Shown: positions 1 to 64,000 of the stretch, one piece after another
Layout of the letters: each line of letters opens with the position of its first letter
Position numbering within the stretch: position 1 is the first letter of the stretch
NCBI RefSeq assembly: GCF_044647545.1
Contig: NZ_CP172818.1
DNA from: Escherichia coli
GTDB lineage: Bacteria > Pseudomonadota > Gammaproteobacteria > Enterobacterales > Enterobacteriaceae
Length of the DNA: 64,000 nucleotides
Reading direction: 5' to 3' (one strand)
The notes under the pieces: generated by a model
Told to the model about the DNA's origin: nothing
What the model saw: only the letters and a program-made list of their open reading frames with translations
Databases searched by the model: none
Made by a program: the position numbers and the translations under genes

Positions 1-156
1 GAATGAAACAATAGCTTTATTTATTAATAAAACGTGTCATTCTGTCTAATGACCTTTTATCTTACCCTTAAGATTTCAAGGATTTTGACTCATGGAAGAG
101 TCCTTTTTATTTAAATTTCACATTCAGCGCTAAAAATAATCCGATTTAATATTAAT

Positions 157-1180
<1,024 letters not shown>

Positions 1181-1184
<4 letters not shown>

Positions 1185-1492
1185 AGATATTTATGATGAG
1201 GACGCTCGTGCTTATTGGCAGGATTTTCAATCTTAAAGGAGTACTGATGCTGCAGATAAGACTCAACTTTTTCTGACAATTTTTCTGCTACTTCCAGGAA
1301 GACTTGCCGGACGCTCATTCTGGCTGCTGCCTCATAAAACTCCAGCGCAGCTCCTTCAACACGGTCCATGGCGACATCCAGGCCAAAAATTTCACCGTCA
1401 AAGCGTTCTTTGTCCTGTAAGGCTACAGTTACCGTAACTTTATTCTCAAAATTACGGACTCCTTTCACAACCAGTTCATAGTATTGAGTCAT
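1181..1492 (-). CDS. ydfR: Prophage protein of unknown function (DUF1327 family)
   Basis: 103 aa ORF between holin and endolysin, 4-nt overlap with rrrQ; K-12 Qin gene order. Confidence 0.65.
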
Positions 1493-1496
1493 TGGA

Positions 1497-1712
1497 TTAC
1501 TCTCCTCTCGCAGCCTTACGCCTGTCTTCTTTAATCTTGAAATAAAGATTTGTCAGGTACGTCAGCAGGCCAAATACCAGGCTACCCAGCACACCTATTG
1601 CTGCCCACTGTGAGGGCGTGACTTTATCGAGCAGCTGTAAAAACCAGTAGCCAGCACTGCCTGCGGAGGTGCCGTAGGCAATGCCTGTTGAAATTTTGTC
1701 CATGGATTTCAT
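1497..1712 (-). CDS. essQ: Phage 21 S-like pinholin (class II holin) with dual-start motif
   Basis: 71 aa from MKSMDK...; MKSM dual-start (holin/antiholin) motif, two hydrophobic segments, charged C-terminus; near-identical to S21 as recalled. Six-frame ORF extends upstream to 1790 but start at 1712 fits. Confidence 0.8.
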
Positions 1713-1932
1713 AGCCTCACCTCCGCACGGAACGGATGGTGCAATATGTTTGAAAAGATCGGAGTCTACGGGGTAGTTTTGACAGCACACGTTGTTCTCA
1801 ACGGCGCTAAAAAAACATACACATTAAAAATGTGGGTAATTATTTTGAAAGAAAGTCATATATAAAATAATAATACGAGAAATGTTTTCATATTTAGTGT
1901 ACTGTATACGGCCATTTATACAGGAAAAGCCT

Positions 1933-2103
1933 ATGTCAGAACGTAAAAACTCAAAATCACGCCGTAATTATCTCGTTAAATGTTCCTGCCCAAACTGCAC
2001 CCAAGAGTCAGAACACAGTTTTTCAAGAGTACAAAAAGGTGCCCTTTTGATCTGCCCTCATTGCAACAAAGTATTCCAGACAAATCTTAAAGCTGTAGCC
2101 TGA
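1933..2103 (+). CDS. Small zinc-ribbon protein (CxxC...CxxC), 56 aa; possibly the Qin small protein YnfU
   Basis: ORF 1882-2103 with internal start MSERKN; CPNC and CPHC motifs; length matches a 56-aa K-12 Qin small protein as recalled (uncertain). Confidence 0.45.
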   Translation: MSERKNSKSRRNYLVKCSCPNCTQESEHSFSRVQKGALLICPHCNKVFQTNLKAVA

Positions 2104-2163
2104 TTGATTTTATTAGTAACAAGTATTTTTTATATTTTAATAATATATTTAAAGCAGATAATA

Positions 2164-2188
2164 AAAAACCCGCCTGAGCGGGTTTGAG
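2164..2188. terminator. Bidirectional rho-independent terminator (strong on minus strand, downstream of cspB)
   Basis: A6-CCCGC-ctga-GCGGG-TTT hairpin; on minus strand followed by T-run. Confidence 0.6.
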
Positions 2189-2466
2189 ATTGTGGTGCTT
2201 TTTGTGGGAGTCATCCACTTACGCACTTTGTTTTGCCATGCCAGCAGTTAGCTTCTGCTGTAAAACTATTCATGCAGCAAACCTGCACTTCACCACAATG
2301 GTTAGCATACTTTTCCTGATTAAGATTTTGCCAAATATGCTAGCCATTGTTTCATGTATTGGACCTCCTTACTTTTTATTAAAGAGATCCAATATTCACT
2401 ACTCTGTCCGTATCTCTACTCAGGCATCAGCCTTCTTCGTTATCGTATACAGACGAGCGATGAATT

Positions 2467-2682
2467 TTAATCAGTAATGATGACATTTGCTGCTGCAGGA
2501 CCTTTAGCACCACTCTCTATAGAGAAGGTAACCTTTTGACCTTCAAATAAGGTTCGATAATTATCATTCTGAATCGCAGAAAAATGCACAAACACATCTT
2601 TACTACCATCAACAGGAGAAATAAAGCCGAAACCTTTATCAGCGTTAAACCATTTTACTAAACCAGTCATTTTATTTGACAT
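2467..2682 (-). CDS. cspB: Cold shock protein CspB (prophage-encoded CspA paralog)
   Basis: 71 aa; [15 protein letters not shown]1 and VFVHF RNP2 motifs; divergent with cspF. Confidence 0.95.
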
Positions 2683-2982
2683 TCTACATTCCTTAACTTG
2701 AGCCTTTCGGCATAAATGGTTTGCATAACAGAAACGACTTCGTACTTAATTGGAGAGACTCAAAGAAGGAATAAGTGAATAACACCTGAAATGAGAACTG
2801 CTTTAGTAAACTACTTCGTATATCGTCTGTTCTTCAAACCGACGCAATCATTAACGCATAGTTGAACATATGAAGCAATGTTTATTTTAGACATCCAGCC
2901 ATCTTCAACCCCATCAAAAAACTATAGCTTTCTTCAGGAACGTGTGTATAGTGCGCCAAGTTATCAGTATTAAGGAATTTTT

Positions 2983-3195
2983 TTGTCCCGTAAAATGACA
3001 GGAATTGTCAAAACCTTTGACGGCAAAAGCGGCAAGGGTCTTATCACCCCATCCGATGGTCGTATCGATGTCCAGCTTCATGTTTCAGCGCTCAATCTCC
3101 GCGATGCAGAAGAAATTACCACCGGATTACGCGTGGAATTTTGCCGGATAAATGGTCTGCGTGGCCCTTCAGCTGCCAATGTTTACCTTTCATGA
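2983..3195 (+). CDS. cspF: Cold shock protein-like CspF
   Basis: 70 aa CspA-family fold with degenerate RNP motifs; divergent partner of cspB. Confidence 0.9.
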
Positions 3196-3487
3196 GCTAT
3201 ATTAAAGCTTTAATTTCAGGCCCCATCGGATCACACATGGAGAGTTTTTATGAATAACCCCGTCTGTCTTGATGACTGGTTGATTGGCTTTAAAAGCTTA
3301 TGCTGTACTTTGGCCGTAATAGCTCTGCTAATAATATAATAAGCAGACTCATTGTGTTTAGGGACATTGTACTGGAAGAAAACATTTTAAACATCAGGCA
3401 AATAACCAAGTCACCAGCTAAATAATAAGTTAACAGACATGAGTCCCGGGATGAGATTCAACATTACCATTGCCCCATTTAAAGCAC

Positions 3488-3516
3488 AAAACCCGCTCAT
3501 CAGCGGGTTTTCTACT
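3488..3516. terminator. Bidirectional rho-independent terminator between cspF and quuQ
   Basis: AAAA-CCCGCT-catc-AGCGGG-TTTTCT hairpin with A-run upstream and T-run downstream. Confidence 0.65.
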
Positions 3517-3616
3517 TTTTCTTAACGTCGGGTATACAAAGCCCATCGTTAGGAGAATCCTAACCAAATTTTTTGAAAAATGCAAGAATCATGTCGCCAT
3601 CTTCGGCGAAAATCAT

Positions 3617-4369
3617 TTATCTCGTCACTTTTCTTAATTGCGCCTCAGCATATGCTTCTTCCTGCCAGCACTTTGTCACCAGTTTATCAATGACATCTGC
3701 ATATCCTTTGTACCACTGATAATCCGTCAGGTCTGGTACCAGCTTCTGGACATGATGCCGCGCCAGTGTGGTTGGTAAACGGCTAAACCGATTTCCATTG
3801 CAACGCCCACAAATCTTATAAACAGGCGTGCCATGAAGCCGGGTCCTTTTTTCATCCAGGACAATACCTTTACCCTTACACCCTCTGCACGCTGTGCTGA
3901 CTTCTCCCTTACCATGACAATGCTGACATAGTTCCTTCACCCACTCTTCCTTGATAACAGATTCCCCGCTTCTGGAGTGTTTCACCACTTCGCGCAATAC
4001 ATTATGAAATCCAGTACCAGCACAATGCTCACAGCGAGCCTTACTTGCCGCAGACCTGGAATAATCAGCAAAGGCAAAATTCACAAGGTAAGGGATGATC
4101 TGTAACCGGGTTTCTTCACTCAATTTGTTCAATGTCGGGTTATCCAGTGCCATCGCGTAATTGAGCAGACCTTCAATCGCAAATTGAGGATCCTGAACAC
4201 CAACTTTTGCCAGGAATAAGGCAAACCCAAGCGGTGCTTTCGACTGCACCATCCCCTGCGCAGCCATCACATCCGTAATCGTTAAACCACCTGAGCCTGT
4301 CGCCGGTGCGTCATCGCTCAATTTTGGAGATTTTGGGGAGTAATATTTTGGTAAGGCTTCAAGGTTCAT
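3617..4369 (-). CDS. quuQ: Lambdoid late-gene antiterminator Q
   Basis: 250 aa; Cys-rich zinc-finger region (CQHCHGKG...CRGCKGKG, CGRCNGNRF) typical of Q proteins; upstream of lysis cassette on same strand. Confidence 0.85.
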   Translation of the reverse strand: MNLEALPKYYSPKSPKLSDDAPATGSGGLTITDVMAAQGMVQSKAPLGFALFLAKVGVQDPQFAIEGLLNYAMALDNPTLNKLSEETRLQIIPYLVNFAFADYSRSAASKARCEHCAGTGFHNVLREVVKHSRSGESVIKEEWVKELCQHCHGKGEVSTACRGCKGKGIVLDEKRTRLHGTPVYKICGRCNGNRFSRLPTTLARHHVQKLVPDLTDYQWYKGYADVIDKLVTKCWQEEAYAEAQLRKVTR

Positions 4370-4564
4370 GCTCGTTCTCCACTTACGCCAGTACGCCTAT
4401 TGCCAGCGCACGATCGATAAAACGAAATATCAGCTCCAGCTGGGAACCATACATCTCTTCAAATGCCACGGTATCCGCATGCAGCTCGTCGTGATGCTTT
4501 CTGCACAAAGGCAACACGAAGAGGTCATGCGCTTTTGTACCCATTCCACCCTGACCGTGGCCTA

Positions 4565-5470
4565 TCAGGTGATGGGGATCATCGGCAGGCTTACCACAAC
4601 ACGCACACGGCTGTGTCTTAACCCAGCGCGTGTACTTCTCATTAACCCAGCGGCGACGTTTAGGCGCTTCATAAAAGATTCCGGCGACTCTGGATCAACG
4701 GCAATGCTGACCACCGTCTTTTCCTGTGGTGGGTTCTGTTGCTGGTGGGCGTGAGGCAGCGGCGCAAGATTTTTTGTGCGCTGTTTCAGTATGCTGGTGG
4801 CGGTCTGCTCTCCCGGTACGATGTCGCTTTCGCGGTACACCGAGCAGATTTTTTCCGCTGGTAATCCCAGCGAACGACGCGATACAGCCTCAGGTAGTGC
4901 ATCCACCACCTGATTGCAGACCGCCCACCAGGATAATTCAGCCAAAGATAATTCCCGCTCCTGCGTACCGCTTATTGCGTGACGGATGACGTCAATCACC
5001 CATGCTGTCAGATTTTGTTGAGCAAGCAGCTCCAGTGATTCCGATGTCTGGTCACGCAGTTGGTTGTCGCAGTGCCAACACAACACCATTGCGCCGGTAC
5101 CATAACGGTGAATGACTGTTTCAGTGTGATGGTAATCTCCATTAGGCCACTGGCAGGATGTAACATGACGTAATAGCCAGTCAGACAATGCGCCAACGCC
5201 GCCAGCAGCACGAATCACCCGTTCGTTACTAAAAAACGGCAGCAATGTTTTGTCTTCCGCCAGCGGCTGGCCAACGGCAGGAACGACTCCGGATGGCAGA
5301 TTACGCATGCTTTTTGGTTCCGGTTCCACCAGCACTCGAGGATTATGAAATATCTGTATGGATTCACGGCCCGGCTTAAGGACCACCAGCCCAAGCTCAG
5401 GCACCAGAACAGGTCTAAGTAATACCCGCACGTTACCTCCAGATCCGTTGCTGGAAAGTGCGGGACGCAC
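4565..5470 (-). CDS. ydfU: Prophage protein, DUF968 family (NinG/Q-upstream region)
   Basis: 301 aa ORF upstream of Q; Cys/His-rich segment; possible C-terminal truncation relative to reference cannot be assessed. Confidence 0.6.
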   Translation of the reverse strand: MRPALSSNGSGGNVRVLLRPVLVPELGLVVLKPGRESIQIFHNPRVLVEPEPKSMRNLPSGVVPAVGQPLAEDKTLLPFFSNERVIRAAGGVGALSDWLLRHVTSCQWPNGDYHHTETVIHRYGTGAMVLCWHCDNQLRDQTSESLELLAQQNLTAWVIDVIRHAISGTQERELSLAELSWWAVCNQVVDALPEAVSRRSLGLPAEKICSVYRESDIVPGEQTATSILKQRTKNLAPLPHAHQQQNPPQEKTVVSIAVDPESPESFMKRLNVAAGLMRSTRAGLRHSRVRVVVSLPMIPIT

Positions 5471-5711
5471 GTGGTGGGCGTTCGGAGTAAGGCAATCTGA
5501 CTGAGATTATCCAGTGACGGTAGTCGAGACTAAGGGCTTTCTTAACCTCGTATCCGCGCCTGCGGTAACACTGAATTATCCATTCAGCCTGCTCTTCAGT
5601 GCATGGAGGGTGTTGGAACCATTCAGACTTGAATGCGTGAGAATACCGCTCGTGCGTGCAGGCAAGAACGGGCGAATTATCAGAATTGTAATATTTTACG
5701 TTGCGTGCCAT
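5433..5711 (-). CDS. Hypothetical prophage protein
   Basis: 92 aa ORF, overlaps ydfU start by 38 nt in another frame; could be N-terminal extension of ydfU after a frameshift. Confidence 0.3.
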   Translation of the reverse strand: MARNVKYYNSDNSPVLACTHERYSHAFKSEWFQHPPCTEEQAEWIIQCYRRRGYEVKKALSLDYRHWIISVRLPYSERPPRASRTFQQRIWR

Positions 5712-5777
5712 CGGTTTTCTCCGGTGGCACGGTGTTACTCAGCGGGAGTTCAGCCCCGCGCAAGATTGTAGATGAGT

Positions 5778-6029
5778 TTATTCTTCTGCAAAAGCTGAAA
5801 AGCCTGCTTTTATTCCGATCTCTTTCAGTGCCTGTAATGAAGTGACAAACTCACCTTCGCGCAAGATAAATCCGTCTGTCACTCGACCATCCACAAAATT
5901 AATTAACGCAGCCCCATTCTTTCGCAAACACATAATGCGGTAATGACTAACAAGATTTCCATTTTCAACGCACACCGCATAGAGGCCATCTTCACAAAAA
6001 ATTTTACGCAGTTCTTCGATGTTCATCAT
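5778..6029 (-). CDS. rem: Prophage protein of unknown function
   Basis: 83 aa ORF in the position of K-12 rem between ydfU and hokD. Confidence 0.55.
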   Translation of the reverse strand: MMNIEELRKIFCEDGLYAVCVENGNLVSHYRIMCLRKNGAALINFVDGRVTDGFILREGEFVTSLQALKEIGIKAGFSAFAEE

Positions 6030-6146
6030 CAGAATCCTTCCGGATAATTAGCTCTCCCCTTTAAGGGACCATCCCTCTTATCCCTGCGCGCTACTTAAGT
6101 ATTTTTGATTCTATTCCGGCACCGTCCAGAACTTCAAACGCGTTGA

Positions 6147-6177
6147 AAATAAAAACAAAAACCCGCCGAAGCGGGTT
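6147..6177 (-). terminator. Rho-independent terminator of relBE-hokD operon (hok mRNA 3' end)
   Basis: Minus strand: AACCCGCTTCGGCGGGTTTTTGTTTTTATTTT hairpin plus T-run, ~70 nt downstream of hokD stop. Confidence 0.8.
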
Positions 6178-6245
6178 AAGTGCGGGTGCGTTGAGGATGC
6201 CTGCCACATCAGAGGTGGCGAGGGATTTCTCCCTCGCCGGGTCTC

Positions 6246-6401
6246 TTACTCCTCAGGTTCGTAAGCTGTGAAGACAGCGACCTCCGTCTGCCCGGTTCGG
6301 ATTCGTACCTCGCAGAGGTCTTTCCTCGTTACCAGTGCCGTCACTATGACGGTTAAACAGATGACGATCAGGGCGATTAACATCGCCTTTTGCTGCTTCA
6401 T
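6246..6401 (-). CDS. hokD: Hok/Gef-family membrane toxin HokD (RelF); not in the ORF track because <60 aa
   Basis: Manual translation of minus strand gives MKQQKAMLIALIVICLTVIVTALVTRKDLCEVRIRTGQTEVAVFTAYEPEE (51 aa), a Hok-family sequence. Confidence 0.9.
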   Translation of the reverse strand: MKQQKAMLIALIVICLTVIVTALVTRKDLCEVRIRTGQTEVAVFTAYEPEE

Positions 6402-6472
6402 AGCCTGCTTCTCCTGTCAACGCAAAGCAGAAGTGTCACCTTCGGTGCGAAACAGAGATGTCATGCTTTGGT

Positions 6473-6760
6473 TCAGAGAATGCGTTTGACCGCCTCGCTA
6501 TATACTTCCGAGCGTTCTCTTTTCCCAACAGAAATCACGAAAACGACAACTTTCTCGTCTATAACCTGGTATACAAGGCGATAGCCTGAAGACCGGAGCT
6601 TAATCTTGTAACAATCAGGCATACCACGGAGCTTGTTTGCTTCAATCCGGGGTGACTCAAGTACTTCAACCAGCTTCTTTTTCAACTGTTCACGTACCGT
6701 CGAGCCCAGCTTTCGCCATTCCTTTAGTGCCCGCTCGTCAAAATCCAGAAAATACGCCAT
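6473..6760 (-). CDS. relE: Type II toxin RelE (ribosome-dependent mRNA endonuclease)
   Basis: 95 aa, overlaps relB stop by 1 nt. Confidence 0.95.
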   Translation of the reverse strand: MAYFLDFDERALKEWRKLGSTVREQLKKKLVEVLESPRIEANKLRGMPDCYKIKLRSSGYRLVYQVIDEKVVVFVISVGKRERSEVYSEAVKRIL

Positions 6761-6999
6761 CAGAGTTCATCCAGCGTCACACGTACTGGCTTAGGATTAC
6801 GAAGCCGTTCTTTCACTATCTCCACAAGTTCAGCATCTTCATCACTCAGGAGTGTCTGTTTGAACGGCAAGCGTTCATTGTCAGCGATATACTCGAGCAT
6901 GAGACGAAGCGCTTCAGAAGGAGTTACACCCATTTTTTCAAGCGCGGCGTAAGAACGCGCTTTAAGTTCATCGTCAATACGCAGGTTAATGCTACCCAT
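6760..6999 (-). CDS. relB: Antitoxin RelB (RHH DNA-binding)
   Basis: 79 aa, MGSINLRIDDELK ribbon-helix-helix N-terminus. Confidence 0.95.
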   Translation of the reverse strand: MGSINLRIDDELKARSYAALEKMGVTPSEALRLMLEYIADNERLPFKQTLLSDEDAELVEIVKERLRNPKPVRVTLDEL

Positions 7000-7011
7000 G
7001 TCTTACACCTC

Positions 7012-7036
7012 TTGTAATTACAAATGTCATTACAAG
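7012..7036 (-). promoter_or_regulatory. relBE operator/promoter region (relO-like inverted hexad repeats)
   Basis: TTGTAATTACAA palindrome followed by TGTCATTACAAG, 13-37 nt upstream of relB start. Confidence 0.6.
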
Positions 7037-7329
7037 TATCGCACTACAACATGCTTAGGGCAAGTCACGAAGGAAGTCAGAAAGTAGTCGTAAGAACGGT
7101 GATCACTGTCCGCTTTGTGCCAGGAGCAGCCATTGCTAAGTCCATCCTGTATTGTGCAGGTCAGCTCGTTTTTAAAGAGTCCGGCCATCATCTTACTGGT
7201 ACAGACACCATATACTTTGTGACGGTCAGGCTACATATGCACAACTCAACTTATTCATCTATTTTTTGCTTTAGCATGTCAGTGTTGCTTTCTCGTCGGC
7301 GGGTGAGCGGTGACCTGACCTGTCGATAA
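7024..7329 (+). CDS. Hypothetical prophage ORF (possibly ydfV; strand and reality uncertain)
   Basis: 101 aa ORF; no clear RBS; overlaps relB promoter region. Confidence 0.25.
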   Translation: MSLQVSHYNMLRASHEGSQKVVVRTVITVRFVPGAAIAKSILYCAGQLVFKESGHHLTGTDTIYFVTVRLHMHNSTYSSIFCFSMSVLLSRRRVSGDLTCR

Positions 7330-7481
7330 AGGAACGTAACACGTTTTATGCAACACCCGCATGCGGCAGAAAATTATTGCCGAACGTTTACCCCTGTCAA
7401 CAAGCTTTACTTTCTGAGGCGCGCCAGCCCGCGAGGAAAACAATCTGAACATCAAACAATTAATGACACAAGAAATACGAT

Positions 7482-7508
7482 TAAAGATTTTTTTGTGCAT
7501 GCCGATAG
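7482..7508 (+). promoter_or_regulatory. Sigma-28 (FliA) class promoter for flxA
   Basis: TAAAGATT-N11-GCCGATAG vs consensus TAAAGTTT-N11-GCCGATAA, ~24 nt upstream of flxA start. Confidence 0.7.
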
Positions 7509-7531
7509 TGCTTTTTTAAAAGGAGAAATCT

Positions 7532-7864
7532 ATGTCTGTCACAATTCAGGGAAATACCTCAACCGTTATTTCAAACAACTCCGCCCCGGAAGGAACATCA
7601 GAAATAGCCAAAATCACAAGACAAATTCAGGTGCTGACTGAAAAGCTTGGGAAAATCTCATCGGAAGAGGGGATGACGACACAGCAGAAAAAAGAAATGG
7701 CTGCATTGGTACAGAAGCAAATTGAAAGCCTCTGGGCTCAACTGGAGCAGTTGTTAAGGCAGCAGGCAGAGAAAAAGAATGAAGACGCGACAGTTCAGCC
7801 TGATAAAAAAGAAGAGAAAAAAGACGATACAAATACCGCTGGCACCATTGATATTTACGTCTAA
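7532..7864 (+). CDS. flxA: FliA-regulated protein FlxA
   Basis: 110 aa, Q/K/E-rich coiled-coil-like; preceded by sigma-28 promoter and AGGAG RBS. Confidence 0.85.
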   Translation: MSVTIQGNTSTVISNNSAPEGTSEIAKITRQIQVLTEKLGKISSEEGMTTQQKKEMAALVQKQIESLWAQLEQLLRQQAEKKNEDATVQPDKKEEKKDDTNTAGTIDIYV

Positions 7865-7878
7865 GTGACAGCCGTATT

Positions 7879-7904
7879 GTGGCCCTCATCGGGCCACTTT
7901 TCGC
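7879..7904 (+). terminator. Rho-independent terminator downstream of flxA
   Basis: GTGGCCC-tcatc-GGGCCAC followed by TTTT. Confidence 0.65.
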
Positions 7905-8248
7905 CATCAGCCTTTTCTTTAAAGACATATTATCTTTGTATCATTTCTGATAGTTAACATTACAAGATATAAGTAATGGACGCACTCCCAATTAGTCTAT
8001 TTAAATCGCCACGAGTTTAACTGACAACCCATGATCAATTATGAATTGCAACTATTTCTGTAGTCACTTTTGTGGGGACAGTCCACAAAACTGCCAACTT
8101 CCGCTTCTTGCTCTTAGCGGACATTAGCATAGGCTATTTACCATAACGCCTCATTACGCGCACCGCCCAGACTGACTCAGCGCGTTTCTGGCATATCCCC
8201 GGTAAAACAAGTAACAAACCACCCGAAAATGAACACCAGAAACGCGAC

Positions 8249-8476
8249 TTAAGAATCTACCCTATGAATGGATATGCACTCAACCGAATCGATCTTGGTT
8301 TCAATCTTTTTTATCGGGATCAGGCTTCTTTTTAGGTAACTTCGGGGGCTTAACTTGCTGATGACTTTGCGTTCGGCGCGTAAGCCAGGGATGGTCAGCT
8401 TTAGGTTTAACATAGTATTTTGAGCGTAAATCAATACGGGCATTATCCACTCGTTCATGGACACTCTTTTCATCAT
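8249..8476 (-). CDS. Hypothetical prophage protein (intK/ydfW region)
   Basis: 75 aa ORF overlapping the next ORF by 4 nt. Confidence 0.35.
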   Translation of the reverse strand: MMKRVSMNEWIMPVLIYAQNTMLNLKLTIPGLRAERKVISKLSPRSYLKRSLIPIKKIETKIDSVECISIHRVDS

Positions 8477-8763
8477 CCAGTGGTAGCCTCCATAATTGCA
8501 GGCACTAGCGCCGTGAACTTTTCACGCTTATCCCTAGTGTCGATAGCCTTCCAGCGTTCGAATATCTTCACTCGATTAACGCCAAGCGCTCGCTGATCAA
8601 CCGCGCCACCTTCATCTGTGACACGCTGAACATCGATGTTCGGGCGCTCTTTCAAAGCCCAGAATGCTTCAGTGATTAATATCGTCGCCTGCTCCTGTGT
8701 CATTCCTGGTCGACATATCCAGGCATCCAGAGCCTCACGAGCCTGTTCAGGAGTGATTTTCAT
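8473..8763 (-). CDS. ydfX: Hypothetical prophage protein
   Basis: 96 aa ORF downstream of dicC on same strand. Confidence 0.45.
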   Translation of the reverse strand: MKITPEQAREALDAWICRPGMTQEQATILITEAFWALKERPNIDVQRVTDEGGAVDQRALGVNRVKIFERWKAIDTRDKREKFTALVPAIMEATTG

Positions 8764-8974
8764 TGTTCAACCGCCCCGCCCGCTTCGTCTTACGATATTC
8801 GTCATAAACCTTGGGATCATACAGAAGCTCGCCGCCAGATGCCTCCTGTAGACGCATCGCGCGACCTTCAGGAACCAGCTCTTGCCATTGAGAAACAGCA
8901 GATGGGTCAACGCCAGCAGCTTTCGCTACTTTGGCTTTCGTACCGTAAAAATTAATTACGTCTGATTTAAACAT
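8747..8974 (-). CDS. dicC: Cro-like repressor DicC
   Basis: Start at MFKSDV with GGAGG RBS upstream; HTH region; divergent from dicA. Confidence 0.75.
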   Translation of the reverse strand: MFKSDVINFYGTKAKVAKAAGVDPSAVSQWQELVPEGRAMRLQEASGGELLYDPKVYDEYRKTKRAGRLNNENHS

Positions 8975-9049
8975 CGCACCTCCAATATTGGTTTTCTCAA
9001 TGCTAATCACTCAAGAATCTCAAGTCAAGGGTTATTAAGATATCTAAAT

Positions 9050-9457
9050 ATGAACGAGAAAACTTTAGGTCAACGCATTAGAGAAAGACGTAAGCAGGTA
9101 GGCTTAAGTCAAAACGGTTTAAGCAAAGCTGCTGGCGTATCTGGCTCATCAATTTCATTATGGGAAAGTGACCATACAGCCCCGCGCGGGCAAAATTTGC
9201 ATCGCCTCGCCGAGGTATTGCAATGTTCACCAACCTGGATACTGTTTGGCGACGAGGACAAAACACCAGCTCCCCCTGTTTCACTCGATAGTGCCTTAGA
9301 CTTATCGGAAGATGAGTTAGAGATGCTGCGTTTGTATCGCGCACTTCCTAAATCAGAGCAACAAGCACAACTCAGCGAACTCCGCGCCCGCGTTGAGAAT
9401 TTTAATCGCCTGTTCACCGAGCTATTAGAGGCTCGCAAACGCTACAAGCATCAATAA
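9050..9457 (+). CDS. dicA: CI-like HTH repressor DicA (represses dicB operon)
   Basis: 135 aa, N-terminal XRE-type HTH (GLSQNGLSKAAGVSGSSISLWE). Confidence 0.85.
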   Translation: MNEKTLGQRIRERRKQVGLSQNGLSKAAGVSGSSISLWESDHTAPRGQNLHRLAEVLQCSPTWILFGDEDKTPAPPVSLDSALDLSEDELEMLRLYRALPKSEQQAQLSELRARVENFNRLFTELLEARKRYKHQ

Positions 9458-9649
9458 TCATCCCTTCACAAAATTTTAAAGCCTTACATTTCAATGTATT
9501 GGCTTTATCTTGCGCCAATACTTGAGTTTTCTCATCAAAAAACCTTGACGAAAAATAATGAGAAAACTAAATTACTTCCATCAAGACACCGCACGGTGTT
9601 CTCAGCAAACAGTTCCGCTACCCCGGCGTTAAGGGGAAATGAGGTCAGC

Positions 9650-9802
9650 ATGGATACTATCGATCTTGGCAACAGCGAATCTCTGGTATGTGGCGTGTTC
9701 CCCAACCAGGACGGTACGTTCACCGCGATGACATATACCAAAAGCAAAACGTTTAAAACCGAATCTGGCGCGCGTTGCTGGTTAGCCAGAAACACTGACT
9801 GA
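9650..9802 (+). CDS. ydfA: Small prophage protein, first gene of dicB operon
   Basis: Start MDTIDLG with GAGG RBS; ~50 aa. Confidence 0.65.
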   Translation: MDTIDLGNSESLVCGVFPNQDGTFTAMTYTKSKTFKTESGARCWLARNTD

Positions 9803-10179
9803 TGAGGCTGACGATGGAATTTAAAGATTTACCGTCTGATGTACAGAAAACAGCAGCTCATACATTGCATTCTGTGCTGCGAGAAATCGGGAAAGATATT
9901 GCAAGCGAGCCAGCAAAAGATCTGGCCCGGAAAATCAAGACCGCTTTCGTTGAGCTTTATAATGTTGGCACTGACTCTGAAACTGTCGAGACCAAGACCG
10001 TAAGTTCACCAATATTCTCACTTGAGCCAGGCGTATTATCAGGTGAAATATGCACCGAGATTTCCAGCGAACTGCTTCCGGTAATACGAGAAGCAATTTG
10101 CCGTCGCGGTTTGGATGGAAGTTACGATCATGACGTCCTGCAAGTTCTCAGGACAATGGTGACTTCACTGGGGATTTGA
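9802..10179 (+). CDS. Prophage protein spanning the ydfB-ydfC position as one 125-aa ORF
   Basis: Single continuous ORF; in K-12 annotation I recall two small genes here. Confidence 0.5.
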   Translation: MRLTMEFKDLPSDVQKTAAHTLHSVLREIGKDIASEPAKDLARKIKTAFVELYNVGTDSETVETKTVSSPIFSLEPGVLSGEICTEISSELLPVIREAICRRGLDGSYDHDVLQVLRTMVTSLGI

Positions 10180-10621
10180 TCCCTGCGTCCTCTAACCTTT
10201 TGATATAGCGGTCCTCCAAGAAGCGGTAAATTTTGTCGAAATCATCTTTCCCCTCTGTTTATTCAGAGGATTACAGGACCCGTAAGTAGCGGCATACATT
10301 TCAACCGTTTTATCAAAAATATAAGAGACAAATTCTTCTTTAGTCATATAGATTTCCTTCAATGGGTTATTCGGAAAGAAGGATACCACTTCGCCTGACG
10401 TGTTAAAAGCAGGCATACAACACGAAAGCGCACGGCGAAGTTCGTCTCACTGTACGGTGTCGTTAAATTTAATTCGACCGTGCGCTTCCGGTTGTGGCAA
10501 CCCGCGAAATGGCGCGGCGGTAAGTATGGCGGGGTTATTCCTTCCCCGTTGAGGACACCGAGTTGTCAGGTTGACCATACGCTTAAGTGACAACCCCGCT
10601 GCAACGCCCTCTGTTATCAAT

Positions 10622-10678
10622 TTTCTGGTGACGTTTGGCGGTATCAGTTTTACTCCGTGACTGCTCTGCCGCCCTTTT
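10622..10678 (+). ncRNA. dicF: DicF small regulatory RNA (ftsZ-targeting antisense sRNA)
   Basis: Sequence TTTCTGGTGACGTTTGGCGGTATCAGTTTTACTCCGTGACTGCTCTGCCGCCCTTTTT matches DicF as recalled, ending in hairpin plus T-run; exact processed ends not determinable. Confidence 0.85.
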
Positions 10679-10848
10679 TAAAGTGAATTTTGTGATGCGG
10701 TGAATGCGGCTGAGCGCACGCGGAACAGTTAAAACCAAAAACAGTGTTATGGGTGGATTCTCTGTATCCGGCGTTAATTGTTAACTGGTTAACGTCACCT
10801 GGAGGCACCAGGCACCGCATCACAAAATTCATTGTTGAGGACGCGATA

Positions 10849-11037
10849 ATGGAAACGTTATTACCAAACGTTAATACGTCTGAAGGTTGTTTTGAAATTG
10901 GTGTCACTATCAGTAACCCTGTATTTACTGAAGATGCCATTAACAAGAGAAAACACGAACGGAAGCTATTAAATAAAATATGCATTCTTTCAATGTTGGC
11001 CCGTTTACGTCCGATACAAAAAGGATGCTGGCAATGA
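10849..11037 (+). CDS. dicB: Cell division inhibitor DicB (MinC-dependent)
   Basis: 62 aa from METLLPNV; stop overlaps ydfD start (ATGA). Confidence 0.85.
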   Translation: METLLPNVNTSEGCFEIGVTISNPVFTEDAINKRKHERKLLNKICILSMLARLRPIQKGCWQ

Positions 11038-11225
11038 ATACAGCATTTGCACTTGTTCTGACAGTTTTTCTTGTTTCCGGAGAGCCAGTTGATATTGCAG
11101 TCAGTGTTCACAGGACAATGCAGGAGTGTGTGACTGCAGCAACCGAACAGAAAATTCCCGGTAACTGTTACCCGGTCGATAAAGTTATTCACCAGGATAA
11201 TAACGAAATCCCGGCAGGTCTTTAA
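11034..11225 (+). CDS. ydfD: Small membrane lysis/toxic protein YdfD
   Basis: 63 aa from MNTAFAL with hydrophobic N-terminal segment; translationally coupled to dicB. Confidence 0.7.
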   Translation: MNTAFALVLTVFLVSGEPVDIAVSVHRTMQECVTAATEQKIPGNCYPVDKVIHQDNNEIPAGL

Positions 11226-12199
11226 AACAGTTCCGTAATAAACATCCGATTTCATTCTTATATGCCAGCAATGGCAGGGATTTGTTCACCCTTAAATCTG
11301 TAATGAGGTAAAACAAAATGAGTAAAGTCTTTATTTGCGCCGCCATTCCGGACGAACAGGCAATAAAGGAAGAAGGTGCCGTCGCTGTAGCCACTGCCAT
11401 TGAAGCCGGTGATGAACGTCGCGCCCGCGCAAAATTTCACTGGCAATTCCTGGAACATTATCCGGCTGCTCAGGACTGCGCTTATAAATTTCTTGTTTGC
11501 GAGGATAAACCCGGTATACCCCGCCCTGCCCTCGATTCCTGGGATGCTGAATATATGCAGGAAAACCGCTGGGATGAGGCGTCTGCTTCCTTTGTCCCGG
11601 TCGAGACTGAATCCGATCCGATGAACGTCACTTTTGACAACCTAGCCCCTGAAGTACAGAACGCTGTCATGGTTAAGTTCGACACATGTGAAAACATCAC
11701 TGTTGATATGGTGATTAGCGCACAGGAATTGTTGCAGGAAGACATGGCAACATTCGACGGCCATATCGTTGAAGCGTTGATGAAAATGCCAGAAGTTAAC
11801 GCTATGTATCCGGAGCTTAAGCTGCATGCCATCGGGTGGGTTAAGCATAAATGTAAGCCTGGTGCCAAATGGCCCGAAATTCAGGCAGAGATGCGCATCT
11901 GGAAAAAACGTCGCGAAGGTGAACGCAAGGAAGCCGGAAAATACACGTCTGTTGTTGATCTCGCCCGCGCCAGAGCCAATCAACAGCACACTGAAAATTC
12001 AACAGGAAAAATCAACCCGGTCATTGCTGCCATTCATCGCGAATACAAGCAGACATGGAAAACACTGGATGACGAACTGGCCTACGCTCTCTGGCCTGGT
12101 GATGTGGATGCCGGAAACATTGACGGCAGCATCCATCGCTGGGCAAAAAATGAAGTTATCGACAACGACCGCGAAGACTGGAAGCGTATCTCGGCATCA

Positions 12200-12960
<761 letters not shown>

Positions 12961-12997
12961 AAACCATGGAGGGAAATTACGTATCTGTTTTTTATAA

Positions 12998-14212
12998 AGG
13001 CGTAAGAGCAGGGAAAACCTGGGGGTCGAAAAAGGAAAAAAAAGGCGCGTTGCAGGTGAGCTACGCGCCTCTGTTTGTTACGCAATAAAAACTGGTGTTT
13101 TCGACTATGCAAAACAGTTTCCCTCCTCACGCAATCTGGAAAAATTTGGTGAGGCCCGACAAGATTTAACCATAAAAGAACTGGCTGAAAAATTTCTGGC
13201 ACTGAAAGAAACTGAAGTCGCAAAAACATCACTCAACACATACCGTGCCGTCATCAAAAATATCCTGAGCATAATCGGTGAAAAAAATCTTGCCTCATCG
13301 ATTAATAAAGAAAAATTACTGGAGGTTCGTAAAGAGCTACTGACTGGATACCAGATCCCCAAAAGTAACTATATTGTTACACAACCAGGGAGATCGGCTG
13401 TAACTGTAAATAATTACATGACAAATCTTAACGCCGTGTTCCAGTTTGGTGTTGATAACGGTTACCTGGCAGATAACCCGTTTAAGGGGATCTCGCCATT
13501 AAAGGAATCAAGAACCATTCCGGATCCTCTTTCGCGGGAGGAATTCATCCGTCTTATCGATGCGTGCAGAAATCAGCAAGCCAAAAATTTATGGTGTGTT
13601 TCTGTTTATACTGGCGTTCGCCCTGGTGAGCTGTGTGCACTTGGATGGGAGGACATAGATCTGAAAAATGGAACAATGATGATCAGGAGAAATTTAGCAA
13701 AAGACCGTTTCACGGTACCAAAAACACAGGCGGGAACCAATCGGGTCATTCATCTTATTAAGCCAGCAATCGACGCTCTCCGGAGTCAGATGACATTAAC
13801 GAGACTGAGCAAAGAGCATATCATTGATGTTCACCTCAGAGAGTATGGCAGAACAGAAAAACATAAATGCACCTTTGTTTTTCAACCTGAAGTGTCAGCG
13901 AGAGTAAAAAATTATGGTGACCATTTTACCGTTGACTCAATAAGGCAGATGTGGGACGCAGCGATAAAACGTGCCGGACTCCGCCATCGAAAATCATATC
14001 AGTCGAGACATACTTATGCCTGCTGGTCGCTGACAGCTGGTGCTAACCCGGCATTTATAGCAAACCAGATGGGCCATGCAGATGCGCAAATGGTATTTCA
14101 GGTATACGGAAAATGGATGTCTGAAAACAATAATGCACAGGTAGCTTTGTTAAATACACAGTTAAGCGAGTTTGCCCCAACCATGCCCCATAACGAAGCA
14201 ATGAAAAATTAA
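12998..14212 (+). pseudogene. intQ: Lambdoid tyrosine integrase lacking its start (N-terminus displaced by the IS fragment)
   Basis: Open frame from 12998 with no plausible start until internal M at 13418; C-terminal catalytic region with HxxR (QSRHTYACW) and tyrosine (VYGKWM) signatures. Confidence 0.8.
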
Positions 14213-14399
14213 TTTAATATTTATCAAATAGTTGACACGTATGACTCTTGAAATCCATAAATTCAAGCGCAGTGCCCAGCCATCCCGATACTGCTGCTTT
14301 CACCAAATCCTTAGTGCTTCTTTCGTGTTTTTCTATTGTCATAATGGTTATCTCTAAAAAAGAGGTAAGATGCGTACTACTTACTCGCCGTTATTGGTA

Positions 14400-15419
14400 T
14401 TATTCAGAAAAAGTGAGTAAGACTTTGCAGCAATGCTTTTGATCCTGTTCAAATAAACTAATGGCATCAGCAACATGCTGGAAATCAAACGTATGGGTAA
14501 TTAGTTTTTCTGGTTTAATTAACCCTTTACTTAACCAGTCGATAACGACCGGGAATTTATTTGCATTTAAGCGTGAAGAGAAAATAGAGAGTTCTTTTCC
14601 GGTAATTCCTTGCTGAATCACTTCAGACGGTTCACTGGAGAAGCCCATCAATACAATACGTGCCGCTGGAGAAGCCAGCGTTACGGCCTCTTTCAGGATA
14701 GAAGGATGACAAGCCGCATCGATAATTAATGTCGGCTTTATGCCTTTTTCAGCGAAAATCTCGCCAAGCGGTGTCTGGCTGTTATTAATCGCCCAGTCTG
14801 CCCCGCTCTCTTTCGCTTTTTCCAGTCGTTCATCAATGCGATCGGCAACAATCACATTCTTAACGTTATAGACGCCTTTTAATACCTGAACGATCGTCAG
14901 GCCGATTGGACCGGCACCATAAACCAGAACGGTATCATTTTCAGTCGGTTGACCATGTCCGGTTACGTTAGCCGCAATGGTAAAAGGTTCGATCATTACC
15001 GCATATTGATCGGCCACTGCTTCAGGAATTTTCCACGCATTTTTTGCCGGAACCACGGCATATTCACTGAAACCACCGTCAGCGTGCACACCTAATACAG
15101 CCAGTGTCGTACAAACGTTCGGTTTACCTATAGAGCACGGATAGCAATGCCCACAGCTGACCACCGGATCGACAGCAACACGTTCACCGACTCTGGCGCT
15201 TTCCACGCCTTCACCCACTGCATCAATGACGCCAAAGAATTCATGACCAATGACGCGCGGATATTTCGCAAAAGGATTATGCCCACGATAAATATGGCTA
15301 TCTGAACCACAAATTCCGGCAAGTTTCACTTTTACTCGTACTTCACCCGCTGACGGGGTGGGTATTTCGCGTTCGATAATTGCCAGTTGATTCGGTTTTT
15401 CAATTAAAATGCTTTTCAT
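14400..15419 (-). CDS. rspB: Zn-dependent medium-chain dehydrogenase (starvation-sensing protein RspB)
   Basis: 339 aa from MKSILIEK; GHEFFG and Cys ligands; GAGPIG Rossmann motif; GGAG RBS. Confidence 0.9.
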   Translation of the reverse strand: MKSILIEKPNQLAIIEREIPTPSAGEVRVKVKLAGICGSDSHIYRGHNPFAKYPRVIGHEFFGVIDAVGEGVESARVGERVAVDPVVSCGHCYPCSIGKPNVCTTLAVLGVHADGGFSEYAVVPAKNAWKIPEAVADQYAVMIEPFTIAANVTGHGQPTENDTVLVYGAGPIGLTIVQVLKGVYNVKNVIVADRIDERLEKAKESGADWAINNSQTPLGEIFAEKGIKPTLIIDAACHPSILKEAVTLASPAARIVLMGFSSEPSEVIQQGITGKELSIFSSRLNANKFPVVIDWLSKGLIKPEKLITHTFDFQHVADAISLFEQDQKHCCKVLLTFSE

Positions 15420-15430
15420 TATCTTACTCC

Positions 15431-16645
15431 TTACCAGTTCCACAGCGTGCCATCTTCCAGACGTGCGACTGGCAGATAAGCAGGTTCATAGGGATATTTC
15501 GCCGCCAGCTTTTCATCGAATTCGATGCCAAGACCCGGTTTGTCTCCCGGATGCATATAGCCGTTATCAAAAGTCCAGTTGTGCGGGAAGACTTCAAGCA
15601 TTTGTTCGGAATAACCCATGTATTCCTGGACACCGAAATTGGGGACCCACAGATCAAAGTGCAGCGCCGCAGCCATGCAGACTGGCGACAAATCGGAAGG
15701 ACCGTGTGAGCCAGTACGTACCTGATACAACGAAGCAAAATCGGCAATCCGGCGCATACCGGTAATCCCCCCCGCGTGAGTCAGCGTGGTGCGGATATAG
15801 TCGATAAGTTGTTCTTCAATCAGCTGTTTGCAGTCCCAGATGCTGTTGAAGACTTCACCCACTGCAATTGGCGTGACGGTGTGTTGGCGAATCAGGCGGA
15901 AACACTCCTGGTTTTCCGCAGGCGTCGGATCTTCCATCCAGAACATGCGATAATCTTCAATGCTTTTACCAAAGCGTGCTGCTTCAATAGGCGTTAAGCG
16001 ATGGTGCATGTCATGCAGCAAATGTTCATTAAAACCAAACTTGTTACGTACCGCGTCAAACAATTTCGGCATGAAATCGAGGTATTTCTCCGTCGACCAC
16101 AGCTGCTCTTCCGGCCACTGTCCTTTGGTTGCGGGTTCATAAGCCAGACCTTTACCTTTCGACATGCCATAGGTGGTTTTCATACCAGGGATTCCGCACT
16201 GCACGCGGATGGCTTTGAATCCCAGCTCCTGATGACGGGCATAATCATCCAGAGCTTCATCAATACTGTGACCGGTGGTATGGCAATAAACCATCACCCC
16301 TTCACGAGACGCGCCGCCGAGTAACTGGTAAAGCGGCATGTTGGCAGCTTTGGCTTTAATATCCCACAGCGCCATATCAACCGCTGAAATGGCCGACATC
16401 GTAACCGGACCGCGACGCCAGTAAGCACCTTTATAGAAAAACTGCCAGATATCTTCGATACGGTGCGCATCGCGACCAATAAGCTGCGGACAAAGGTGAT
16501 CCTGCAAATAAGAGGCCACGGAAAGCTCACGTCCATTGAGGGTGGCATCCCCAAGGCCCGTAATACCGTCCTCAGTGGTGATTTTTAATGTGACGAAATT
16601 ACGCCCCGGACAGGTAACAAAAACTTCAGCCTTTACGATCTTCAT
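15431..16645 (-). CDS. rspA: Enolase-superfamily mannonate dehydratase-like protein RspA
   Basis: 404 aa from [10 protein letters not shown]; operon with rspB. Confidence 0.9.
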
Positions 16646-16774
16646 GTTCGATTCCTTGCATCGCTTGTCGTGATGCATGAAATCTACGCAACTGAGCTAC
16701 TACCATACAAGTATGAAGATCAAAAAAAGCCGGAGTGATCACAAAAAAAGGCGTATATTTGCGCCGTGAATGGT

Positions 16775-16813
16775 TGACAAAAGATGAAATAGAATACCTT
16801 TTGTCAGCTGACA
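16775..16813. promoter_or_regulatory. Nested palindromes upstream of rspA: TGACAAAAG-N14-CTTTTGTCA and TGTCAGCTGACA; candidate operator
   Basis: Read directly; located 130-170 nt upstream of rspA start. Confidence 0.4.
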
Positions 16814-16850
16814 CTTCCCCGTATCTTATTGATAAAATGGATTTATGTTC

Positions 16851-17177
16851 CTACGTGCGCCCCCAGCCCGCAACAATGATCAACATGCCGCAAAGCGCAA
16901 TCAACGCCCCCGTCCAGTCATAAAGAGTCAGTTTCACGCCATCCACAACGCGCAGCCAAATCAACGCCGTGCAGACATAAACGCCACCATAAGCCGCGTA
17001 AACACGCCCACTCGCCGCAGGATGCAACGTTAACAACCAGACAAACAGCGCCAGTGAAATCCCTGCCGGAAGCAACAGCCAGATACTGGCGTTTCGCTTC
17101 AACCACAGCCAGGGCAAAAAGCACCCAATAATTTCACACAGCGCAGTAGCAAAAAATAGTAACGTTGTTTTAATCAT
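16851..17177 (-). CDS. ynfA: UPF0060 family inner membrane protein
   Basis: 108 aa, four hydrophobic segments. Confidence 0.85.
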
Positions 17178-17311
17178 CTTTGTCACTTATTGACATCATG
17201 TATAGTTATAGGACGACATAATATCATCAATATAAACACCCTCCTTGAACGTTTTGCGTTCGCAGTGGATGGTGTAGAATCAGCTTTAATCATTCATACA
17301 GGGAATGAATT

Positions 17312-17653
17312 ATGAAAATCACTCTCAGCAAACGAATCGGCCTGCTCGCTTTTCTGCTGCCTTGCGCACTGGCATTGAGCACAACTGTTCATGCCGAAAC
17401 TAACAAACTGGTGATTGAGTCTGGCGACAGTGCACAAAGCCGCCAGCACGCCGCTATGGAAAAAGAGCAATGGAATGACACGCGCAATCTGCGCCAGAAA
17501 GTGAATAAACGCACTGAAAAAGAGTGGGATAAAGCCGACGCCGCTTTTGATAACCGCGATAAATGTGAGCAAAGCGCCAACATCAATGCCTACTGGGAGC
17601 CAAATACTTTGCGCTGCCTGGACCGTCGAACTGGCCGCGTTATTACCCCCTAA
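17312..17653 (+). CDS. ynfB: Secreted protein of unknown function (UPF0482)
   Basis: 113 aa with signal peptide. Confidence 0.85.
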
Positions 17654-17687
17654 CCTGTTATTGATTTAAGGAATGTAAGGACACGTT

Positions 17688-18248
17688 ATGCCAAGCGCCC
17701 ACAGTGTTAAGCTACGCCCGCTGGAGCGTGAAGATTTACGCTATGTACATCAACTCGACAATAACGCCAGTGTGATGCGTTACTGGTTTGAGGAACCCTA
17801 CGAAGCCTTTGTTGAACTCTCTGATCTGTACGATAAGCATATTCACGATCAGAGCGAACGGCGCTTTGTGGTGGAATGTGACGGCGAAAAAGCCGGTCTG
17901 GTGGAGCTGGTGGAAATTAACCATGTTCATCGCCGCGCAGAATTTCAGATAATTATCTCCCCGGAATATCAGGGGAAAGGTCTGGCAACGCGTGCCGCAA
18001 AATTAGCAATGGACTATGGCTTCACCGTTCTCAATCTCTATAAGCTGTATCTGATCGTCGATAAAGAGAATGAAAAAGCGATTCACATTTACCGCAAGCT
18101 TGGCTTTACGGTTGAAGGTGAATTGATGCATGAGTTCTTTATTAATGGTCAATATCGGAATGCCATTCGCATGTGCATATTCCAGCATCAGTATCTGGCA
18201 GAGCACAAAACACCGGGTCAGACTCTCCTGAAGCCGACCGCACAATAG
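17688..18248 (+). CDS. speG: Spermidine N1-acetyltransferase (GNAT)
   Basis: 186 aa; GNAT acetyl-CoA motif region QGKGLATRA. Confidence 0.95.
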
Positions 18249-18250
18249 CA

Positions 18251-18961
18251 TTAATAATAATCGATAGTATTTTTGATGGTGTAAACCCGTTCGACGGCGG
18301 GTTTTACTCCTTCATCAACAATGATTAGCTGACAGTCTACCGGATTGGCGTGACTGTCATATTCACAGCTCTGTTTTACATTACCAACCCGTTGATTATT
18401 CAGTAAAGTAACCGCTGTGTAATCTAATTTTTTGATCGGATCCGTTGATGGCGTAGCGCTAACAGATAATGTTTTGTCGTTACTTTTCGTGGTTTTACCC
18501 AGCGGATAACCCTGATCATCATAGCGATATTCCATCTGCATCTGTTTGCTGCTGGCTTTAATCACAAAGCCATTATCATCGGTTTCCCAACTCACCCCGG
18601 CAGAAGGTAATTCTGCTAGCTGGCATTTTCCCTGCAAACGAACTCTTTTCTCCAGTGTCTGGGCATCACGGTAATAATTGGCGTCCAGTACCAGGGCAAC
18701 CACGGTATTATTTTCCAGATCCAGTAATTCGAGAGAATCAAAACAGCCTTCTTCCGACAAAGTCCCCGAAACACGTTTCGTCACTTCACCTTGCTCATCC
18801 ATTAATGTCTGAGTGAAATCTTTTACGGGACCACGCAGCGGATCAAAATCGAATTCATTAGAGAAACTGGCCATCTCCGGGGTAAATGAAAGTGTTACTT
18901 CTGTGCGGTCACATCCTGTGAGGAATATCGCGAGTAAGCATGGCAGTAATTTGTATTTCAC
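18251..18961 (-). CDS. ynfC: Lipoprotein of unknown function (UPF0257)
   Basis: 236 aa from GTG start (VKYKLLPCLLAIFLTGC lipobox) with AGGTGA RBS. Confidence 0.8.
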   Translation of the reverse strand: MKYKLLPCLLAIFLTGCDRTEVTLSFTPEMASFSNEFDFDPLRGPVKDFTQTLMDEQGEVTKRVSGTLSEEGCFDSLELLDLENNTVVALVLDANYYRDAQTLEKRVRLQGKCQLAELPSAGVSWETDDNGFVIKASSKQMQMEYRYDDQGYPLGKTTKSNDKTLSVSATPSTDPIKKLDYTAVTLLNNQRVGNVKQSCEYDSHANPVDCQLIIVDEGVKPAVERVYTIKNTIDYY

Positions 18962-19068
18962 AACAGTCACCTGAGAGTAGAGATGATTCTCAATCATAGT
19001 AGCAAATACAGTACTTTACACGTTAAATGCTATGCTTAAAGAAGTTATCTTCGCGTAAGGAGCTTATG

Positions 19069-19374
19069 ATGAAACTCTCAACCTGCTGTGCCGCGCTTCT
19101 GCTCGCCCTCGCCTCACCCGCGGTACTCGCCGCGCCGGGATCCTGCGAGCGCATACAGAGCGATATATCACAGCGCATTATCAATAATGGCGTACCCGAA
19201 AGCAGCTTCACGTTAAGTATTGTACCCAATGACCAGGTTGATCAGCCTGATTCCCAGGTCGTCGGGCATTGCGCTAATGATACGCATAAAATTCTCTACA
19301 CCCGTACCACCAGCGGTAACGTCTCTGCTCCCGCGCAGTCTACCCAGGATGGCGCGCCTGCCGAACCGCAGTAA
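19069..19374 (+). CDS. ynfD: Secreted DUF1161 protein
   Basis: 101 aa from MMKLSTCC with signal peptide and AAGGAG RBS. Confidence 0.8.
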   Translation: MKLSTCCAALLLALASPAVLAAPGSCERIQSDISQRIINNGVPESSFTLSIVPNDQVDQPDSQVVGHCANDTHKILYTRTTSGNVSAPAQSTQDGAPAEPQ

Positions 19375-19459
19375 CACATTATCGACTGAACGCCGGATAC
19401 GACACATCCGGCGATTTGAACATACAACATAATCCCACCTTATTACTCATACCCTTCTA

Positions 19460-19473
19460 TTGATATGGATTAA
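19460..19473. promoter_or_regulatory. Candidate FNR box upstream of ynfE
   Basis: TTGAT-ATGG-ATTAA vs consensus TTGAT-N4-ATCAA (1 mismatch), ~105 nt upstream of ynfE start. Confidence 0.3.
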
Positions 19474-19572
19474 TAATTCTTAACCCAAAATAGGTAGACT
19501 CCCTCTATTGTTAGCGCGCTAAATATTCAATATATAAACTTTTATATAACGATAAAGAACAGGGAGTGAGTT

Positions 19573-21999
19573 ATGTCCAAAAATGAACAAATGGTGGGCA
19601 TCAGCCGCAGAACACTCGTTAAATCTACCGCGATAGGTTCTCTGGCGCTGGCTGCAGGTGGTTTTTCTTTACCGTTCACCCTGCGCAGTGCAGCGGCAGC
19701 GGTACAACAGGCCAGCGAGAAAGTGGTCTGGGGTGCCTGTTCCGTCAACTGTGGTAGCCGCTGTGCACTTCGTCTGCATGTTAAAGATAATGAAGTGACC
19801 TGGGTGGAAACTGACAACACCGGCAACGACGAGTATGGCAATCATCAAGTACGTGCCTGTTTGCGCGGTCGCTCCATCCGTCGGCGTATTAATCATCCCG
19901 ATCGCTTGAATTACCCAATGAAACGCGTGGGCAAACGCGGCGAAGGCAAATTCGAACGGATTAGCTGGGATGAAGCCCTGGATACTATCGCCAGTAGCCT
20001 GAAAAAAACCGTCGAACAATATGGCAATGAGGCTGTATATATTCAGTACTCTTCAGGGATCGTTGGCGGCAATATGACCCGCTCTTCACCATCAGCCTCG
20101 GCGGTCAAACGCCTGATGAACTGCTACGGCGGTTCACTCAATCAGTATGGCTCCTACAGCACCGCGCAAATTTCCTGTGCCATGCCCTACACCTACGGCA
20201 GTAATGATGGCAACAGCACCACGGATATTGAAAACAGCAAGCTGGTCGTGATGTTTGGTAACAACCCGGCAGAAACCCGCATGAGCGGCGGTGGCATCAC
20301 TTATCTTCTTGAAAAAGCGCGCGAGAAATCGAACGCAAAAATGATTGTTATCGATCCGCGATATACCGATACGGCTGCTGGTCGTGAAGACGAATGGCTA
20401 CCTATTCGCCCGGGCACCGATGCCGCGCTGGTTGCGGGTATTGCCTGGGTATTGATTAACGAAAATCTCGTTGATCAACCTTTTCTCGATAAATACTGCG
20501 TCGGCTATGACGAAAAAACCTTACCCGCAGATGCACCAATAAATGGTCACTATAAAGCCTATATTCTTGGTGAAGGTGATGATAAAACAGCGAAAACGCC
20601 GCAGTGGGCTTCGCAAATTACCGGTATCCCGGTGGACCGTATCATCAAGCTGGCGCGTGAAATTGGCACAGCAAAACCCGCTTATATCTGCCAGGGCTGG
20701 GGGCCGCAACGCCAGGCAAACGGTGAGCTGACCGCACGCGCTATTGCTATGTTGCCTATTTTGACGGGCAATGTCGGCATCAGCGGCGGAAATAGTGGCG
20801 CGCGTGAATCGACCTATACCATTACCATAGAACGCCTGCCGGTGCTGGATAATCCGGTCAAAACGTCAATCTCCTGCTTCAGCTGGACGGATGCTATCGA
20901 TCATGGCCCGCAAATGACGGCAATCCGCGACGGCGTCCGGGGCAAAGATAAACTGGATGTGCCCATTAAGTTCATCTGGAACTACGCGGGAAATACCCTG
21001 GTTAATCAGCATTCTGACATCAACAAAACGCATGAAATTCTGCAGGACGAATCGAAATGCGAAATGATTGTGGTCATCGAAAACTTTATGACCTCATCGG
21101 CAAAATATGCCGACATTCTGCTGCCAGACCTGATGACCGTTGAGCAGGAAGATATTATTCCTAACGATTACGCCGGTAACATGGGATATCTCATTTTCCT
21201 TCAGCCAGTCACCAGCGAAAAATTCGAACGCAAACCGATTTACTGGATCCTGAGTGAGGTCGCGAAACGTCTTGGACCTGACGTCTATCAAAAGTTCACT
21301 GAAGGTCGCACTCAGGAACAATGGTTACAACATCTGTACGCCAAAATGCTTGCCAAAGATCCGGCGTTACCGTCTTACGACGAACTGAAAAAAATGGGTA
21401 TCTATAAGCGTAAAGATCCCAATGGTCATTTTGTCGCCTACAAAGCATTTCGTGACGACCCCGAGGCAAATCCACTTAAAACGCCTTCCGGTAAGATCGA
21501 AATTTACTCCAGCAAGCTGGCGGAAATTGCCCGTACCTGGGAACTGGAAAAAGATGAAGTGATAAGCCCACTGCCGGTTTATGCCTCAACCTTTGAAGGC
21601 TGGGACTCCCCTGAACGTAGTACCTTTCCACTGCAACTGTTTGGTTTCCATTACAAATCCCGTACTCACTCGACCTACGGCAATATTGATGTCCTGAAGG
21701 CAGCCTGCCGTCAGGAAGTGTGGATCAACCCTATAGATGCACAGAAACGTGGGATTGCCAACGGCGATATGGTGCGGGTGTTTAACCATCGTGGCGAAGT
21801 TCGGCTACCAGCCAAAGTGACACCACGCATTCTCCCTGGGGTTAGCGCTATGGGCCAGGGAGCCTGGCACGAGGCCAATATGTCTGGCGATAAAATCGAC
21901 CATGGCGGCTGTGTGAATACGCTAACCACTCTGCGCCCCTCACCACTGGCGAAGGGAAACCCGCAGCACACTAATCTGGTCGAGATCGAAAAAATATAA
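19573..21999 (+). CDS. ynfE: Mo-bisMGD oxidoreductase catalytic subunit, DmsA paralog (putative selenate reductase), Tat-exported
   Basis: 808 aa; twin-arginine motif SRRTLVKS; Cys cluster CSVNCGSRC; DMSO reductase family. Confidence 0.9.
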   Translation: MSKNEQMVGISRRTLVKSTAIGSLALAAGGFSLPFTLRSAAAAVQQASEKVVWGACSVNCGSRCALRLHVKDNEVTWVETDNTGNDEYGNHQVRACLRGRSIRRRINHPDRLNYPMKRVGKRGEGKFERISWDEALDTIASSLKKTVEQYGNEAVYIQYSSGIVGGNMTRSSPSASAVKRLMNCYGGSLNQYGSYSTAQISCAMPYTYGSNDGNSTTDIENSKLVVMFGNNPAETRMSGGGITYLLEKAREKSNAKMIVIDPRYTDTAAGREDEWLPIRPGTDAALVAGIAWVLINENLVDQPFLDKYCVGYDEKTLPADAPINGHYKAYILGEGDDKTAKTPQWASQITGIPVDRIIKLAREIGTAKPAYICQGWGPQRQANGELTARAIAMLPILTGNVGISGGNSGARESTYTITIERLPVLDNPVKTSISCFSWTDAIDHGPQMTAIRDGVRGKDKLDVPIKFIWNYAGNTLVNQHSDINKTHEILQDESKCEMIVVIENFMTSSAKYADILLPDLMTVEQEDIIPNDYAGNMGYLIFLQPVTSEKFERKPIYWILSEVAKRLGPDVYQKFTEGRTQEQWLQHLYAKMLAKDPALPSYDELKKMGIYKRKDPNGHFVAYKAFRDDPEANPLKTPSGKIEIYSSKLAEIARTWELEKDEVISPLPVYASTFEGWDSPERSTFPLQLFGFHYKSRTHSTYGNIDVLKAACRQEVWINPIDAQKRGIANGDMVRVFNHRGEVRLPAKVTPRILPGVSAMGQGAWHEANMSGDKIDHGGCVNTLTTLRPSPLAKGNPQHTNLVEIEKI

Positions 22000-22056
22000 C
22001 CCTCTACAACCATAAATTCTGGCATGACATTTTGTTTGAAAAGCAATAAGTGAGTA

Positions 22057-33188: not shown

Positions 33189-33280
33189 GTTTTCAACAGT
33201 AATGCTGGCGCGCCCCCTCGCGCCTGAAAATTACGGTGCTAAGCGGGTAACGTTTAGCACCGCCTTTAGCGGAGGGTAGT

Positions 33281-33364
33281 ATGGTGGGCCGTTATCGCTT
33301 TGAGTTCATTCTTATCATCCTTATTTTATGCGCACTGATTGCCGCCCGTTTTTATCTTTCCTGA
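33281..33364 (+). CDS. ydgU: Small membrane protein YdgU (27 aa); not in ORF track
   Basis: Manual translation MVGRYRFEFILIILILCALIAARFYLS with GGAGGG RBS 5-10 nt upstream. Confidence 0.7.
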   Translation: MVGRYRFEFILIILILCALIAARFYLS

Positions 33365-33463
33365 TCGTAGTTATCTGATTTTACTCCCACTTTCATCCCG
33401 TCCCGTCTATAGTATTTATGAGGGTTTGCTTTTAATAATCATAATTACCCACCAGAGTGTGAT

Positions 33464-34285
33464 ATGCGTACAACCATTGCTGTAGTGTTGGGTGCAATTA
33501 GTTTGACGTCTGCTTTTGTGTTTGCAGATAAACCAGACGTTGCCAAATCGGCAAACGATGAGGTCAGCACCCTGTTTTTTGGTCATGATGATCGTGTGCC
33601 AGTGAATGACACGACCCAATCACCGTGGGATGCTGTTGGGCAACTGGAAACGGCCAGCGGCAATTTATGTACGGCGACGCTGATTGCACCCAATCTGGCA
33701 TTAACGGCAGGACACTGTTTATTGACGCCGCCAAAGGGTAAAGCCGATAAAGCGGTAGCGCTGCGTTTCGTGTCAAATAAAGGTCTTTGGCGCTATGAGA
33801 TCCACGACATAGAAGGCCGCGTTGATCCGACACTGGGAAAGCGGTTAAAAGCAGATGGGGATGGCTGGATTGTACCTCCCGCAGCTGCGCCGTGGGACTT
33901 CGGTTTGATTGTGCTACGTAATCCCCCTTCTGGCATTACACCATTGCCGTTATTTGAGGGAGATAAAGCCGCACTTACCGCCGCATTAAAAGCGGCAGGT
34001 CGTAAAGTGACTCAGGCAGGATACCCTGAAGATCATCTCGATACGTTGTACAGTCATCAAAACTGTGAAGTGACTGGCTGGGCGCAAACGTCGGTGATGT
34101 CGCATCAGTGCGATACCTTGCCGGGAGACAGCGGTTCGCCTCTGATGTTGCATACCGATGACGGCTGGCAATTAATTGGGGTGCAAAGTTCGGCTCCTGC
34201 CGCGAAAGATCGCTGGCGCGCCGATAACCGGGCCATTTCTGTTACCGGTTTTCGCGACAAGCTGGATCAACTGTCGCAAAAATAA
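33464..34285 (+). CDS. ydgD: Secreted trypsin-like (S1 family) serine peptidase
   Basis: 273 aa; signal peptide; His motif TAGHC and Ser motif GDSGSP. Confidence 0.85.
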
Positions 34286-34323
34286 TGTTCAAACGCTGCC
34301 CGACAGTGCGGGCAGCGTGTTCA

Positions 34324-34653
34324 TCAGGCAAGTTTCACCATGATCATTCCAGCCAACAGCAAGACCAGGCCAATCCAGCCTTTACGATTTAACCGTTGAC
34401 CAAACAAGATCCAACCTGCGGCTAACGTGGCGGCAATACCAAACCCGCCCCACAATGCATAAGCGACAGACAAGTCGATCCCTTTAACGGCCTGAGAAAG
34501 CGCACTAAAGGCAGCCAGCACCGCCGCCAGGGAGAGCAAGCCAAATATTTTGCGACGAAAGCCGTCAGAAAATTTCAAAAAGACGTTAGCAACGATTTCC
34601 AGCACGATTGCCAATGCCAGCCAGGCGGCGTGAACCCATTCAAACTGCGCCAT
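34324..34653 (-). CDS. mdtI: SMR-family spermidine exporter subunit MdtI
   Basis: 109 aa, 4 TM; overlaps mdtJ by 14 nt. Confidence 0.9.
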
Positions 34654-35005
34654 GGTTCACCTCCAGTTCAGGTTTACGCGCTTTACGAGTACCTGATTTG
34701 ATCAACACAATCCCGGCGACCAGGGTGGTTAACCCGGCAATTTTCATCAGCGATAAACTTTCGTCGAATAACAAAACGCTAAACAAGGTAATAAATAAAA
34801 TACCGATACCTTCCCACAGCGCATAAGCCACGCCTAAGGCGATCTTTTTAACGGCGAAAGAGAGAAATATATACGACAGAGAAATCATCACCAGCATTAA
34901 AATAAAGCCGCCATTTCCCTCACTGACGCTCGCCCATTTCATAGACAGCGTACCGGTAATTTCTGTAGCAATAGCCAGACCTAATAAAATCCAATAAATA
35001 TACAT
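34640..35005 (-). CDS. mdtJ: SMR-family spermidine exporter subunit MdtJ
   Basis: 121 aa, 4 TM. Confidence 0.9.
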
Positions 35006-35416
35006 TGTCCTTCTCCTGCAAGAGAATTATTTTAATTTTCGCTTAATTCAGCGAAACCAAAGTAAAGTGGTCAAGCCCCGCGCATAGCGCAAGCTTAAGC
35101 AGGAGAAAGGACTAAAGCGCGTTGCGCCAGTGCTGCTCACCTACGAGCAAGATAGTGGATGAGGTACGAAGATGGGTAAATGTAGAAAATAACGTCCTGA
35201 ACAAATTGTCCATAATATTACAATTATCCGCAGTGTTGCTTCTCGTCATCGCGGATGATAATTGTCCTCGGTAGTTGAACACGCCTGATTTGTATCATAG
35301 CTTAAGAATTAACTCAAAATATTTTCACTTCTTTACCTGAGCGGTTTGATTTTCGTTATGATGACGGAGCGAAAAAGACATTATTATTAGCAAAGGAAGA
35401 AAAAACGGGGACAAGC

Positions 35417-36451
35417 ATGGCAAAGCCGATCATCACGCTCAATGGCCTAAAAATCGTCATTATGTTGGGAATGCTGGTCATTATTCTCTGCGGTATCCGT
35501 TTTGCCGCCGAGATCATCGTGCCGTTTATTCTCGCATTATTTATTGCTGTTATTCTTAACCCGCTGGTGCAACACATGGTCCGCTGGCGAGTGCCGCGTG
35601 TACTGGCGGTGTCGATTTTGATGACCATCATCGTGATGGCGATGGTGTTGCTGTTAGCTTATCTGGGTTCCGCGCTCAACGAGTTGACGCGGACGTTACC
35701 GCAATATCGCAACTCTATTATGACGCCGCTGCAAGCGATTGAACCGTTGTTGCAACGCGTAGGGATTGATGTCTCAGTTGACCAACTGGCGCATTACATT
35801 GATCCGAACGCGGCAATGACGTTGCTCACCAACTTATTGACGCAGTTATCTAATGCCATGTCATCAATCTTTTTATTGCTGCTGACGGTGCTGTTTATGT
35901 TGCTCGAAGTGCCACAATTGCCCGGAAAATTTCAGCAAATGATGGTGCGTCCGGTTGAAGGGATGGCGGCGATTCAGCGTGCGATTGACAGTGTGTCTCA
36001 TTATCTGGTGCTGAAAACAGCCATCAGCATCATCACCGGCCTGGTCGCTTGGGCGATGCTCGCCGCACTCGATGTTCGCTTCGCTTTTGTCTGGGGATTG
36101 CTGGCCTTTGCGCTTAATTACATCCCTAATATTGGTTCAGTTCTCGCGGCAATCCCCCCTATCGCTCAGGTACTGGTGTTTAATGGCTTCTACGAAGCGT
36201 TGCTGGTGCTGGCGGGATATCTGCTAATTAATCTGGTCTTCGGCAATATTCTGGAGCCGCGCATCATGGGTCGTGGGCTGGGGCTTTCCACATTGGTGGT
36301 ATTTTTGTCGTTGATTTTTTGGGGATGGTTGTTAGGACCGGTGGGTATGCTGCTTTCCGTGCCGTTAACAATTATTGTCAAAATTGCACTTGAACAAACA
36401 GCGGGAGGTCAAAGCATCGCCGTTCTGTTAAGCGATCTCAATAAAGAGTGA
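35417..36451 (+). CDS. tqsA: AI-2 transport protein (AI-2E family)
   Basis: 344 aa polytopic membrane protein. Confidence 0.85.
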
Positions 36452-36475
36452 CGGCCTCCGCAGAGGCCGTCAGGG

Positions 36476-37867
<1,392 letters not shown>

Positions 37868-37874
37868 TTACCCC

Positions 37875-39470
<1,596 letters not shown>

Positions 39471-39930
39471 TCATGTACGAGCTAAATGTTACTCCGTTAA
39501 AATAAATTAGTAACAAACGCCCTATAACGTACTGAAAATTATGCCTGTGATCTAGCGCCAAAAATCAGTATTTCGGCGTGAACTCGCAAAATATTAACGA
39601 TTCAGCCGTGATAGTGGGATAAACACCTTAGAACGCCGGATAAAGACTGATAATTGTCTTCGACGGTCAGGTAAAACGAGACATCGCCCCGGTACGAATC
39701 ACTACTTAACATTAAATTAACTTATACAATTCAGTTGCTTCAGTAGTATTGATGCTGATACGTCTGTTTTTTAAGCATAGACGGTCATTTGAGCAGGATT
39801 AAAATTGGCTTAAGGAATGTGATATGAAAAATGACGCAGACAGTTACACCGTTTAAATGCAATAATCAGCCACGTTTCTCGTTAATAACAATACCAGTAC
39901 CTGGTTTGCGCAAGGCGAAGGATTATTTTT

Positions 39931-40875
39931 ATGAAGCTTAAGAACACCCTCCTGGCGTCGGCACTGCTTTCTGCTACGGCATTCTCCGTTAACGCAGCAA
40001 CAGAACTGACACCGGAGCAAGCGGCAGCGGTTAAACCTTTTGACCGTGTAGTGGTTACCGGTCGTTTTAATGCTATTGGCGAAGCGGTGAAAGCCGTTTC
40101 TCGTCGCGCAGATAAAGAAGGTGCCGCCTCTTTTTATGTTGTCGACACTTCTGATTTTGGTAACAGCGGTAACTGGCGTGTGGTCGCTGACCTCTATAAA
40201 GCCGATGCTGAAAAAGCAGAAGAAACAAGTAATCGCGTAATTAACGGTGTTGTCGAACTGCCGAAAGATCAGGCTGTTCTGATTGAACCGTTTGACACGG
40301 TCACCGTCCAGGGCTTCTATCGTAGCCAGCCAGAAGTCAATGATGCCATCACCAAAGCAGCAAAAGCGAAAGGTGCCTACTCTTTCTACATTGTTCGTCA
40401 AATCGATGCCAACCAGGGCGGTAACCAGCGTATTACTGCATTCATCTATAAAAAAGATGCTAAGAAACGTATCGTCCAGAGCCCGGATGTGATCCCGGCA
40501 GATTCCGAAGCAGGACGTGCAGCTCTGGCTGCCGGTGGCGAAGCTGCGAAGAAAGTTGAGATCCCGGGTGTTGCGACTACCGCATCACCAAGTTCTGAAG
40601 TCGGTCGCTTCTTTGAAACCCAGTCATCAAAAGGCGGGCGTTACACCGTCACGCTCCCGGATGGCACTAAAGTCGAAGAACTGAACAAAGCGACCGCAGC
40701 GATGATGGTCCCGTTCGACAGCATCAAATTCTCTGGCAACTACGGCAACATGACCGAAGTCTCCTATCAGGTTGCGAAACGTGCCGCGAAGAAAGGTGCT
40801 AAGTATTACCACATCACCCGCCAGTGGCAGGAACGTGGTAATAACCTGACCGTCAGCGCAGATCTGTATAAATAA
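39931..40875 (+). CDS. ydgH: Periplasmic protein with repeated DUF1471 domains
   Basis: 314 aa, signal peptide, three internal repeats. Confidence 0.85.
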   Translation: MKLKNTLLASALLSATAFSVNAATELTPEQAAAVKPFDRVVVTGRFNAIGEAVKAVSRRADKEGAASFYVVDTSDFGNSGNWRVVADLYKADAEKAEETSNRVINGVVELPKDQAVLIEPFDTVTVQGFYRSQPEVNDAITKAAKAKGAYSFYIVRQIDANQGGNQRITAFIYKKDAKKRIVQSPDVIPADSEAGRAALAAGGEAAKKVEIPGVATTASPSSEVGRFFETQSSKGGRYTVTLPDGTKVEELNKATAAMMVPFDSIKFSGNYGNMTEVSYQVAKRAAKKGAKYYHITRQWQERGNNLTVSADLYK

Positions 40876-40895
40876 CTATTCAGTTACTCCTATAA

Positions 40896-40925
40896 GGCGG
40901 CTTGATGCCGCCTTTCGCATTTTTA
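40896..40925 (+). terminator. Rho-independent terminator after ydgH
   Basis: GGCGGC-ttgat-GCCGCC followed by T-rich run. Confidence 0.7.
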
Positions 40926-41060
40926 GTCACAAATTTCCCCGCGACCATTGCATGCAGACACATCTCTTCGTAAAATCCCGCGCTTCAGTGGCAAACTCCA
41001 TTTTTATGCGTTTTGCCCTAATATTTATTCTTCTTATCACGTTTTAATCACTGGATATCG

Positions 41061-42443
41061 ATGGAAAAGAAACTGGGACTGAGCGCACTCACCGCGCTGG
41101 TATTAAGCTCAATGCTGGGCGCGGGTGTTTTCAGTCTGCCGCAAAATATGGCGGCAGTTGCCAGCCCGGCAGCACTGCTCATCGGCTGGGGTATTACTGG
41201 AGCTGGCATTTTATTGCTGGCCTTTGCCATGCTGATCCTCACGCGCATTCGTCCCGAACTTGACGGCGGTATCTTTACCTATGCCCGCGAAGGGTTTGGC
41301 GAGCTAATCGGCTTTTGTTCCGCATGGGGATACTGGCTGTGCGCGGTCATCGCCAACGTCTCCTATCTGGTGATCGTTTTTTCCGCGTTAAGCTTTTTTA
41401 CGGACACGCCGGAATTGCGCCTGTTTGGCGATGGTAATACCTGGCAATCGATCGTCGGTGCATCGGCTTTATTGTGGATTGTTCACTTTTTGATCCTGCG
41501 CGGGGTGCAAACCGCTGCCAGCATTAACCTGGTGGCAACACTGGCAAAACTGTTGCCGCTGGGTCTGTTTGTTGTGTTGGCGATGATGATGTTCAAACTG
41601 GATACCTTCAAGCTCGACTTCACCGGACTTGCACTTGGCGTACCCGTGTGGGAACAGGTGAAAAACACCATGCTGATCACCCTGTGGGTTTTCATTGGTG
41701 TGGAAGGTGCCGTGGTTGTTTCTGCGCGTGCGCGTAATAAACGTGATGTTGGCAAAGCGACACTGCTGGCGGTTCTCTCCGCTCTGGGCGTTTACTTGCT
41801 GGTAACGCTGCTTTCGCTGGGCGTGGTGGCACGTCCTGAACTGGCTGAAATTCGTAACCCGTCAATGGCCGGTCTGATGGTGGAAATGATGGGACCGTGG
41901 GGCGAAATCATCATCGCTGCCGGTTTGATCGTTTCCGTTTGCGGCGCGTACTTAAGCTGGACCATCATGGCGGCAGAAGTTCCGTTCCTGGCCGCCACTC
42001 ATAAAGCATTCCCGCGCATTTTTGCGCGCCAGAACGCACAAGCTGCGCCATCCGCTTCACTGTGGCTGACCAACATCTGCGTGCAAATTTGTCTGGTGCT
42101 CATCTGGCTGACCGGTTCCGATTACAACACATTGCTGACCATCGCCTCAGAAATGATTCTGGTGCCCTATTTCCTGGTCGGCGCGTTCTTGCTAAAAATC
42201 GCAACCCGTCCACTGCATAAAGCGGTAGGTGTCGGTGCCTGCATTTATGGCTTATGGTTATTGTACGCCTCTGGTCCAATGCACTTGCTGTTATCCGTTG
42301 TTCTGTATGCACCGGGGCTGCTGGTTTTCCTGTACGCGCGTAAAACGCATACCCATGATAATGTACTGAATCGTCAGGAAATGGTGCTGATTGGCATGCT
42401 GTTAATTGCCTCAGTTCCGGCGACCTGGATGCTGGTGGGATAA
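41061..42443 (+). CDS. ydgI: APC-family arginine/ornithine antiporter-like transporter
   Basis: 460 aa polytopic membrane protein. Confidence 0.85.
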   Translation: MEKKLGLSALTALVLSSMLGAGVFSLPQNMAAVASPAALLIGWGITGAGILLLAFAMLILTRIRPELDGGIFTYAREGFGELIGFCSAWGYWLCAVIANVSYLVIVFSALSFFTDTPELRLFGDGNTWQSIVGASALLWIVHFLILRGVQTAASINLVATLAKLLPLGLFVVLAMMMFKLDTFKLDFTGLALGVPVWEQVKNTMLITLWVFIGVEGAVVVSARARNKRDVGKATLLAVLSALGVYLLVTLLSLGVVARPELAEIRNPSMAGLMVEMMGPWGEIIIAAGLIVSVCGAYLSWTIMAAEVPFLAATHKAFPRIFARQNAQAAPSASLWLTNICVQICLVLIWLTGSDYNTLLTIASEMILVPYFLVGAFLLKIATRPLHKAVGVGACIYGLWLLYASGPMHLLLSVVLYAPGLLVFLYARKTHTHDNVLNRQEMVLIGMLLIASVPATWMLVG

Positions 42444-42479
42444 CGTTCATCCCATCGTTGGATAGCAAAGGAGATCACG

Positions 42480-43202
42480 ATGGGTAAAACCCAGCCCTTG
42501 CCAATATTAATTACTGGCGGTGGTCGTCGCATCGGCCTCGCCCTCGCCTGGCATTTCATTAATCAAAAGCAACCGGTGATTATCAGCTATCGGACGCACT
42601 ATCCAGCCATTGATGGACTGATTAACGCAGGTGCGCAGTGTATTCAGGCTGATTTTTCGACCAACGACGGTGTGATGGCGTTTGCCGATGAAGTACTAAA
42701 AAGCACCCATGGCCTGCGTGCTATTTTGCATAACGCCAGCGCGTGGATGGCGGAAAAACCGGGTGCGCTACTGACCGACGTACTGGCTTGCATGATGCAG
42801 ATCCACGTTAATACCCCATACCTGCTCAACCATGCTCTGGAAAGATTACTGCGTGGGCACGGACACGCCGCCAGCGATATCATTCACTTTACCGATTATG
42901 TGGTGGAGCGCGGTAGCGATAAACATATTGCGTATGCTGCAAGCAAAGCGGCACTGGATAATATGACCCGCTCGTTTGCCCGCAAGCTGGCACCGGAAGT
43001 GAAAGTGAATTCTATTGCGCCATCGCTGATCCTGTTTAATGAACATGATGATGCCGAATATCGACAACAGGCGCTGAATAAATCACTGATGAAAACAGCG
43101 CCTGGCGAGAAAGAAGTGATCGACCTGGTCGATTACTTACTTACCAGCTGCTTTGTCACCGGACGCAGTTTCCCTCTTGATGGCGGTCGTCATCTGCGTT
43201 AA
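42480..43202 (+). CDS. folM: Dihydromonapterin reductase (SDR family)
   Basis: 240 aa; TGGGRRIG cofactor motif, YxxxK. Confidence 0.9.
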   Translation: MGKTQPLPILITGGGRRIGLALAWHFINQKQPVIISYRTHYPAIDGLINAGAQCIQADFSTNDGVMAFADEVLKSTHGLRAILHNASAWMAEKPGALLTDVLACMMQIHVNTPYLLNHALERLLRGHGHAASDIIHFTDYVVERGSDKHIAYAASKAALDNMTRSFARKLAPEVKVNSIAPSLILFNEHDDAEYRQQALNKSLMKTAPGEKEVIDLVDYLLTSCFVTGRSFPLDGGRHLR

Positions 43203-43534
43203 TGCAGCTTTATCCAGCATATAATCAACACCCATGCGCTTATTCCCCAGCACGCAACAGAGCCAACAAAAGCAGCGGGCAAGCGCATCATTCCGGTGAA
43301 ATACCACAGCGACGCCAGGTAAACAAAATAGGGAATAATCGACCACATACTAAAAATGATGGTTGCGCGTAAGGCTTCAATGCCGCGTTCGCTGGCAACA
43401 ATATAATGCGCGATAAGCGCAAAGGTCGGGAAAAGTGGAATCAGCCCGGCGATATAATAATTTTTCGTTTTTGCTAAAACACCAATCAACAGCACTACCA
43501 GCGCACCGAGCGCGGCTTTGATTACCAGCCCCAT
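43199..43534 (-). CDS. ydgC: GlpM-family inner membrane protein
   Basis: 111 aa, 4 TM; overlaps folM stop. Confidence 0.85.
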   Translation of the reverse strand: MGLVIKAALGALVVLLIGVLAKTKNYYIAGLIPLFPTFALIAHYIVASERGIEALRATIIFSMWSIIPYFVYLASLWYFTGMMRLPAAFVGSVACWGISAWVLIICWIKLH

Positions 43535-43662
43535 CTTTTTACCTTAACACTTCCATAACAAGTCATCAGTAGAATACCTGATGAAACCTTGTTTAGAAAC
43601 GATTGATAGTAAGTAAAAACAGTGCGGTGTATTGTGACGTTTTTATATCTACCGTGAATGTT

Positions 43663-44382
43663 ATGAACACTATCGTATTTGTGGAAGATGATGCGGAAGT
43701 CGGTTCACTGATTGCTGCGTACCTGGCAAAACATGATATGCAGGTTACCGTGGAACCGCGCGGCGACCGGGCCGAAGAAACTATTCTGCGAGAAAATCCG
43801 GATTTGGTGTTACTCGATATCATGCTACCAGGCAAGGACGGCATGACCATTTGTCGTGATTTACGCGCAAAGTGGTCCGGACCGATTGTTCTTCTAACCT
43901 CTCTCGATAGCGATATGAACCACATCCTGGCACTGGAAATGGGCGCCTGCGACTATATTCTCAAAACGACGCCCCCTGCTGTTTTGCTAGCGCGTTTACG
44001 TTTGCATTTGCGTCAGAATGAGCAAGCTACAGTGACCAAAGGTATTCAGGAAACGTCTCTGACTCCCTACAAAGCCCTGCATTTCGGCACGTTGACCATC
44101 GATCCCATCAACCGCGTAGTCACCCTGGCTAACACTGAAATCTCGCTCTCGACAGCTGATTTCGAATTATTGTGGGAATTAGCTACCCATGCCGGGCAAA
44201 TCATGGACCGCGATGCATTGCTGAAAAATTTACGCGGCGTCAGTTATGACGGTCTGGATCGTAGCGTGGACGTGGCTATTTCGCGGTTAAGAAAAAAACT
44301 GCTCGATAACGCCGCAGAACCTTATCGTATTAAAACCGTGCGTAACAAAGGCTATCTTTTTGCGCCTCATGCGTGGGAATAA
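43663..44382 (+). CDS. rstA: OmpR-family response regulator RstA
   Basis: 239 aa from MNTIVFVEDD; receiver domain plus winged-helix. Confidence 0.9.
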   Translation: MNTIVFVEDDAEVGSLIAAYLAKHDMQVTVEPRGDRAEETILRENPDLVLLDIMLPGKDGMTICRDLRAKWSGPIVLLTSLDSDMNHILALEMGACDYILKTTPPAVLLARLRLHLRQNEQATVTKGIQETSLTPYKALHFGTLTIDPINRVVTLANTEISLSTADFELLWELATHAGQIMDRDALLKNLRGVSYDGLDRSVDVAISRLRKKLLDNAAEPYRIKTVRNKGYLFAPHAWE

Positions 44383-44385
44383 GCG

Positions 44386-45687
44386 ATGAAAAAACTGTTT
44401 ATCCAGTTTTACCTGTTATTGTTTGTCTGCTTCCTTGTGATGTCTCTGCTGGTCGGGCTGGTGTACAAATTTACCGCCGAACGCGCAGGCAAACAGTCGC
44501 TGGATGATTTGATGAACAGTTCGCTGTATCTGATGCGCAGCGAATTGCGTGAGATCCCCCCACACGACTGGGGTAAGACGCTGAAAGAGATGGATTTAAA
44601 TCTCTCTTTCGATCTGCGTGTCGAGCCGCTGAGTAAATACCATCTTGATGATATTTCCATGCACCGGCTGCGTGGCGGCGAAATTGTCGCTCTGGACGAT
44701 CAGTACACCTTTTTGCAACGTATCCCGCGCAGCCACTACGTGCTGGCAGTTGGTCCTGTTCCTTATCTTTATTACCTCCATCAGATGCGATTGCTGGATA
44801 TCGCCCTGATCGCTTTTATTGCCATTTCCCTCGCCTTTCCGGTGTTTATCTGGATGCGTCCGCACTGGCAGGATATGTTAAAACTGGAAGCAGCGGCGCA
44901 ACGATTTGGCGATGGGCATCTCAATGAACGTATCCACTTTGATGAGGGTTCGAGCTTTGAACGACTTGGTGTTGCATTTAACCAGATGGCGGACAATATC
45001 AACGCCTTGATTGCCAGCAAAAAACAGCTTATTGACGGTATCGCTCACGAACTGCGAACACCGTTAGTGCGCCTGCGTTATCGACTGGAGATGAGCGATA
45101 ACCTGAGCGCCGCCGAATCCCAGGCGTTGAACCGCGATATCAGTCAACTTGAAGCTTTAATTGAAGAGCTTCTGACTTATGCCCGACTCGATCGCCCACA
45201 AAACGAGCTTCATCTTAGCGAACCAGACCTGCCGTTGTGGCTGTCAACGCATCTGGCAGACATTCAGGCAGTAACGCCCGATAAAACGGTACGGATAAAA
45301 ACGCTCGCGCAAGGCCATTATGCGGCGTTGGATATGCGCTTAATGGAGCGTGTGCTGGATAATTTGCTCAATAACGCCCTGCGCTACTGTCATTCAACGG
45401 TTGAAACCAGCCTGCTACTGTCGGGGAATAGAGCGACATTAATTGTTGAGGATGATGGCCCAGGGATTGCCCCAGAAAACCGCGAACATATCTTTGAACC
45501 TTTTGTTCGCCTCGATCCCAGCCGGGATCGCTCAACCGGCGGCTGCGGGCTGGGGCTGGCCATTGTCCACTCTATAGCACTGGCAATGGGCGGTACGGCT
45601 AATTGTGACACCAGCGAACTGGGTGGTGCCCGCTTCTCGTTCAGCTGGCCGTTATGGCATAACATCCCGCAATTTACCTCTGCCTGA
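44386..45687 (+). CDS. rstB: Sensor histidine kinase RstB
   Basis: 433 aa; two TM, HAMP, H-box (HELRTP), ATPase G-box. Confidence 0.9.
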   Translation: MKKLFIQFYLLLFVCFLVMSLLVGLVYKFTAERAGKQSLDDLMNSSLYLMRSELREIPPHDWGKTLKEMDLNLSFDLRVEPLSKYHLDDISMHRLRGGEIVALDDQYTFLQRIPRSHYVLAVGPVPYLYYLHQMRLLDIALIAFIAISLAFPVFIWMRPHWQDMLKLEAAAQRFGDGHLNERIHFDEGSSFERLGVAFNQMADNINALIASKKQLIDGIAHELRTPLVRLRYRLEMSDNLSAAESQALNRDISQLEALIEELLTYARLDRPQNELHLSEPDLPLWLSTHLADIQAVTPDKTVRIKTLAQGHYAALDMRLMERVLDNLLNNALRYCHSTVETSLLLSGNRATLIVEDDGPGIAPENREHIFEPFVRLDPSRDRSTGGCGLGLAIVHSIALAMGGTANCDTSELGGARFSFSWPLWHNIPQFTSA

Positions 45688-45729
45688 CACTATGCGCACG
45701 GTGGTCAAGTCACCACCATTGTGCTATAA

Positions 45730-48092
<2,363 letters not shown>

Positions 48093-48206
48093 GGCCTGCT
48101 CCTCACCTGTTTAATTTTTTCTTTCTGTTTTGCTTTCGTTAAGCAACTTTTAGCTCACTTATTATTTACTATTTGATAACAAATGTTTGGTCTTTCGTGC
48201 CATGTA

Positions 48207-48232
48207 AAAAAACCGCCCCGAAGGGCGGCTCT
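48207..48232 (-). terminator. Rho-independent terminator downstream of fumA
   Basis: Minus strand CCGCCC-ttcg-GGGCGG hairpin followed by T7. Confidence 0.8.
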
Positions 48233-48234
48233 GT

Positions 48235-49881
48235 TTATTTCACACAGCGAGTGCACTGTGTGAGTTGTATCTGCTGGAAGAAGTCATTTCCTTTATCATC
48301 CACAAGGATAAACGCCGGGAAATCTTCCACTTCAATTTTCCAGATGGCTTCCATTCCCAGTTCCGGATATTCAACACATTCCAGGCTCTTAATACTTCCC
48401 TGCGCCAATACAGCGGCCGGACCACCGATACTGCCAAGGTAGAAGCCGCCGTGTTTTTTACAGGCATCCGTCACCTGCTGGCTGCGGTTGCCTTTCGCCA
48501 GCATGATCATACTTCCGCCCTGCGCTTGCAGTTGATCGACATAAGAATCCATCCGTCCGGCGGTCGTTGGGCCAAGAGAACCGGAGGCATAACCTTCCGG
48601 CGTTTTGGCCGGACCCGCGTAGTAAATCGGATGATCTTTAATGTACTGCGGCAGCCCTTCACCGTTATCCATCCGCTCTTTCAGTTTGGCGTGAGCAATA
48701 TCACGACCGACGATAATCGTGCCGTTAAGCGATAAGCGTGTAGAAACGGGATACTGCGACAACTGTGCGAGGATCTCTTTCATCGGACGGTTAAGGTCAA
48801 CGCGCACCGCTTCGCCTTCTCCCGCTTTACGCAGCTCTTCAGGGATATATTTACCTGGATTATGTTCCAGTTTTTCGATCCAGATCCCCTGACGGTTGAT
48901 CTTCGCTTTGATATTACGGTCAGCAGAGCAGGAAACACCCATACCAACCGGACAGGATGCGCCGTGACGTGGCAGGCGAATCACGCGTATGTCGTGAGCG
49001 AAGTATTTACCACCAAACTGCGCACCCAGACCGAGATTTTGCGCTTCGATCAGCAATTCTTTTTCCAGTTCCACATCGCGGAATGCCTGACCGTGCTCAT
49101 TCCCTTCCGTTGGCAGTTCATCATAGTATTTAGCGGAAGCCAGTTTCACCGTTTTAAGGTTCGTTTCCGCAGAAGTTCCACCAATAACGAACGCAATATG
49201 ATACGGAGGACAGGCCGCCGTACCCAGCGTGCGCATCTTCTCAACCAGGTAATTTTTCAGTTTCCCCGGCGTCAGTAACGCTTTGGTTTCCTGATAGAGA
49301 TACGTCTTGTTTGCCGAACCGCCACCTTTGGCGATACAGAGGAATTTGTACTCGTCGCCATCAACGGCATAAAGATCGATCTGCGCTGGTAGATTGGTGC
49401 CGGTATTCACCTCTTTATACATATCCAGCGGCGCGTTTTGCGAGTAGCGCAGATTATCTTCGATATAAGTGTTATAAACACCGCGTGCCAGCGCCGCTTC
49501 ATCACCGCCACCGGTCCATACACGCTGCCCTTTTTTACCAACAATAATCGCGGTGCCGGTATCCTGACAGGTCGGCAGAATGCCTTTTGCGGCGATGTCG
49601 GAGTTACGCAGGAATTGCAGCGCCACATATTTATCATTTTCGCTGGCTTCCGGGTCACGCAGAATGTCGGCCACCTGTTGTTGGTGAGCCGGACGCAGCA
49701 TAAATGACGCATCATGAAACGCTTGACGCGCCAACAAAGTTAACGCTTCGGGTGCGACTTTCAAAATCTCCTGCCCTTCAAATTCAGATACGCTAACGTG
49801 TTCGCTGGTTAGCAGGTAATACTCAGTATCATCTTTTTTGAGTGGAAAAGGAGCCTGATAATGAAAGGGTTTGTTTGACAT
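48235..49881 (-). CDS. fumA: Class I (Fe-S) fumarate hydratase
   Basis: 548 aa. Confidence 0.95.
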
Positions 49882-50079
49882 TGTTCTCTCACTTACTGCC
49901 TGGTTTGGTTATGCTCTGGGCGGGTGTTCCGTTGCCCTGTTAAAAGCGAGTAACAATATCCTACACACTTTTTTAACAAAAACTGAGACTAGTACGACTT
50001 TTTGCGGCTCCAGGTTACTTCCCGTAGGATTCTTGCTTTAATAGCGGGATTAATTTCCACATTTAAACAGGGATTGATC

Positions 50080-51255
50080 ATGCAAAAACTCATTAACTCA
50101 GTGCAAAACTATGCCTGGGGCAGCAAAACGGCGTTGACTGAACTTTATGGTATGGAAAATCCGTCCAGCCAGCCGATGGCCGAGCTGTGGATGGGCGCAC
50201 ATCCGAAAAGCAGTTCACGGGTGCAGAATGCCGCCGGAGATATCGTTTCACTGCGTGATGTGATTGAGAGTGATAAAGCGACTCTTTTGGGAGATGCCGT
50301 TGCCAAACGCTTTGGCGAACTGCCTTTCCTGTTCAAAGTATTATGCGCAGCACAGCCGCTCTCCATTCAGGTTCATCCAAACAAACGCAATTCTGAAATC
50401 GGTTTTGCCAAAGAAAATGCCGCAGGTATTCCGATGGATGCCGCCGAGCGTAACTATAAAGATCCTAACCACAAGCCGGAGCTGGTTTTTGCGCTGACGC
50501 CTTTCCTTGCGATGAACGCGTTTCGTGATTTTTCCGAGATTGTCTCCCTGCTCCAGCCGGTCGCAGGTGCACATCCGGCGATTGCTCACTTTTTACAACA
50601 GCCTGATGCCGAACGTTTAAGCGAACTGTTCGCCAGCCTGTTGAATATGCAGGGTGAAGAAAAATCCCGCGCGCTGGCGATTTTAAAATCGGCCCTCGAC
50701 AGCCAGCAGGGTGAACCGTGGCAAACGATTCGTTTAATTTCTGAATTTTACCCGGAAGACAGCGGTCTGTTCTCCCCGCTATTGCTGAATGTGGTGAAAT
50801 TGAACCCTGGCGAAGCGATGTTCCTGTTCGCTGAAACACCGCACGCTTACCTGCAAGGCGTGGCGCTGGAAGTGATGGCGAACTCCGATAACGTGCTGCG
50901 TGCAGGTCTGACGCCTAAATACATTGATATTCCGGAACTGGTTGCCAATGTGAAGTTCGAAGCCAAACCGGCTAACCAGTTGTTGACCCAGCCGGTGAAA
51001 CAAGGTGCAGAACTGGACTTCCCGATTCCTGTTGATGATTTTGCCTTCTCGCTGCATGATCTTAGTGATAAAGAAACCAACATCAGCCAGCAGAGTGCCG
51101 CCATTTTGTTCTGCGTCGAAGGCGATGCAACGCTGTGTAAAGGTTCTCAGCAGTTACAGCTTAAACCGGGTGAATCAGCGTTTATTGCCGCCAACGAATC
51201 ACCGGTGACTGTCAAAGGCCACGGCCGTTTAGCGCGTGTTTACAACAAGCTGTAA
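50080..51255 (+). CDS. manA: Mannose-6-phosphate isomerase
   Basis: 391 aa from MQKLINSVQNYAWGSK. Confidence 0.95.
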   Translation: MQKLINSVQNYAWGSKTALTELYGMENPSSQPMAELWMGAHPKSSSRVQNAAGDIVSLRDVIESDKATLLGDAVAKRFGELPFLFKVLCAAQPLSIQVHPNKRNSEIGFAKENAAGIPMDAAERNYKDPNHKPELVFALTPFLAMNAFRDFSEIVSLLQPVAGAHPAIAHFLQQPDAERLSELFASLLNMQGEEKSRALAILKSALDSQQGEPWQTIRLISEFYPEDSGLFSPLLLNVVKLNPGEAMFLFAETPHAYLQGVALEVMANSDNVLRAGLTPKYIDIPELVANVKFEAKPANQLLTQPVKQGAELDFPIPVDDFAFSLHDLSDKETNISQQSAAILFCVEGDATLCKGSQQLQLKPGESAFIAANESPVTVKGHGRLARVYNKL

Positions 51256-51355
51256 GAGCTTACTGAAAAAATTAACATCTCTTGCTAAGCTTATTAAAGG
51301 CTTATAACACCTTCAGGCGGCCAGTCCGCCTGATTTCATTTTATGGATAATCATT

Positions 51356-52864
51356 ATGAATAAATCGCTGGTAGCGGTAGGCGTCATTGTTGCGCTAGGC
51401 GTAGTCTGGACAGGCGGCGCATGGTATACAGGCAAGAAGATTGAAACCCATCTCGAAGACATGGTCGCGCAGGCGAACGCGCAACTCAAACTGACCGCTC
51501 CTGAATCCAACCTGGAAGTGAGTTATCAAAACTATCATCGCGGCGTATTCAGCAGTCAGCTGCAACTGTTGGTGAAACCCATTGCCGGGAAAGAAAATCC
51601 GTGGATTAAAAGCGGTCAGAGCGTCATCTTCAACGAATCGGTTGATCATGGTCCCTTCCCCCGTGCCCAGCTAAAAAAACTGAACCTGATCCCGTCGATG
51701 GCATCAATTCAAACCACGCTGGTTAATAACGAAGTTAGCAAGCCACTGTTTGATATGGCAAAAGGTGAAACGCCTTTTGAGATTAACTCCCGCATTGGTT
51801 ACAGCGGAGATTCCAGTTCCGATATTTCGCTCAAGCCGCTGAATTACGAGCAAAAGGATGAAAAAGTCGCCTTTAGCGGCGGCGAGTTCCAGTTAAATGC
51901 GGACAGAGACGGCAAAGCTATCTCCCTTTCCGGAGAGGCGGAAAGTGGTCGGATAGACGCAGTTAACGAATACAACCAGAAAGTACAGTTGACCTTTAAT
52001 AATCTGAAAACCGACGGTTCCAGCACGCTGGCAAGTTTTGGTGAGCGCGTAGGAAACCAAAAACTGTCACTGGAAAAAATGACCATTTCAGTGGAAGGCA
52101 AAGAACTGGCACTGCTGGAAGGCATGGAGATCAGCGGTAAATCGGATCTGGTCAATGACGGTAAAACGATCAATAGCCAACTGGATTACTCGCTAAACAG
52201 CCTGAAGGTACAGAATCAGGATCTGGGCAGCGGCAAGCTGACTTTAAAAGTCGGCCAGATTGATGGTGAAGCCTGGCATCAGTTTAGCCAGCAATATAAC
52301 GCGCAAACTCAGGCGCTGCTGGCACAGCCAAAAATTGCCAACAATCCCGAACTTTATCAGGAGAAAGTGACGGAAGCCTTCTTTAGCGCCCTGCCGCTGA
52401 TGTTGAAAGGCGATCCGGTGATTACTATCGCGCCGCTAAGCTGGAAAAACAGTCAGGGTGAAAGTGCGCTGAATCTGTCGCTGTTCCTGAAAGATCCGGC
52501 AACAACTAAAGAAGCGCCGCAAACGCTGGCGCAGGAAGTGGACCGCTCGGTTAAATCTCTGGATGCGAAACTGACCATTCCGGTGGATATGGCAACTGAG
52601 TTGATGACTCAGGTAGCGAAGCTGGAAGGTTATCAGGAAGATCAAGCGAAAAAACTGGCGAAACAGCAAGTTGAAGGTGCATCAGCAATGGGGCAGATGT
52701 TCCGTCTGACCACCTTGCAGGACAATACCATCACCACCAGCCTGCAATATGCTAACGGTCAGATAACGTTAAACGGGCAGAAAATGCCACTGGAAGATTT
52801 CGTGGGTATGTTTGCGATGCCGACATTAAACGTTCCGGCTGTACCCGCTATTCCGCAGCAGTAA
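51356..52864 (+). CDS. ydgA: DUF945 family periplasmic/membrane-anchored protein
   Basis: 502 aa, N-terminal TM/signal. Confidence 0.85.
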   Translation: MNKSLVAVGVIVALGVVWTGGAWYTGKKIETHLEDMVAQANAQLKLTAPESNLEVSYQNYHRGVFSSQLQLLVKPIAGKENPWIKSGQSVIFNESVDHGPFPRAQLKKLNLIPSMASIQTTLVNNEVSKPLFDMAKGETPFEINSRIGYSGDSSSDISLKPLNYEQKDEKVAFSGGEFQLNADRDGKAISLSGEAESGRIDAVNEYNQKVQLTFNNLKTDGSSTLASFGERVGNQKLSLEKMTISVEGKELALLEGMEISGKSDLVNDGKTINSQLDYSLNSLKVQNQDLGSGKLTLKVGQIDGEAWHQFSQQYNAQTQALLAQPKIANNPELYQEKVTEAFFSALPLMLKGDPVITIAPLSWKNSQGESALNLSLFLKDPATTKEAPQTLAQEVDRSVKSLDAKLTIPVDMATELMTQVAKLEGYQEDQAKKLAKQQVEGASAMGQMFRLTTLQDNTITTSLQYANGQITLNGQKMPLEDFVGMFAMPTLNVPAVPAIPQQ

Positions 52865-52874
52865 TTCACAGAAA

Positions 52875-52904
52875 CGCCGGAGATTTTTCTCTCCGGCGTT
52901 TTTT
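52875..52904 (+). terminator. Rho-independent terminator after ydgA
   Basis: CGCCGGAGA-tttttc-TCTCCGGCG followed by T6. Confidence 0.8.
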
Positions 52905-52905
52905 C

Positions 52906-53229
52906 TTACTTCAGCATAAAGTCATACTGAATACTCATTTTCACATCCCAGTAATTCAGGCGATCGCCCAGCGCACTGCCATCGCGCTTTTCCCGCCCTT
53001 TATCGGCAGCAAGAAAGAAATTCATCCCTTGTAACGCCTCGGAATTACGAATATCTGCATCGGCGAACTGATCGTTAAAACTGCCCGGCACAGCAATTGC
53101 CCGGCTTTCTTGTAACGCGCTTTCCCACCAACGCTGATCAATTCCACAGTTTTCGCGATCCAGACTGAATGCCCACAGGCCGTCGAGTTTTTTGATTTCA
53201 CGGGTTGGGGTTTCTACAGGACGTAACAT
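52906..53229 (-). pseudogene. uidA: Remnant of beta-glucuronidase gene: first 62 codons of uidA fused to 45 unrelated codons; rest of uidA and uidB/uidC region absent
   Basis: N-terminal MLRPVETPTREIKKLDGLWAFSLDRENCGIDQRWWESALQESRAIAVPGSFNDQFADADIRN matches GUS as recalled, then diverges; ORF ends 41 nt from ydgA stop. Confidence 0.8.
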
Positions 53230-53618
53230 AAGGGACTCCTCATTAAGATAAAAATACTGGTCAACCTTTAATCTGATTAGTTAACCAATTCTGTGTTGCA
53301 CACAGTTATCTGTGAGAAACCCATGGAAGAGAAATGGAAATAAAAAGAACTGACACCGCGATCAAAAAACCAAAAACTGCAATACCCACAGCGTGATATT
53401 GATCGCATTAATCTTTAAAACAGCGTTGACAGAAGCCACAAAATAAGCAATCGAACGTTCGTTCGAACATATTGGGAGCGATAAACCCTCATGATATATT
53501 GCTACGATGAATATTTAGGTGGGATTCTCCGATCCCTGGGAGGATGATTTTTGCACAGAGAAATTACGATATGAAACGCGGGCACAGTTGTCACCAGCCC
53601 GCGGAAAGAGAGAGAGGA

Positions 53619-54209
53619 TCAGGATGCGGTTAAGATACCGCCAATCATCGCGCGTAAACCCTGAGCAAACGACGCTTCACGAGCCAGGTCTTCCGCTTCG
53701 ATATCGGCCAGTACACCGTAGGTCAGATCCAGCAGTAAACGTGCAGTCATTGCCGTGTTGATGTCTGGGCTTATCTCGCCTTTTTGCTGGGCATCACGCA
53801 TCCGCTGGGCAACAAATTCCGTGATCGTCATATGTTTATTTTTAAGCATGGCGGCGACCTGTGGGTTACGCATCCCTTCCGCCATAATTTCGACCACCAG
53901 CGCCCGTTGTCCAAAGGCTTCATGGGTGAGAGAGACAATAGACTCGACCATATAGTCAACGAAATGAATCCCTTCAATCGGTTCCCGGAAACGGGCCAGC
54001 GCCCTCTCCTGGTCCTGTAAGATAATCGCCTGAATCAAGGCTTCTTTGGAGATGAAATGGTGATAGAGCGTCCCGGGACTAATGGCGCAAGATTTACAGA
54101 TGGCTTTCATCGAGGCACTGTGAAATCCATTTTCTGAAAAAATCTCTCTCGCAGCATTGAGGATCCGGGTCCGTGTCGGTTGTGCTTCAGTCTGCATGTT
54201 ATCCATCAT
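53619..54209 (-). CDS. uidR: TetR-family repressor of the uid operon
   Basis: 196 aa, N-terminal TetR HTH. Confidence 0.9.
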   Translation of the reverse strand: MMDNMQTEAQPTRTRILNAAREIFSENGFHSASMKAICKSCAISPGTLYHHFISKEALIQAIILQDQERALARFREPIEGIHFVDYMVESIVSLTHEAFGQRALVVEIMAEGMRNPQVAAMLKNKHMTITEFVAQRMRDAQQKGEISPDINTAMTARLLLDLTYGVLADIEAEDLAREASFAQGLRAMIGGILTAS

Positions 54210-54437
54210 TAAACCATTATAGTTAGCGTGAATAACTAGTTTACCGCGTTGTCAGGTGAGCGCCTATCATTGCTGTTGAATAGTGCGAAGGCACACTCTA
54301 TTCGTATACTTTTCACCCAGCAATTGGTTAACCAATAGCCGTGATTTGGCTGTCAGTTGTTTCGCAGAGACGTTGATGAGTTGTTCACGCTATCCCGGTA
54401 AACAACACGTACGGCTGTTTACCGGTCCGTTAGTGTA

Positions 54438-55205
54438 TTAATTGAGCTCCTGTACCCCACCACCGGAGACGGTGAGAATTTGTCCGCTTACCCAGCTGGC
54501 TGCAGGCGAGCAAAGGAACAGCGCCGCGTTAGCAATATCTTGCGGTTGGCCCAGACGTCTGATCGGTGTGTGCTGTAACATTTTTTGTTCAATTTCTGGT
54601 GTAATAACGGATTTTAGGGCATCGGTTAATATTGCCCCCGGCGCAATGCCATTCACCCGAATATTTTTTTCACCCAGGTCAAACGCCATATTTCTGACCA
54701 GATGACTGGCCGCAGCTTTAGATGATGCATAAGAAGTCATGTTTATATTTTTATTTTCTGCCGCCATAGAAGTGATGGTCAGAATAACGCCACCGCCATT
54801 TTTTTCCATTTTTGGCGCAACAAGTTGTGACAGATGGAAAAAAGAAAACACATTCAGTTCATAAGCACGGCGAAAATCTGCCATTGGCATATCAAACGGT
54901 TTAGGACCACCGCCACCGGCGTTGTTAACTAGGATATCAACTTTACCCAGCTTACTGACGGCAAAGTCTGCCAGTGCAGAGAGTTCCTGTTCGGAAGTAA
55001 TATCGCAGCGGCAGGCAAATGCCTGACCACCCAGTTGTTGAATTTCATCTACAACATGGTTAGCTGCGTCGGCGTTAATATCACTGACCACCACAGATGC
55101 GCCAGCTGTCGCGAATGTAATGGCAATTTCTTTACCAATACCTGCACCCGCACCTGTGATGATGGCGCATTTTCCGTCGAGTCTCAGGTTGTCAGAATTA
55201 AACAC
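54438..55205 (-). CDS. hdhA: 7-alpha-hydroxysteroid dehydrogenase (SDR)
   Basis: 255 aa; TGAGAGIG, YxxxK. Confidence 0.9.
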   Translation of the reverse strand: MFNSDNLRLDGKCAIITGAGAGIGKEIAITFATAGASVVVSDINADAANHVVDEIQQLGGQAFACRCDITSEQELSALADFAVSKLGKVDILVNNAGGGGPKPFDMPMADFRRAYELNVFSFFHLSQLVAPKMEKNGGGVILTITSMAAENKNINMTSYASSKAAASHLVRNMAFDLGEKNIRVNGIAPGAILTDALKSVITPEIEQKMLQHTPIRRLGQPQDIANAALFLCSPAASWVSGQILTVSGGGVQELN

Positions 55206-55316
55206 ATAAACCTCCTGTGAACTTCAGTAAAGATAAAAGGCACCGCCTGTGTGCCACATTTTTTATCATTAACCTTGAGGAAAGGACACTACCAGGTATA
55301 GCAGATAAAGAGAGGA

Positions 55317-58112
<2,796 letters not shown>

Positions 58113-58121
58113 GGATAAGAT

Positions 58122-59294
58122 ATGTTCGATTTTTCAAAGGTCGTGGATCGTCATGGCACATGGTGTACGCAGTGGGATTATGTCGCCGACCGTTTCGGCA
58201 CTGCTGACCTGTTACCGTTCACGATTTCAGACATGGATTTTGCCACTGCCCCCTGCATTATCGAGGCGCTGAATCAGCGTCTGATGCACGGCGTGTTTGG
58301 CTACAGCCGCTGGAAAAACGATGAGTTTCTCGCGGCTATTGCCCACTGGTTTTCCACCCAGCATTACACCGCCATCGATCCTCAGTCGGTGGTGTATGGC
58401 CCTTCTGTCATCTATATGGTTTCAGAACTGATTCGTCAGTGGTCTGAAACAGGTGAAGGCGTGGTGATCCACACACCCGCCTATGACGCATTTTACAAGG
58501 CCATTGAAGGTAACCAGCGCACAGTAATGCCCGTTGCTTTAGAGAAGCAGGCTGACGGCTGGTTTTGCGATATGGGCAAGCTGGAAGCCGTGCTGGCGAA
58601 ACCAGAATGTAAAATTATGCTCCTGTGTAGCCCACAGAATCCTACCGGGAAAGTGTGGACGTGCGATGAGCTGGAGATCATGGCTGACCTGTGCGAGCGT
58701 CATGGTGTGCGGGTTATTTCCGATGAAATCCATATGGATATGGTTTGGGGCGAGCAGCCGCATATTCCCTGGTGTAATGTGGCGCGCGGAGACTGGGCGT
58801 TGCTAACGTCGGGATCAAAAAGTTTCAATATTCCCGCCCTGACCGGTGCTTACGGGATTATAGAAAATAGCAGTAGCCGCGATGCCTATTTATCGGCACT
58901 GAAAGGACGTGATGGGCTTTCTTCTCCTTCGGTACTGGCGTTAACTGCTCATATCGCCGCCTATCAGCAAGGCGCGCCGTGGCTGGATGCCTTACGCGTC
59001 TATCTGAAAGATAACCTGACGTATATCGCAGATAAAATGAACGCTGCGTTTCCTGAACTCAACTGGCAGATCCCGCAATCCACTTATCTGGCCTGGCTTG
59101 ATCTACGTCCATTGAACATTGACGACAACGCGTTGCAAAAAGCGCTTATCGAGCAAGAAAAGGTCGCGATCATGCCGGGATATACCTACGGTGAAGAAGG
59201 TCGTGGTTTTGTCCGACTCAATGCCGGGTGCCCGCGTTCGAAACTGGAAAAAGGTGTTGCTGGATTAATTAACGCCATCCGCGCTGTTCGTTAA
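58122..59294 (+). CDS. malY: PLP-dependent cystathionine beta-lyase / MalT antagonist
   Basis: 390 aa, aminotransferase class I/II fold. Confidence 0.9.
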   Translation: MFDFSKVVDRHGTWCTQWDYVADRFGTADLLPFTISDMDFATAPCIIEALNQRLMHGVFGYSRWKNDEFLAAIAHWFSTQHYTAIDPQSVVYGPSVIYMVSELIRQWSETGEGVVIHTPAYDAFYKAIEGNQRTVMPVALEKQADGWFCDMGKLEAVLAKPECKIMLLCSPQNPTGKVWTCDELEIMADLCERHGVRVISDEIHMDMVWGEQPHIPWCNVARGDWALLTSGSKSFNIPALTGAYGIIENSSSRDAYLSALKGRDGLSSPSVLALTAHIAAYQQGAPWLDALRVYLKDNLTYIADKMNAAFPELNWQIPQSTYLAWLDLRPLNIDDNALQKALIEQEKVAIMPGYTYGEEGRGFVRLNAGCPRSKLEKGVAGLINAIRAVR

Positions 59295-59397
59295 CCCCAA
59301 TTGCGCAACGTAAAAAATCGTTGCGCAATCGTGGATTTTTACCCTGCTTTGTTTTTATAATGGTGCGCACTTTTATATCCAGAAAAAGAGTGCGACC

Positions 59398-60399
59398 ATG
59401 ATTGATACCACCCTGCCATTAACTGATATCCATCGCCACCTTGATGGCAACATTCGTCCCCAGACCATTCTTGAACTTGGCCGCCAGTATAATATCTCGA
59501 TTCCTGCACAATCCCTGGAAACACTGATTCCCCACGTTCAGGTCATTGCCAACGAACCCGATCTGGTGAGCTTTCTGACTAAACTTGACTGGGGCGTTAA
59601 AGTTCTCGCCTCTCTTGATGCTTGCCGCCGCGTGGCATTTGAAAACATTGAAGATGCAGCCCGTAACGGCCTGCACTATGTCGAGCTGCGTTTTTCACCG
59701 GGCTACATGGCAATGGCACATCAGCTGCCTGTAGCGGGTGTTGTCGAAGCGGTGATCGATGGCGTACGTGAAGGTTGCCGCACCTTTGGTGTGCAGGCGA
59801 AGCTTATCGGCATTATGAGCCGGACCTTCGGTGAAGCAGCCTGTCAGCAAGAGCTGGAGGCCTTTTTAGCCCACCGTGACCAGATTACCGCACTTGATTT
59901 AGCCGGTGATGAACTTGGTTTCCCGGGAAGTCTGTTTCTTTCTCACTTCAACCGCGCGCGTGATGCGGGCTGGCATATTACCGTCCATGCAGGCGAAGCT
60001 GCCGGGCCGGAAAGCATCTGGCAGGCGATTCGTGAACTGGGGGCAGAGCGTATTGGACATGGCGTAAAAGCCATTGAAGATCGGGCGCTGATGGATTTTC
60101 TCGCCGAGCAGCAAATTGGTATTGAATCCTGTCTGACCTCCAATATTCAGACCAGCACCGTGGCAGAGCTGGCGGCACATCCGCTGAAAATGTTCCTTGA
60201 GCATGGCATTCGTGCCAGCATTAACACTGACGATCCCGGCGTACAGGGAGTGGATATCATTCACGAATATACCGTTGCCGCGCCGGCTGCTGGGTTATCC
60301 CGCGAGCAAATCCGCCAGGCGCAGATTAATGGTCTGGAAATGGCTTTCCTCAGCGCAGAGGAAAAACGCGCACTGCGAGAAAAAGTCGCCGCGAAGTAA
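59398..60399 (+). CDS. add: Adenosine deaminase
   Basis: 333 aa; metal-binding HxH (IHRHLDGN) near N-terminus. Confidence 0.95.
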
Positions 60400-60434
60400 C
60401 AAAAATGGATGGTGCTAATTGCACCATCCTCTTT

Positions 60435-61475
60435 TCACGCAAGGCACAGCGTCGCGCGATGTTTGGCGGATTCGATGCCCAGCTCAATCAACTCCATTAC
60501 CTGGATTGCCTGACTTGCCGGAACCGGATTTTCACCATCGCCATTTAACGCATCACGAATAGCCGCATAGTAAGCCGGATAATTCCCTGGTACTGTCAAC
60601 AGCGTTTCTTCGACACGTTCCTCACCTTCCACGCGGGTAAGTACGCCATCACGCATATCGTAGCCCCAGTCTTCCTGCGGCAGACGCTCGCCATTTTTCA
60701 GACGTTCTTCCTGTGGATCGAGGCCATATTTCACATAACTGCCTCGGGATCCATGCACGATATAACGTGCTGACTCAGCGGCTGCCAGCATGGTGCCGTG
60801 TAAAATGACTCGCCGCTGCGGATAGGACAAGATGGCGTGGAAATAATCAGTCGACTGCGCTCCGGGCCGTAACTGTGCCAAATCAACCGTCATGCTGACC
60901 GGTAAACCAAATAGCGTAATGGCCTGATCAAGAAGATGCGGTGCTAAATCGTACCAGATACCGCTGCCAGGACCGCCCTGTTCACGCCAACGATCGCGCA
61001 CCTGCGGATGGAAGCGGTCAAAATGAGACTCAAAGTAAGCAACTTCACCCAGTACGCCTTCCGCGAGCAAACCTTTTAGCGTCAGGAAATCGCTATCCCA
61101 GCGACGGTTATGGAATACAGACAGCACACGCCCCAGGCTTTTTGCCAGCGCTTCCAGCTCTCGCGCTTGTGACAGTGTCACGGTAAAGGGTTTATCAACG
61201 ACCACATGTTTACCCGCCTCAAGCGCCGCTTTGGCTAACGGGAAATGGGTATCGTTGGGTGTAGGAATGACAATCAGGTCTATGTTGGGATCGTTAAACA
61301 GATGCTTCGGCTCAGAGACAACCGCAACCGTTGGCCAGTCGGCTTTTACTTTTGTTTCATCGCTGCTGGAGATTACCGCCAGTTCCAGCCCGGGCGTGCC
61401 CGCAATCAGGGGCGCATGGAAGGTTTTGCTCGCATAACCATACCCAATCAACCCAACACGGATGTTGTCGCTCAT
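60435..61475 (-). CDS. ydgJ: Gfo/Idh/MocA-family oxidoreductase
   Basis: 346 aa from MSDNIRVGLIGYGY Rossmann motif. Confidence 0.85.
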   Translation of the reverse strand: MSDNIRVGLIGYGYASKTFHAPLIAGTPGLELAVISSSDETKVKADWPTVAVVSEPKHLFNDPNIDLIVIPTPNDTHFPLAKAALEAGKHVVVDKPFTVTLSQARELEALAKSLGRVLSVFHNRRWDSDFLTLKGLLAEGVLGEVAYFESHFDRFHPQVRDRWREQGGPGSGIWYDLAPHLLDQAITLFGLPVSMTVDLAQLRPGAQSTDYFHAILSYPQRRVILHGTMLAAAESARYIVHGSRGSYVKYGLDPQEERLKNGERLPQEDWGYDMRDGVLTRVEGEERVEETLLTVPGNYPAYYAAIRDALNGDGENPVPASQAIQVMELIELGIESAKHRATLCLA

Positions 61476-61717
61476 GTCATTGCCTCTCATTGAAGTATGA
61501 TGGCTATTTGACACTATCCTTTACCCTCGCTCAACAGTTTAATAACCTGCCAGCAATAAGGGATGTTGTTTAACTTAAGTCAAAAAAATAGCGAATTTTC
61601 CAACGACAAAAGCTAAATATCGCAAAAACCTCAGTAAAAATCTTGCTGGAGCTATTATTGCTAAGTAACATTTACCCCCTGAAGTTAATGGATCAATCAA
61701 CAGAGATGTGGGCTGTA

Positions 61718-61843
61718 ATGAATCGTCTTATTGAATTAACAGGTTGGATCGTTCTTGTCGTTTCAGTCATTCTTCTTGGCGTGGCGAGTCACATTGACAA
61801 CTATCAGCCACCTGAACAGAGTACTACGGTACAACACAAGTAA
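61718..61843 (+). CDS. blr: Small membrane protein Blr (41 aa)
   Basis: MNRLIELTGWIVLVVSVILLGVASHIDNYQPPEQ...; single TM. Confidence 0.75.
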   Translation: MNRLIELTGWIVLVVSVILLGVASHIDNYQPPEQSTTVQHK

Positions 61844-62115
61844 GCTCTGCGCTTGTAGAGCGACATGCTGCCCGTCCGGGTGCATGTTTTCACTTGTCGG
61901 ATATTAAACCAGGAATTTATTATCTTGTTCGATGTTGTTGGTGATTGTCAGGGATAGTAAAGCGCGTTACTCTTTTCAGAGCAGTTTTTCATCTCTGAAT
62001 ATTTGCCATCAGCGCATTCTTATTATTGTAATAACACACGCGTTCACTTTTGGTGAAATTTTATCATCACTAATAATACCTACTCCTTTGGTATTAATTA
62101 TTTTATGGACCTTTT

Positions 62116-62331
62116 ATGACTGTTCAGGACTACTTATTAAAATTTCGCAAAATCAGTTCACTCGAAAGTCTGGAAAAACTCTACGACCATCTTAATTACA
62201 CTCTGACGGATGATCAGGAACTGATCAATATGTATCGTGCTGCCGATCACCGCCGCGCAGAGCTGGTTTCTGGCGGGCGTTTGTTTGACCTCGGCCAGGT
62301 ACCGAAGTCCGTCTGGCACTATGTCCAGTAA
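62116..62331 (+). CDS. cnu: Hha/YmoA-family nucleoid-associated protein Cnu (YdgT)
   Basis: 71 aa. Confidence 0.9.
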
Positions 62332-62416
62332 AGAAAGTAGCGATCGGTTATAAAAGCCTTATAATAACGCCCCTAAAATTAGATTTGCCTGTTTGCGTCG
62401 CTATTCTGGAGAACCT

Positions 62417-62857
62417 ATGACCACCACAACGCCACAACGTATTGGAGGCTGGTTACTTGGCCCATTGGCCTGGCTTTTAGTCGCTCTGTTAAGTACGACG
62501 CTGGCGTTGTTGCTGTATACCGCTGCGTTATCTTCTCCGCAAACATTTCAAACGCTCGGCGGACAAGCACTGACGACACAAATCTTATGGGGCGTTTCTT
62601 TTATTACCGCTATCGCCATGTGGTATTACACACTGTGGTTGACCATCGCTTTCTTTAAACGTCGGCGTTGTGTTCCTAAACACTATATTATCTGGCTGCT
62701 TATTTCCGTATTGCTGGCAGTAAAAGCGTTCGCTTTTTCACCCGTAGAAGATGGCATAGCCGTTCGCCAGTTGCTGTTTACTTTGTTGGCAACCGCATTG
62801 ATCGTCCCCTATTTCAAACGCTCGTCGCGGGTGAAAGCGACGTTTGTGAATCCGTAA
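62417..62857 (+). CDS. ydgK: DUF2569 inner membrane protein
   Basis: 146 aa from MTTTTPQR, 4 TM. Confidence 0.8.
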   Translation: MTTTTPQRIGGWLLGPLAWLLVALLSTTLALLLYTAALSSPQTFQTLGGQALTTQILWGVSFITAIAMWYYTLWLTIAFFKRRRCVPKHYIIWLLISVLLAVKAFAFSPVEDGIAVRQLLFTLLATALIVPYFKRSSRVKATFVNP

Positions 62858-62933
62858 TAACCTTACAGTTAACCTGTTGTCGCCTGCTCTGGATTAACGG
62901 ATAATAGGCGGCTTTTTTATTTCAGGCCGAAAA

Positions 62934-63515
62934 ATGACTGACTACCTGTTACTGTTTGTCGGAACTGTACTGGTCAATAACTTTGTACTGGTCAAGTTTC
63001 TCGGTCTCTGTCCGTTTATGGGGGTTTCCAAAAAGCTGGAAACCGCGATGGGCATGGGGCTGGCAACAACGTTTGTAATGACGCTGGCGTCTATTTGCGC
63101 CTGGCTTATCGATACGTGGATTTTGATCCCGCTTAATCTGATTTACCTGCGCACCCTGGCGTTTATTCTGGTGATTGCTGTGGTTGTGCAGTTCACCGAG
63201 ATGGTGGTGCGCAAAACCAGCCCGGTGCTTTACCGTCTGCTGGGGATTTTTTTGCCGCTTATCACCACCAACTGTGCCGTGCTCGGCGTGGCGTTGCTGA
63301 ATATCAATCTCGGGCACAATTTCTTGCAGTCGGCGCTGTACGGTTTTTCCGCCGCTGTCGGTTTCTCGCTGGTGATGGTGCTCTTCGCCGCCATCCGCGA
63401 ACGCCTCGCTGTGGCTGATGTCCCGGCACCTTTTCGCGGTAATGCCATTGCGTTAATTACCGCAGGTCTTATGTCTCTGGCCTTTATGGGCTTTAGTGGT
63501 TTGGTGAAGTTGTAA
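62934..63515 (+). CDS. rsxA: Rnf/Rsx electron transport complex subunit A
   Basis: 193 aa polytopic membrane protein. Confidence 0.95.
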
Positions 63516-64000
63516 TGAATGCTATCTGGATTGCCGTTGCCGCCGTGAGCCTGCTGGGCCTGGCGTTTGGCGCCATTCTGGGTTATGCCTCCCGCCGTTT
63601 TGCGGTGGAAGACGATCCGGTCGTTGAGAAAATTGACGAAATCTTACCGCAGAGCCAGTGTGGTCAGTGCGGTTATCCCGGCTGTCGCCCCTACGCGGAA
63701 GCCATCAGCTGTAACGGTGAAAAAATCAACCGTTGCGCCCCAGGTGGCGAAGCTGTGATGCTAAAAATTGCTGAGTTGCTTAATGTCGAGCCACAGCCGC
63801 TGGATGGCGAAGCGCAAGAGCTAACGCCTGCGCAGATGGTGGCGGTTATTGATGAAAATAACTGTATTGGCTGCACTAAATGTATTCAGGCGTGTCCGGT
63901 AGACGCCATCGTTGGCGCTACCCGCGCCATGCATACGGTAATGAGTGATCTCTGTACGGGCTGCAATTTATGTGTTGATCCGTGCCCGACGCACTGCATC
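63515..64000 (+). CDS. rsxB: Rnf/Rsx complex subunit B (ferredoxin-like), 5' partial; continues beyond window
   Basis: Start ATG overlaps rsxA stop (TAATG); manual translation [29 protein letters not shown]...CGQCGYPGC...; no stop within window. Confidence 0.9.

Follow-up and report, generated by a model that had tools for sequence, protein, structure and literature searches.

ynfU, a known small gene in an Escherichia coli prophage, encodes a predicted zinc-ribbon protein and is commonly found beside cold-shock-domain genes

The window analysed here, a single stretch of 64,000 nucleotides of Escherichia coli DNA, contains a short open reading frame at positions 1933..2103 of the plus strand, which runs from an ATG at 1933 to a TGA at 2103 and comprises 56 codons. 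The translated product of 56 amino acids, MSERKNSKSRRNYLVKCSCPNCTQESEHSFSRVQKGALLICPHCNKVFQTNLKAVA, contains two CxxC pairs of the CPxC type, C19-P-N-C22 and C41-P-H-C44, and a fifth cysteine at position 17. The reading frame lies in a gap of 754 bp, with a GC content of 37.5%, that separates essD (1497..1712, minus strand) from cspB (2467..2682, minus strand), and besides ynfU nothing is annotated by RefSeq in this gap in K-12. An earlier note on this DNA had described a 56-residue reading frame with two CxxC pairs at 1933-2103, which was exact, and had placed it between the lysis cassette and cspB in an otherwise non-coding region, in agreement with the RefSeq annotation. The features of the locus are as follows.

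1497..1712, minus strand: essD, the holin gene and first gene of the lysis cassette (followed by ydfR, rrrQ and rzpQ), which forms the left border
1845..1874, plus strand: alternative sigma-70-like match, TTGAAA-18-AATAAT, with 10 of 12 consensus positions
1897..1905, plus strand: GTGTACTGT, candidate -10 region, the window copy of a conserved GTG-TATGGT block
1922..1925, plus strand: Shine-Dalgarno sequence AGGA, the most conserved upstream block in 68 loci from many genera
1933..2103, plus strand: ynfU coding sequence, supported by 100% identity to K-12, the Pfam and NCBIfam models, a dN/dS of about 0.1 and the core of the AlphaFold2 (AF2) model
2166..2185, both strands: GC-rich hairpin CCCGC-CTGA-GCGGG flanked by an A-run and a T-run, from a terminator scan on the minus strand and folding on the plus strand
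2451..2843, minus strand: cspB coding sequence (2467..2682) with a cspA-type thermoregulator 5'UTR (Rfam RF01766), convergent to ynfU
2983..3195, plus strand: cspF, the third gene of the ynfU> cspB< cspF> cassette, from its reading frame and annotation
3617..4369, minus strand: quuQ/ydfT, the Q-type antiterminator gene, which forms the right border

Comparison with K-12 revealed a translation 100% identical to that of YnfU (b4776, WP_211180497.1), and the gene order within the Qin prophage of K-12 MG1655, essD / ynfU / cspB / cspF / ydfT (Q), is the same. Judged by its offset from cspB, the K-12 gene would occupy approximately 1,640,805-1,640,975 of U00096.3. The Pfam model PF23499 'YnfU' was matched over positions 1-49 of 49 with an E-value of 3.5e-31 and a score of 107.3 bits, compared to a cut-off of 27, and the NCBIfam model NF038384 'YnfU family zinc-binding protein' gave 79.4 bits compared to a cut-off of 36. 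The model scores, the two CPxC knuckles with their four cysteines and the orthology with K-12 place the protein in the YnfU family, and the identity of the reading frame as ynfU (b4776) is virtually certain. The named K-12 small protein with which the reading frame had tentatively been equated is therefore the K-12 YnfU, identical in sequence and encoded at the same position. A megablast search with window positions 1700-2500 found this region in 3024 of 5426 complete E. coli genomes, with at least 80% of the query present in 1622 of the 3024. The RefSeq label of the reading frame in K-12 and in more than 1600 other genomes is 'ynfU: putative zinc-binding protein YnfU', and the gene is already known from RefSeq, Pfam, NCBIfam and the small-protein literature.

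The DNA between 1732 and 2500 is identical to that of K-12, while ten differences are packed into positions 1704-1731 and the proteins encoded on either side have identities to their K-12 counterparts of 92% (EssD), 90% (RzpQ), 94% (QuuQ) and 99% (RrrQ). The contrast between the identical segment and the divergent EssD, RzpQ and QuuQ, together with the cluster at 1704-1731, indicates that the ynfU cassette sits in a mosaic Qin-like prophage which is not the K-12 copy. The cold-shock cassette (ynfU-cspB) and its flanks (157-1712 and 3617-4369) appear to have different histories. The antisense sRNA DicF (RF00039, 76.7 bits), which is expected in a Qin-type prophage, was found at 10623-10674 on the plus strand. 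The spacer between ynfU and cspB, equivalent to window positions 2186-2466, is broken by IS1 or IS200C in several other E. coli genomes, and a low-frequency intergenic ynfU/cspB polymorphism has been reported in one silver-nanoparticle evolution line; this spacer seems to be tolerant of insertions.

The strongly conserved AGGA at 1922-1925 lies 7 nt ahead of the ATG at 1933 and serves this start. A longer version of 73 amino acids, which begins at an ATG at 1882 in a mechanical list of reading frames, was rejected. The ATG at 1882 is not preceded by a Shine-Dalgarno sequence, an in-frame stop lies no more than 14 codons from the conserved ATG in 23 of 64 distinct homologous upstream regions, the conservation upstream is not codon-like, and the homologues and RefSeq begin at the conserved ATG. 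The first 49 codons of ynfU are open in all 67 of 67 related loci, among which the median pairwise dN/dS was 0.10, and comparisons with the window gave dN/dS values of 0.045-0.135 for pairs with unsaturated dS. Residues C19, C22, C41 and C44 show no variation among 61 distinct homologues obtained from the loci, nor in an alignment of 48 members that includes distant relatives down to 30% identity, so that homologues with conserved cysteines, one of the two checks proposed in the earlier note, were found. Little or no variation was seen at residues S26, E27, H28, S29, R32, K35, P42 and F48. Purifying selection on the gene is strong.

Translation of ynfU, the second proposed check, is supported by published work. 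The gene was found by Ribo-RET, the ribosome profiling of retapamulin-stalled initiation complexes, and YnfU with a chromosomal SPA tag, made from its native locus, was detected by western blotting, readily at 37 °C in stationary phase, as the most abundant among the newly identified small proteins (Weaver et al., bioRxiv 10.1101/511675). In the independent Ribo-seq benchmark RiboReport ynfU was fully covered and displayed a TIS peak, and the gene was recovered genetically by PIRT-seq (PMC12350097). All three translation studies concern the K-12 gene, which is identical to that of the window. The short length of ynfU and its position in a low-GC intergenic region would be consistent with a chance reading frame in AT-rich spacer DNA that is not a functional gene, but the dN/dS of about 0.1, the intact frame in 67 loci, the invariant cysteines and the three independent published lines of translation evidence leave this explanation with a negligible probability.

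The structure of YnfU was predicted using AlphaFold2. A first, shallow alignment gave a pLDDT of 64, and an alignment of 48 sequences gave a pLDDT of 74.8 overall and 81-86 over residues 11-50. The first half of the model contains a strand at residues 14-18, the C19/C22 knuckle, a strand at 25-29 and a short helix at 30-35, and the second half contains a strand at 38-40, the C41/C44 knuckle and a strand at 47-49. This arrangement of two β-hairpins with a CxxC knuckle at each turn is that of a C4 zinc ribbon. The tails are disordered in the model and the N-terminal tail is basic, as is the protein as a whole, which contains 10 K/R and 3 D/E residues and has a net charge of +7 and a pI of 9.6. 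YnfU is very probably a zinc ribbon of classical C4 geometry, and the predicted site should hold one Zn2+, which would be structural, through C19, C22, C41 and C44. The zinc-ribbon assignment made earlier from the sequence is supported by the four invariant cysteines, the AF2 ribbon core and the matches to the YnfU zinc-binding family.

In zinc ribbons a lone Zn(Cys)4 site usually plays a structural part, which argues against YnfU being a zinc buffer or metallochaperone, engaged in metal handling rather than in the binding of macromolecules. Such a role is suggested by the database name 'putative zinc-binding protein' and by SProtFP, which cites YnfU as a possible metal-binding small protein. 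However, no conserved palindromic operator was found upstream of ynfU in 68 loci, the window contained no match to a Zur-box-like pattern, and the neighbours of ynfU are not metal-homeostasis genes, making a function in zinc handling highly improbable.

Searches of the PDB with two YnfU models using Foldseek gave nothing significant, with a best E-value of 0.17, and returned generic small zinc ribbons, of which the top matches were archaeal ribosome-bound HVO_2753-like small zinc fingers (E ~0.17-0.2, TM 0.43-0.49). Profile searches against PDB sequences gave marginal matches to eL42/L44e (E=0.0018, residues 14-31 of YnfU, first knuckle only), to Tim15/Zim17 (E=0.029, then 0.0034 with a deeper profile, both knuckles) and to PA0128/PhnA (E=0.58-1.6). 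No significant or annotated match was obtained from PHROGs, where the best E-value was 0.0023 to families of unknown function, and the PADLOC defence models gave 0 families at E<=1.

Three families were considered for YnfU and rejected. The N-terminal zinc ribbon of PhnA/YjdM (PF08274; PA0128, PDB id. 2akl) is, like YnfU, a C4 zinc ribbon and gives the best non-self Pfam match to YnfU (E=1.3e-4), the same match as that of Weaver et al. (bioRxiv 10.1101/511675), who described CPXC zinc knuckles, two in number, in YnfU and obtained a threading match of moderate quality to PA0128; however, the score of 22.4 bits is below the cut-off of 30.8 and the C-terminal domain of PhnA is absent from YnfU. 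The eL42/L44e proteins and the HVO_2753-like protein of the 30S subunit are basic zinc ribbons of similar size to YnfU, but the matches are not significant: the eL42/L44e match covers residues 14-31 only, with an E-value of 0.73 for NCBIfam PRK05767, and proteins of the HVO_2753 type contain four CxxC motifs where YnfU contains two plus C17. The DNL-type zinc finger (Tim15/Zim17/Hep1, PDB id. 2e2z) has a pattern, C-x2-C-x3-S-x-H-...-KG-x-LI-CPHC, that aligns with YnfU across both knuckles. The DNL proteins are, however, eukaryotic organellar proteins, the zf-DNL model (PF05180) gave 13.5 bits compared to a cut-off of 27, and the segment after the second knuckle, which in these proteins carries the functionally essential DNL motif, is variable and not conserved in YnfU. 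As the other Pfam models fell below their cut-offs and the DNL-motif region is the least conserved, YnfU is classified no further than 'YnfU family, C4 zinc ribbon'.

Protein-protein contacts are often made by zinc ribbons, and YnfU could be a protein-binding ribbon that docks on and modulates a larger host partner (for instance an enzyme, a chaperone or RNA polymerase), which is how the majority of characterised small proteins of bacteria work, in which case its adjacency to csp genes, described below, would be hitch-hiking. The sole profile match over both knuckles, at E=0.0034, is to Tim15/Zim17, an Hsp70 escort zinc finger, and most small proteins are expected to bind larger proteins (Weaver et al., bioRxiv 10.1101/511675). 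Set against this, the Tim15 match is marginal by its zf-DNL score, conservation in YnfU is lowest in the region corresponding to the DNL motif, and the strongly positive net charge and the conserved basic residues are a better fit to nucleic acid. Protein binding is consequently a rather unlikely, if appreciable, alternative.

When 1.84 billion representative proteins were searched exhaustively with an HMM, only 42 clusters were found at E<=0.001, and a word-indexed search gave 49 proteins, all of them unnamed or named YnfU family. A scan of one genome per species revealed 62 ynfU loci, a few of which are short MAG contigs with implausible labels, in the genera Escherichia, Citrobacter, Klebsiella, Raoultella, Enterobacter, Kosakonia, Leclercia, Lelliottia, Kluyvera, Atlantibacter, Phytobacter, Silvania, Yokenella, Superficieibacter, Franconibacter and Pluralibacter. 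The YnfU family is narrow and essentially confined to the Enterobacteriaceae. The gene is also carried by the inducible phages PhiR42_1, 2H10, Tritos, HannyBb and PhiR63_1, and the YnfU encoded by PhiR42_1 is identical to that of the window. In inducible phages such as PhiR42_1 the gene likewise lies between Q and the holin gene. In one database protein, P0057 (186 aa), a read-through of the cspB leader and N-terminus (...VKWFNADK) is joined directly to YnfU residues 17-56; this is probably an assembly or rearrangement artefact rather than a natural fusion of YnfU to a cold-shock domain (CSD).

The region upstream of ynfU consists of an A-rich stretch, a spacing of ~18-19 nt, the GTG-TATGGT block, a further ~17 nt, the AGGA and 7 nt leading to the ATG. 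The GTG-TATGGT block keeps a constant spacing to the ATG in loci with unrelated outer flanks, and is a candidate promoter -10 region, which would give a leader of ~25 nt. The alternative sigma-70-like match at 1845..1874 is preferred by a consensus scan, but it is not conserved outside Escherichia among 68 upstream loci and its use is therefore uncertain. Rfam gave no RNA family and no thermoregulator on ynfU or its leader. The hairpin at 2166..2185 starts 63 nt past the ynfU stop codon and is a predicted bidirectional terminator that can serve both of the convergent genes, ynfU and cspB. Downstream of the cspB stop codon at 2467 there is no convincing intrinsic terminator before this hairpin (2185-2166), implying a 3' region of ~280 nt. 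A second hairpin, ACCCGCT-catc-AGCGGGT with an A-run and a T-run at its sides, lies at ~3489-3520 in the gap between cspF and Q, and is another predicted bidirectional terminator, which could act for cspF on one strand and as a tR'-like site for the late promoter on the other. A hydrophobic reading frame of 29 amino acids is present at 3250-3339 on the plus strand, just 3' of cspF, and is annotated in K-12 by RefSeq as the hypothetical protein WP_120795389.1.

The GC content is 35-40% over positions 1650-3600, which contain ynfU, cspB and cspF, compared to 46-55% in the lysis and Q/ydfU genes. The conserved promoter-like block and Shine-Dalgarno sequence, the predicted terminator hairpin and the low-GC island are features that would fit a moron. 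On this basis ynfU would be transcribed on its own, using its own promoter-like block, Shine-Dalgarno sequence and hairpin terminator, and ynfU, cspB and cspF would together form an inserted low-GC cassette, bordered by the Q antiterminator gene and the holin gene. Lambdoid-phage morons at the Q/lysis slot, for example stx in Stx phages, share with ynfU this slot, the possession of promoter-like and terminator signals of their own, a deviant GC content and expression from a resident prophage, and these properties make it likely that ynfU is a moron-type independent unit. Unlike such morons, ynfU is opposed to the late operon and is elsewhere, in other genera, an ordinary chromosomal gene. Transcription of the late operon runs leftwards, with Q ahead of the holin gene, so that ynfU is antisense to this operon and would gain no boost from Q read-through.

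Some phage zinc-finger proteins, such as Ogr of P2, are transcription factors, and YnfU might likewise be a prophage regulator, as hinted in the earlier note: a small zinc-finger protein that controls transcription or lysis of the Qin late genes, immunity or superinfection. In each of the viral contigs examined, all of the E. coli type, the gene lies between Q and the holin gene, and its transcription against the late operon could hinder leaky late transcription. Qin-like lysis or Q genes are, however, nearby in only ~6 of the 62 species-level loci, the copies in Enterobacter, Klebsiella and Lelliottia, and Pantoea-type copies, lie among ordinary chromosomal genes, and the PADLOC and PHROGs searches gave no match and nothing significant or annotated, respectively. 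Since most homologues in other genera lie outside Qin-type lysis regions, a prophage-specific regulatory role is unsupported, and this alternative is very unlikely.

The surroundings of ynfU were compared in 61 complete species-level loci of 8 kb each, and clustering of the outer flanks gave 26 unrelated contexts. At least one CSD gene was found 36-553 bp from ynfU in 45 of the 61 loci, and the adjacency is present in 21 of the 26 distinct flank contexts. Ten arrangements were observed, the commonest being U> B< F> (17 loci), U> B< (7), U> F> (7) and A< U> B< (4). As an internal control, the same 8-kb loci contained one CSD hit at more than 1.1 kb from ynfU, compared to ~70 that were nearer. 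In all of the 80 viral contigs ynfU is followed, within the interval from Q to the holin gene, by a CSD gene of convergent orientation, although these contigs are all near-identical E. coli-type copies (at least 88% identity) and add little diversity. The Rfam cspA thermoregulator is present on the neighbouring csp gene in 15 of the 17 loci that were sampled, indicating that the CSD neighbour is of the cold-inducible type; the same applies to cspB of the window, where RF01766 matches over the 5'UTR and coding sequence with 158.8 bits (E=1.7e-41).

The cassette is found in a variety of settings. In the phage PHB10 the ynfU> csp< cspF> triple recurs, here close to int/umuDC. On the Klebsiella chromosome a cspF-like gene comes after ynfU>, and in Salmonella a divergent csp gene lies upstream of ynfU. 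Lelliottia has the order ynaE> ynfU> csp< at a non-prophage site between the liv transporter genes and pgsA/uvrC (loci L011-L013). The YnaE-family gene of Lelliottia (PF27475, 4507-4740) is on the same strand as ynfU and directly upstream of it. The YnaE and YdfK proteins of E. coli are described as cold-shock-induced. A CSD neighbour was absent in 16 of the 61 loci, for example in Enterobacter copies that lie beside tautomerase and GST genes, and in all 4 of the 4 distant family members examined. Some of the Enterobacter loci without a CSD gene (L002-L005, 6299-8862) contain a gene for an ArsR-type HTH protein and an EF-G paralogue downstream of ynfU, and other such strains contain a PAAR-domain cluster at the same spot, indicating that the region beside ynfU is variable.

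A shared operon of ynfU with the CSD gene was considered and rejected, as in E. coli the two genes converge on an intervening hairpin and the same-strand pair of Klebsiella is split by a terminator hairpin. Because the ynfU and csp genes are convergent, divergent or separated by a terminator, their adjacency could reflect the co-transfer of a tight cassette among related genera rather than a shared function, and because the genera are closely related the signal is partly one of shared cassette ancestry. No mention of the adjacency was found in the published literature, and this almost constant association of ynfU with csp genes is the only new point of the analysis. It provides a concrete hypothesis, cheap to test, on the role of a comparatively abundant small protein.

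The literature found on YnfU comprises discovery and benchmarking studies, incidental annotations and a polymorphism report only, in which its function is not addressed. The best overall explanation, with a probability of about 0.8, is that ynfU is a real, translated, stand-alone gene of the moron type that encodes a 56-residue zinc-ribbon protein, to which a role linked to RNA and cold shock is assigned as a guess. The conserved surface of YnfU is basic, with residues R4, K5, R11, K16, R32 and K35, and includes the invariant SEHS(F) hairpin. This basic surface and the adjacency to CSD genes in many unrelated contexts lead to the tentative suggestion that YnfU may be a small zinc-ribbon accessory that binds RNA or the ribosome and belongs to the same cold and RNA-structure physiology as its CSD neighbours. 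The SEHS(F) hairpin and the conserved basic residues would then form the interaction surface, and YnfU would act in the physiology of RNA structure and translation at low temperature, as do the CSD RNA chaperones, rather than act as a prophage regulator. The ready detection of the protein at 37 °C in stationary phase implies that YnfU is not strictly cold-dependent, and the generic zinc-ribbon resemblance, which is all that the structure and profile searches gave, argues against an RNA or cold-shock role.

Lin28 and the plant cold-shock-domain proteins combine a CSD with a small zinc module for RNA binding. By analogy with these, YnfU might be a dedicated partner of CSD proteins, with RNA or the ribosome as its target and with its CspB/CspF/CspA-like neighbours acting jointly with it or in the same pathway, although such a dedicated partnership is unlikely. 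The likeness is a functional analogy only, with no homology claimed, and in the case of YnfU it concerns adjacent genes (45 of 61 species loci). Lin28 and the plant proteins are single polypeptides with CCHC retroviral-type knuckles, whereas YnfU is a separate C4 ribbon encoded by a separate transcription unit. If YnfU were a dedicated CSD partner, the pair would represent a two-gene bacterial counterpart of the CSD-plus-zinc-knuckle architecture, and a unit that is mobile between enterobacterial chromosomes and lambdoid prophages.

Several RNA elements were also observed near the ynfU cassettes of relatives. These were a FourU RNA thermometer (locus L051, 2717-2781), the SraC/RyeA-SdsR/RyeB pair (L065, 5538-5682), STnc100 (L009, 3820-4021, and L030, 3740-3869) and isrI (L015, 3303-3399).

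Follow-up and report, generated by a model that had tools for sequence, protein, structure and literature searches.

Introduction

Knowledge of the relF gene, now named hokD, dates back to the 1980s, and the gene has been known to lack a Sok RNA since 1999. In K-12, one full-length transcript was detected with relB, relE and relF probes, and deletion of PrelBEF abolished relBEF induction, showing that relBE and hokD (formerly relF) are transcribed together from a RelBE-repressed promoter (PMC3598666). After cleavage of this transcript by mRNA interferases, the relF part accumulates as its most abundant and most stable fragment (PMC3598666). Passages of PMC12214031 and PMC7232551, citing Pedersen & Gerdes (1999), describe hokD as a hok locus that lost its canonical components through genomic rearrangement. 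The HokD peptide is toxic upon overexpression (bioRxiv 10.1101/2025.08.07.668861). Among the canonical relatives, hokW-sokW has been experimentally shown to be a type I toxin-antitoxin (TA) system (PMC8621323).

Here, we analyzed a 64-kb stretch of Escherichia coli DNA (64,000 nucleotides, hereafter the window) that carries this operon. A preliminary description of the DNA had left open how hokD is kept silent. That question is largely answered by the literature on relBEF co-transcription (PMC3598666) and, in the passages cited above, on the rearranged hok gene (PMC12214031, PMC7232551). Our analysis adds the nucleotide-level anatomy of the rearrangement, in which a relBE cassette of the plasmid type adjoins a hokW-type gene of phages, with a 19-bp overlap of the two tracts that spans the Shine-Dalgarno (SD) sequence and the start codon.

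Results

The relB-relE-hokD operon in a Qin-type prophage

The locus was identified as the relB-relE-hokD (relBEF) operon, long known in E. coli, of a Qin-type lambdoid prophage (Table 1). This operon and K-12 relBEF are one and the same locus, and as a find it was already known. The window interval 5700–7400 shares 99.9% identity with E. coli chromosomes on which rem, hokD, relE, relB and ydfV are annotated, and 1117 of 5426 complete genomes cover at least 80% of it. The MG1655 copy, which is 97.8% identical to the locus, lies inside the 'cryptic prophage Qin'. The Qin context is confirmed by the DicF sRNA, found in the window at 10623–10674 (+ strand, 76.7 bits). A cspA-type thermoregulator 5′ UTR was also detected at 2451–2843 (− strand, 158.8 bits), and this element and DicF are expected features of the Qin prophage.

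Table 1. Features of the relB-relE-hokD locus and of the related tacAT-linked loci
Feature	Coordinates	Strand	Description
relBE cassette, upstream part (promoter region)	7037–7126	−	tract common with plasmid relBE-hok modules has its left end at 7126
relO-type operator (predicted)	7011–7036	−	two adjacent palindromic repeats directly upstream of relB
relB	6999–6760	−	79 aa; antitoxin and autorepressor; ORF list, Pfam, NCBIfam, RefSeq
relE	6760–6473	−	95 aa; ribosome-dependent mRNA interferase; Pfam, NCBIfam, PDB match
relE-hokD spacer	6472–6416	−	57 nt; native relBE 3′ flank, not a hok leader
Spacer uORF	ATG 6456, TGA 6411–6409	−	15 codons (MTSLFRTEGDTSALR, then stop), in frame with hokD
Plasmid/phage tract overlap	6415–6397	−	AGGAGAAGCAGGCTATGAA; 19 bp, hokD SD through start codon
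hokD (relF)	6401–6246	−	51-aa Hok/Gef membrane toxin; Pfam HOK_GEF
hokD 3′ UTR	6245–6182	−	hairpin 6238–6217 and orphan fbi-like element 6205–6182
Rho-independent terminator of the relB-relE-hokD transcript (predicted)	6150–6177	−	terminator scan; terminal hairpin in the fold
tacAT-linked hok	L008 ~150–400	−	Escherichia sp. ESNIH1
tacAT-linked hok	L054/L055 1101–1722		Klebsiella IncF plasmids

The products of all three genes were assigned to their families. RelB matched Pfam RelB (E 1e-32) and the NCBIfam equivalog PRK11235 (133 bits, cut-off 96). RelE matched Pfam ParE_toxin/RelE (E 2e-13) and NCBIfam RelE_StbE (54.7, cut-off 27.9), and aligned over its full length with the solved E. coli RelE chains (4FXE, 4V7J/K; E ~1e-57). 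A relB gene is followed by an overlapping relE gene, the stop codon of the former and the start codon of the latter reading TGATG at 6760, and relBE is a type II TA module. HokD belongs to the Hok/Gef peptide family: it matched Pfam HOK_GEF (PF01848) along the whole profile (42 of 42 positions) with 82.9 bits (cut-off 22; E 1.2e-23), while its score for the NCBIfam Hok subfamily fell below the strict cut-off (48.5 as compared to 73). The peptide is identical in 40 loci. The three-gene module reported in the preliminary description was thus confirmed with every coordinate correct by the ORF list, Pfam, NCBIfam and the RefSeq annotation, and the family matches likewise bear out its reading as a stacked type II plus Hok toxin locus. 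That description had also called hokD unlisted; the gene is indeed missing from the 60-aa ORF track, but is annotated by RefSeq.

The upstream region of relB contains inverted repeats of 12 nt (7011–7022 and 7025–7036) that are 92% complementary. An inner palindrome, TTGTAA/TTACAA (7012–7023), is perfect. The relO-like palindromes previously noted at 7012–7036 were thereby recovered. These repeats are kept in the plasmid relBE modules and in a Pantoea relBE locus; by sequence, they form a palindromic operator (relO) for relBE autorepression, to which binding is predicted. At the other end of the operon, the terminator scan found a terminator-like hairpin, AACCCGCTTCGGCGGGTT, followed by a T-run (6177–6160, − strand), in accord with the hairpin already described after hokD. 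The consensus scan called no promoter-like and no terminator-like site in the interval between relE and hokD, and called no relBE promoter hexamers in 7037–7126. The arrangement is compatible with co-transcription of relB, relE and hokD from one promoter to one terminator.

The 3′ UTR of hokD is 98.5–100% identical to that of the phage hokW-type loci. Its fbi-like element (6205–6182) is complementary to the 5′ tac region of phage mEp460, and no 5′ tac partner for it occurs in the window transcript. Pairing of the orphan element with the spacer and SD was predicted by both the MFE and centroid folds; we rejected this candidate, given that 176 of 500 shuffled spacers paired equally well or better and that the pairing is absent from the fold of the plasmid version. 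An isrK-like match overlies the same 3′ UTR (6156–6237, − strand; 25.7 bits as compared to a gathering threshold of 50, E 0.006). An identity with Salmonella isrK was likewise rejected, as the match is sub-threshold and has only the hairpin and terminator in common; the likeness is probably one of architecture, not of homology.

Search for Sok, mok and tac

The Rfam sok model (RF01794) gave no match at E ≤ 10 in a permissive scan of 5500–7600. Among the positive controls (five loci), hokC scored 118 bits, hokB 110 bits and mEp460 115 bits, and two phage-plasmid hokD-type loci scored 115 and 112 bits. Since the model scores these controls at 110–118 bits, its silence at the present locus is meaningful. 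The preliminary description had proposed a search for −10/−35 elements antisense to the leader, and in our consensus scan no promoter-like site was found on the + strand in 5900–7300. We also ran BLAST with sokC, sokB and the reverse complements of the R1 and hokW-type leaders against the locus and the whole 64-kb window. At the locus, these queries matched only 14–19 nt around the SD and ATG, and no sok-like or leader-like sequence was found elsewhere in the window.

In the window, a TGA lying five codons ahead of the hokD start closes the mok frame, and farther upstream the sequence is unrelated to that of mEp460. A 55-aa ORF with a TTG start (6420–6253) was considered as a mok remnant and rejected, because it does not lie in the mok frame, the mok of mEp460 being in frame with hok. 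Because Sok, mok and tac were each looked for and not found, the locus is not a canonical hok/mok/sok system; the earlier statement that no cognate Sok could be identified held in the Rfam, BLAST and promoter searches alike.

A junction at the hokD Shine-Dalgarno sequence

Comparison with complete hok/sok loci, which had also been suggested, showed that the likeness to them stops at the hokD SD. For every complete locus, the likeness begins at 6415, the A of the AGGAG SD. The hokC locus is 82% identical to the window from this position through the ORF into the 3′ UTR, and the same starting point holds for the phage-plasmid hokD-type loci, R1 hok/sok and the phage hokW-type loci. The R1 hok/sok reference was validated as 100% identical to real plasmids. 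In 77 phage records, only window 6415–6143 is matched, at 98.5–100%. The tract shared with mEp460 covers window 6415–4383 (2,034 bp, 97%); it starts at the hok SD, crosses rem and ydfU and reaches Q. Upstream of its hok SD, mEp460 has a canonical leader that includes tac and a mok extending hok in frame, and it is there that the Rfam sok model scores 115 bits.

From the other side, window 7126–6397 is 98.8% identical to relB-relE-hok modules of Klebsiella and Enterobacter conjugative plasmids (L006 tract). This tract runs from the promoter region through relO, relB, relE and the 57-nt spacer to the SD and ATGAA. The plasmid-type and phage-type tracts overlap by 19 bp (Table 1), a stretch from the SD to the ATG that is conserved among hok genes, and we infer that the crossover lay within it. 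The annotated ORF ydfV (7024–7329, + strand) begins inside relO and crosses the boundary at 7126 between the plasmid-like relBE cassette and prophage DNA. No Pfam family matched ydfV, and it may be an ORF created by, or only apparent through, the rearrangement.

The 57-nt spacer is identical in the plasmid relBE-hok modules. It has no likeness to the R1, hokC and hokW leaders, and it contains no mok, no sokT and no sok promoter. As a recognisable version of it follows a hok-less Pantoea relBE, we regard the spacer as the 3′ flank of relBE. The same observation led us to reject the idea, prompted by the tacAT-hok loci described below, that it is an alternative hok leader.

Related modules on plasmids

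Modules with the order relB-relE-hok were found on conjugative plasmids of Klebsiella, Enterobacter, Citrobacter and Salmonella (for example L006 1982–2738, L011, L058 726–1482 and L059 728–1484). At least 80% of the R1-like relB-relE-hok module is covered by 451 plasmid records, and our literature search found no description of such plasmid modules. The junction of relBE, spacer and SD carries different hok types: the hokW-type in Qin and phage PhiR42_1, R1-like 52-aa alleles in L006 and L011, and a distinct 52-aa type (MKMPNQPIVLC...) on the IncHI2 plasmids L058 and L059. The Rfam sok model gave no match in the two modules scanned (L006 and L011). L058 and L059 have identical hok ORFs downstream of the junction but differ by ~13% in relBE; this contrast indicates that recombination breakpoints cluster at the relBE/hok junction.

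A Sok-less R1-like hok was also observed beside a divergent tacA/tacT-type pair (DUF1778 and GNAT), with no relBE (Table 1). These tacAT-linked genes retain the last ~40–55 nt of the relBE 3′ flank, so that they apparently represent a second kind of type II plus hok stacking, derived from the relBE-hok junction. In addition, the exact relE-hokD junction was observed on a 5.5-kb contig of a metagenome-assembled genome labelled Collinsella sp. (L010, contig end 5357–5379). This is most likely a mis-binned Enterobacteriaceae contig, not DNA of the actinobacterium Collinsella.

How hokD may be kept silent

We consider it very probable that hokD is a hokW-type hok gene whose leader was replaced by the relBE cassette, and that its silence is mainly transcriptional, through the relBE promoter. 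Recombination at the conserved SD-ATG would have exchanged the entire 5′ regulatory leader for the cassette, thereby removing the hok promoter and tac/ucb as well as the start of mok, the target of Sok, and sok itself together with its promoter. The hokD gene would be left with neither an RNA antitoxin nor a promoter of its own, and would be transcribed only as the third cistron, from the relO-controlled promoter to the terminator at 6177–6160. Given that no promoter-like or terminator-like site separates relE from hokD, hokD expression is expected to follow the relO-controlled promoter. RelB/RelE autorepression, a step that has been shown in the literature, would in consequence replace Sok as the main brake on hokD.

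Two further layers probably add to this silence. In ten hok loci, RNAalifold recovered a helix between the SD/AUG and the 3′ part of the ORF, with 90.5% of cells paired as compared to 32–47% in slid controls, although covariation is weak, with three pairs changing on both sides, which is not above shuffles. In hokD, this helix appears to be kept with no mok translation to open it, which would make translation inefficient; such a repression layer is plausible from the modelled folds. The other layer concerns codon 47, which is TAC (6263–6261) within TACG (6263–6260) and coincides with the published TadA A-to-I editing site (PMC12214031). Editing of ~6% of the hokD mRNA recodes this Tyr to the second conserved Cys (PMC12214031), which would be supplied in no other way. 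The SD of hokD, AGGAG at a spacing of 9 nt, is rated good. Moreover, relF alone kills when placed under strong promoters. Because of this killing and the good SD, the intrinsic repression of hokD would not be absolute.

Two other accounts of the control of hokD were weighed against the leader replacement. If the 15-codon spacer uORF replaced mok, translational coupling could be relayed from relE through the uORF to hokD; the relE stop lies 10 nt before the uORF ATG, the uORF ends a few nt before the hokD start, and its frame is kept in the tacAT-linked variants. However, the retained frame is uninformative because there are no indels in the stretch, the uORF has no SD, and its ATG, which is replaced by AGG in L058, the diverged Enterobacter module, and is missing from Pantoea, is not kept. 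We rejected the uORF as a mok substitute on this last ground, and the relay is highly improbable. The locus might instead be a complete type I system whose divergent Sok-like antisense RNA was overlooked by sequence tools. A weak + strand candidate promoter does exist inside hokD (TTAACA at 6377–6382, 18 nt, TAGCCT at 6401–6406; 8/12), picked out by eye and too weak for the threshold of the scan, and an antisense RNA unlike Sok with a non-consensus promoter is compatible with the sequence. Nevertheless, the likeness to every canonical leader ends at the SD, neither an Rfam match nor a promoter-like site at the scan threshold was found, and the spacer is the native 3′ flank of relBE, present also in the hok-less Pantoea locus. 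With the breakpoint at the SD and the spacer derived from relBE, we consider it very unlikely indeed that a divergent Sok is hidden here.

Discussion

Whether the replacement of the hokD leader by relBE left a dead gene or a working one is a separate matter, and here the inert passenger is the serious rival. According to this reading, hok/sok was killed by the rearrangement, and the hokD ORF is young or hitch-hikes with relBE and is never translated to any effect. Passages of PMC12214031 and PMC7232551 call hokD inactivated, Sok, mok and tac are missing, the second Cys depends on editing of 6% (PMC12214031), and the Qin copies of hokD are so nearly identical that they say little about selection. 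On the other hand, the hok ORF is intact in every complete-sequence locus (46, including the window and a pair of reference E. coli chromosomes) and in four further plasmid loci (L054, L055, L058 and L059), and three different intact hok types occupy the one junction on hundreds of conjugative plasmids. The dN/dS between Sok-less alleles is ~0.1, but because the pattern is mosaic, this value may stem from recombination with canonical loci instead of from selection in place. Expression of the peptide causes toxicity (bioRxiv 10.1101/2025.08.07.668861), and the relF part of the transcript is the most stable (PMC3598666). Taking both sides together, we hold an inert hokD to be a real possibility that falls somewhat short of probable.

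More doubtful, and put forward here only tentatively, is the idea that the relBE-hok fusion is a selected modular operon. RelB, together with RelE, would take over the role of Sok by acting on hok transcription, and the junction would serve as a recombination joint at which relBE and hok alleles are shuffled. In that case, Hok would act as a second effector, aimed at the membrane, and would be released only upon sustained derepression of relBE or processing of the transcript by mRNA interferases. The find itself carries little weight, given that a textbook locus was re-identified. If the pattern reflects selection, however, it would represent a naturally occurring case in which a type I toxin has come under type II control, and would argue against hokD being simply a dead gene.

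Comparison with known systems

The closest relative is the relBEF operon of the K-12 Qin prophage, which has the genes, their order, the flanks (rem, ydfU, ydfV, flxA and dicF) and the HokD peptide in common with the window, and differs only by strain-level nucleotide changes. The modules of Klebsiella and Enterobacter IncF and IncHI2 plasmids have the same relO, relB, relE, 57-nt spacer and SD junction (98.8% identity, 87% in L058). Like the window they lack sok, and unlike it they carry other hok types. The hokW/mokW/sokW loci of lambdoid phages (Sp5/933W type and mEp460) are 98.5–100% identical to the window in the hok SD, ORF and 3′ UTR, and in mEp460 the downstream rem-ydfU-Q region is also 97% identical. 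These phage loci, however, keep the full leader with sok, in-frame mok and tac, whereas the window has relBE and its 3′ flank in that place. With R1 hok/mok/sok (parB), the window has in common the Hok/Gef family, the SD-ATG sequence, a predicted helix enclosing the ORF and the 3′ fold-back element. In contrast to R1, it has no Sok RNA, mok, tac/ucb or hok promoter of its own, and a protein repressor acting at the operon promoter has taken over control.

What the first reader, a model, noticed from the sequence alone, without database searches (positions are those of the whole stretch)
7482..7864. Host flagellar sigma factor promoter driving a prophage gene
A near-consensus sigma-28 promoter (TAAAGATT-N11-GCCGATAG) precedes flxA inside the prophage, indicating integration of a prophage gene into the host flagellar regulon.
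Basis: partly seen in the sequence, partly recalled or inferred. Interest (0 to 1): 0.25.

Follow-up and report, generated by a model that had tools for sequence, protein, structure and literature searches.

The report
Known FliA promoter of prophage flxA

Summary
TAAAGATT-N11-GCCGATAG lies at 7482-7508 (+) and occurs once in the window. It is followed by a Shine-Dalgarno sequence, the 110-aa flxA ORF (7532-7864, Pfam FlxA) and a hairpin. The setting is the Qin prophage of K-12-type E. coli (hokD-relBE-ydfV-flxA-dicC-dicA). A FliA weight matrix built without this site ranks it first in the 64 kb.

Ide & Kutsukake (1997) defined flxA as FliA-dependent. Fitzgerald et al. (2014) list this exact 28-mer as a FliA ChIP-seq site, with flxA RNA at 280 in wild type and 2 in ΔfliA. 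Zhao et al. (2007) and a genomic SELEX study (2017) agree.

One addition comes from comparison. The sigma-28 promoter is a feature of the whole FlxA family. In 43 of 45 chromosomal flxA-like loci, which lie between gltX and yfeR in more than 20 enterobacterial genera and in 1317 E. coli genomes, the upstream site is the best or second-best FliA-matrix hit of the locus. Its motif ends 25-32 nt before the start codon in all but one. Homology among mobile copies starts just upstream of the -35 element. The prophage therefore most likely carries a promoter-plus-gene cassette, rather than a phage gene that later acquired a host promoter. FlxA's function remains unknown.

The parts
7482..7489 (+). 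-35 element of the FliA (sigma-28) promoter, TAAAGATT
   Evidence: Exact pattern match. Its first five bases (TAAAG, 7482-7486) are invariant in the alignment with diverged mobile homologues; positions 7487-7489 vary. This is the same 8-mer as the flgMN class-3 promoter in PMC4183435 Table 2.
7490..7500 (+). 11-nt spacer between the two 8-mers (TTTTTGTGCAT)
   Evidence: The spacing is fixed but the sequence varies among homologues.
7501..7508 (+). -10 element GCCGATAG
   Evidence: GCCGATA is invariant in the mobile-clade alignment and nearly invariant in 45 chromosomal loci.
7520..7525 (+). Shine-Dalgarno sequence AAGGAG, 6 nt before the ATG
   Evidence: Read directly from the sequence. GGAGAAAT is invariant in alignment A1.
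7532..7864 (+). flxA coding sequence, 110 aa plus stop
   Evidence: ORF list; Pfam PF14282 FlxA, E 2.3e-14; annotated flxA in RefSeq K-12 derivatives; PHROG 11044, unknown function.
7879..7901 (+). Terminator-like hairpin GUGGCCC-UCAUC-GGGCCAC followed by UUUU
   Evidence: RNA fold gives -17.3 kcal/mol, z = -2.75 against shuffles. The consensus terminator scan did not call it because the U-run has only 4 bases. Function is inferred.
7394..7875 (+). Extent of the promoter-plus-gene cassette shared with an unrelated integrative island next to icd in Enterobacter sp. HG048 (88% identity)
   Evidence: blastn, context. Homology to a 65%-identical homologue (L006) spans window 7472-7980, so it starts 10 nt upstream of the -35 element.

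Best explanation
Window 7482-7864 is the flxA transcription unit of the cryptic lambdoid prophage Qin of E. coli K-12-type strains. RNA polymerase carrying the flagellar sigma factor FliA (sigma-28) recognises TAAAGATT (-35) and GCCGATAG (-10), which are 11 nt apart. It starts transcription a few bases downstream of 7508, an inferred start that leaves a 5' UTR of roughly 15-20 nt containing AAGGAG. The product is a monocistronic flxA mRNA that probably ends at the hairpin at 7879-7901. flxA is therefore a class-3 gene of the FlhDC > FliA/FlgM cascade. It is expressed only once hook-basal bodies are complete and the anti-sigma factor FlgM has been exported; this timing follows from established knowledge of the cascade. 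The 110-aa product has a disordered N-terminus, a helical hairpin and a conserved C-terminal IDIY(V/I) motif. Its function is unknown, and it is reported to be dispensable for motility. Comparison shows that the sigma-28 promoter is a property of the entire FlxA family. The prophage copy is therefore best seen as a self-contained promoter-plus-gene cassette (a 'moron') carried by the phage, probably of host-chromosomal ancestry, not as a phage gene that later evolved a host promoter.
For: Shown here:
- The motif is unique in the window and far above chance.
- It is the top leave-one-out FliA-matrix hit in 64 kb.
- The geometry is right: same strand, motif end 23 nt before the ATG, Shine-Dalgarno present.
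- The product is in the FlxA family and the context is Qin.

Shown in the literature:
- FliA ChIP-seq peak with the identical 28-mer, and flxA RNA of 280 versus 2 in the fliA deletion (PMC4183435).
- -28.4-fold in the fliA deletion and +8.2-fold on FliA induction (PMC1935009).
- A holoenzyme-only genomic SELEX peak between ydfV and flxA (PMC5493296).
- Original identification by Ide & Kutsukake 1997.

Comparative evidence:
- TAAAG and GCCGATA are invariant in mobile homologues down to 65% protein identity, while the flanks diverge.
- 45 of the 47 loci returned by the scan are chromosomal gltX-flxA-like-yfeR loci from more than 20 genera. In 39 of these 45 the best upstream FliA-matrix hit is the top hit of the whole ~8-kb locus, and in 43 of 45 it is in the top two. 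The median score is 16.8 bits. Among those 43 the motif ends 25-32 nt before the likely ATG in all but one.
- Column conservation is near zero in the flanks and spacer and near maximal at TCAAG and TGCCGATA.
- Cassette homology with an unrelated island is confined to window 7394-7875.
- An inducible-type phage genome, PhiR42_1, carries the same cassette.
Against: Nothing contradicts FliA dependence. Several steps are weaker.
- The transcription start site and the terminator are inferred, not read from data, and the terminator scan did not call the hairpin.
- The direction of transfer (chromosome to phage) is an inference. The mobile clade shares only 27-41% identity with the chromosomal clade and forms its own branch in a neighbour-joining tree of a 110-aa protein. 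The tree cannot root the event.
- The chromosomal promoters are predicted, not tested. One syntenic locus (Winslowiella) lacks a motif and another (Mixta) has a weak one.
- FlxA has no known function.
Confidence: 0.95

Rival explanations
1. The gene began as a true phage gene and acquired a sigma-28 promoter de novo after lysogeny. This is the evolutionary reading implied by 'integration of a prophage gene into the host regulon'. The chromosomal copies would then be domesticated descendants of a phage gene.
For: Most members of the mobile clade are found in prophages or islands. FlxA has its own PHROG family. The neighbour-joining tree separates the mobile and chromosomal clades without a root.
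Against: The chromosomal copy sits at one syntenic site (gltX-tRNAs-flxA-like-yfeR-yfeH-ypeB-ligA) in more than 20 genera, as expected for vertical inheritance. Both clades carry the promoter at the same distance from the ATG. Homology among mobile copies begins 10-90 nt upstream of the -35 element, so promoter and gene moved together. In the phage collection the protein was found in only 1 of 50,697 records.
Confidence: 0.15
2. The motif is a chance match, and flxA is transcribed from phage or sigma-70 promoters. Its FliA dependence would then be indirect.
For: Sigma-28-like motifs do occur without measurable regulation. Many ChIP sites in PMC4183435 Table 2 show no expression change. Two other window sites score 17-19 bits yet are not among the published sites.
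Against: 0.02 sites of this quality are expected per window. FliA binds here in vivo, and in vitro with holoenzyme alone. flxA RNA falls from 280 to 2 in the fliA deletion. The scan found no + strand sigma-70-like promoter between 7000 and 7532. The motif is conserved across diverged homologues.
Confidence: 0.02
3. The main product of the promoter is a regulatory RNA (a 5' or 3' UTR-derived sRNA) rather than the FlxA protein, as with other sigma-28-dependent UTR sRNAs.
For: Sigma-28-dependent UTR-derived sRNAs exist in E. coli (title and abstract of PMC10578931). FlxA has no phenotype in motility, as stated in the title of Ide & Kutsukake, cited.
Against: No Rfam family matches this region. 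The protein sequence is conserved over the whole family, including a C-terminal IDIY(V/I) motif, whereas DNA identity between clades is low. A strong Shine-Dalgarno sequence is conserved. A proteomics study treats FlxA as detected, reporting opposite regulation at the protein and mRNA levels (PMC6551532).
Confidence: 0.03

Closest known systems
flxA (b1566) promoter of E. coli K-12 Qin prophage (Ide & Kutsukake 1997; Fitzgerald et al. 2014)
   Same: Identical. The window is 100% identical to K-12 derivatives over 7200-8100. The published FliA motif 28-mer is the sequence at 7482-7509.
   Different: Nothing.
Canonical class-3 flagellar promoters (flgMN, tar, motA, tsr, yhjH)
   Same: Same two-block architecture and spacing. 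The -35 8-mer TAAAGATT is the same as at flgMN. The matrix score is within the range of functional sites.
   Different: The last base of the -10 element is G instead of A. The gene has no known role in flagella or chemotaxis and lies in a prophage.
ykfB in the CP4-6 prophage, another prophage gene assigned to the FliA regulon
   Same: A cryptic-prophage gene with a FliA ChIP site and reduced expression in the fliA deletion.
   Different: The ykfB site is intragenic (inside yafY) with a poor -35 element, and the effect is modest (118 to 42). flxA has a dedicated intergenic promoter and drops about 140-fold.
Chromosomal FlxA-like genes between gltX and yfeR (e.g. E. coli WP_000201404.1; Enterobacter, Citrobacter, Kluyvera, Kosakonia and others)
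   Same: Same Pfam family, similar length (102-121 aa) and the same predicted sigma-28 promoter 25-32 nt upstream of the ATG.
   Different: Only 27-41% protein identity to Qin FlxA. The -35 element is usually TCAAG rather than TAAAG. The location is a fixed chromosomal site, not a mobile element. I found no experimental data on their regulation.
Phage 'morons' (autonomous promoter-gene-terminator insertions in lambdoid phages)
   Same: A compact unit with its own promoter and a hairpin at its end. It sits between phage modules (relBE/ydfV and the dicC-dicA immunity region). It is expressed from the lysogen under host control. The same unit appears in unrelated mobile elements.
   Different: Classical morons use sigma-70 promoters; this one uses an alternative host sigma factor. 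No lysogen fitness effect has been demonstrated.

Membership tests
FliA (sigma-28) dependent class-3 promoter | Two-block motif TAAAGTTT-N11-GCCGATAA with fixed spacing | tested here: met
   14 of 16 consensus positions match at 7482-7508. It is the only site with 2 or fewer mismatches in 64 kb, against 0.02 expected. It is the top leave-one-out matrix hit.
FliA (sigma-28) dependent class-3 promoter | Correct strand and distance upstream of a gene with a ribosome-binding site | tested here: met
   The motif is on the + strand. Its -10 element ends 23 nt before the flxA ATG, and AAGGAG lies at 7520-7525.
FliA (sigma-28) dependent class-3 promoter | FliA holoenzyme binds the site | not testable with these tools
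   Documented in the literature: ChIP-seq fold-above-threshold score 16 with the identical motif (PMC4183435), and a genomic SELEX peak of 23.2 between ydfV and flxA (PMC5493296).
FliA (sigma-28) dependent class-3 promoter | Transcription of the downstream gene depends on fliA | not testable with these tools
   Documented in the literature: 280 versus 2 in RNA-seq; -28.4-fold in the fliA deletion and +8.2-fold on induction; Ide & Kutsukake 1997.
FliA (sigma-28) dependent class-3 promoter | Motif conserved in orthologous or homologous loci while flanks diverge | tested here: met
   Alignment A1. Of 45 chromosomal loci, 39 have the upstream site as the top-ranked hit and 43 have it in the top two. 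Conservation is confined to the -35 and -10 blocks.
FlxA protein family (Pfam PF14282) | Score above the Pfam gathering threshold over most of the model | tested here: met
   53.8 bits against a cut-off of 26.3; residues 7-101 match model positions 2-96 of 101.
Qin cryptic lambdoid prophage | Characteristic gene order around the site (rem, hokD, relE, relB, ydfV, flxA, ydfW, ydfX, dicC, dicA, dicF, dicB, truncated integrase) | tested here: met
   RefSeq annotation of the 100%-identical DH1 region. DicF RNA lies at window 10623-10674.
Phage moron (autonomous transcription unit carried by a phage) | Own promoter independent of phage regulatory circuits | tested here: met
   A sigma-28 promoter is present, and literature shows expression in the lysogen under FliA control.
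Phage moron (autonomous transcription unit carried by a phage) | Own factor-independent terminator | tested here: inconclusive
   A 7-bp GC-rich hairpin plus UUUU at 7879-7901 folds at -17.3 kcal/mol with z = -2.75, but the consensus terminator scan did not call it.
Phage moron (autonomous transcription unit carried by a phage) | Present as a discrete unit in otherwise unrelated genomic contexts | tested here: met
   Homology to the Enterobacter icd-adjacent island is limited to window 7394-7875, and to L006 it is limited to 7472-7980.

The most novel reading that the evidence does not exclude
FlxA is not a stray prophage gene. It belongs to a conserved, so far uncharacterised class-3 flagellar-regulon gene family of Enterobacteriaceae. 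The ancestral copy sits between gltX and yfeR with a conserved sigma-28 promoter. K-12-type E. coli lack that copy (xapR-xapB-xapA-yfeN lies there) and carry only the diverged, promoter-bearing copy imported on Qin-like phages. This conservation argues for a real, untested function linked to late flagellar assembly, for example a small exported or chaperone-like coiled-coil protein.
Probability: 0.5. Interest if true: 0.35.

Novelty: already known. Interest (0 to 1): 0.1.

Why it matters
The finding itself adds nothing new. The modest added value is the comparative result. The sigma-28 promoter accompanies flxA-like genes at a syntenic chromosomal site in more than 20 enterobacterial genera and in about a quarter of complete E. 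coli genomes. That conservation is evidence that this small protein of unknown function is under selection as part of the flagellar programme, and it makes the protein a reasonable candidate for functional study. It also recasts the prophage copy as a mobile promoter-plus-gene cassette.

Tried and rejected
- The sigma-70/terminator consensus scan of 7000-8500 found no + strand sigma-70-like promoter upstream of flxA and did not call the downstream hairpin. I folded the hairpin separately.
- A phage-collection protein search found only one record (PhiR42_1), so phage genomes were of little use for comparison.
- The word-indexed protein search returned almost only near-identical E. coli sequences. 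The exhaustive representative search was needed to reach relatives at 30-45% identity.
- The first attempt to scan genome contigs with the broad alignment A2 failed for lack of a conserved stretch. The narrower alignment A3 worked.
- A profile search against solved structures gave only generic or designed coiled-coil hits. The AlphaFold model has low confidence (pLDDT 63.5) and shows a helical hairpin with disordered ends. I ran no fold search, because such a model gives meaningless matches.
- The ETEC variant H20 turned out to be a simple ydfV'-'dicC deletion and says nothing about cassette boundaries.
- I first thought the prophage and chromosomal flxA genes were nearly mutually exclusive in E. 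coli. Exact counts give 138 genomes with both against about 291 expected under independence. This roughly two-fold depletion is readily explained by phylogroup structure, so I dropped the idea.
- Rfam found no RNA family in the flxA region, and there were no meaningful repeats.

Full report
**Observation.** The region 7200-8100 reads as the first-stage reader described.
- TAAAGATT-N11-GCCGATAG occupies 7482-7508 on the + strand. It is the only match in the window, and none occurs in 100 dinucleotide-preserving shuffles.
- Against the sigma-28 consensus TAAAGTTT-N11-GCCGATAA it has two mismatches. It is the only site in 64 kb with two or fewer; 0.02 are expected. At three or fewer mismatches 0.70 are expected, so the quality of the match matters.
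- AAGGAG lies at 7520-7525. The ATG of a 110-codon ORF is at 7532 and its stop codon ends at 7864.
- A 7-bp GC-rich hairpin followed by UUUU lies at 7879-7901. It folds at -17.3 kcal/mol with z = -2.75. The simple terminator scan did not call it.

**Identity.**
- The ORF matches Pfam PF14282 (FlxA) at 53.8 bits against a cut-off of 26.3.
- Window 7200-8100 is 100% identical to E. coli K-12 derivatives (DH1, JM109, WG5), where the gene is annotated flxA.
- The DH1 annotation shows the Qin prophage order: cspI, rzpQ, rrrQ, essD, cspB, cspF, ydfT, ydfU, rem, hokD, relE, relB, ydfV, flxA, ydfW, ydfX, dicC, dicA, ydfABC, dicB, ydfD, a truncated exonuclease, IS2 and a truncated integrase, then rspBA.
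- Rfam finds DicF at 10623-10674 and the cspA-type thermoregulator at 2451-2843, consistent with Qin.

I built a weight matrix from the FliA ChIP-seq motifs in Table 2 of Fitzgerald et al. 2014, leaving flxA out.
- The flxA site is the best hit in the window on either strand, at 19.7 bits with the 51-site matrix and 22.0 bits with the 24 strong sites.
- The best score in 100 Markov-1 random 64-kb sequences averages 14.8 +/- 2.0 and 14.7 +/- 2.3 bits. The highest of those 100 random maxima are 20.6 and 21.3 bits, so the margin over the extreme random tail is small.
- The score lies within the range of functional class-3 promoters.

**Expression in fliA mutant versus wild type: already published.**
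- Fitzgerald et al. list the identical 28-mer TAAAGATTTTTTTGTGCATGCCGATAGT as the FliA motif under a ChIP-seq peak (fold-above-threshold score 16). Normalised flxA expression is 280 in motile MG1655 and 2 in the fliA deletion, marked significant (PMC4183435).
- Zhao et al. 2007 report flxA ('Qin prophage') at -28.4-fold in a fliA deletion and +8.2-fold five minutes after FliA induction (PMC1935009).
- Shimada et al. 2017 found a FliA-holoenzyme genomic SELEX peak in the ydfV>flxA spacer (PMC5493296).
- All trace back to Ide & Kutsukake 1997, whose title states that the gene is FliA-dependent but dispensable for motility (reference 31; also cited).

**Mechanism.**
- Shown by sequence and literature: FliA-RNA polymerase binds the two blocks and transcribes flxA.
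- From established knowledge of the FlhDC > FliA/FlgM cascade: expression is class 3. It is delayed until hook-basal-body completion allows export of FlgM.
- Inferred: the start site lies a few bases after 7508, the mRNA is monocistronic, and it terminates at the 7879-7901 hairpin.
- No + strand sigma-70-like promoter was found between 7000 and 7532. Together with the 140-fold drop in the fliA deletion, this suggests FliA supplies essentially all flxA transcription under the conditions tested.

**Beyond the finding: the mobile copies.**
- An apparently intact lambdoid phage, PhiR42_1 from ECOR13, carries an identical FlxA in the same relBE-ydfV-flxA setting.
- An 85%-identical copy lies in an integrase/DUF3800 island next to icd in Enterobacter sp. 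HG048. A 65%-identical copy lies next to a transposase fragment.
- In the alignment of their upstream regions, TAAAG and GCCGATA are invariant with the same spacing, while the spacer and flanks change.
- Homology between Qin and the Enterobacter island is confined to window 7394-7875. Homology with the 65% copy is confined to 7472-7980, so it begins 10 nt upstream of the -35 element. Promoter and gene travel as one unit.

**The chromosomal copies.**
- An exhaustive protein search found relatives of about 105-120 aa at 30-45% identity. Their contigs showed a recurring context of gltX, flxA-like, LysR regulator, SBF transporter, QSregVF_b protein and ligA.
- A scan of one genome per species returned 47 loci. 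Of these, 45 show the yfeR-yfeH-ypeB side of this synteny, with gltX on the other side wherever the fetched stretch reaches it. They come from more than 20 genera: Enterobacter, Leclercia, Lelliottia, Citrobacter, Kluyvera, Kosakonia, Cedecea, Yokenella, Buttiauxella, Pluralibacter, Trabulsiella, Siccibacter, Phytobacter, Mixta, Winslowiella and others.
- With the leave-one-out FliA matrix, the best hit in the 260 nt upstream of the gene is the top hit of the entire locus on both strands in 39 of 45 loci. It is in the top two in 43 of 45. The median score is 16.8 bits.
- Among those 43 loci the motif ends 25-32 nt before the likely ATG in all but one, once first-ATG start calls that gave over-long N-termini had been revised.
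- Anchored on the motif, column information is about zero in the 30 nt upstream and in the spacer. It is near maximal at TCAAG and TGCCGATA, a clean phylogenetic footprint.
- Winslowiella has no motif and Mixta has a weak one.

**E. coli itself.**
- 1317 of 5426 complete genomes, including O157:H7 strains, carry a chromosomal flxA-like gene (WP_000201404.1, 113 aa) between the valU-lysV tRNA cluster/RtT and yfeR.
- It has TCAAGTTCCTTGTTCTTCTGCCGATATT 27 nt before its ATG.
- In K-12 (DH1) that position holds xapR-xapB-xapA-yfeN instead.
- The Qin-type cassette is in 1200 genomes and the union is 2379, so 138 genomes carry both against about 291 expected under independence. This two-fold depletion needs no explanation beyond population structure.

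**Origin.** In a neighbour-joining tree the mobile clade (Qin, the Enterobacter island, P0121, P0123, P0139) separates from the chromosomal clade, with 27-41% identity between them. A 110-residue coiled-coil protein cannot root this reliably. The fixed synteny of the chromosomal copies, the shared promoter geometry and the cassette-limited homology of the mobile copies make one reading more likely. In this reading a host-type, already FliA-dependent gene was picked up and spread by mobile elements. The alternative is that a phage gene evolved a sigma-28 promoter after lysogeny. I give the de novo route about 0.15.

**The protein.** The family alignment shows a variable Ser/Thr/Gly-rich N-terminus, a Gln/Ala/Leu/Lys-rich central segment predicted as helix and a conserved C-terminal IDIY(V/I). 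AlphaFold2 with this alignment gives a low-confidence model (pLDDT 63.5). Residues 1-21 and 86-110 are disordered, with helices at 24-42 and 50-86. A profile search of solved structures returns only generic or designed coiled coils. PHROGs has a family (phrog_11044) of unknown function. No paper in the library uses the term 'FlxA-like'. Function remains unknown; any link to flagellar export or chaperoning is speculation.

**Verdict.** The comparative extension is a small, checkable addition and not a discovery about this window.

Noticed in passing
L061 2800-3245 (E. coli strain 1190), L013-L058; absent from the K-12 locus L062 6043-10489: A chromosomal flxA-like paralogue with its own predicted sigma-28 promoter lies between gltX/tRNA-Val-Lys/RtT and yfeR. 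It occurs in more than 20 enterobacterial genera and in 1317 of 5426 E. coli genomes. K-12 has xapR-xapB-xapA-yfeN at that site instead. I found no literature on it in the library.
   Followed up: yes
window 7400-7373 (- strand): A near-consensus sigma-70-like promoter (TTGACA-16-AATAAT, 11 of 12) points leftward, away from flxA and antisense to ydfV (towards relB). Its TTGACA (TGTCAA on the + strand) is conserved in the Enterobacter island copy of the cassette.
   Followed up: partly
window 12182-12155 (-) and 47577-47550 (-): Two further sites score 17-19 bits with the FliA matrix: TCCAGTCTTCGCGGTCGTTGTCGATAAC and TGAAAAATCGCGTGCATTTGCCGATATC. Neither is among the 52 published ChIP-seq sites. 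They are probably non-functional or unbound matches.
   Followed up: no
window 39596-39569 (-): The weak published FliA site upstream of pntA (TAATATTTTGCGAGTTCACGCCGAAATA) is present. Its distance from the flxA site in the window is about 377 bp longer than the distance between the two published NC_000913.2 motif centres. This may reflect an indel relative to that reference or an imprecise table entry.
   Followed up: no
hits H1/H32 and H46 (chicken E. coli strains Z1323CEC0013 and Z1323CEC0005): In these strains an IS1A element interrupts the flxA cassette; two FlxA-like fragments are annotated around the transposase.
   Followed up: no
L060 (ETEC L6_E562, NZ_LR883000.1) 3825-4161: A deletion fuses truncated ydfV to truncated dicC and removes flxA, ydfW and ydfX from an otherwise Qin-like prophage.
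   Followed up: partly
L002 (Escherichia phage PhiR42_1, PV340562.1): A 48.7-kb phage genome from ECOR13 carries the identical relBE-ydfV-flxA block, next to replication genes O and cII and a Q antiterminator. The cassette therefore also occurs in an apparently complete Qin-like phage, not only in the K-12 remnant.
   Followed up: partly
window 7024-7329 (+), ydfV: The 101-aa ORF annotated ydfV, directly upstream of flxA, has no Pfam or PHROG match. Whether it is a real gene is unclear.
   Followed up: no
window 2451-2843 (-) and 10623-10674 (+): Rfam finds a cspA-type thermoregulator 5' UTR in the cspB region and the DicF sRNA. Both are known Qin features.
   Followed up: no

Follow-up and report, generated by a model that had tools for sequence, protein, structure and literature searches.

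The dicF-dicB-ydfD segment of a Qin-like Escherichia coli prophage and the conserved structured RNA in its leader

The window analyzed here is a stretch of 64,000 nucleotides of Escherichia coli DNA, and its segment 10622-11225 raises two questions: is this an intact copy of the toxic prophage cluster composed of the small RNA DicF and the genes dicB and ydfD, and what is carried by the leader that separates it from the preceding gene? A preliminary description had named the three products, taken dicB and ydfD to be translationally coupled and DicA to repress the cluster, and proposed that the leader lacks obvious coding capacity and may be structured RNA. We are confident that the segment is the central part of an early-left (PL-type) dicBF operon, belonging to a defective lambdoid prophage with Qin-like architecture and an mEp460-type dicBF module. 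Judged by its sequence, the dicF-dicB-ydfD part is intact and ordinary. The cluster is already known and well studied—all three products have been published, as has DicF's processing by RNases III and E—so its recognition adds nothing to knowledge of the dicBF operon; the value lies in annotating correctly a prophage module that is toxic and normally silent. A by-product of the work may matter more than the gene cluster: the leader contains a domain conserved from Escherichia to Serratia and Izhakiella.

The dicBF operon and its prophage

DicF lies at 10622-10679 on the plus strand, with its 53-nt form at 10622-10674 and its own intrinsic terminator and U-tail. Rfam family RF00039 matches 10623-10674 (+) over model positions 1-52 of 52, with 76.7 bits (E 3.6e-15) against a gathering score of 48, and the 53-nt string 10622-10674 occurs exactly in E. 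coli K-12 (53/53). The 5' and 3' regions, whose roles in target pairing have been described (PMC5069750), are the same as in the characterised K-12 DicF. Published targets repressed by DicF are the ftsZ, xylR, pykA, and manX mRNAs (PMC10448788, PMC5069750, PMC8835842, PMC9438474). In the minimum-energy fold the 3' hairpin has -15.9 kcal/mol and is followed by UUUUU; it was missed by a simple terminator scan, whose rules do not admit its interrupted stem and 9-nt loop.

The dicB gene (10849-11037, +) encodes a cell-division inhibitor of 62 aa, and is recognized by Pfam DicB (PF05358; 126.3 bits, cutoff 27, E 3.6e-37) and by NCBIfam NF049927 (131.9 bits, cutoff 100). Its product has the sequence of WP_001317853, is unchanged in mEp460, and matches K-12 DicB at 54 of 62 residues, with four of the eight changes near the C-terminus. 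DicB blocks division via MinC (PMC10448788, PMC5069750, PMC8835842, PMC9438474), and from the likeness to K-12 the same MinC-dependent inhibition is putative here. The next gene, ydfD (11034-11225, +), encodes 63 aa of the lysis protein family DUF1482 (PF07358; 88 bits, cutoff 25), with 59 of 63 residues identical to K-12 YdfD; no NCBIfam model matches YdfD, and RefSeq labels this exact allele 'DUF1482 family protein'. The K-12 protein, the only one characterised, lyses cells by inhibiting IspG (PMC8835842), and an IspG-type lysis function of this allele is likewise putative.

None of these matches to DicF, dicB, and ydfD can be accidental, and chance is excluded as their explanation. Rfam, Pfam, NCBIfam, and identity to K-12 together bear out the naming of the three products in their known operon order, genome comparison finds that order in K-12 and other E. 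coli, and the outer coordinates first given, 10622 and 11225, are exact. Altered DicF pairing regions or broken dicB and ydfD frames had been named as evidence that would speak against the assignment; the pairing regions are unchanged and both frames are undisrupted. The reported ATGA overlap is there as well: the dicB stop codon TGA (11035-11037) overlaps the ydfD ATG (11034-11036) within 4 nt. Translational coupling is something that we infer from this overlap rather than observe, and ydfD carries its own Shine-Dalgarno sequence, AGGA at 11022-11025, 8 nt 5' of its ATG. The gene could thus be translated by ribosomes terminating at dicB, by loading at its own AGGA, or by both routes.

Upstream, a DicA-family repressor gene (9050-9457, +; 135 aa) scores 238 bits against a cutoff of 101 with NCBIfam NF007257, 'transcriptional repressor DicA', which places it in the DicA subfamily. 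It lies directly upstream of a candidate promoter; however, the protein is only 57% identical to K-12 DicA, and repression of this promoter by it is therefore assumed, and putative. The candidate is a PL-type dicBp at 9545-9573 (+), found in a consensus scan as TTGACG-17-TAAATT with 9/12 consensus matches. Counting through the block of K-12 homology from the K-12 RNase III cut at +813/814 puts the start site at ~9574-9579, in agreement with the predicted promoter. A ydfA homologue follows (9650-9802, +; 50 aa, DUF1391, PF07151 with 94 bits) in a block with 90% DNA identity to K-12. The place of K-12 ydfB/ydfC is then taken by an ORF of 125 aa (9802-10179, +; WP_001320327 in RefSeq), or 121 aa if begun at the second ATG, 9814; it matches phrog_33007 (E 1.2e-82) and has no match in Pfam. 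This ORF and the 441-nt gap up to dicF are as they had been described. Downstream of ydfD, the exonuclease gene is truncated (11318-12256, +) to 312 aa, compared with 823 aa (CDS of 2472 nt) in mEp460, and its K-12 counterpart is annotated as a pseudogene. With an IS2 remnant and an integrase fragment also present, the prophage is defective.

Leader, processing sites, and the dicF-dicB spacer

The proposal that the leader, 10180-10620, may be structured RNA holds for one part of it and fails for the other. Positions 10419-10621 are a conserved structured RNA; 10180-10418 (+) are a variable mosaic with a fold z-score of -1.39. K-12 lacks the mosaic part and its homology starts at 10419, strain A1 has a deletion of 10198-10557, and strain JBEHAAB-19-0176 carries an IS1 insertion at ~10365-10374. 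Scores for thermodynamic stability are weak across pieces of the leader (z -1.9, -1.4, -0.9), so the case for structure is built on covariation rather than stability. Part of 10419-10621 was known earlier as the place where processing by the two RNases, III and E, gives rise to the 190-nt and 53-nt DicF species.

The supposed lack of coding capacity does not hold where the leader begins, for a real minus-strand gene of 66 aa (10148-10348, -) overlaps it there. The window has lost 1 nt near 10257 relative to mEp460, which shifts the frame and leaves a remnant ORF of 51 aa running from the conserved ATG at 10348 down to 10192. The CDS is intact in L003 and mEp460 and is annotated in RefSeq, and its product matches phrog_34441 (E 1.5e-50); homologues, one of them from Cedecea, keep a length of 65-66 aa down to 54% identity. 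The Rac 'rac10' minus-strand ORF, considered as a relative of this gene, has no similarity to it.

From 10419 onward, predicted structures can be set beside the published DicF species. In K-12, RNase III cuts within a hairpin at +813/814 of the transcript and frees a 190-nt RNA (PMC10448788). Hairpin 1 (10423-10490, +) is the candidate site of this cut in the window—its arms, 10423-10435 and 10478-10490, are 92% complementary and paired in the minimum-energy fold, and 190 nt counted back from the DicF 3' end (10674-10679) reach 10485-10490, inside the 3' arm. The positions agree, and the published cut fits hairpin 1 as placed here. The hairpin is retained in Rac-type phages, where an A-U pair is exchanged for G-C; in the window and related loci it has no Rfam match at permissive thresholds. 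The 190-nt precursor has reportedly been visible on gels since 1990.

Between the conserved domain discussed below and DicF lies an A/U-rich linker (10606-10621, +), identical to K-12, to which we assign the RNase E cut because the DicF 5' end is at 10622. RNase E would cut just 5' of 10622 and so yield the 53-nt DicF, whose 3' end would be its intrinsic terminator; the dependence of this form on RNase E has been shown in K-12 (PMC10448788). A 72-nt species has also been published (PMC9438474), and it would end at ~10693, in the 5' arm of a 19-bp helix. Transcripts that read through the terminator would be cut in this helix by RNase III, giving the 72-nt DicF and a separate dicB-ydfD mRNA. This scheme is carried over from the K-12 literature by sequence identity, and the positions of the structures match the 190-, 72-, and 53-nt species.

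The dicF-dicB spacer (10675-10841, +) forms a domain closed by this long-range helix, with a core of 19 perfect base pairs between 10684-10702 and 10813-10831 (inverted repeat I1). Its fold has a minimum free energy of -67.7 kcal/mol (z -5.9), and none of 200 shuffled sequences was as stable (0/200). The helix is kept in all 39 of 39 unique variants upstream of dicB or kilR, the latter in Rac-type phages, and the RNase III site reported for the 72-nt DicF probably lies within it. In the predicted fold the base of the helix pairs with the dicB Shine-Dalgarno sequence, GAGGA at 10837-10841, and we infer that this sequence is sequestered: before RNase III cleavage the helix would hide the dicB ribosome-binding site, so that DicB synthesis would need both terminator read-through and processing. 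Rfam family STnc100 (RF02076) aligns to 10672-10881 with 40.1 bits, and to related copies with 34.4-43.8 bits, all below its gathering score of 47; the spacer is thus outside the family by the Rfam threshold, and probably a distant relative of it.

Element A and its possible function

The central part of the leader, which we call element A, is a conserved structured RNA domain of ~115 nt at 10491-10605 (+). It is closed by an 8-bp stem, P1 (10491-10498 with 10598-10605), and contains the stems P2 (10502-10506 with 10513-10517), P4 (10530-10534 with 10544-10548), and S2 (10560-10568 with 10588-10596), all on the plus strand. A further predicted pairing, S1 (10524-10529 with 10575-10580, +), has an invariant strand and may form a pseudoknot. 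Element A is almost invariant in >120 IMG/VR contigs, and P1 pairs in 463 of 464 cells when 58 variants are compared. Copies also occur in Citrobacter, Trabulsiella, Serratia, and Izhakiella, so that covariation spans five enterobacterial genera: in an alignment of 15 sequences 96.3% of cells pair and seven pairs have changed on both sides, which none of 500 shuffles reaches (0/500). Folded alone, the domain is not unusually stable (z -0.88).

Each phage has one copy, as found with the covariance model in the window, the whole mEp460 genome, and the Ayreon locus; blastn, nhmmer, and the covariance model detected no second copy of the leader element in the window, where a match of 14.9 bits at 25558-25635 (E 0.17) was taken as chance. 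Rfam gave no match to element A in the window or related loci, permissive thresholds included, and a full-text literature search with its sequence strings returned no paper containing any of them. Element A is a domain of the 190-nt DicF that is supported by covariation, absent from Rfam, and not discussed in the papers searched. Many variants carry the motif CACAACA, for which an identity with the anti-sRNAs AgvB/AsxR of EHEC prophages was considered; these sRNAs are 51-60 nt long and located downstream of PR' (PMC4104026), and their size and location, together with the absence of CACAACA from the window copy, led us to reject it.

Together, element A and the linker account for the initial 137 nt (5' part) of the 190-nt DicF. 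The domain would be the structured 5' body of that RNA, and would most likely set its stability and the pace of its maturation by RNase E. A bolder reading, which we hold to be unlikely, takes element A for an RNA acting in cis to control whether transcription passes the terminator just 3' of it, either as a processive antiterminator like HK022 put or Bacillus EAR or as a switch responding to a ligand or factor. In nearly all of ~93 variants and in the four other genera the domain lies directly 5' of an intrinsic terminator whose sequence differs among variants. The spacing to it varies from ~9 to 60 nt, which is more in keeping with a factor carried along by the polymerase than with an overlapping expression platform. 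In phages of the Ayreon/Stx2c/cdtI type, element A is separated by ~290 nt from the annotated PL promoter upstream of it, in the place of HK022 putL; only a 39-aa ORF comes before it, and it precedes the terminator and every long gene of the left operon. No N-like protein was recognized among these left operons, and we take the size of the domain and its possible pseudoknot to be reminiscent of EAR. However, the covariance model yields nothing where HK022 has its put sites and no second copy on the PR side of either mEp460 or the window, the likeness to put consists of two short motifs spotted by eye, and phages of the Rac type share the hairpin, terminator, and spacer but lack element A. The terminator arms are complementary to no segment of element A; riboswitch-type pairing with them was rejected, as inspection by eye gave only a 5-bp match and the terminator spacing is variable. 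K-12, moreover, has element A, yet its dominant transcript ends at the DicF terminator, and the read-through form is seen only upon RNase E inactivation (PMC10448788). That element A represents a new class of phage cis-regulatory RNA governing read-through in the early-left operons that lambdoid prophages carry across Enterobacterales is doubtful. If true, it would gate a division inhibitor, a lysis protein, and recombination and excision genes in phages without an N protein; as an antiterminator or a switch alike, it would, on an equally tentative footing, set how strongly the early-left promoter of N-less phages drives dicB, ydfD, exonuclease, xis, and int.

The conservation of 10419-10621 might also have causes outside RNA function. 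Recombination joints of lambdoid phages show an invariant block between mosaic flanks, and within Escherichia 10419-10621 hardly varies between two flanks that are mosaic and recombinant, as would be expected of a recombination-promoting homology block or of recent common descent. Such causes at the DNA level are very improbable, for the other genera diverge with compensatory changes in P1, P4, and S2—five of the nine S2 pairs have changed on both sides, and 0/500 shuffles reach the observed counts. Rac-type phages, in addition, have a mini-hairpin exactly where P1 closes, which is consistent with the insertion of an RNA domain into a stem or its loss from one. To the idea that the leader is protein-coding on either strand, its conservation being that of small proteins, we give almost no credence. 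There are ORFs of 36-57 aa on both strands within 10400-10620, the annotation of mEp460 places a minus-strand CDS of 51 aa over dicF, and 10148-10348 truly derives from a minus-strand gene; however, that gene starts, on its own strand, at 10348, well short of the conserved block. Within 10491-10605 no reading frame is kept, as CCCC and CCCCC variants are both common, loops have gained as many as 8 nt, and deletions of 2 nt occur, and the ORFs begin with GTG or TTG and have no ribosome-binding site that we could find.

A structured RNA within the 190-nt DicF remains our reading of element A. Should it also affect termination, or should the spacer helix hide the dicB ribosome-binding site, this would explain how a lethal division inhibitor can be silent yet inducible; either regulatory idea, if true, would also explain left-operon expression in N-less lambdoid phages.

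Comparison with known systems

The dicBF operon of K-12 Qin (ydfABC-dicF-dicB-ydfDE) has a like order of repressor, promoter, ydfA, leader, dicF, dicB, and ydfD, and is likewise followed by a truncated exonuclease, an IS2 remnant, and an integrase fragment. Positions 10419-12084 of the window are 94.9% identical to it, DicF is the same in 53/53 positions, and the ATGA overlap of dicB and ydfD is common to both. In contrast, the K-12 region with ydfB, ydfC, and the first part of the leader is replaced in the window by the 125-aa ORF and the minus-strand 66-aa remnant; the repressors are 57% identical, the cro-like gene of K-12 is of another type, and DicB and YdfD differ at 8 and 4 residues, respectively. 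The early-left operon of mEp460 (LR597641), a viable lambdoid phage, is closer—99.2% identical over 10150-11240 and base-identical over 10403-11240—and has ydfA, the 121-aa ORF, the minus-strand 66-aa gene, dicF, dicB, and ydfD as in the window. Its exonuclease has the full length of 823 aa, and xis, int, and every late gene are present, whereas in the window the exonuclease is truncated and the 66-aa gene frameshifted.

The kilR leader of Rac-type phages shares hairpin 1, a DicF-like terminator hairpin (34-41 bits with Rfam DicF), and the long-range helix domain, which there too lies directly 5' of a division-inhibitor gene, although that gene is kilR rather than dicB. It lacks element A, of which a P1-like mini-hairpin alone remains, and its sRNA is without the DicF 5' pairing region. 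The STnc100 model (RF02076) scores 34-44 bits, below 47, on Qin-, mEp460-, and Rac-type copies alike.

The put sites of HK022 (putL, putR) offer the nearest analogy for element A, for which we do not claim homology: two motifs are shared, but the covariance model R1 of element A matches nothing in the immunity region of HK022, where putL and putR lie. An HK022 put site is ~72 nt long with two stems, whereas element A has 115 nt, a four-way junction, and a possible pseudoknot; put occurs once in each early operon (PL and PR), whereas element A is a single copy with none in the right operon. The two share the short motifs GCGCGGCGG and UCAGGNUGA, where N stands for A in putL and for U in element A. 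Like put, which suppresses terminators through the zinc-binding domain of the RNA polymerase beta' subunit, element A is a structured RNA that an N-less lambdoid phage has in its early-left transcript, with an intrinsic terminator close behind; its location upstream of that terminator is the one that put occupies, and a put-like activity of element A is, by this analogy, hypothetical.

The dicF-dicB-ydfD inhibitor cluster

The dicF-dicB-ydfD cluster is real, rightly identified, and already known. DicF lies at 10623-10674 on the plus strand (Rfam DicF model, 76.7 bits against a gathering score of 48), and a string search finds the exact 53-nt DicF (10622-10674) in K-12; its predicted fold is a terminator hairpin followed by UUUUU. 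Downstream are dicB (10849-11037, 62 aa; Pfam DicB, E 3.6e-37; NCBIfam NF049927, 131.9 bits against a cutoff of 100) and ydfD (11034-11225, 63 aa; Pfam DUF1482, 88 bits), whose products differ from those of K-12 at 8 of 62 and 4 of 63 residues. Read directly, the sequence has the dicB stop overlapping the ydfD start in the ATGA at 11034-11037, and ydfD has an AGGA of its own 8 nt upstream of its ATG. The preliminary description of this cluster was checked for a changed DicF or a broken dicB or ydfD frame; it stands, because DicF is the same as in K-12 and both frames are intact.

Its statement that three growth-inhibitory functions sit under DicA is textbook for this operon, given the published roles of the three products. 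DicF represses ftsZ, xylR, pykA, and manX mRNAs, with different RNA ends serving different targets (PMC5069750). According to the literature, DicB inhibits division through MinC and blocks ManYZ-using phages; YdfD causes lysis via IspG inhibition and is counteracted by DicB (PMC8835842), and the partial dicB/ydfD overlap was already pointed out in that study. The 53-nt DicF is derived from the dicBp transcript by termination and RNase E cleavage, and RNase III makes a 190-nt species as well as a 72-nt species, the latter from read-through transcripts (PMC10448788; PMC9438474). Carried over by sequence identity, this published account is the best-supported one here: a repressed PL-type operon whose transcript would be terminated and processed to give DicF and a dicB-ydfD message. 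We would add two refinements—a long-range helix that may sequester the dicB Shine-Dalgarno, and a putative partial translational coupling of ydfD to dicB.

The helix lies in the dicF-dicB spacer (10675-10841), where 10684-10702 and 10813-10831 make up a perfect inverted repeat of 19 bp, predicted to be the core of a ~35-bp helix that closes a 165-nt domain (minimum free energy -67.7 kcal/mol, z -5.9; none of 200 shuffles as stable). The 3' end of the 72-nt DicF would be at ~10693, within the 5' arm; hence, we assign to this helix the RNase III cut reported on read-through transcripts. At its base the terminator U-tail region is predicted to pair with the dicB Shine-Dalgarno GAGGA (10837-10841), and dicB would be translationally silent until RNase III opened the helix. 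All 39 distinct variants collected have the helix, with dicB or kilR (Rac-type, Stx phages) as the next gene. Rfam STnc100 scores 40.1 bits on the spacer domain here and 34-44 elsewhere, below its gathering score of 47.

Two further observations concern this region. The DicF 5' pairing region GGUGACGUU (10627-10635) is perfectly complementary to AACGUCACC (10791-10799) in the spacer, with four more pairs possible beyond one mismatch; such 9-mer complementarity is expected by chance about once in 750 nt, and the AACGUCACC segment is conserved also in Rac-type loci where the sRNA is without that pairing region. Upstream of kilR, two Rac-type phages have terminator hairpins (L129, 2490-2544, 41.1 bits; L130, 2452-2506, 34.4 bits; Rfam DicF, gathering score 48) that look like paralogues of DicF differing in their 5' region.

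The two parts of the dicF leader

The leader (10180-10621), between the 125-aa ORF and dicF, had been described as lacking obvious coding capacity and as possibly structured RNA. This was half right: the first part (10180-10418) carries a gene remnant, and the second (10419-10621) is structured.

The first part is variable among strains and missing from K-12; strain A1 has 10198-10557 deleted, and another strain has IS1 inserted at ~10365-10374. At the position corresponding to 10148-10348, RefSeq and the mEp460 record both place a minus-strand gene of 66 aa. It matches phrog_34441, its ATG is preceded at a distance of 7 nt by a good AAGGA as read from the sequence, and its homologues, among them one in Cedecea, remain 65-66 aa long even at 54% identity. 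In the window one base is absent near 10257, and the gene is frameshifted after residue 30; other E. coli carry a different frameshift allele (P0012). Sequencing error may lie behind the frameshift, since there are four more single-base indels nearby and an odd poly-A tract at 12391-12450. Relative to mEp460, five single-base indels and two substitutions fall within 150 nt (10257-10402), and the next 840 nt are identical. The A-rich tract (~60 nt, with an unbroken run of over 30 A) marks the point where the truncated exonuclease gene meets the IS2 transposase remnant. It may have arisen in assembly or be an insertion private to this strain; among complete E. coli genomes, none covers 12050-12800 to at least 80%.

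The second part is conserved and folded. It opens with hairpin 1 (10423-10490; arms 10423-10435 and 10478-10490). A 190-nt RNA sharing the DicF 3' end would start in the 3' arm of this hairpin, in agreement with the RNase III cut described in the literature. In Rac-type phages hairpin 1 is retained with a compensatory A-U to G-C change.

Element A, a conserved RNA domain

Element A (10491-10605) is nearly invariant in ~93 distinct flanking variants while the sequence downstream changes: it is followed variously by canonical DicF, by a shorter DicF, by one of three further terminator hairpins that do not have the DicF 5' region (Ayreon, cdtI, and Stx2c phages are examples) or, in rare cases, by no terminator at all. 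Over 120 IMG/VR prophage contigs contain its 19-nt core, and with one genome scanned per species, copies were found in E. albertii, two Citrobacter species, Trabulsiella, Serratia symbiotica, and Izhakiella. The 8-bp closing stem P1, GUUGUGGC with GCUGCAAC, keeps its pairing in 463 of 464 cells over 58 variants; variation is seen at five pairs, one of them swapping C-G for U-A. In a 15-sequence alignment, 96.3% of cells are paired versus 36-55% with partners slid, both bases change in seven of the pairs, and none of 500 shuffles attains these values; helix S2 has compensatory changes at five of its nine pairs. A GUAUGG/CCAUAC pairing would form a pseudoknot; it never varies, in part because the search pattern fixed these letters. 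Folded by itself, element A is not unusually stable (z -0.88). Rac-type phages have hairpin 1 and the terminator alike but only a mini-hairpin where P1 closes; thus, element A resembles an insert that a stem can carry or do without.

With a covariance model made from this alignment, exactly one copy each is found in the window, the whole mEp460 genome, and Ayreon. Element A has no match in Rfam 15 at E up to 10, a full-text literature search returned no paper containing its sequence, and neither the structure of the 190-nt RNA nor antitermination is taken up in the latest study devoted to dicBF regulation.

We tentatively regard element A as the structured body of the 190-nt RNA, where it may determine how stable that RNA is and how fast RNase E matures it, and rank this above a rather improbable role in regulating read-through of the downstream terminator. 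Such a role is suggested by its place before a terminator in N-less lambdoid left operons, as with putL in HK022; however, element A lacks similarity to put, is present in a single copy, and is missing from Rac-type leaders, and termination at DicF is efficient in K-12. The conservation is unlikely to have DNA-level causes, given the covariation, or to reflect protein coding, since frequent 1-nt indels and loop insertions among the variants rule out a coding sequence. The structured domain, lying inside a precursor known for 35 years, is the only possible novelty here, and it merits a reporter assay rather than a headline.

Kinship with known RNAs was also considered. The covariance model has no match in the HK022 region holding the antiterminator RNAs putL and putR, and a relationship to these was rejected; so was identity with AgvB or AsxR, which are short sRNAs downstream of PR'. 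The P1 3' strand is often CCACAACA in variants (e.g., Ayreon, L005, ~3105-3117), matching the consensus target of GcvB's R1 seed, which the prophage anti-sRNA AgvB uses (PMC4104026); the window copy, GCUGCAAC, is without the motif. In the Trabulsiella, Serratia symbiotica, and Izhakiella loci (L134, L136, L137), a Shine-Dalgarno (purine-rich GGAG, then (G)TAATGTTCT) and an ATG sit in the loop of a terminator-like hairpin after element A, so a mini-ORF would extend into the 3' arm and U-tract. One contig looks chimeric (L017, IMG/VR UViG 651053022_000007, ~2415-2589): element A stops at GGGGTTATTC, directly joined to a 16S rRNA 3' end, followed by spacer and tRNA-like sequence. On the minus strand of Ayreon, adjacent Rfam matches to C4 antisense RNA (540-627, 80.7 bits) and isrK (652-728, 58.9 bits) lie on the PR side of the immunity region, inside a CDS annotated only "immunity region".

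The operon beside K-12 and mEp460

At least part of the 9000-11400 query is found in 4,771 of the 5,426 complete E. coli genomes. The neighbouring repressor belongs to the DicA subfamily (238 bits), with only 57% identity to K-12 DicA, and a promoter-like site at 9545-9573 fits the transcription start computed from the K-12 RNase III cut at +813/814 (PMC10448788) and the K-12/window homology map. A second tight junction, TGATG at 9800-9804, overlaps the ydfA stop with the first ATG of the 125-aa ORF; RefSeq starts this ORF at the next ATG, 9814. The prophage right arm contains a cspA-type thermoregulator 5' UTR (Rfam RF01766, 158.8 bits; 2451-2843, minus strand), in keeping with the cold-shock-protein genes of Qin-like prophages.

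The prophage is defective: as in Qin, its exonuclease has been shortened (here to 312 aa), with an IS2 remnant and then a fragment of the integrase after it. K-12 matches the window in two blocks only, 9576-9793 (promoter/ydfA, 90%) and 10419-12084 (94.9%), between which the 125-aa ORF (phrog_33007) and other sequence stand in place of ydfB and ydfC. The viable lambdoid phage mEp460 is 99.2% identical over 10150-11240, and since every difference falls within 10257-10402, 10403-11240 is base-identical. Its annotated left operon, in which there is no N-like gene, is complete—ydfA, a 121-aa ORF, dicF, dicB, ydfD, an 823-aa exonuclease, xis, and int.

What the first reader, a model, noticed from the sequence alone, without database searches (positions are those of the whole stretch)
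43590..43606. Possible PhoP-box-like direct repeat upstream of rstA
TGTTTA-gaaac-GATTGA lies ~60-70 nt upstream of the rstA start. The first half matches the PhoP half-site (T/G)GTTTA but the second is weak, so this is a low-confidence candidate.
Basis: inference. Interest (0 to 1): 0.2.

Follow-up and report, generated by a model that had tools for sequence, protein, structure and literature searches.

The report
Known PhoP box of rstA promoter

Summary
The motif TGTTTA-GAAAC-GATTGA is at window 43590-43606, 57-73 nt upstream of the annotated rstA ATG (43663), on an E. coli chromosome. It is the known PhoP box of the rstA promoter. A published compilation of PhoP binding sites lists "rstA: TTGTTTAG---CGATTGAT E. 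Coli", which equals window 43589-43607. It is also the positional ortholog of the Salmonella rstA box, which has been DNase I-footprinted.

The layout matches Salmonella "architecture III". The box lies in direct orientation, next to a poor -35-equivalent (TAGTAA), and 23 nt upstream of the -10 hexamer (TATTGT, 43630-43635). By homology the transcription start is near 43641.

A matrix built from 25 footprinted Salmonella boxes, with rstA left out, nevertheless ranks this site first of 127,964 positions in the window. The box is exact in 5412 of 5426 complete E. coli genomes, although bases just upstream of it vary. It holds the same 23-nt register in 40 of 80 Enterobacteriaceae species.

Verdict: observation confirmed, interpretation supported, already known, low interest. 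One side observation may be new. In Enterobacter, Lelliottia and Leclercia the box appears to have moved one helical turn closer to the promoter.

The parts
43590..43606 (+). PhoP box of the rstA promoter. Distal half-site TGTTTA (43590-43595), 5-nt spacer GAAAC, proximal half-site GATTGA (43601-43606). Direct orientation relative to rstA.
   Evidence: Sequence. Matrix rank 1 of 127,964. Identical to the published E. coli rstA PhoP site. Ortholog of the footprinted Salmonella box. Exact in 5412 of 5426 E. coli genomes.
43607..43612 (+). -35-equivalent hexamer TAGTAA (3 of 6 matches to TTGACA), directly next to the box. It aligns with the Salmonella -35 assignment TGGAAG.
   Evidence: Zwir 2012 Table 2 gives the Salmonella rstA -35 as TGGAAG with a 17-nt spacer. 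Ungapped alignment anchored on the -10. Inferred by homology, not mapped here.
43613..43629 (+). 17-nt promoter spacer. Its length is conserved across genera but its sequence is not.
   Evidence: Per-column conservation across 31 genus-level representatives is near zero here, and the alignment stays ungapped.
43630..43635 (+). -10 hexamer TATTGT (Salmonella TATGTT), inside the nearly invariant block GGTGTAT. It lies exactly 23 nt downstream of the box.
   Evidence: Sequence. Zwir 2012 reports a 23-nt box-to-(-10) distance and TATGTT for Salmonella rstA. GGTGTAT is the best-conserved block of the intergenic region.
43641..43641 (+). Predicted rstA transcription start (within about 2 nt). This gives a leader of about 22 nt and places the box centre near -43.
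   Evidence: Transferred from Salmonella: start 5 nt after the -10 and a 21-nt leader. The E. coli distance from box to ATG is 1 nt longer. Inference, not mapped here.
43663..44382 (+). rstA coding sequence (response regulator, 239 aa). It is followed by rstB at 44386-45687.
   Evidence: ORF list. RefSeq annotation of the 100% identical genome.
43199..43534 (-). ydgC (GlpM family), the divergently transcribed neighbour. The 128-nt intergenic region 43535-43662 holds the box.

Best explanation
This is the PhoP box of the E. coli rstAB promoter. When PhoQ senses low Mg2+, mild acid or cationic peptides, it phosphorylates PhoP. A PhoP-P dimer binds head to tail to the direct repeat TGTTTA-N5-GATTGA. 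The box is centred near -43 and lies next to a poor -35 element, 23 nt upstream of the -10 hexamer TATTGT. From there PhoP recruits RNA polymerase through the alpha C-terminal domain and activates rstAB transcription. This links the PhoQP system to the RstBA system, whose targets include asr, csgD, ompF and omrB. Shown here: the sequence, its matrix score, its exact spacing to the -10, and its conservation within E. coli and across Enterobacteriaceae. Taken from papers: PhoP footprinting, orientation dependence and alpha-CTD dependence in Salmonella; PhoP-P gel shift in Shigella; PhoP-dependent rstA expression in E. coli; and the listing of this exact sequence as an E. coli PhoP site. Inferred by homology: the E. 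coli transcription start and the alpha-CTD mechanism in E. coli.
For: 1) Window 43589-43607, TTGTTTAGAAACGATTGAT, equals 'rstA: TTGTTTAG---CGATTGAT E. Coli' in the PhoP binding-site set of Harari 2010 (PMC2908699 Fig. S2).
2) The Salmonella rstA box TCGTTTAGAAAAGATTTAT was footprinted with PhoP-P (20 nt protected). It is a single box in direct orientation, 23 nt from the -10 TATGTT. It needs alpha-CTD in vitro, and reversing its 17 nt abolishes reporter activity (PMC3335776). The window has the same geometry: 23 nt from the box to TATTGT.
3) The matrix built without rstA ranks the site 1 of 127,964, with 0.175 expected per random window.
4) The 30-mer 43588-43617 is exact in 5412 of 5426 complete E. 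coli genomes. The 30-mer shifted 4 nt upstream is exact in only 1471, so the box is invariant next to polymorphic flanks.
5) In 80 Enterobacteriaceae species, 40 keep a box of at least 12 bits at exactly the 23-nt register. Conservation peaks on the box and the -10, not on the spacer.
6) rstA expression depends on PhoP in E. coli. Activation by pRstAB is abolished in a phoP deletion, and RstA protein level tracks Mg2+ limitation (PMC13425233). rstAB is up-regulated when PhoQP is hyperactive (PMC10746255). An rstA reporter responds in a graded way to PhoP level (PMC13215669). In Shigella, rstA falls to 0.07 of wild type in a phoPQ deletion, and PhoP-P shifts the rstAB upstream fragment (PMC5775216).
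Against: The primary E. coli paper (Minagawa 2003) could not be read, so no E. coli footprint or start-site mapping was seen directly. The E. coli start site and alpha-CTD dependence are transferred from Salmonella. The proximal half-site departs from the textbook consensus at 2 of 6 positions. A plain consensus search does not single the site out. A hexamers-only matrix gives 0.5 equally good sites per random window. The simple sigma-70 scan finds no promoter in 43480-43720, which is expected for an activator-dependent promoter with a poor -35 but gives no positive support.
Confidence: 0.95

Rival explanations
1. The box acts, also or instead, on the divergent ydgC promoter. A conserved block 14-22 nt upstream of the box reads TATTCT on the minus strand (TATGCT in other genera), which is a plausible -10 for ydgC. 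The matching -35 position would fall inside the PhoP box, so bound PhoP could repress or activate ydgC.
For: The block cAGCATAACGGAA (E. coli GTAGAATACCTGATG, window 43568-43583) is conserved across genera. It lies 36-49 nt upstream of the ydgC ATG at 43534. The intergenic region is only 128 nt.
Against: No ydgC start site or PhoP effect on ydgC was found in the papers read. The putative -35 (TTTCTA) is poor. The promoter scan found nothing on either strand. In Salmonella the box works only in the orientation facing rstA. This would add to the rstA function rather than replace it.
Confidence: 0.1
2. The repeat is bound mainly by another OmpR/PhoB-family regulator, for example BasR/PmrA (whose half-sites resemble TTAAT) or RstA itself, rather than by PhoP.
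For: In most genera the proximal half-site is GATTAAT, which resembles the PmrA half-site known from the literature (my own knowledge, not tested here). Members of this family share the direct-repeat, 11-bp-period layout.
Against: PhoP-P footprints the orthologous Salmonella site and shifts the Shigella fragment. rstA expression depends on phoP in E. coli and Shigella. The distal half TGTTTA is a perfect PhoP hexamer. No sequence resembling the RstA box is present in the region, by inspection only.
Confidence: 0.03
3. It is a chance resemblance in an AT-rich intergenic region with no regulatory role.
For: The window holds roughly 30 matches to the consensus with 2 mismatches or fewer. The hexamers-only matrix gives 0.5 equal-scoring sites per random 64 kb.
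Against: The site is the top matrix hit of the window and lies exactly where the Salmonella site lies. It is invariant in 5412 of 5426 E. coli genomes beside polymorphic flanks. It is conserved in register in 40 species while the neighbouring spacer varies freely. It is published as a PhoP site.
Confidence: 0.01

Closest known systems
Salmonella enterica rstA PhoP box (Zwir et al. 2012, promoter architecture III)
   Same: It is the orthologous position between ydgC and rstA. It is a single box in direct orientation with the same 17-nt layout. It lies 23 nt upstream of a TATxxT -10 hexamer, next to a poor -35, with a short leader (21 versus about 22 nt). 14 of the 17 box positions are identical.
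   Different: There are three substitutions within the box: first base T in E. coli versus C in Salmonella, spacer C versus A, and proximal half GATTGA versus GATTTA. The -10 is TATTGT versus TATGTT. Footprinting, orientation and alpha-CTD experiments were done on the Salmonella promoter, not on this sequence.
E. coli / Salmonella architecture I PhoP promoters (phoP, mgtA, slyB, yrbL)
   Same: They have the same direct repeat (T/G)GTTTA-N5-(T/G)GTTTA bound by a PhoP-P dimer, in direct orientation, as a single box.
   Different: In those promoters the box lies 12 nt from the -10 and overlaps the -35, and mgtA does not need alpha-CTD. Here the box is one helical turn further upstream (23 nt), and the Salmonella ortholog needs alpha-CTD.
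Salmonella ompX promoter (the other architecture III member)
   Same: It has a single direct box 21-23 nt upstream of the -10.
   Different: It is an unrelated gene with a different box sequence (CGGTTGAGGGTTCGTTGAA), and its leader is 237 nt rather than about 22 nt.

Membership tests
PhoP box (PhoP-P dimer binding site) | Two hexamers resembling (T/G)GTTTA in direct repeat, separated by 5 nt | tested here: met
   TGTTTA-GAAAC-GATTGA: distal half perfect, proximal half 4 of 6, keeping the TT and final A that carry most of the information. The matrix from 25 footprinted boxes scores it 16.2 bits, rank 1 of 127,964, above 21 of 25 leave-one-out scores.
PhoP box (PhoP-P dimer binding site) | Physical binding of phosphorylated PhoP to this DNA | not testable with these tools
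   From papers only. DNase I footprint on the Salmonella ortholog (PMC3335776). Gel shift of the Shigella rstAB upstream fragment (PMC5775216). The exact E. coli sequence is listed among PhoP binding sites (PMC2908699). The primary E. coli paper (Minagawa 2003) is not held.
PhoP-activated promoter, architecture III (Zwir 2012) | Single box, direct orientation, 21-23 nt upstream of the -10 hexamer | tested here: met
   Exactly 23 nt (43607-43629) separate the box from TATTGT. The same register holds in 40 of 80 species (distances printed there are 1 too small because of an anchor offset). No second box of comparable score exists in the intergenic region; the next best is 10.6 bits on the minus strand at 43543-43561.
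PhoP-activated promoter, architecture III (Zwir 2012) | Activation requires the alpha C-terminal domain of RNA polymerase | not testable with these tools
   Shown in vitro for Salmonella rstA only. Inferred for E. coli from the identical geometry.
PhoP regulon (Mg2+ stimulon) of E. coli | Expression of the downstream gene depends on phoP and on PhoQ-inducing conditions | not testable with these tools
   From papers: PMC13425233 (phoP deletion abolishes the effect, and RstA protein level follows Mg2+ limitation), PMC10746255, PMC13215669, and Shigella microarray and qRT-PCR.
PhoP box (PhoP-P dimer binding site) | Purifying selection on the site relative to its flanks | tested here: met
   The 30-mer covering the box is exact in 5412 of 5426 E. 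coli genomes, against 1471 for a 30-mer shifted 4 nt upstream. Between genera, conservation peaks on the box and the -10 and is lowest in the spacer.

The most novel reading that the evidence does not exclude
The rstA PhoP box has moved during evolution. In Enterobacter, Lelliottia, Leclercia and Huaxiibacter the distal half-site has decayed (TAATTG/TAATTT, out of register by 1 nt). The old proximal half-site GATTAA now pairs with a new downstream GGTTAA to form GATTAA-TGGAA-GGTTAA, exactly 12 nt from the unchanged -10. That would be a shift of one helical turn from architecture III (alpha-CTD-dependent) to architecture I (overlapping the -35) through reuse of one half-site. Some taxa appear intermediate, with three tandem half-sites (Enterobacter sp. 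kpr-6, UBA3516). If the new box works, this shows a path by which an activator site moves without loss of regulation. E. coli itself keeps the ancestral arrangement.
Probability: 0.35. Interest if true: 0.35.

Novelty: already known. Interest (0 to 1): 0.08.

Why it matters
The site is the link by which the PhoQ/PhoP system (low Mg2+, acid, antimicrobial peptides) turns on the RstB/RstA system. Through RstA it reaches acid-stress, curli, porin and small-RNA genes. That link is established, so confirming it in this window adds only a correct annotation. Two small lessons follow. A consensus-with-mismatches view undervalues real PhoP boxes, whereas a matrix from footprinted sites ranks this one first in 64 kb. 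The cross-genus comparison also suggests the box changed promoter architecture in the Enterobacter lineage and was lost in others, which could be a small case study in regulatory rewiring.

Tried and rejected
1) A plain consensus search (KGTTTA-N5-KGTTTA, up to 3 mismatches) gave 210 hits against about 155 expected and does not single out the site, so it was dropped as a test.

2) Reading the primary E. coli papers failed. Minagawa 2003 (PMC161583 and by DOI), Ogasawara 2007 (PMC1913430) and Zwir 2005 (PMC549472) are not held.

3) Full-text searches for the exact box sequence returned nothing. The sequence turned up only in a supplementary figure that prints it with the spacer replaced by dashes.

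4) The Shigella paper's Table 5 does not list an rstA box sequence, although rstAB was positive by gel shift.

5) Supplements of the 2026 Cell Reports paper are not held.

6) The sigma-70 promoter scan of 43480-43720 found no promoter on either strand, so it could not support either the rstA or the ydgC promoter assignment.

7) The Salmonella dRNA-seq paper gave no rstA or ydgC start coordinates in its main text.

8) The first 30-mer population query (43584-43613) matched only 1471 genomes. This reflects polymorphism just upstream of the box, not in the box, as the second query showed.

9) In one search my -10 anchor was off by one, so the printed distances 22 and 11 correspond to true distances of 23 and 12.

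Full report
**Where the window comes from.** The window is an Escherichia coli chromosome. A 401-nt stretch around the finding is 100% identical to strain FDAARGOS_497 and is present in 5422 of 5426 complete E. coli genomes, always between ydgC and rstA. RefSeq annotation of the identical genome gives folM, then ydgC on the minus strand (window 43199-43534), then rstA (ATG at 43663) and rstB. The ydgC-rstA intergenic region is 43535-43662, 128 nt long.

**The observation.** It lies 57-73 nt upstream of the rstA ATG.
- Against the textbook pattern (T/G)GTTTA-N5-(T/G)GTTTA it has two mismatches, both in the second hexamer.
- That alone is not remarkable. The window has 210 matches at up to 3 mismatches (about 155 expected), and roughly 30 of them have 2 mismatches or fewer.

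**Matrix test.** I built a 19-column weight matrix from the 25 activating PhoP boxes in Table 1 of Zwir et al. 2012 (PMC3335776), which reports DNase I footprinting of these promoters. The rstA box was left out to avoid circularity.
- The information sits mainly on the TT and the final A of each hexamer.
- GATTGA keeps all of these, and other footprinted boxes also end in ATTGA (orgB, pgtE, pipD).
- The site scores 16.2 bits, the highest of all 127,964 positions on both strands of the window. It exceeds 21 of 25 leave-one-out scores of the real boxes.
- First-order Markov random windows contain on average 0.175 positions that good.
- With the two hexamers only, it ranks second, with 0.5 expected.

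**Orthology to an experimentally defined site.** Zwir et al. 2012 give the Salmonella rstA box as TCGTTTAGAAAAGATTTAT. Their findings for it are:
- a single box in direct orientation;
- a 20-nt PhoP-P footprint;
- 23 nt upstream of the -10 hexamer TATGTT, with -35 TGGAAG at a 17-nt spacing;
- transcription start 5 nt after the -10 and a 21-nt leader;
- dependence on the alpha C-terminal domain of RNA polymerase in vitro;
- loss of reporter activity when the 17 nt are reversed.

The window has the same layout. The box ends at 43606, followed by TAGTAA (43607-43612), a 17-nt spacer (43613-43629) and TATTGT (43630-43635), which makes exactly 23 nt. By homology the start is about 43641, the leader about 22 nt, and the box centre about -43. 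These last three numbers are inferred, not mapped.

**The literature on this exact E. coli sequence.** Supplementary Figure S2 of Harari et al. 2010 (PMC2908699) lists the PhoP binding sites used in that study. It includes "rstA: TTGTTTAG---CGATTGAT E. Coli" next to "rstA: TCGTTTAG---AGATTTAT Salmonella". The E. coli entry equals window 43589-43607.

PhoP control of rstA in E. coli and its close relatives is well documented:
- rstAB transcription is described as under positive PhoQP control, citing Minagawa 2003. Activation by a plasmid carrying rstAB is abolished in a phoP deletion, and RstA protein follows Mg2+ limitation (PMC13425233).
- rstAB rises when PhoQP is hyperactive in mgrB mutants (PMC10746255).
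- An rstA reporter responds in a graded way to PhoP dose (PMC13215669).
- In Shigella flexneri, rstA falls to 0.07 of wild type in a phoPQ deletion, and PhoP-P shifts the rstAB upstream fragment (PMC5775216).

I could not read Minagawa 2003, Ogasawara 2007 or Zwir 2005.

**Conservation within E. coli.** The 30-mer 43588-43617, which covers the box, is found exactly in 5412 of 5426 complete genomes. A 30-mer shifted only 4 nt upstream (43584-43613) is exact in just 1471. The box is therefore fixed in the species while bases directly upstream of it are polymorphic.

**Conservation between genera.** A scan of one genome per species returned 80 RstA loci from Enterobacteriaceae.
- In the 300 nt upstream of rstA, the best matrix hit is the orthologous box. 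It lies on the same strand, 53-57 nt before the ATG, in a wide range of genera. These are Escherichia (5 species, identical 19-mer), Salmonella, Citrobacter, Pseudocitrobacter, Pluralibacter, Phytobacter, Kosakonia, Trabulsiella, Superficieibacter, Yokenella, Franconibacter, Intestinirhabdus and Pseudescherichia.
- Anchoring on the nearly invariant GGTGTAT of the -10 gives an ungapped alignment. Conservation is high on the box, on the -10 and on one further upstream block, and near zero in the 17-nt spacer.
- Forty of the 80 loci have a box of at least 12 bits at exactly the 23-nt register (the distances printed there are one too small because of my anchor).

**Mechanism.** This is the PhoP box through which PhoP-P activates rstAB. 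The PhoP-P dimer binds head to tail, one helical turn upstream of the position used at phoP or mgtA. It compensates for a poor -35 by recruiting RNA polymerase through alpha-CTD. The binding and alpha-CTD steps are shown for Salmonella and inferred for E. coli.

**Rivals.**
- Chance match: contradicted by everything above.
- A different family member binding here: contradicted by the PhoP footprint and by phoP dependence.
- An extra role at the divergent ydgC promoter: not excluded but unsupported.

**Side observations.**
- In Enterobacter, Lelliottia, Leclercia and Huaxiibacter the distal half-site has decayed. GATTAA-TGGAA-GGTTAA forms a new box of 9.4-11.4 bits exactly 12 nt from the -10, which is the architecture I distance.
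- Klebsiella oxytoca-group species, Kluyvera, K. indica, Cedecea and Brenneria show no box. This fits the published loss of PhoP control of rstA in Yersinia (PMC2650801).

**Verdict.** Interest is low.

Noticed in passing
L029, L031, L034, L036, L037, L040, L047, L049-L051, L055, L061, L063, L068 (about 45-75 nt upstream of rstA, locus positions about 1425-1455): In Enterobacter, Lelliottia, Leclercia and Huaxiibacter the distal PhoP half-site is degenerate. GATTAA-TGGAA-GGTTAA forms a box of 9.4-11.4 bits exactly 12 nt from the unchanged -10. The PhoP box appears to have moved one helical turn (architecture III to I), reusing the old proximal half-site. Enterobacter sp. kpr-6 (L062) and UBA3516 (L076) look intermediate, with three tandem half-sites.
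   Followed up: partly
L025, L027, L028, L030, L032, L041, L044, L046, L073, L080 (upstream of rstA): Klebsiella oxytoca-group species, Kluyvera, K. indica, Cedecea and Brenneria have no recognisable PhoP box, and often no GGTGTAT -10 block, upstream of rstA. This suggests lineage-specific loss or replacement of PhoP control, as published for Yersinia.
   Followed up: partly
window 43568-43583: A block upstream of the box is conserved across genera (cAGCATAACGGAA; E. coli GTAGAATACCTGATG). On the minus strand it reads TATTCT/TATGCT, a plausible -10 for the divergent ydgC gene, whose -35 would then fall inside the PhoP box. On the plus strand TAGAAT (43570-43575) could equally be a -10 of an upstream rstA promoter. 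The promoter scan found neither.
   Followed up: partly
window 43563-43584: There is a perfect 7-bp inverted repeat, TCATCAG-N8-CTGATGA, directly upstream of the PhoP box. It was flagged as terminator-like on both strands although it lies between divergent genes. It is only partly kept in other Escherichia species and is absent in other genera. It could be an operator for a dimeric regulator or could be fortuitous.
   Followed up: no
window 43579-43584: TGATGA lies 11 bp upstream of TGTTTA, giving three half-site-like hexamers at 11-bp period (TGATGA, TGTTTA, GATTGA). The overlapping 17-mer 43579-43595 is a 2-mismatch consensus match. It is not conserved outside Escherichia and is polymorphic within E. 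coli (for example GATGCA).
   Followed up: partly
window 51226-51242: CGTTTAGCGCGTGTTTA is the only 1-mismatch match to the PhoP consensus in the window (13.8 bits on the matrix). It lies in the last codons of the ORF 50002-51255, about 114 nt upstream of the next ORF (51356-52864). I know of no PhoP link for this position.
   Followed up: no
window 56383-56401: This is the second-best PhoP matrix hit in the window (CGTTTTACCTTTTATTTAT, 15.7 bits). It lies just beyond the start of the minus-strand ORF 55317-56345 and inside the 5' part of the mechanical ORF 56316-58112, so it may be intergenic if that ORF really starts further downstream. It is AT/T-rich and could be compositional.
   Followed up: no
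window 43400-43800: This stretch is at least 99% identical in only 301 of 5422 E. coli genomes and 95-99% identical in 5119, so the window comes from a minority lineage at this locus. One record carries the region on a plasmid.
   Followed up: no

What the first reader, a model, noticed from the sequence alone, without database searches (positions are those of the whole stretch)
52865..53230. Glucuronide operon largely absent: 62-codon uidA stub fused to a short unrelated tail next to ydgA
The ORF at 52906-53229 (minus) starts with the exact N-terminus of beta-glucuronidase for 62 residues, then diverges into 45 codons that are not GUS and stops 41 nt from ydgA. In the K-12 arrangement as I recall it, uidA (about 600 codons), uidB and uidC lie between uidR and ydgA; here only ~0.36 kb separates the uidA start from ydgA, implying a ~4.5 kb deletion whose distal end is probably inside uidC. 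No FRT/lox-type scar is visible at the junction. The strain would be GUS-negative and unable to import glucuronides while retaining the repressor uidR.
Basis: partly seen in the sequence, partly recalled or inferred. Interest (0 to 1): 0.55.

Follow-up and report, generated by a model that had tools for sequence, protein, structure and literature searches.

The report
Natural uidABC deletion remnant, ST648 lineage
This is the leftover of an ordinary natural deletion that removed the glucuronide-utilisation genes uidA, uidB and uidC in one E. coli lineage (ST648); it matters mainly because such strains should escape beta-glucuronidase and uidA-PCR tests for E. coli.

Summary
The ORF at 52906-53229 (-) encodes UidA residues 1-62 (62/62 identical to K-12), three junction codons (S-E-A), then 42 codons. 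The tail is not unrelated: it is the in-frame C-terminus of UidC (L380-K421) and uses uidC's own stop and terminator hairpin.

Relative to K-12, about 4.16 kb is missing (uidA from codon 63, all of uidB, about 90% of uidC). There is no room for an FRT/lox or IS scar.

The deletion is not specific to this strain. 84 of 5,426 complete E. coli genomes carry the same remnant, including strains published as ST648, phylogroup F. RefSeq annotates it as two pseudogene fragments. One other genome has an independent uidA'-'uidC deletion.

This window differs from all of them at two points:
- 18 nt at the natural junction are replaced by 7 nt, turning the usual out-of-frame 72-aa stub into an in-frame 107-aa ORF.
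- CCA is missing just after the ydgA stop.

The rest of the 50-kb core is identical to relatives apart from 2 SNPs, and the 107-aa product occurs on one public contig only. The same window also holds clearly degraded sequence (a 34-nt poly-A run in a garbled IS2 fragment). The private junction is therefore either an assembly error or a trivial private mutation.

Verdict: ordinary lineage-wide gene loss, low interest.

The parts
51356..52864 (+). ydgA (DUF945 protein), intact; left neighbour of the remnant
   Evidence: ORF; annotated ydgA in relatives and in K-12
52870..52903 (.). G+C-rich hairpin with T-run. It is the shared intrinsic terminator of ydgA (+) and of uidC/the stub (-). CCA, present in every other genome examined, is missing between 52871 and 52872.
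   Evidence: Terminator scan. Fold dG -22.6 kcal/mol, z -7.4. The CCA gap is seen against L001/L004 and in every listed full-length match, all of which span 280 nt for the 277-nt query, out of 3,667 genomes with the REP-free spacer.
52906..53036 (-). uidC 3' remnant: stop codon, codons L380-K421, and 2 nt of codon P379
   Evidence: 163/166 identity of 52871-53036 to K-12 L002 3552-3717; translation comparison
53037..53042 (.). Junction filler CCTCGG, private to this window. With 53043 it replaces the 18 nt GCCCTTCGCTGACCCGAT of the natural junction and makes the fusion in frame (codons S63-E64-A65).
   Evidence: Alignments to L001/L004. No complete genome shares it. The 107-aa product is on one public contig. 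No local template was found.
53043..53229 (-). uidA 5' remnant: ATG, codons 1-62, and the first base of codon 63
   Evidence: Alignment to K-12 L002 7886-8072; 62/62 aa; Pfam Glyco_hydro_2_N, model positions 1-51 of 169
53230..53618 (-). uidR-uidA intergenic region with the uidA promoter/operator region retained. The motif GTTAACCAAT at 53280 recurs upstream of uidR at 54327.
   Evidence: 96% identity to K-12 over 53043-53700; motif positions. Promoter and operator function is inferred from K-12 knowledge and was not tested.
53619..54209 (-). uidR, intact TetR-family repressor, now without its structural genes
   Evidence: ORF; 195/196 identity to K-12 UidR

Best explanation
The region is the relic of one ancestral deletion in the E. 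coli ST648 (phylogroup F) lineage.

Illegitimate recombination with at most 1 nt of microhomology joined uidA just after codon 62 to uidC at about codon 373. This removed 4,151 bp: the rest of uidA, all of uidB and about 88% of uidC. What remains is the uidA promoter/operator region, the ribosome-binding site, 62 codons of uidA, the last about 45 codons of uidC, and the shared ydgA/uidC terminator.

In the lineage the fusion is out of frame and gives a 72-aa stub. The locus is a pseudogene. By inference, cells lack beta-glucuronidase, the glucuronide/H+ symporter and the glucuronide porin, and keep an orphan UidR repressor.

In this window the junction carries a further private change, 18 nt replaced by 7 nt, and CCA is lost next to the hairpin. 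By chance (1 in 3) the junction change puts the stub in frame with the UidC tail, giving 107 aa. I consider these two changes about equally likely to be assembly errors or a real private mutation. Either way there is no functional consequence. The product has 51 of 169 positions of the sugar-binding domain, no catalytic domain, no signal peptide, and only the last strands of a porin barrel.
For: Shown:
- Endpoints and in-frame uidC tail.
- Natural junction GTAACG-GCCCTTCGCTGACCCGAT-ATTACG, which is uninterrupted K-12-like uidC sequence abutting uidA, with a 1-nt overlap.
- 84 complete genomes share this natural junction at an identical score.
- Those genomes are otherwise 100% identical to the window over 15 kb and over 50 kb apart from 2 SNPs.
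- Members include MS6198 and strain ST648, published as phylogroup F ST648 (PMC8281228).
- RefSeq annotates the two halves as incomplete pseudogenes.
- 86 of 5,426 genomes lack the uidC-uidB-uidA interior altogether, so there is no second copy elsewhere in the relatives.
- The 72-aa natural stub is seen on at least 1,000 public contigs, the 107-aa form on exactly one.

Pointing to artefact for the private junction:
- All 14 differing bases are losses in the window, and they are the only indels in 50 kb of core sequence.
- The same window has a 34-nt poly-A run and an IS2 fragment only 78-90% identical to IS2, with A-biased errors.
Against: - The phenotype (GUS-negative, no glucuronide uptake) is inferred, not measured.
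- Assignment of all 84 genomes to ST648 rests on two published strains plus sequence identity; I did not run MLST.
- The two private changes sit exactly at the two ends of the uidC remnant. Random error does not explain that placement, and the unique-sequence core of the assembly is otherwise error-free, so a real secondary event is not excluded.
- The window block being a pure subsequence of the natural block is not significant: 13.5% of random 7-mers and 29% of composition-matched ones are too.
Confidence: 0.9

Rival explanations
1. The private junction (CCTCGGA in place of 18 nt) and the missing CCA are assembly or consensus errors. The real strain carries the standard ST648 junction and the 72-aa out-of-frame stub. 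This is a sub-hypothesis of the best explanation.
For: - The 107-aa product is a singleton among about 15 billion proteins, whereas the natural stub is on at least 1,000 contigs.
- No complete genome has this junction.
- Every difference is a loss of bases in the window.
- The same window contains clearly degraded sequence: poly-A 12406-12439, an A-biased garbled IS2 fragment, and single-base gaps across 8990-13050.
- A Logan contig shows that sequencing errors do produce spurious in-frame variants here.
Against: - The other 50 kb of unique sequence has no indel at all, so the polishing worked in unique DNA.
- This locus is single-copy, unlike the IS and prophage patches.
- The two changes lie at the boundaries of the uidC remnant rather than at random positions.
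Confidence: 0.5
2. The private junction is a real secondary complex indel in one isolate, occurring in already dead DNA. It happens to restore the uidC frame and is neutral.
For: - The core of the assembly is otherwise exact.
- A pseudogene remnant is free to accumulate indels.
- An in-frame outcome has a 1-in-3 chance.
Against: - Two separate indels within 170 bp, against none in 50 kb and only 2 SNPs.
- No single contiguous deletion converts one junction into the other.
- There is no nearby template for a templated mutation.
- It is seen in one contig only.
Confidence: 0.4
3. The deletion arose independently in this strain, or was engineered in the laboratory as a delta-uidABC host.
For: - The junction sequence differs from that of all 84 relatives.
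- Independent uidA'-'uidC deletions do occur, as in LZHX12.
Against: - The uidA breakpoint coincides with the lineage breakpoint within 1 nt.
- The flanks are 100% identical to the deletion-bearing clade, whereas genomes with an intact operon are below 99% identical over 15 kb.
- There is no FRT, lox, cassette or IS sequence; the junction is only 6-7 nt.
Confidence: 0.04
4. The in-frame 107-aa UidA(1-62)-SEA-UidC(380-421) chimera is a selected, expressed small protein under UidR control and has a new function.
For: - It has an intact promoter region, ribosome-binding site, start codon and terminator.
- The repressor is retained.
- The junction codons S-E resemble UidC S376-E377.
Against: - It is a singleton.
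- The lineage form is out of frame.
- It contains only fragments of two unrelated folds and no signal peptide for the porin part.
- There is no evidence of conservation.
Confidence: 0.02

Closest known systems
uidA'-'uidC pseudogene remnant of E. coli ST648 genomes (e.g. FDAARGOS_497 EGY17_RS22215 / EGY17_RS28025; MS6198; strain ST648; IMT16316; ECONIH1)
   Same: Same position and same neighbours. The uidA breakpoint agrees within 1 nt. The uidC tail and terminator are the same, and the flanks are 100% identical.
   Different: The natural junction keeps 18 more nt of uidC and is out of frame (72-aa stub). The window has 7 other nt there, is in frame (107 aa), and lacks CCA after ydgA.
K-12 uidR-uidABC (gus) operon
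   Same: uidR, the uidR-uidA intergenic region, uidA codons 1-62, uidC codons 380-421 and the stop codon are collinear and 96-100% identical.
   Different: 4,168 bp of K-12 sequence is absent at the junction. K-12 also has a REP/BIME and a second hairpin copy between ydgA and uidC, which two thirds of E. coli genomes lack.
Independent uidA'-'uidC deletion in E. coli LZHX12 (NZ_CP155555.1)
   Same: It is also a deletion from within uidA to within uidC that leaves uidR intact.
   Different: The endpoints differ (111 uidA codons and 342 nt of uidC kept), and the genetic background is different.
GUS-negative E. coli O157:H7 (uidA inactivated by point or frameshift mutations; my own knowledge and papers listed, not read)
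   Same: A lineage-wide loss of beta-glucuronidase activity in a clinically important clone.
   Different: O157:H7 keeps full-length uidA, uidB and uidC DNA (e.g. H165), so uidA PCR still works. Here the DNA itself is gone.
Laboratory delta-uidA / Keio-type deletions (my own knowledge)
   Same: Loss of uidA coding sequence.
   Different: Those carry an FRT scar or a cassette and precise design endpoints. None is present here.

Membership tests
Beta-glucuronidase UidA (GH2) | Full three-domain GH2 architecture: sugar-binding N-domain, immunoglobulin-like domain, and TIM-barrel catalytic domain with the catalytic glutamates; about 603 aa | tested here: not met
   Only residues 1-62 are UidA. Pfam matches Glyco_hydro_2_N model positions 1-51 of 169 and nothing else.
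Beta-glucuronidase UidA (GH2) | N-terminal sequence, start codon and upstream region orthologous to K-12 uidA | tested here: met
   62/62 aa identical. The DNA 53043-53700 is 96% identical to the K-12 uidA 5' end through uidR.
Glucuronide porin UidC | Full-length outer-membrane barrel of about 421 aa with an N-terminal signal peptide | tested here: not met
   Only L380-K421 are retained and they are fused to a cytoplasmic N-terminus. Pfam finds no porin domain.
Glucuronide porin UidC | Tail orthologous to the uidC 3' end, in frame and with the same stop | tested here: met
   163/166 nt identity of 52871-53036, a stretch that includes the stop at the same position. 41/42 aa match K-12 and 42/42 match the allele seen in relatives (P0002).
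ST648-type uidABC deletion allele | Same breakpoints and junction sequence as the 84 complete genomes | tested here: inconclusive
   The uidA breakpoint is the same within 1 nt and the flanks are identical. The junction block differs (7 nt against 18 nt) and the uidC end is 18 nt shorter. This is consistent with descent plus a secondary change or an error.
ST648-type uidABC deletion allele | Flanking haplotype of the deletion-bearing clade | tested here: met
   15 kb is identical apart from the locus. Only 82 records are at or above 99% identity. There are 2 SNPs in 50 kb.
Engineered recombinase-scar deletion (FRT/loxP) | A 34-nt FRT or loxP site, or cassette remnant, at the junction | tested here: not met
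   The junction consists of 6-7 nt between uidC and uidA sequence.
IS-mediated deletion | An IS element or IS end at the junction | tested here: not met
   There is no extra sequence at the natural or the window junction.

The most novel reading that the evidence does not exclude
The two private changes at the two ends of the uidC remnant are real and come from a single remodelling event. That event re-created an in-frame, UidR-regulated 107-aa UidA-UidC chimera with some selected role in this isolate. A more modest version is that the whole pandemic multidrug-resistant ST648 clone is GUS-negative and uidA-PCR-negative, and is systematically under-counted by GUS-based E. coli detection. I found that point only hinted at in the literature (PMC12429562 drops uidA from MLST).
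Probability: 0.03. Interest if true: 0.3.

Novelty: already known. Interest (0 to 1): 0.12.

Why it matters
In biological terms this is routine gene loss.

Its practical relevance is diagnostic. Beta-glucuronidase activity (MUG, X-Gluc, chromogenic agars, ISO 16649) and uidA PCR are standard ways to identify and count E. coli. A clone that has physically lost uidA will be scored as not E. coli. ST648 is an internationally spread multidrug-resistant clone, so surveys that pick only GUS-positive colonies, or that confirm isolates with uidA primers, would under-sample it.

In the 5,426 complete genomes, 86 lack the uidC-uidB-uidA interior and 84 of those are this allele.

For genome scanning the lesson is different. 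The only feature unique to this window, the in-frame junction, may well be an assembly artefact.

Tried and rejected
- Engineered deletion: rejected. There is no scar and the deletion is shared by natural isolates.
- Second deletion between ydgA and uidC: rejected. The REP-free single-hairpin spacer is the majority state (3,667 of 5,426 genomes), and K-12 is the one with extra REP/BIME.
- Templated (quasi-palindrome) origin of CCTCGGA: no copy of 9 nt or more within 3 kb on either strand.
- Deletion-only derivation of the window junction from the natural one: it is formally possible, but 13.5-29% of random 7-mers also fit, so it carries no weight.
- Looking for the window junction elsewhere: none in complete genomes. 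JGI metagenome contigs gave 0 hits, but the positive control with the natural junction also gave 0, so that scan is uninformative.
- Identifying the source assembly through private ORFs: three exact look-ups found nothing on record. All I learned is that the 107-aa product sits on one NCBI contig of 4,499,902 bp.
- A second in-frame variant (P0008, 111 aa): traced to a Logan contig that also has an extra A in a ydgA A-run, so it is most likely homopolymer error.
- RNA families across 51000-55500: nothing near the gathering scores.
- Literature: five full-text searches found no paper stating that ST648 lacks uidA or is GUS-negative. The only trace is an ST648 study that used Pasteur MLST 'except for the uidA gene'.

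Full report
**What is in the sequence.** The window carries manA, ydgA (51356-52864, +), a 107-codon ORF on the minus strand (52906-53229), uidR (53619-54209, -), hdhA and malI. The order is as in E. coli K-12, except that K-12 has uidC, uidB and uidA between ydgA and uidR.

The ORF's first 62 residues are identical to K-12 UidA 1-62. Pfam sees only the first 51 of 169 positions of the GH2 sugar-binding domain. The ORF stop lies 41 nt from the ydgA stop.

**What the tail is.** Window 52871-53036 aligns at 163/166 to K-12 DNA that runs from the uidC terminator hairpin through the last 131 nt of uidC, and the stop codon is at the same position. In protein terms the ORF reads UidA 1-62, then S-E-A, then UidC L380-K421. 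The single difference from K-12 in that tail (T to A) is the allele of the relatives. The tail is thus not unrelated sequence but the in-frame C-terminus of UidC.

At the junction, 4,168 bp of K-12 sequence (L002 3718-7885) are absent and 6 nt (CCTCGG, 53037-53042) stand in their place. There is no room for an FRT, lox or IS sequence.

The hairpin at 52870-52903 (dG -22.6 kcal/mol, z -7.4) is the terminator shared by ydgA and uidC. K-12 has an extra REP/BIME and a second hairpin copy between ydgA and uidC. The single-hairpin spacer seen here is the majority state, found in 3,667 of 5,426 genomes, so it is not a second deletion.

**It is a lineage trait.** A search of 5,426 complete E. coli genomes found 85 in which ydgA, the remnant and uidR are contiguous. 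84 of them share one junction. One, LZHX12, has an independent deletion that keeps 111 uidA codons and 342 nt of uidC.

RefSeq annotates the remnant as two incomplete pseudogenes, one 'sugar-binding domain-containing protein' missing its C-terminus and one 'hypothetical protein' missing its N-terminus. Members include MS6198 and the strain named ST648, both tabulated as phylogroup F, ST648 in PMC8281228.

These genomes are identical to the window over 15 kb except at this locus, whereas all other genomes are below 99% identical. Against FDAARGOS_497, window 13155-64000 differs by 2 SNPs plus this locus. 86 genomes have no match at all to the uidC-uidB-uidA interior, so the relatives carry no displaced copy.

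The natural junction is GTAACG-GCCCTTCGCTGACCCGAT-ATTACG. This is K-12-like uidC sequence running 18 nt further and then abutting uidA, with a 1-nt overlap. It amounts to a 4,151-bp deletion by illegitimate recombination. The fusion is out of frame and ends after 72 aa. That 72-aa product is seen on at least 1,000 public contigs.

**What is unique to this window.** Two things, 166 nt apart and at the two ends of the uidC remnant:
- CCA is missing between 52871 and 52872. All the listed matches from the 3,667 REP-free genomes span 280 nt for the 277-nt query, so they have it.
- The 18-nt block of the natural junction is replaced by CCTCGGA, which makes the ORF in frame.

No single contiguous deletion converts one junction into the other. 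No template for the new block lies nearby. The fact that the new block can be read as a subsequence of the old one is not significant, at 13.5-29% by chance. The exact 107-aa product is in the 15-billion-protein collection once, on an NCBI contig of 4,499,902 bp.

**Is that difference real?** I cannot decide without reads.

For an artefact:
- All 14 differing bases are losses in the window.
- They are the only indels in 50 kb of unique sequence.
- The variant is a singleton.
- The same window contains unmistakably degraded sequence. This includes a 34-nt poly-A run (12406-12439), an IS2 fragment only 78-90% identical to IS2 with A-biased substitutions and insertions, and single-base gaps against all relatives across 8990-13050.
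- A Logan contig with the natural junction plus one extra C, giving a spurious 111-aa in-frame ORF, also has an extra A in a ydgA A-run. Read errors therefore do generate such variants here.

For a real private mutation:
- The unique core is otherwise exact.
- The locus is single-copy.
- The DNA is dead and free to change.

An in-frame result is a 1-in-3 chance either way. I rate artefact at about 0.5, real neutral mutation at about 0.4, and anything else at 0.1 or less.

**How it works.** Shown: the structural genes are physically gone, while the regulatory region, the uidA start and uidR (195/196 to K-12) remain.

Inferred from established knowledge of the K-12 uid operon: the strain cannot hydrolyse or import beta-glucuronides by this route. 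UidR is an orphan repressor that at most still controls transcription of the stub and of itself. A GTTAACCAAT motif lies upstream of both, at 53280 and 54327. The stub product, whether 72 or 107 aa, lacks the catalytic domain of UidA and the signal peptide and barrel of UidC, so it should be inert.

**Comparison with what is known, and novelty.** The allele is already in public annotated genomes. GUS-negative E. coli lineages are well known. O157:H7 is the classic case, but it keeps the uidABC DNA (H165).

In five full-text searches I found no paper that states ST648 lacks uidA. The only trace is an ST648 study that built trees from the Pasteur MLST loci 'except for the uidA gene' (PMC12429562). 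The practical point, that a pandemic multidrug-resistant clone is invisible to GUS-based and uidA-PCR-based identification, may be under-reported. It is still an application of known biology.

**Verdict.** This is ordinary lineage-wide gene loss, classed as already known. The only novel-looking feature, the in-frame junction, may be an assembly artefact. Interest 0.12.

Noticed in passing
window 12240-12920 (poly-A at 12406-12439 and 12441-12449): An IS2-transposase fragment, comparable to insD7 of K-12 Qin, is only 78-90% identical to IS2. It has many A insertions and changes to A, plus a 34-nt poly-A run that gives an ORF with a poly-lysine stretch. This looks like low-quality or gap-filled assembly rather than biology.
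   Followed up: partly
window 8990-13050: About 15 single-base gaps, mostly lost G or T, and C-to-A or G-to-A changes relative to all ST648 complete genomes in the early region of the Qin-like prophage. The start of the integrase gene is garbled, with its ATG lost. No complete genome matches this stretch better than 99.2%.
   Followed up: partly
window 1-8485: The late region of the Qin-like prophage (rzpQ, rrrQ, ydfT, ydfU, flxA) follows the K-12-type architecture. Its best match is 97.9%, in non-ST648 strains, while only parts match the ST648 genome FDAARGOS_497. The prophage is mosaic although the adjacent core is identical to ST648.
   Followed up: no
window 52871/52872: CCA is present after the ydgA stop in all listed matches from the 3,667 genomes with this spacer, and is absent here. 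The loss lengthens the terminator stem to 14 pairs rather than disrupting it.
   Followed up: yes
L002 (K-12) 3403-3551: K-12 and about one third of E. coli genomes carry a REP/BIME element flanked by two near-identical copies of the terminator hairpin between ydgA and uidC. The window and the majority of genomes have one hairpin and no REP.
   Followed up: partly
window 53280 and 54324-54336: GTTAACCAAT occurs upstream of the uidA stub and, as the palindrome TTGGTTAACCAA, upstream of uidR. These are candidate UidR operator half-sites, not tested.
   Followed up: no
L007 (E. coli LZHX12, NZ_CP155555.1) 2395-3067: An independent uidA'-'uidC deletion in an unrelated 4.62-Mb strain keeps 111 uidA codons and 342 nt of uidC. 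Loss of the uid operon by internal deletion has therefore happened more than once.
   Followed up: partly
L006 (Logan SRR12298677 contig) 506-841: This contig has the natural ST648 junction with one extra C, giving a 111-aa in-frame UidA-UidC ORF. The same contig has an extra A in a ydgA A-run that splits ydgA, so homopolymer read error is the likely cause.
   Followed up: yes
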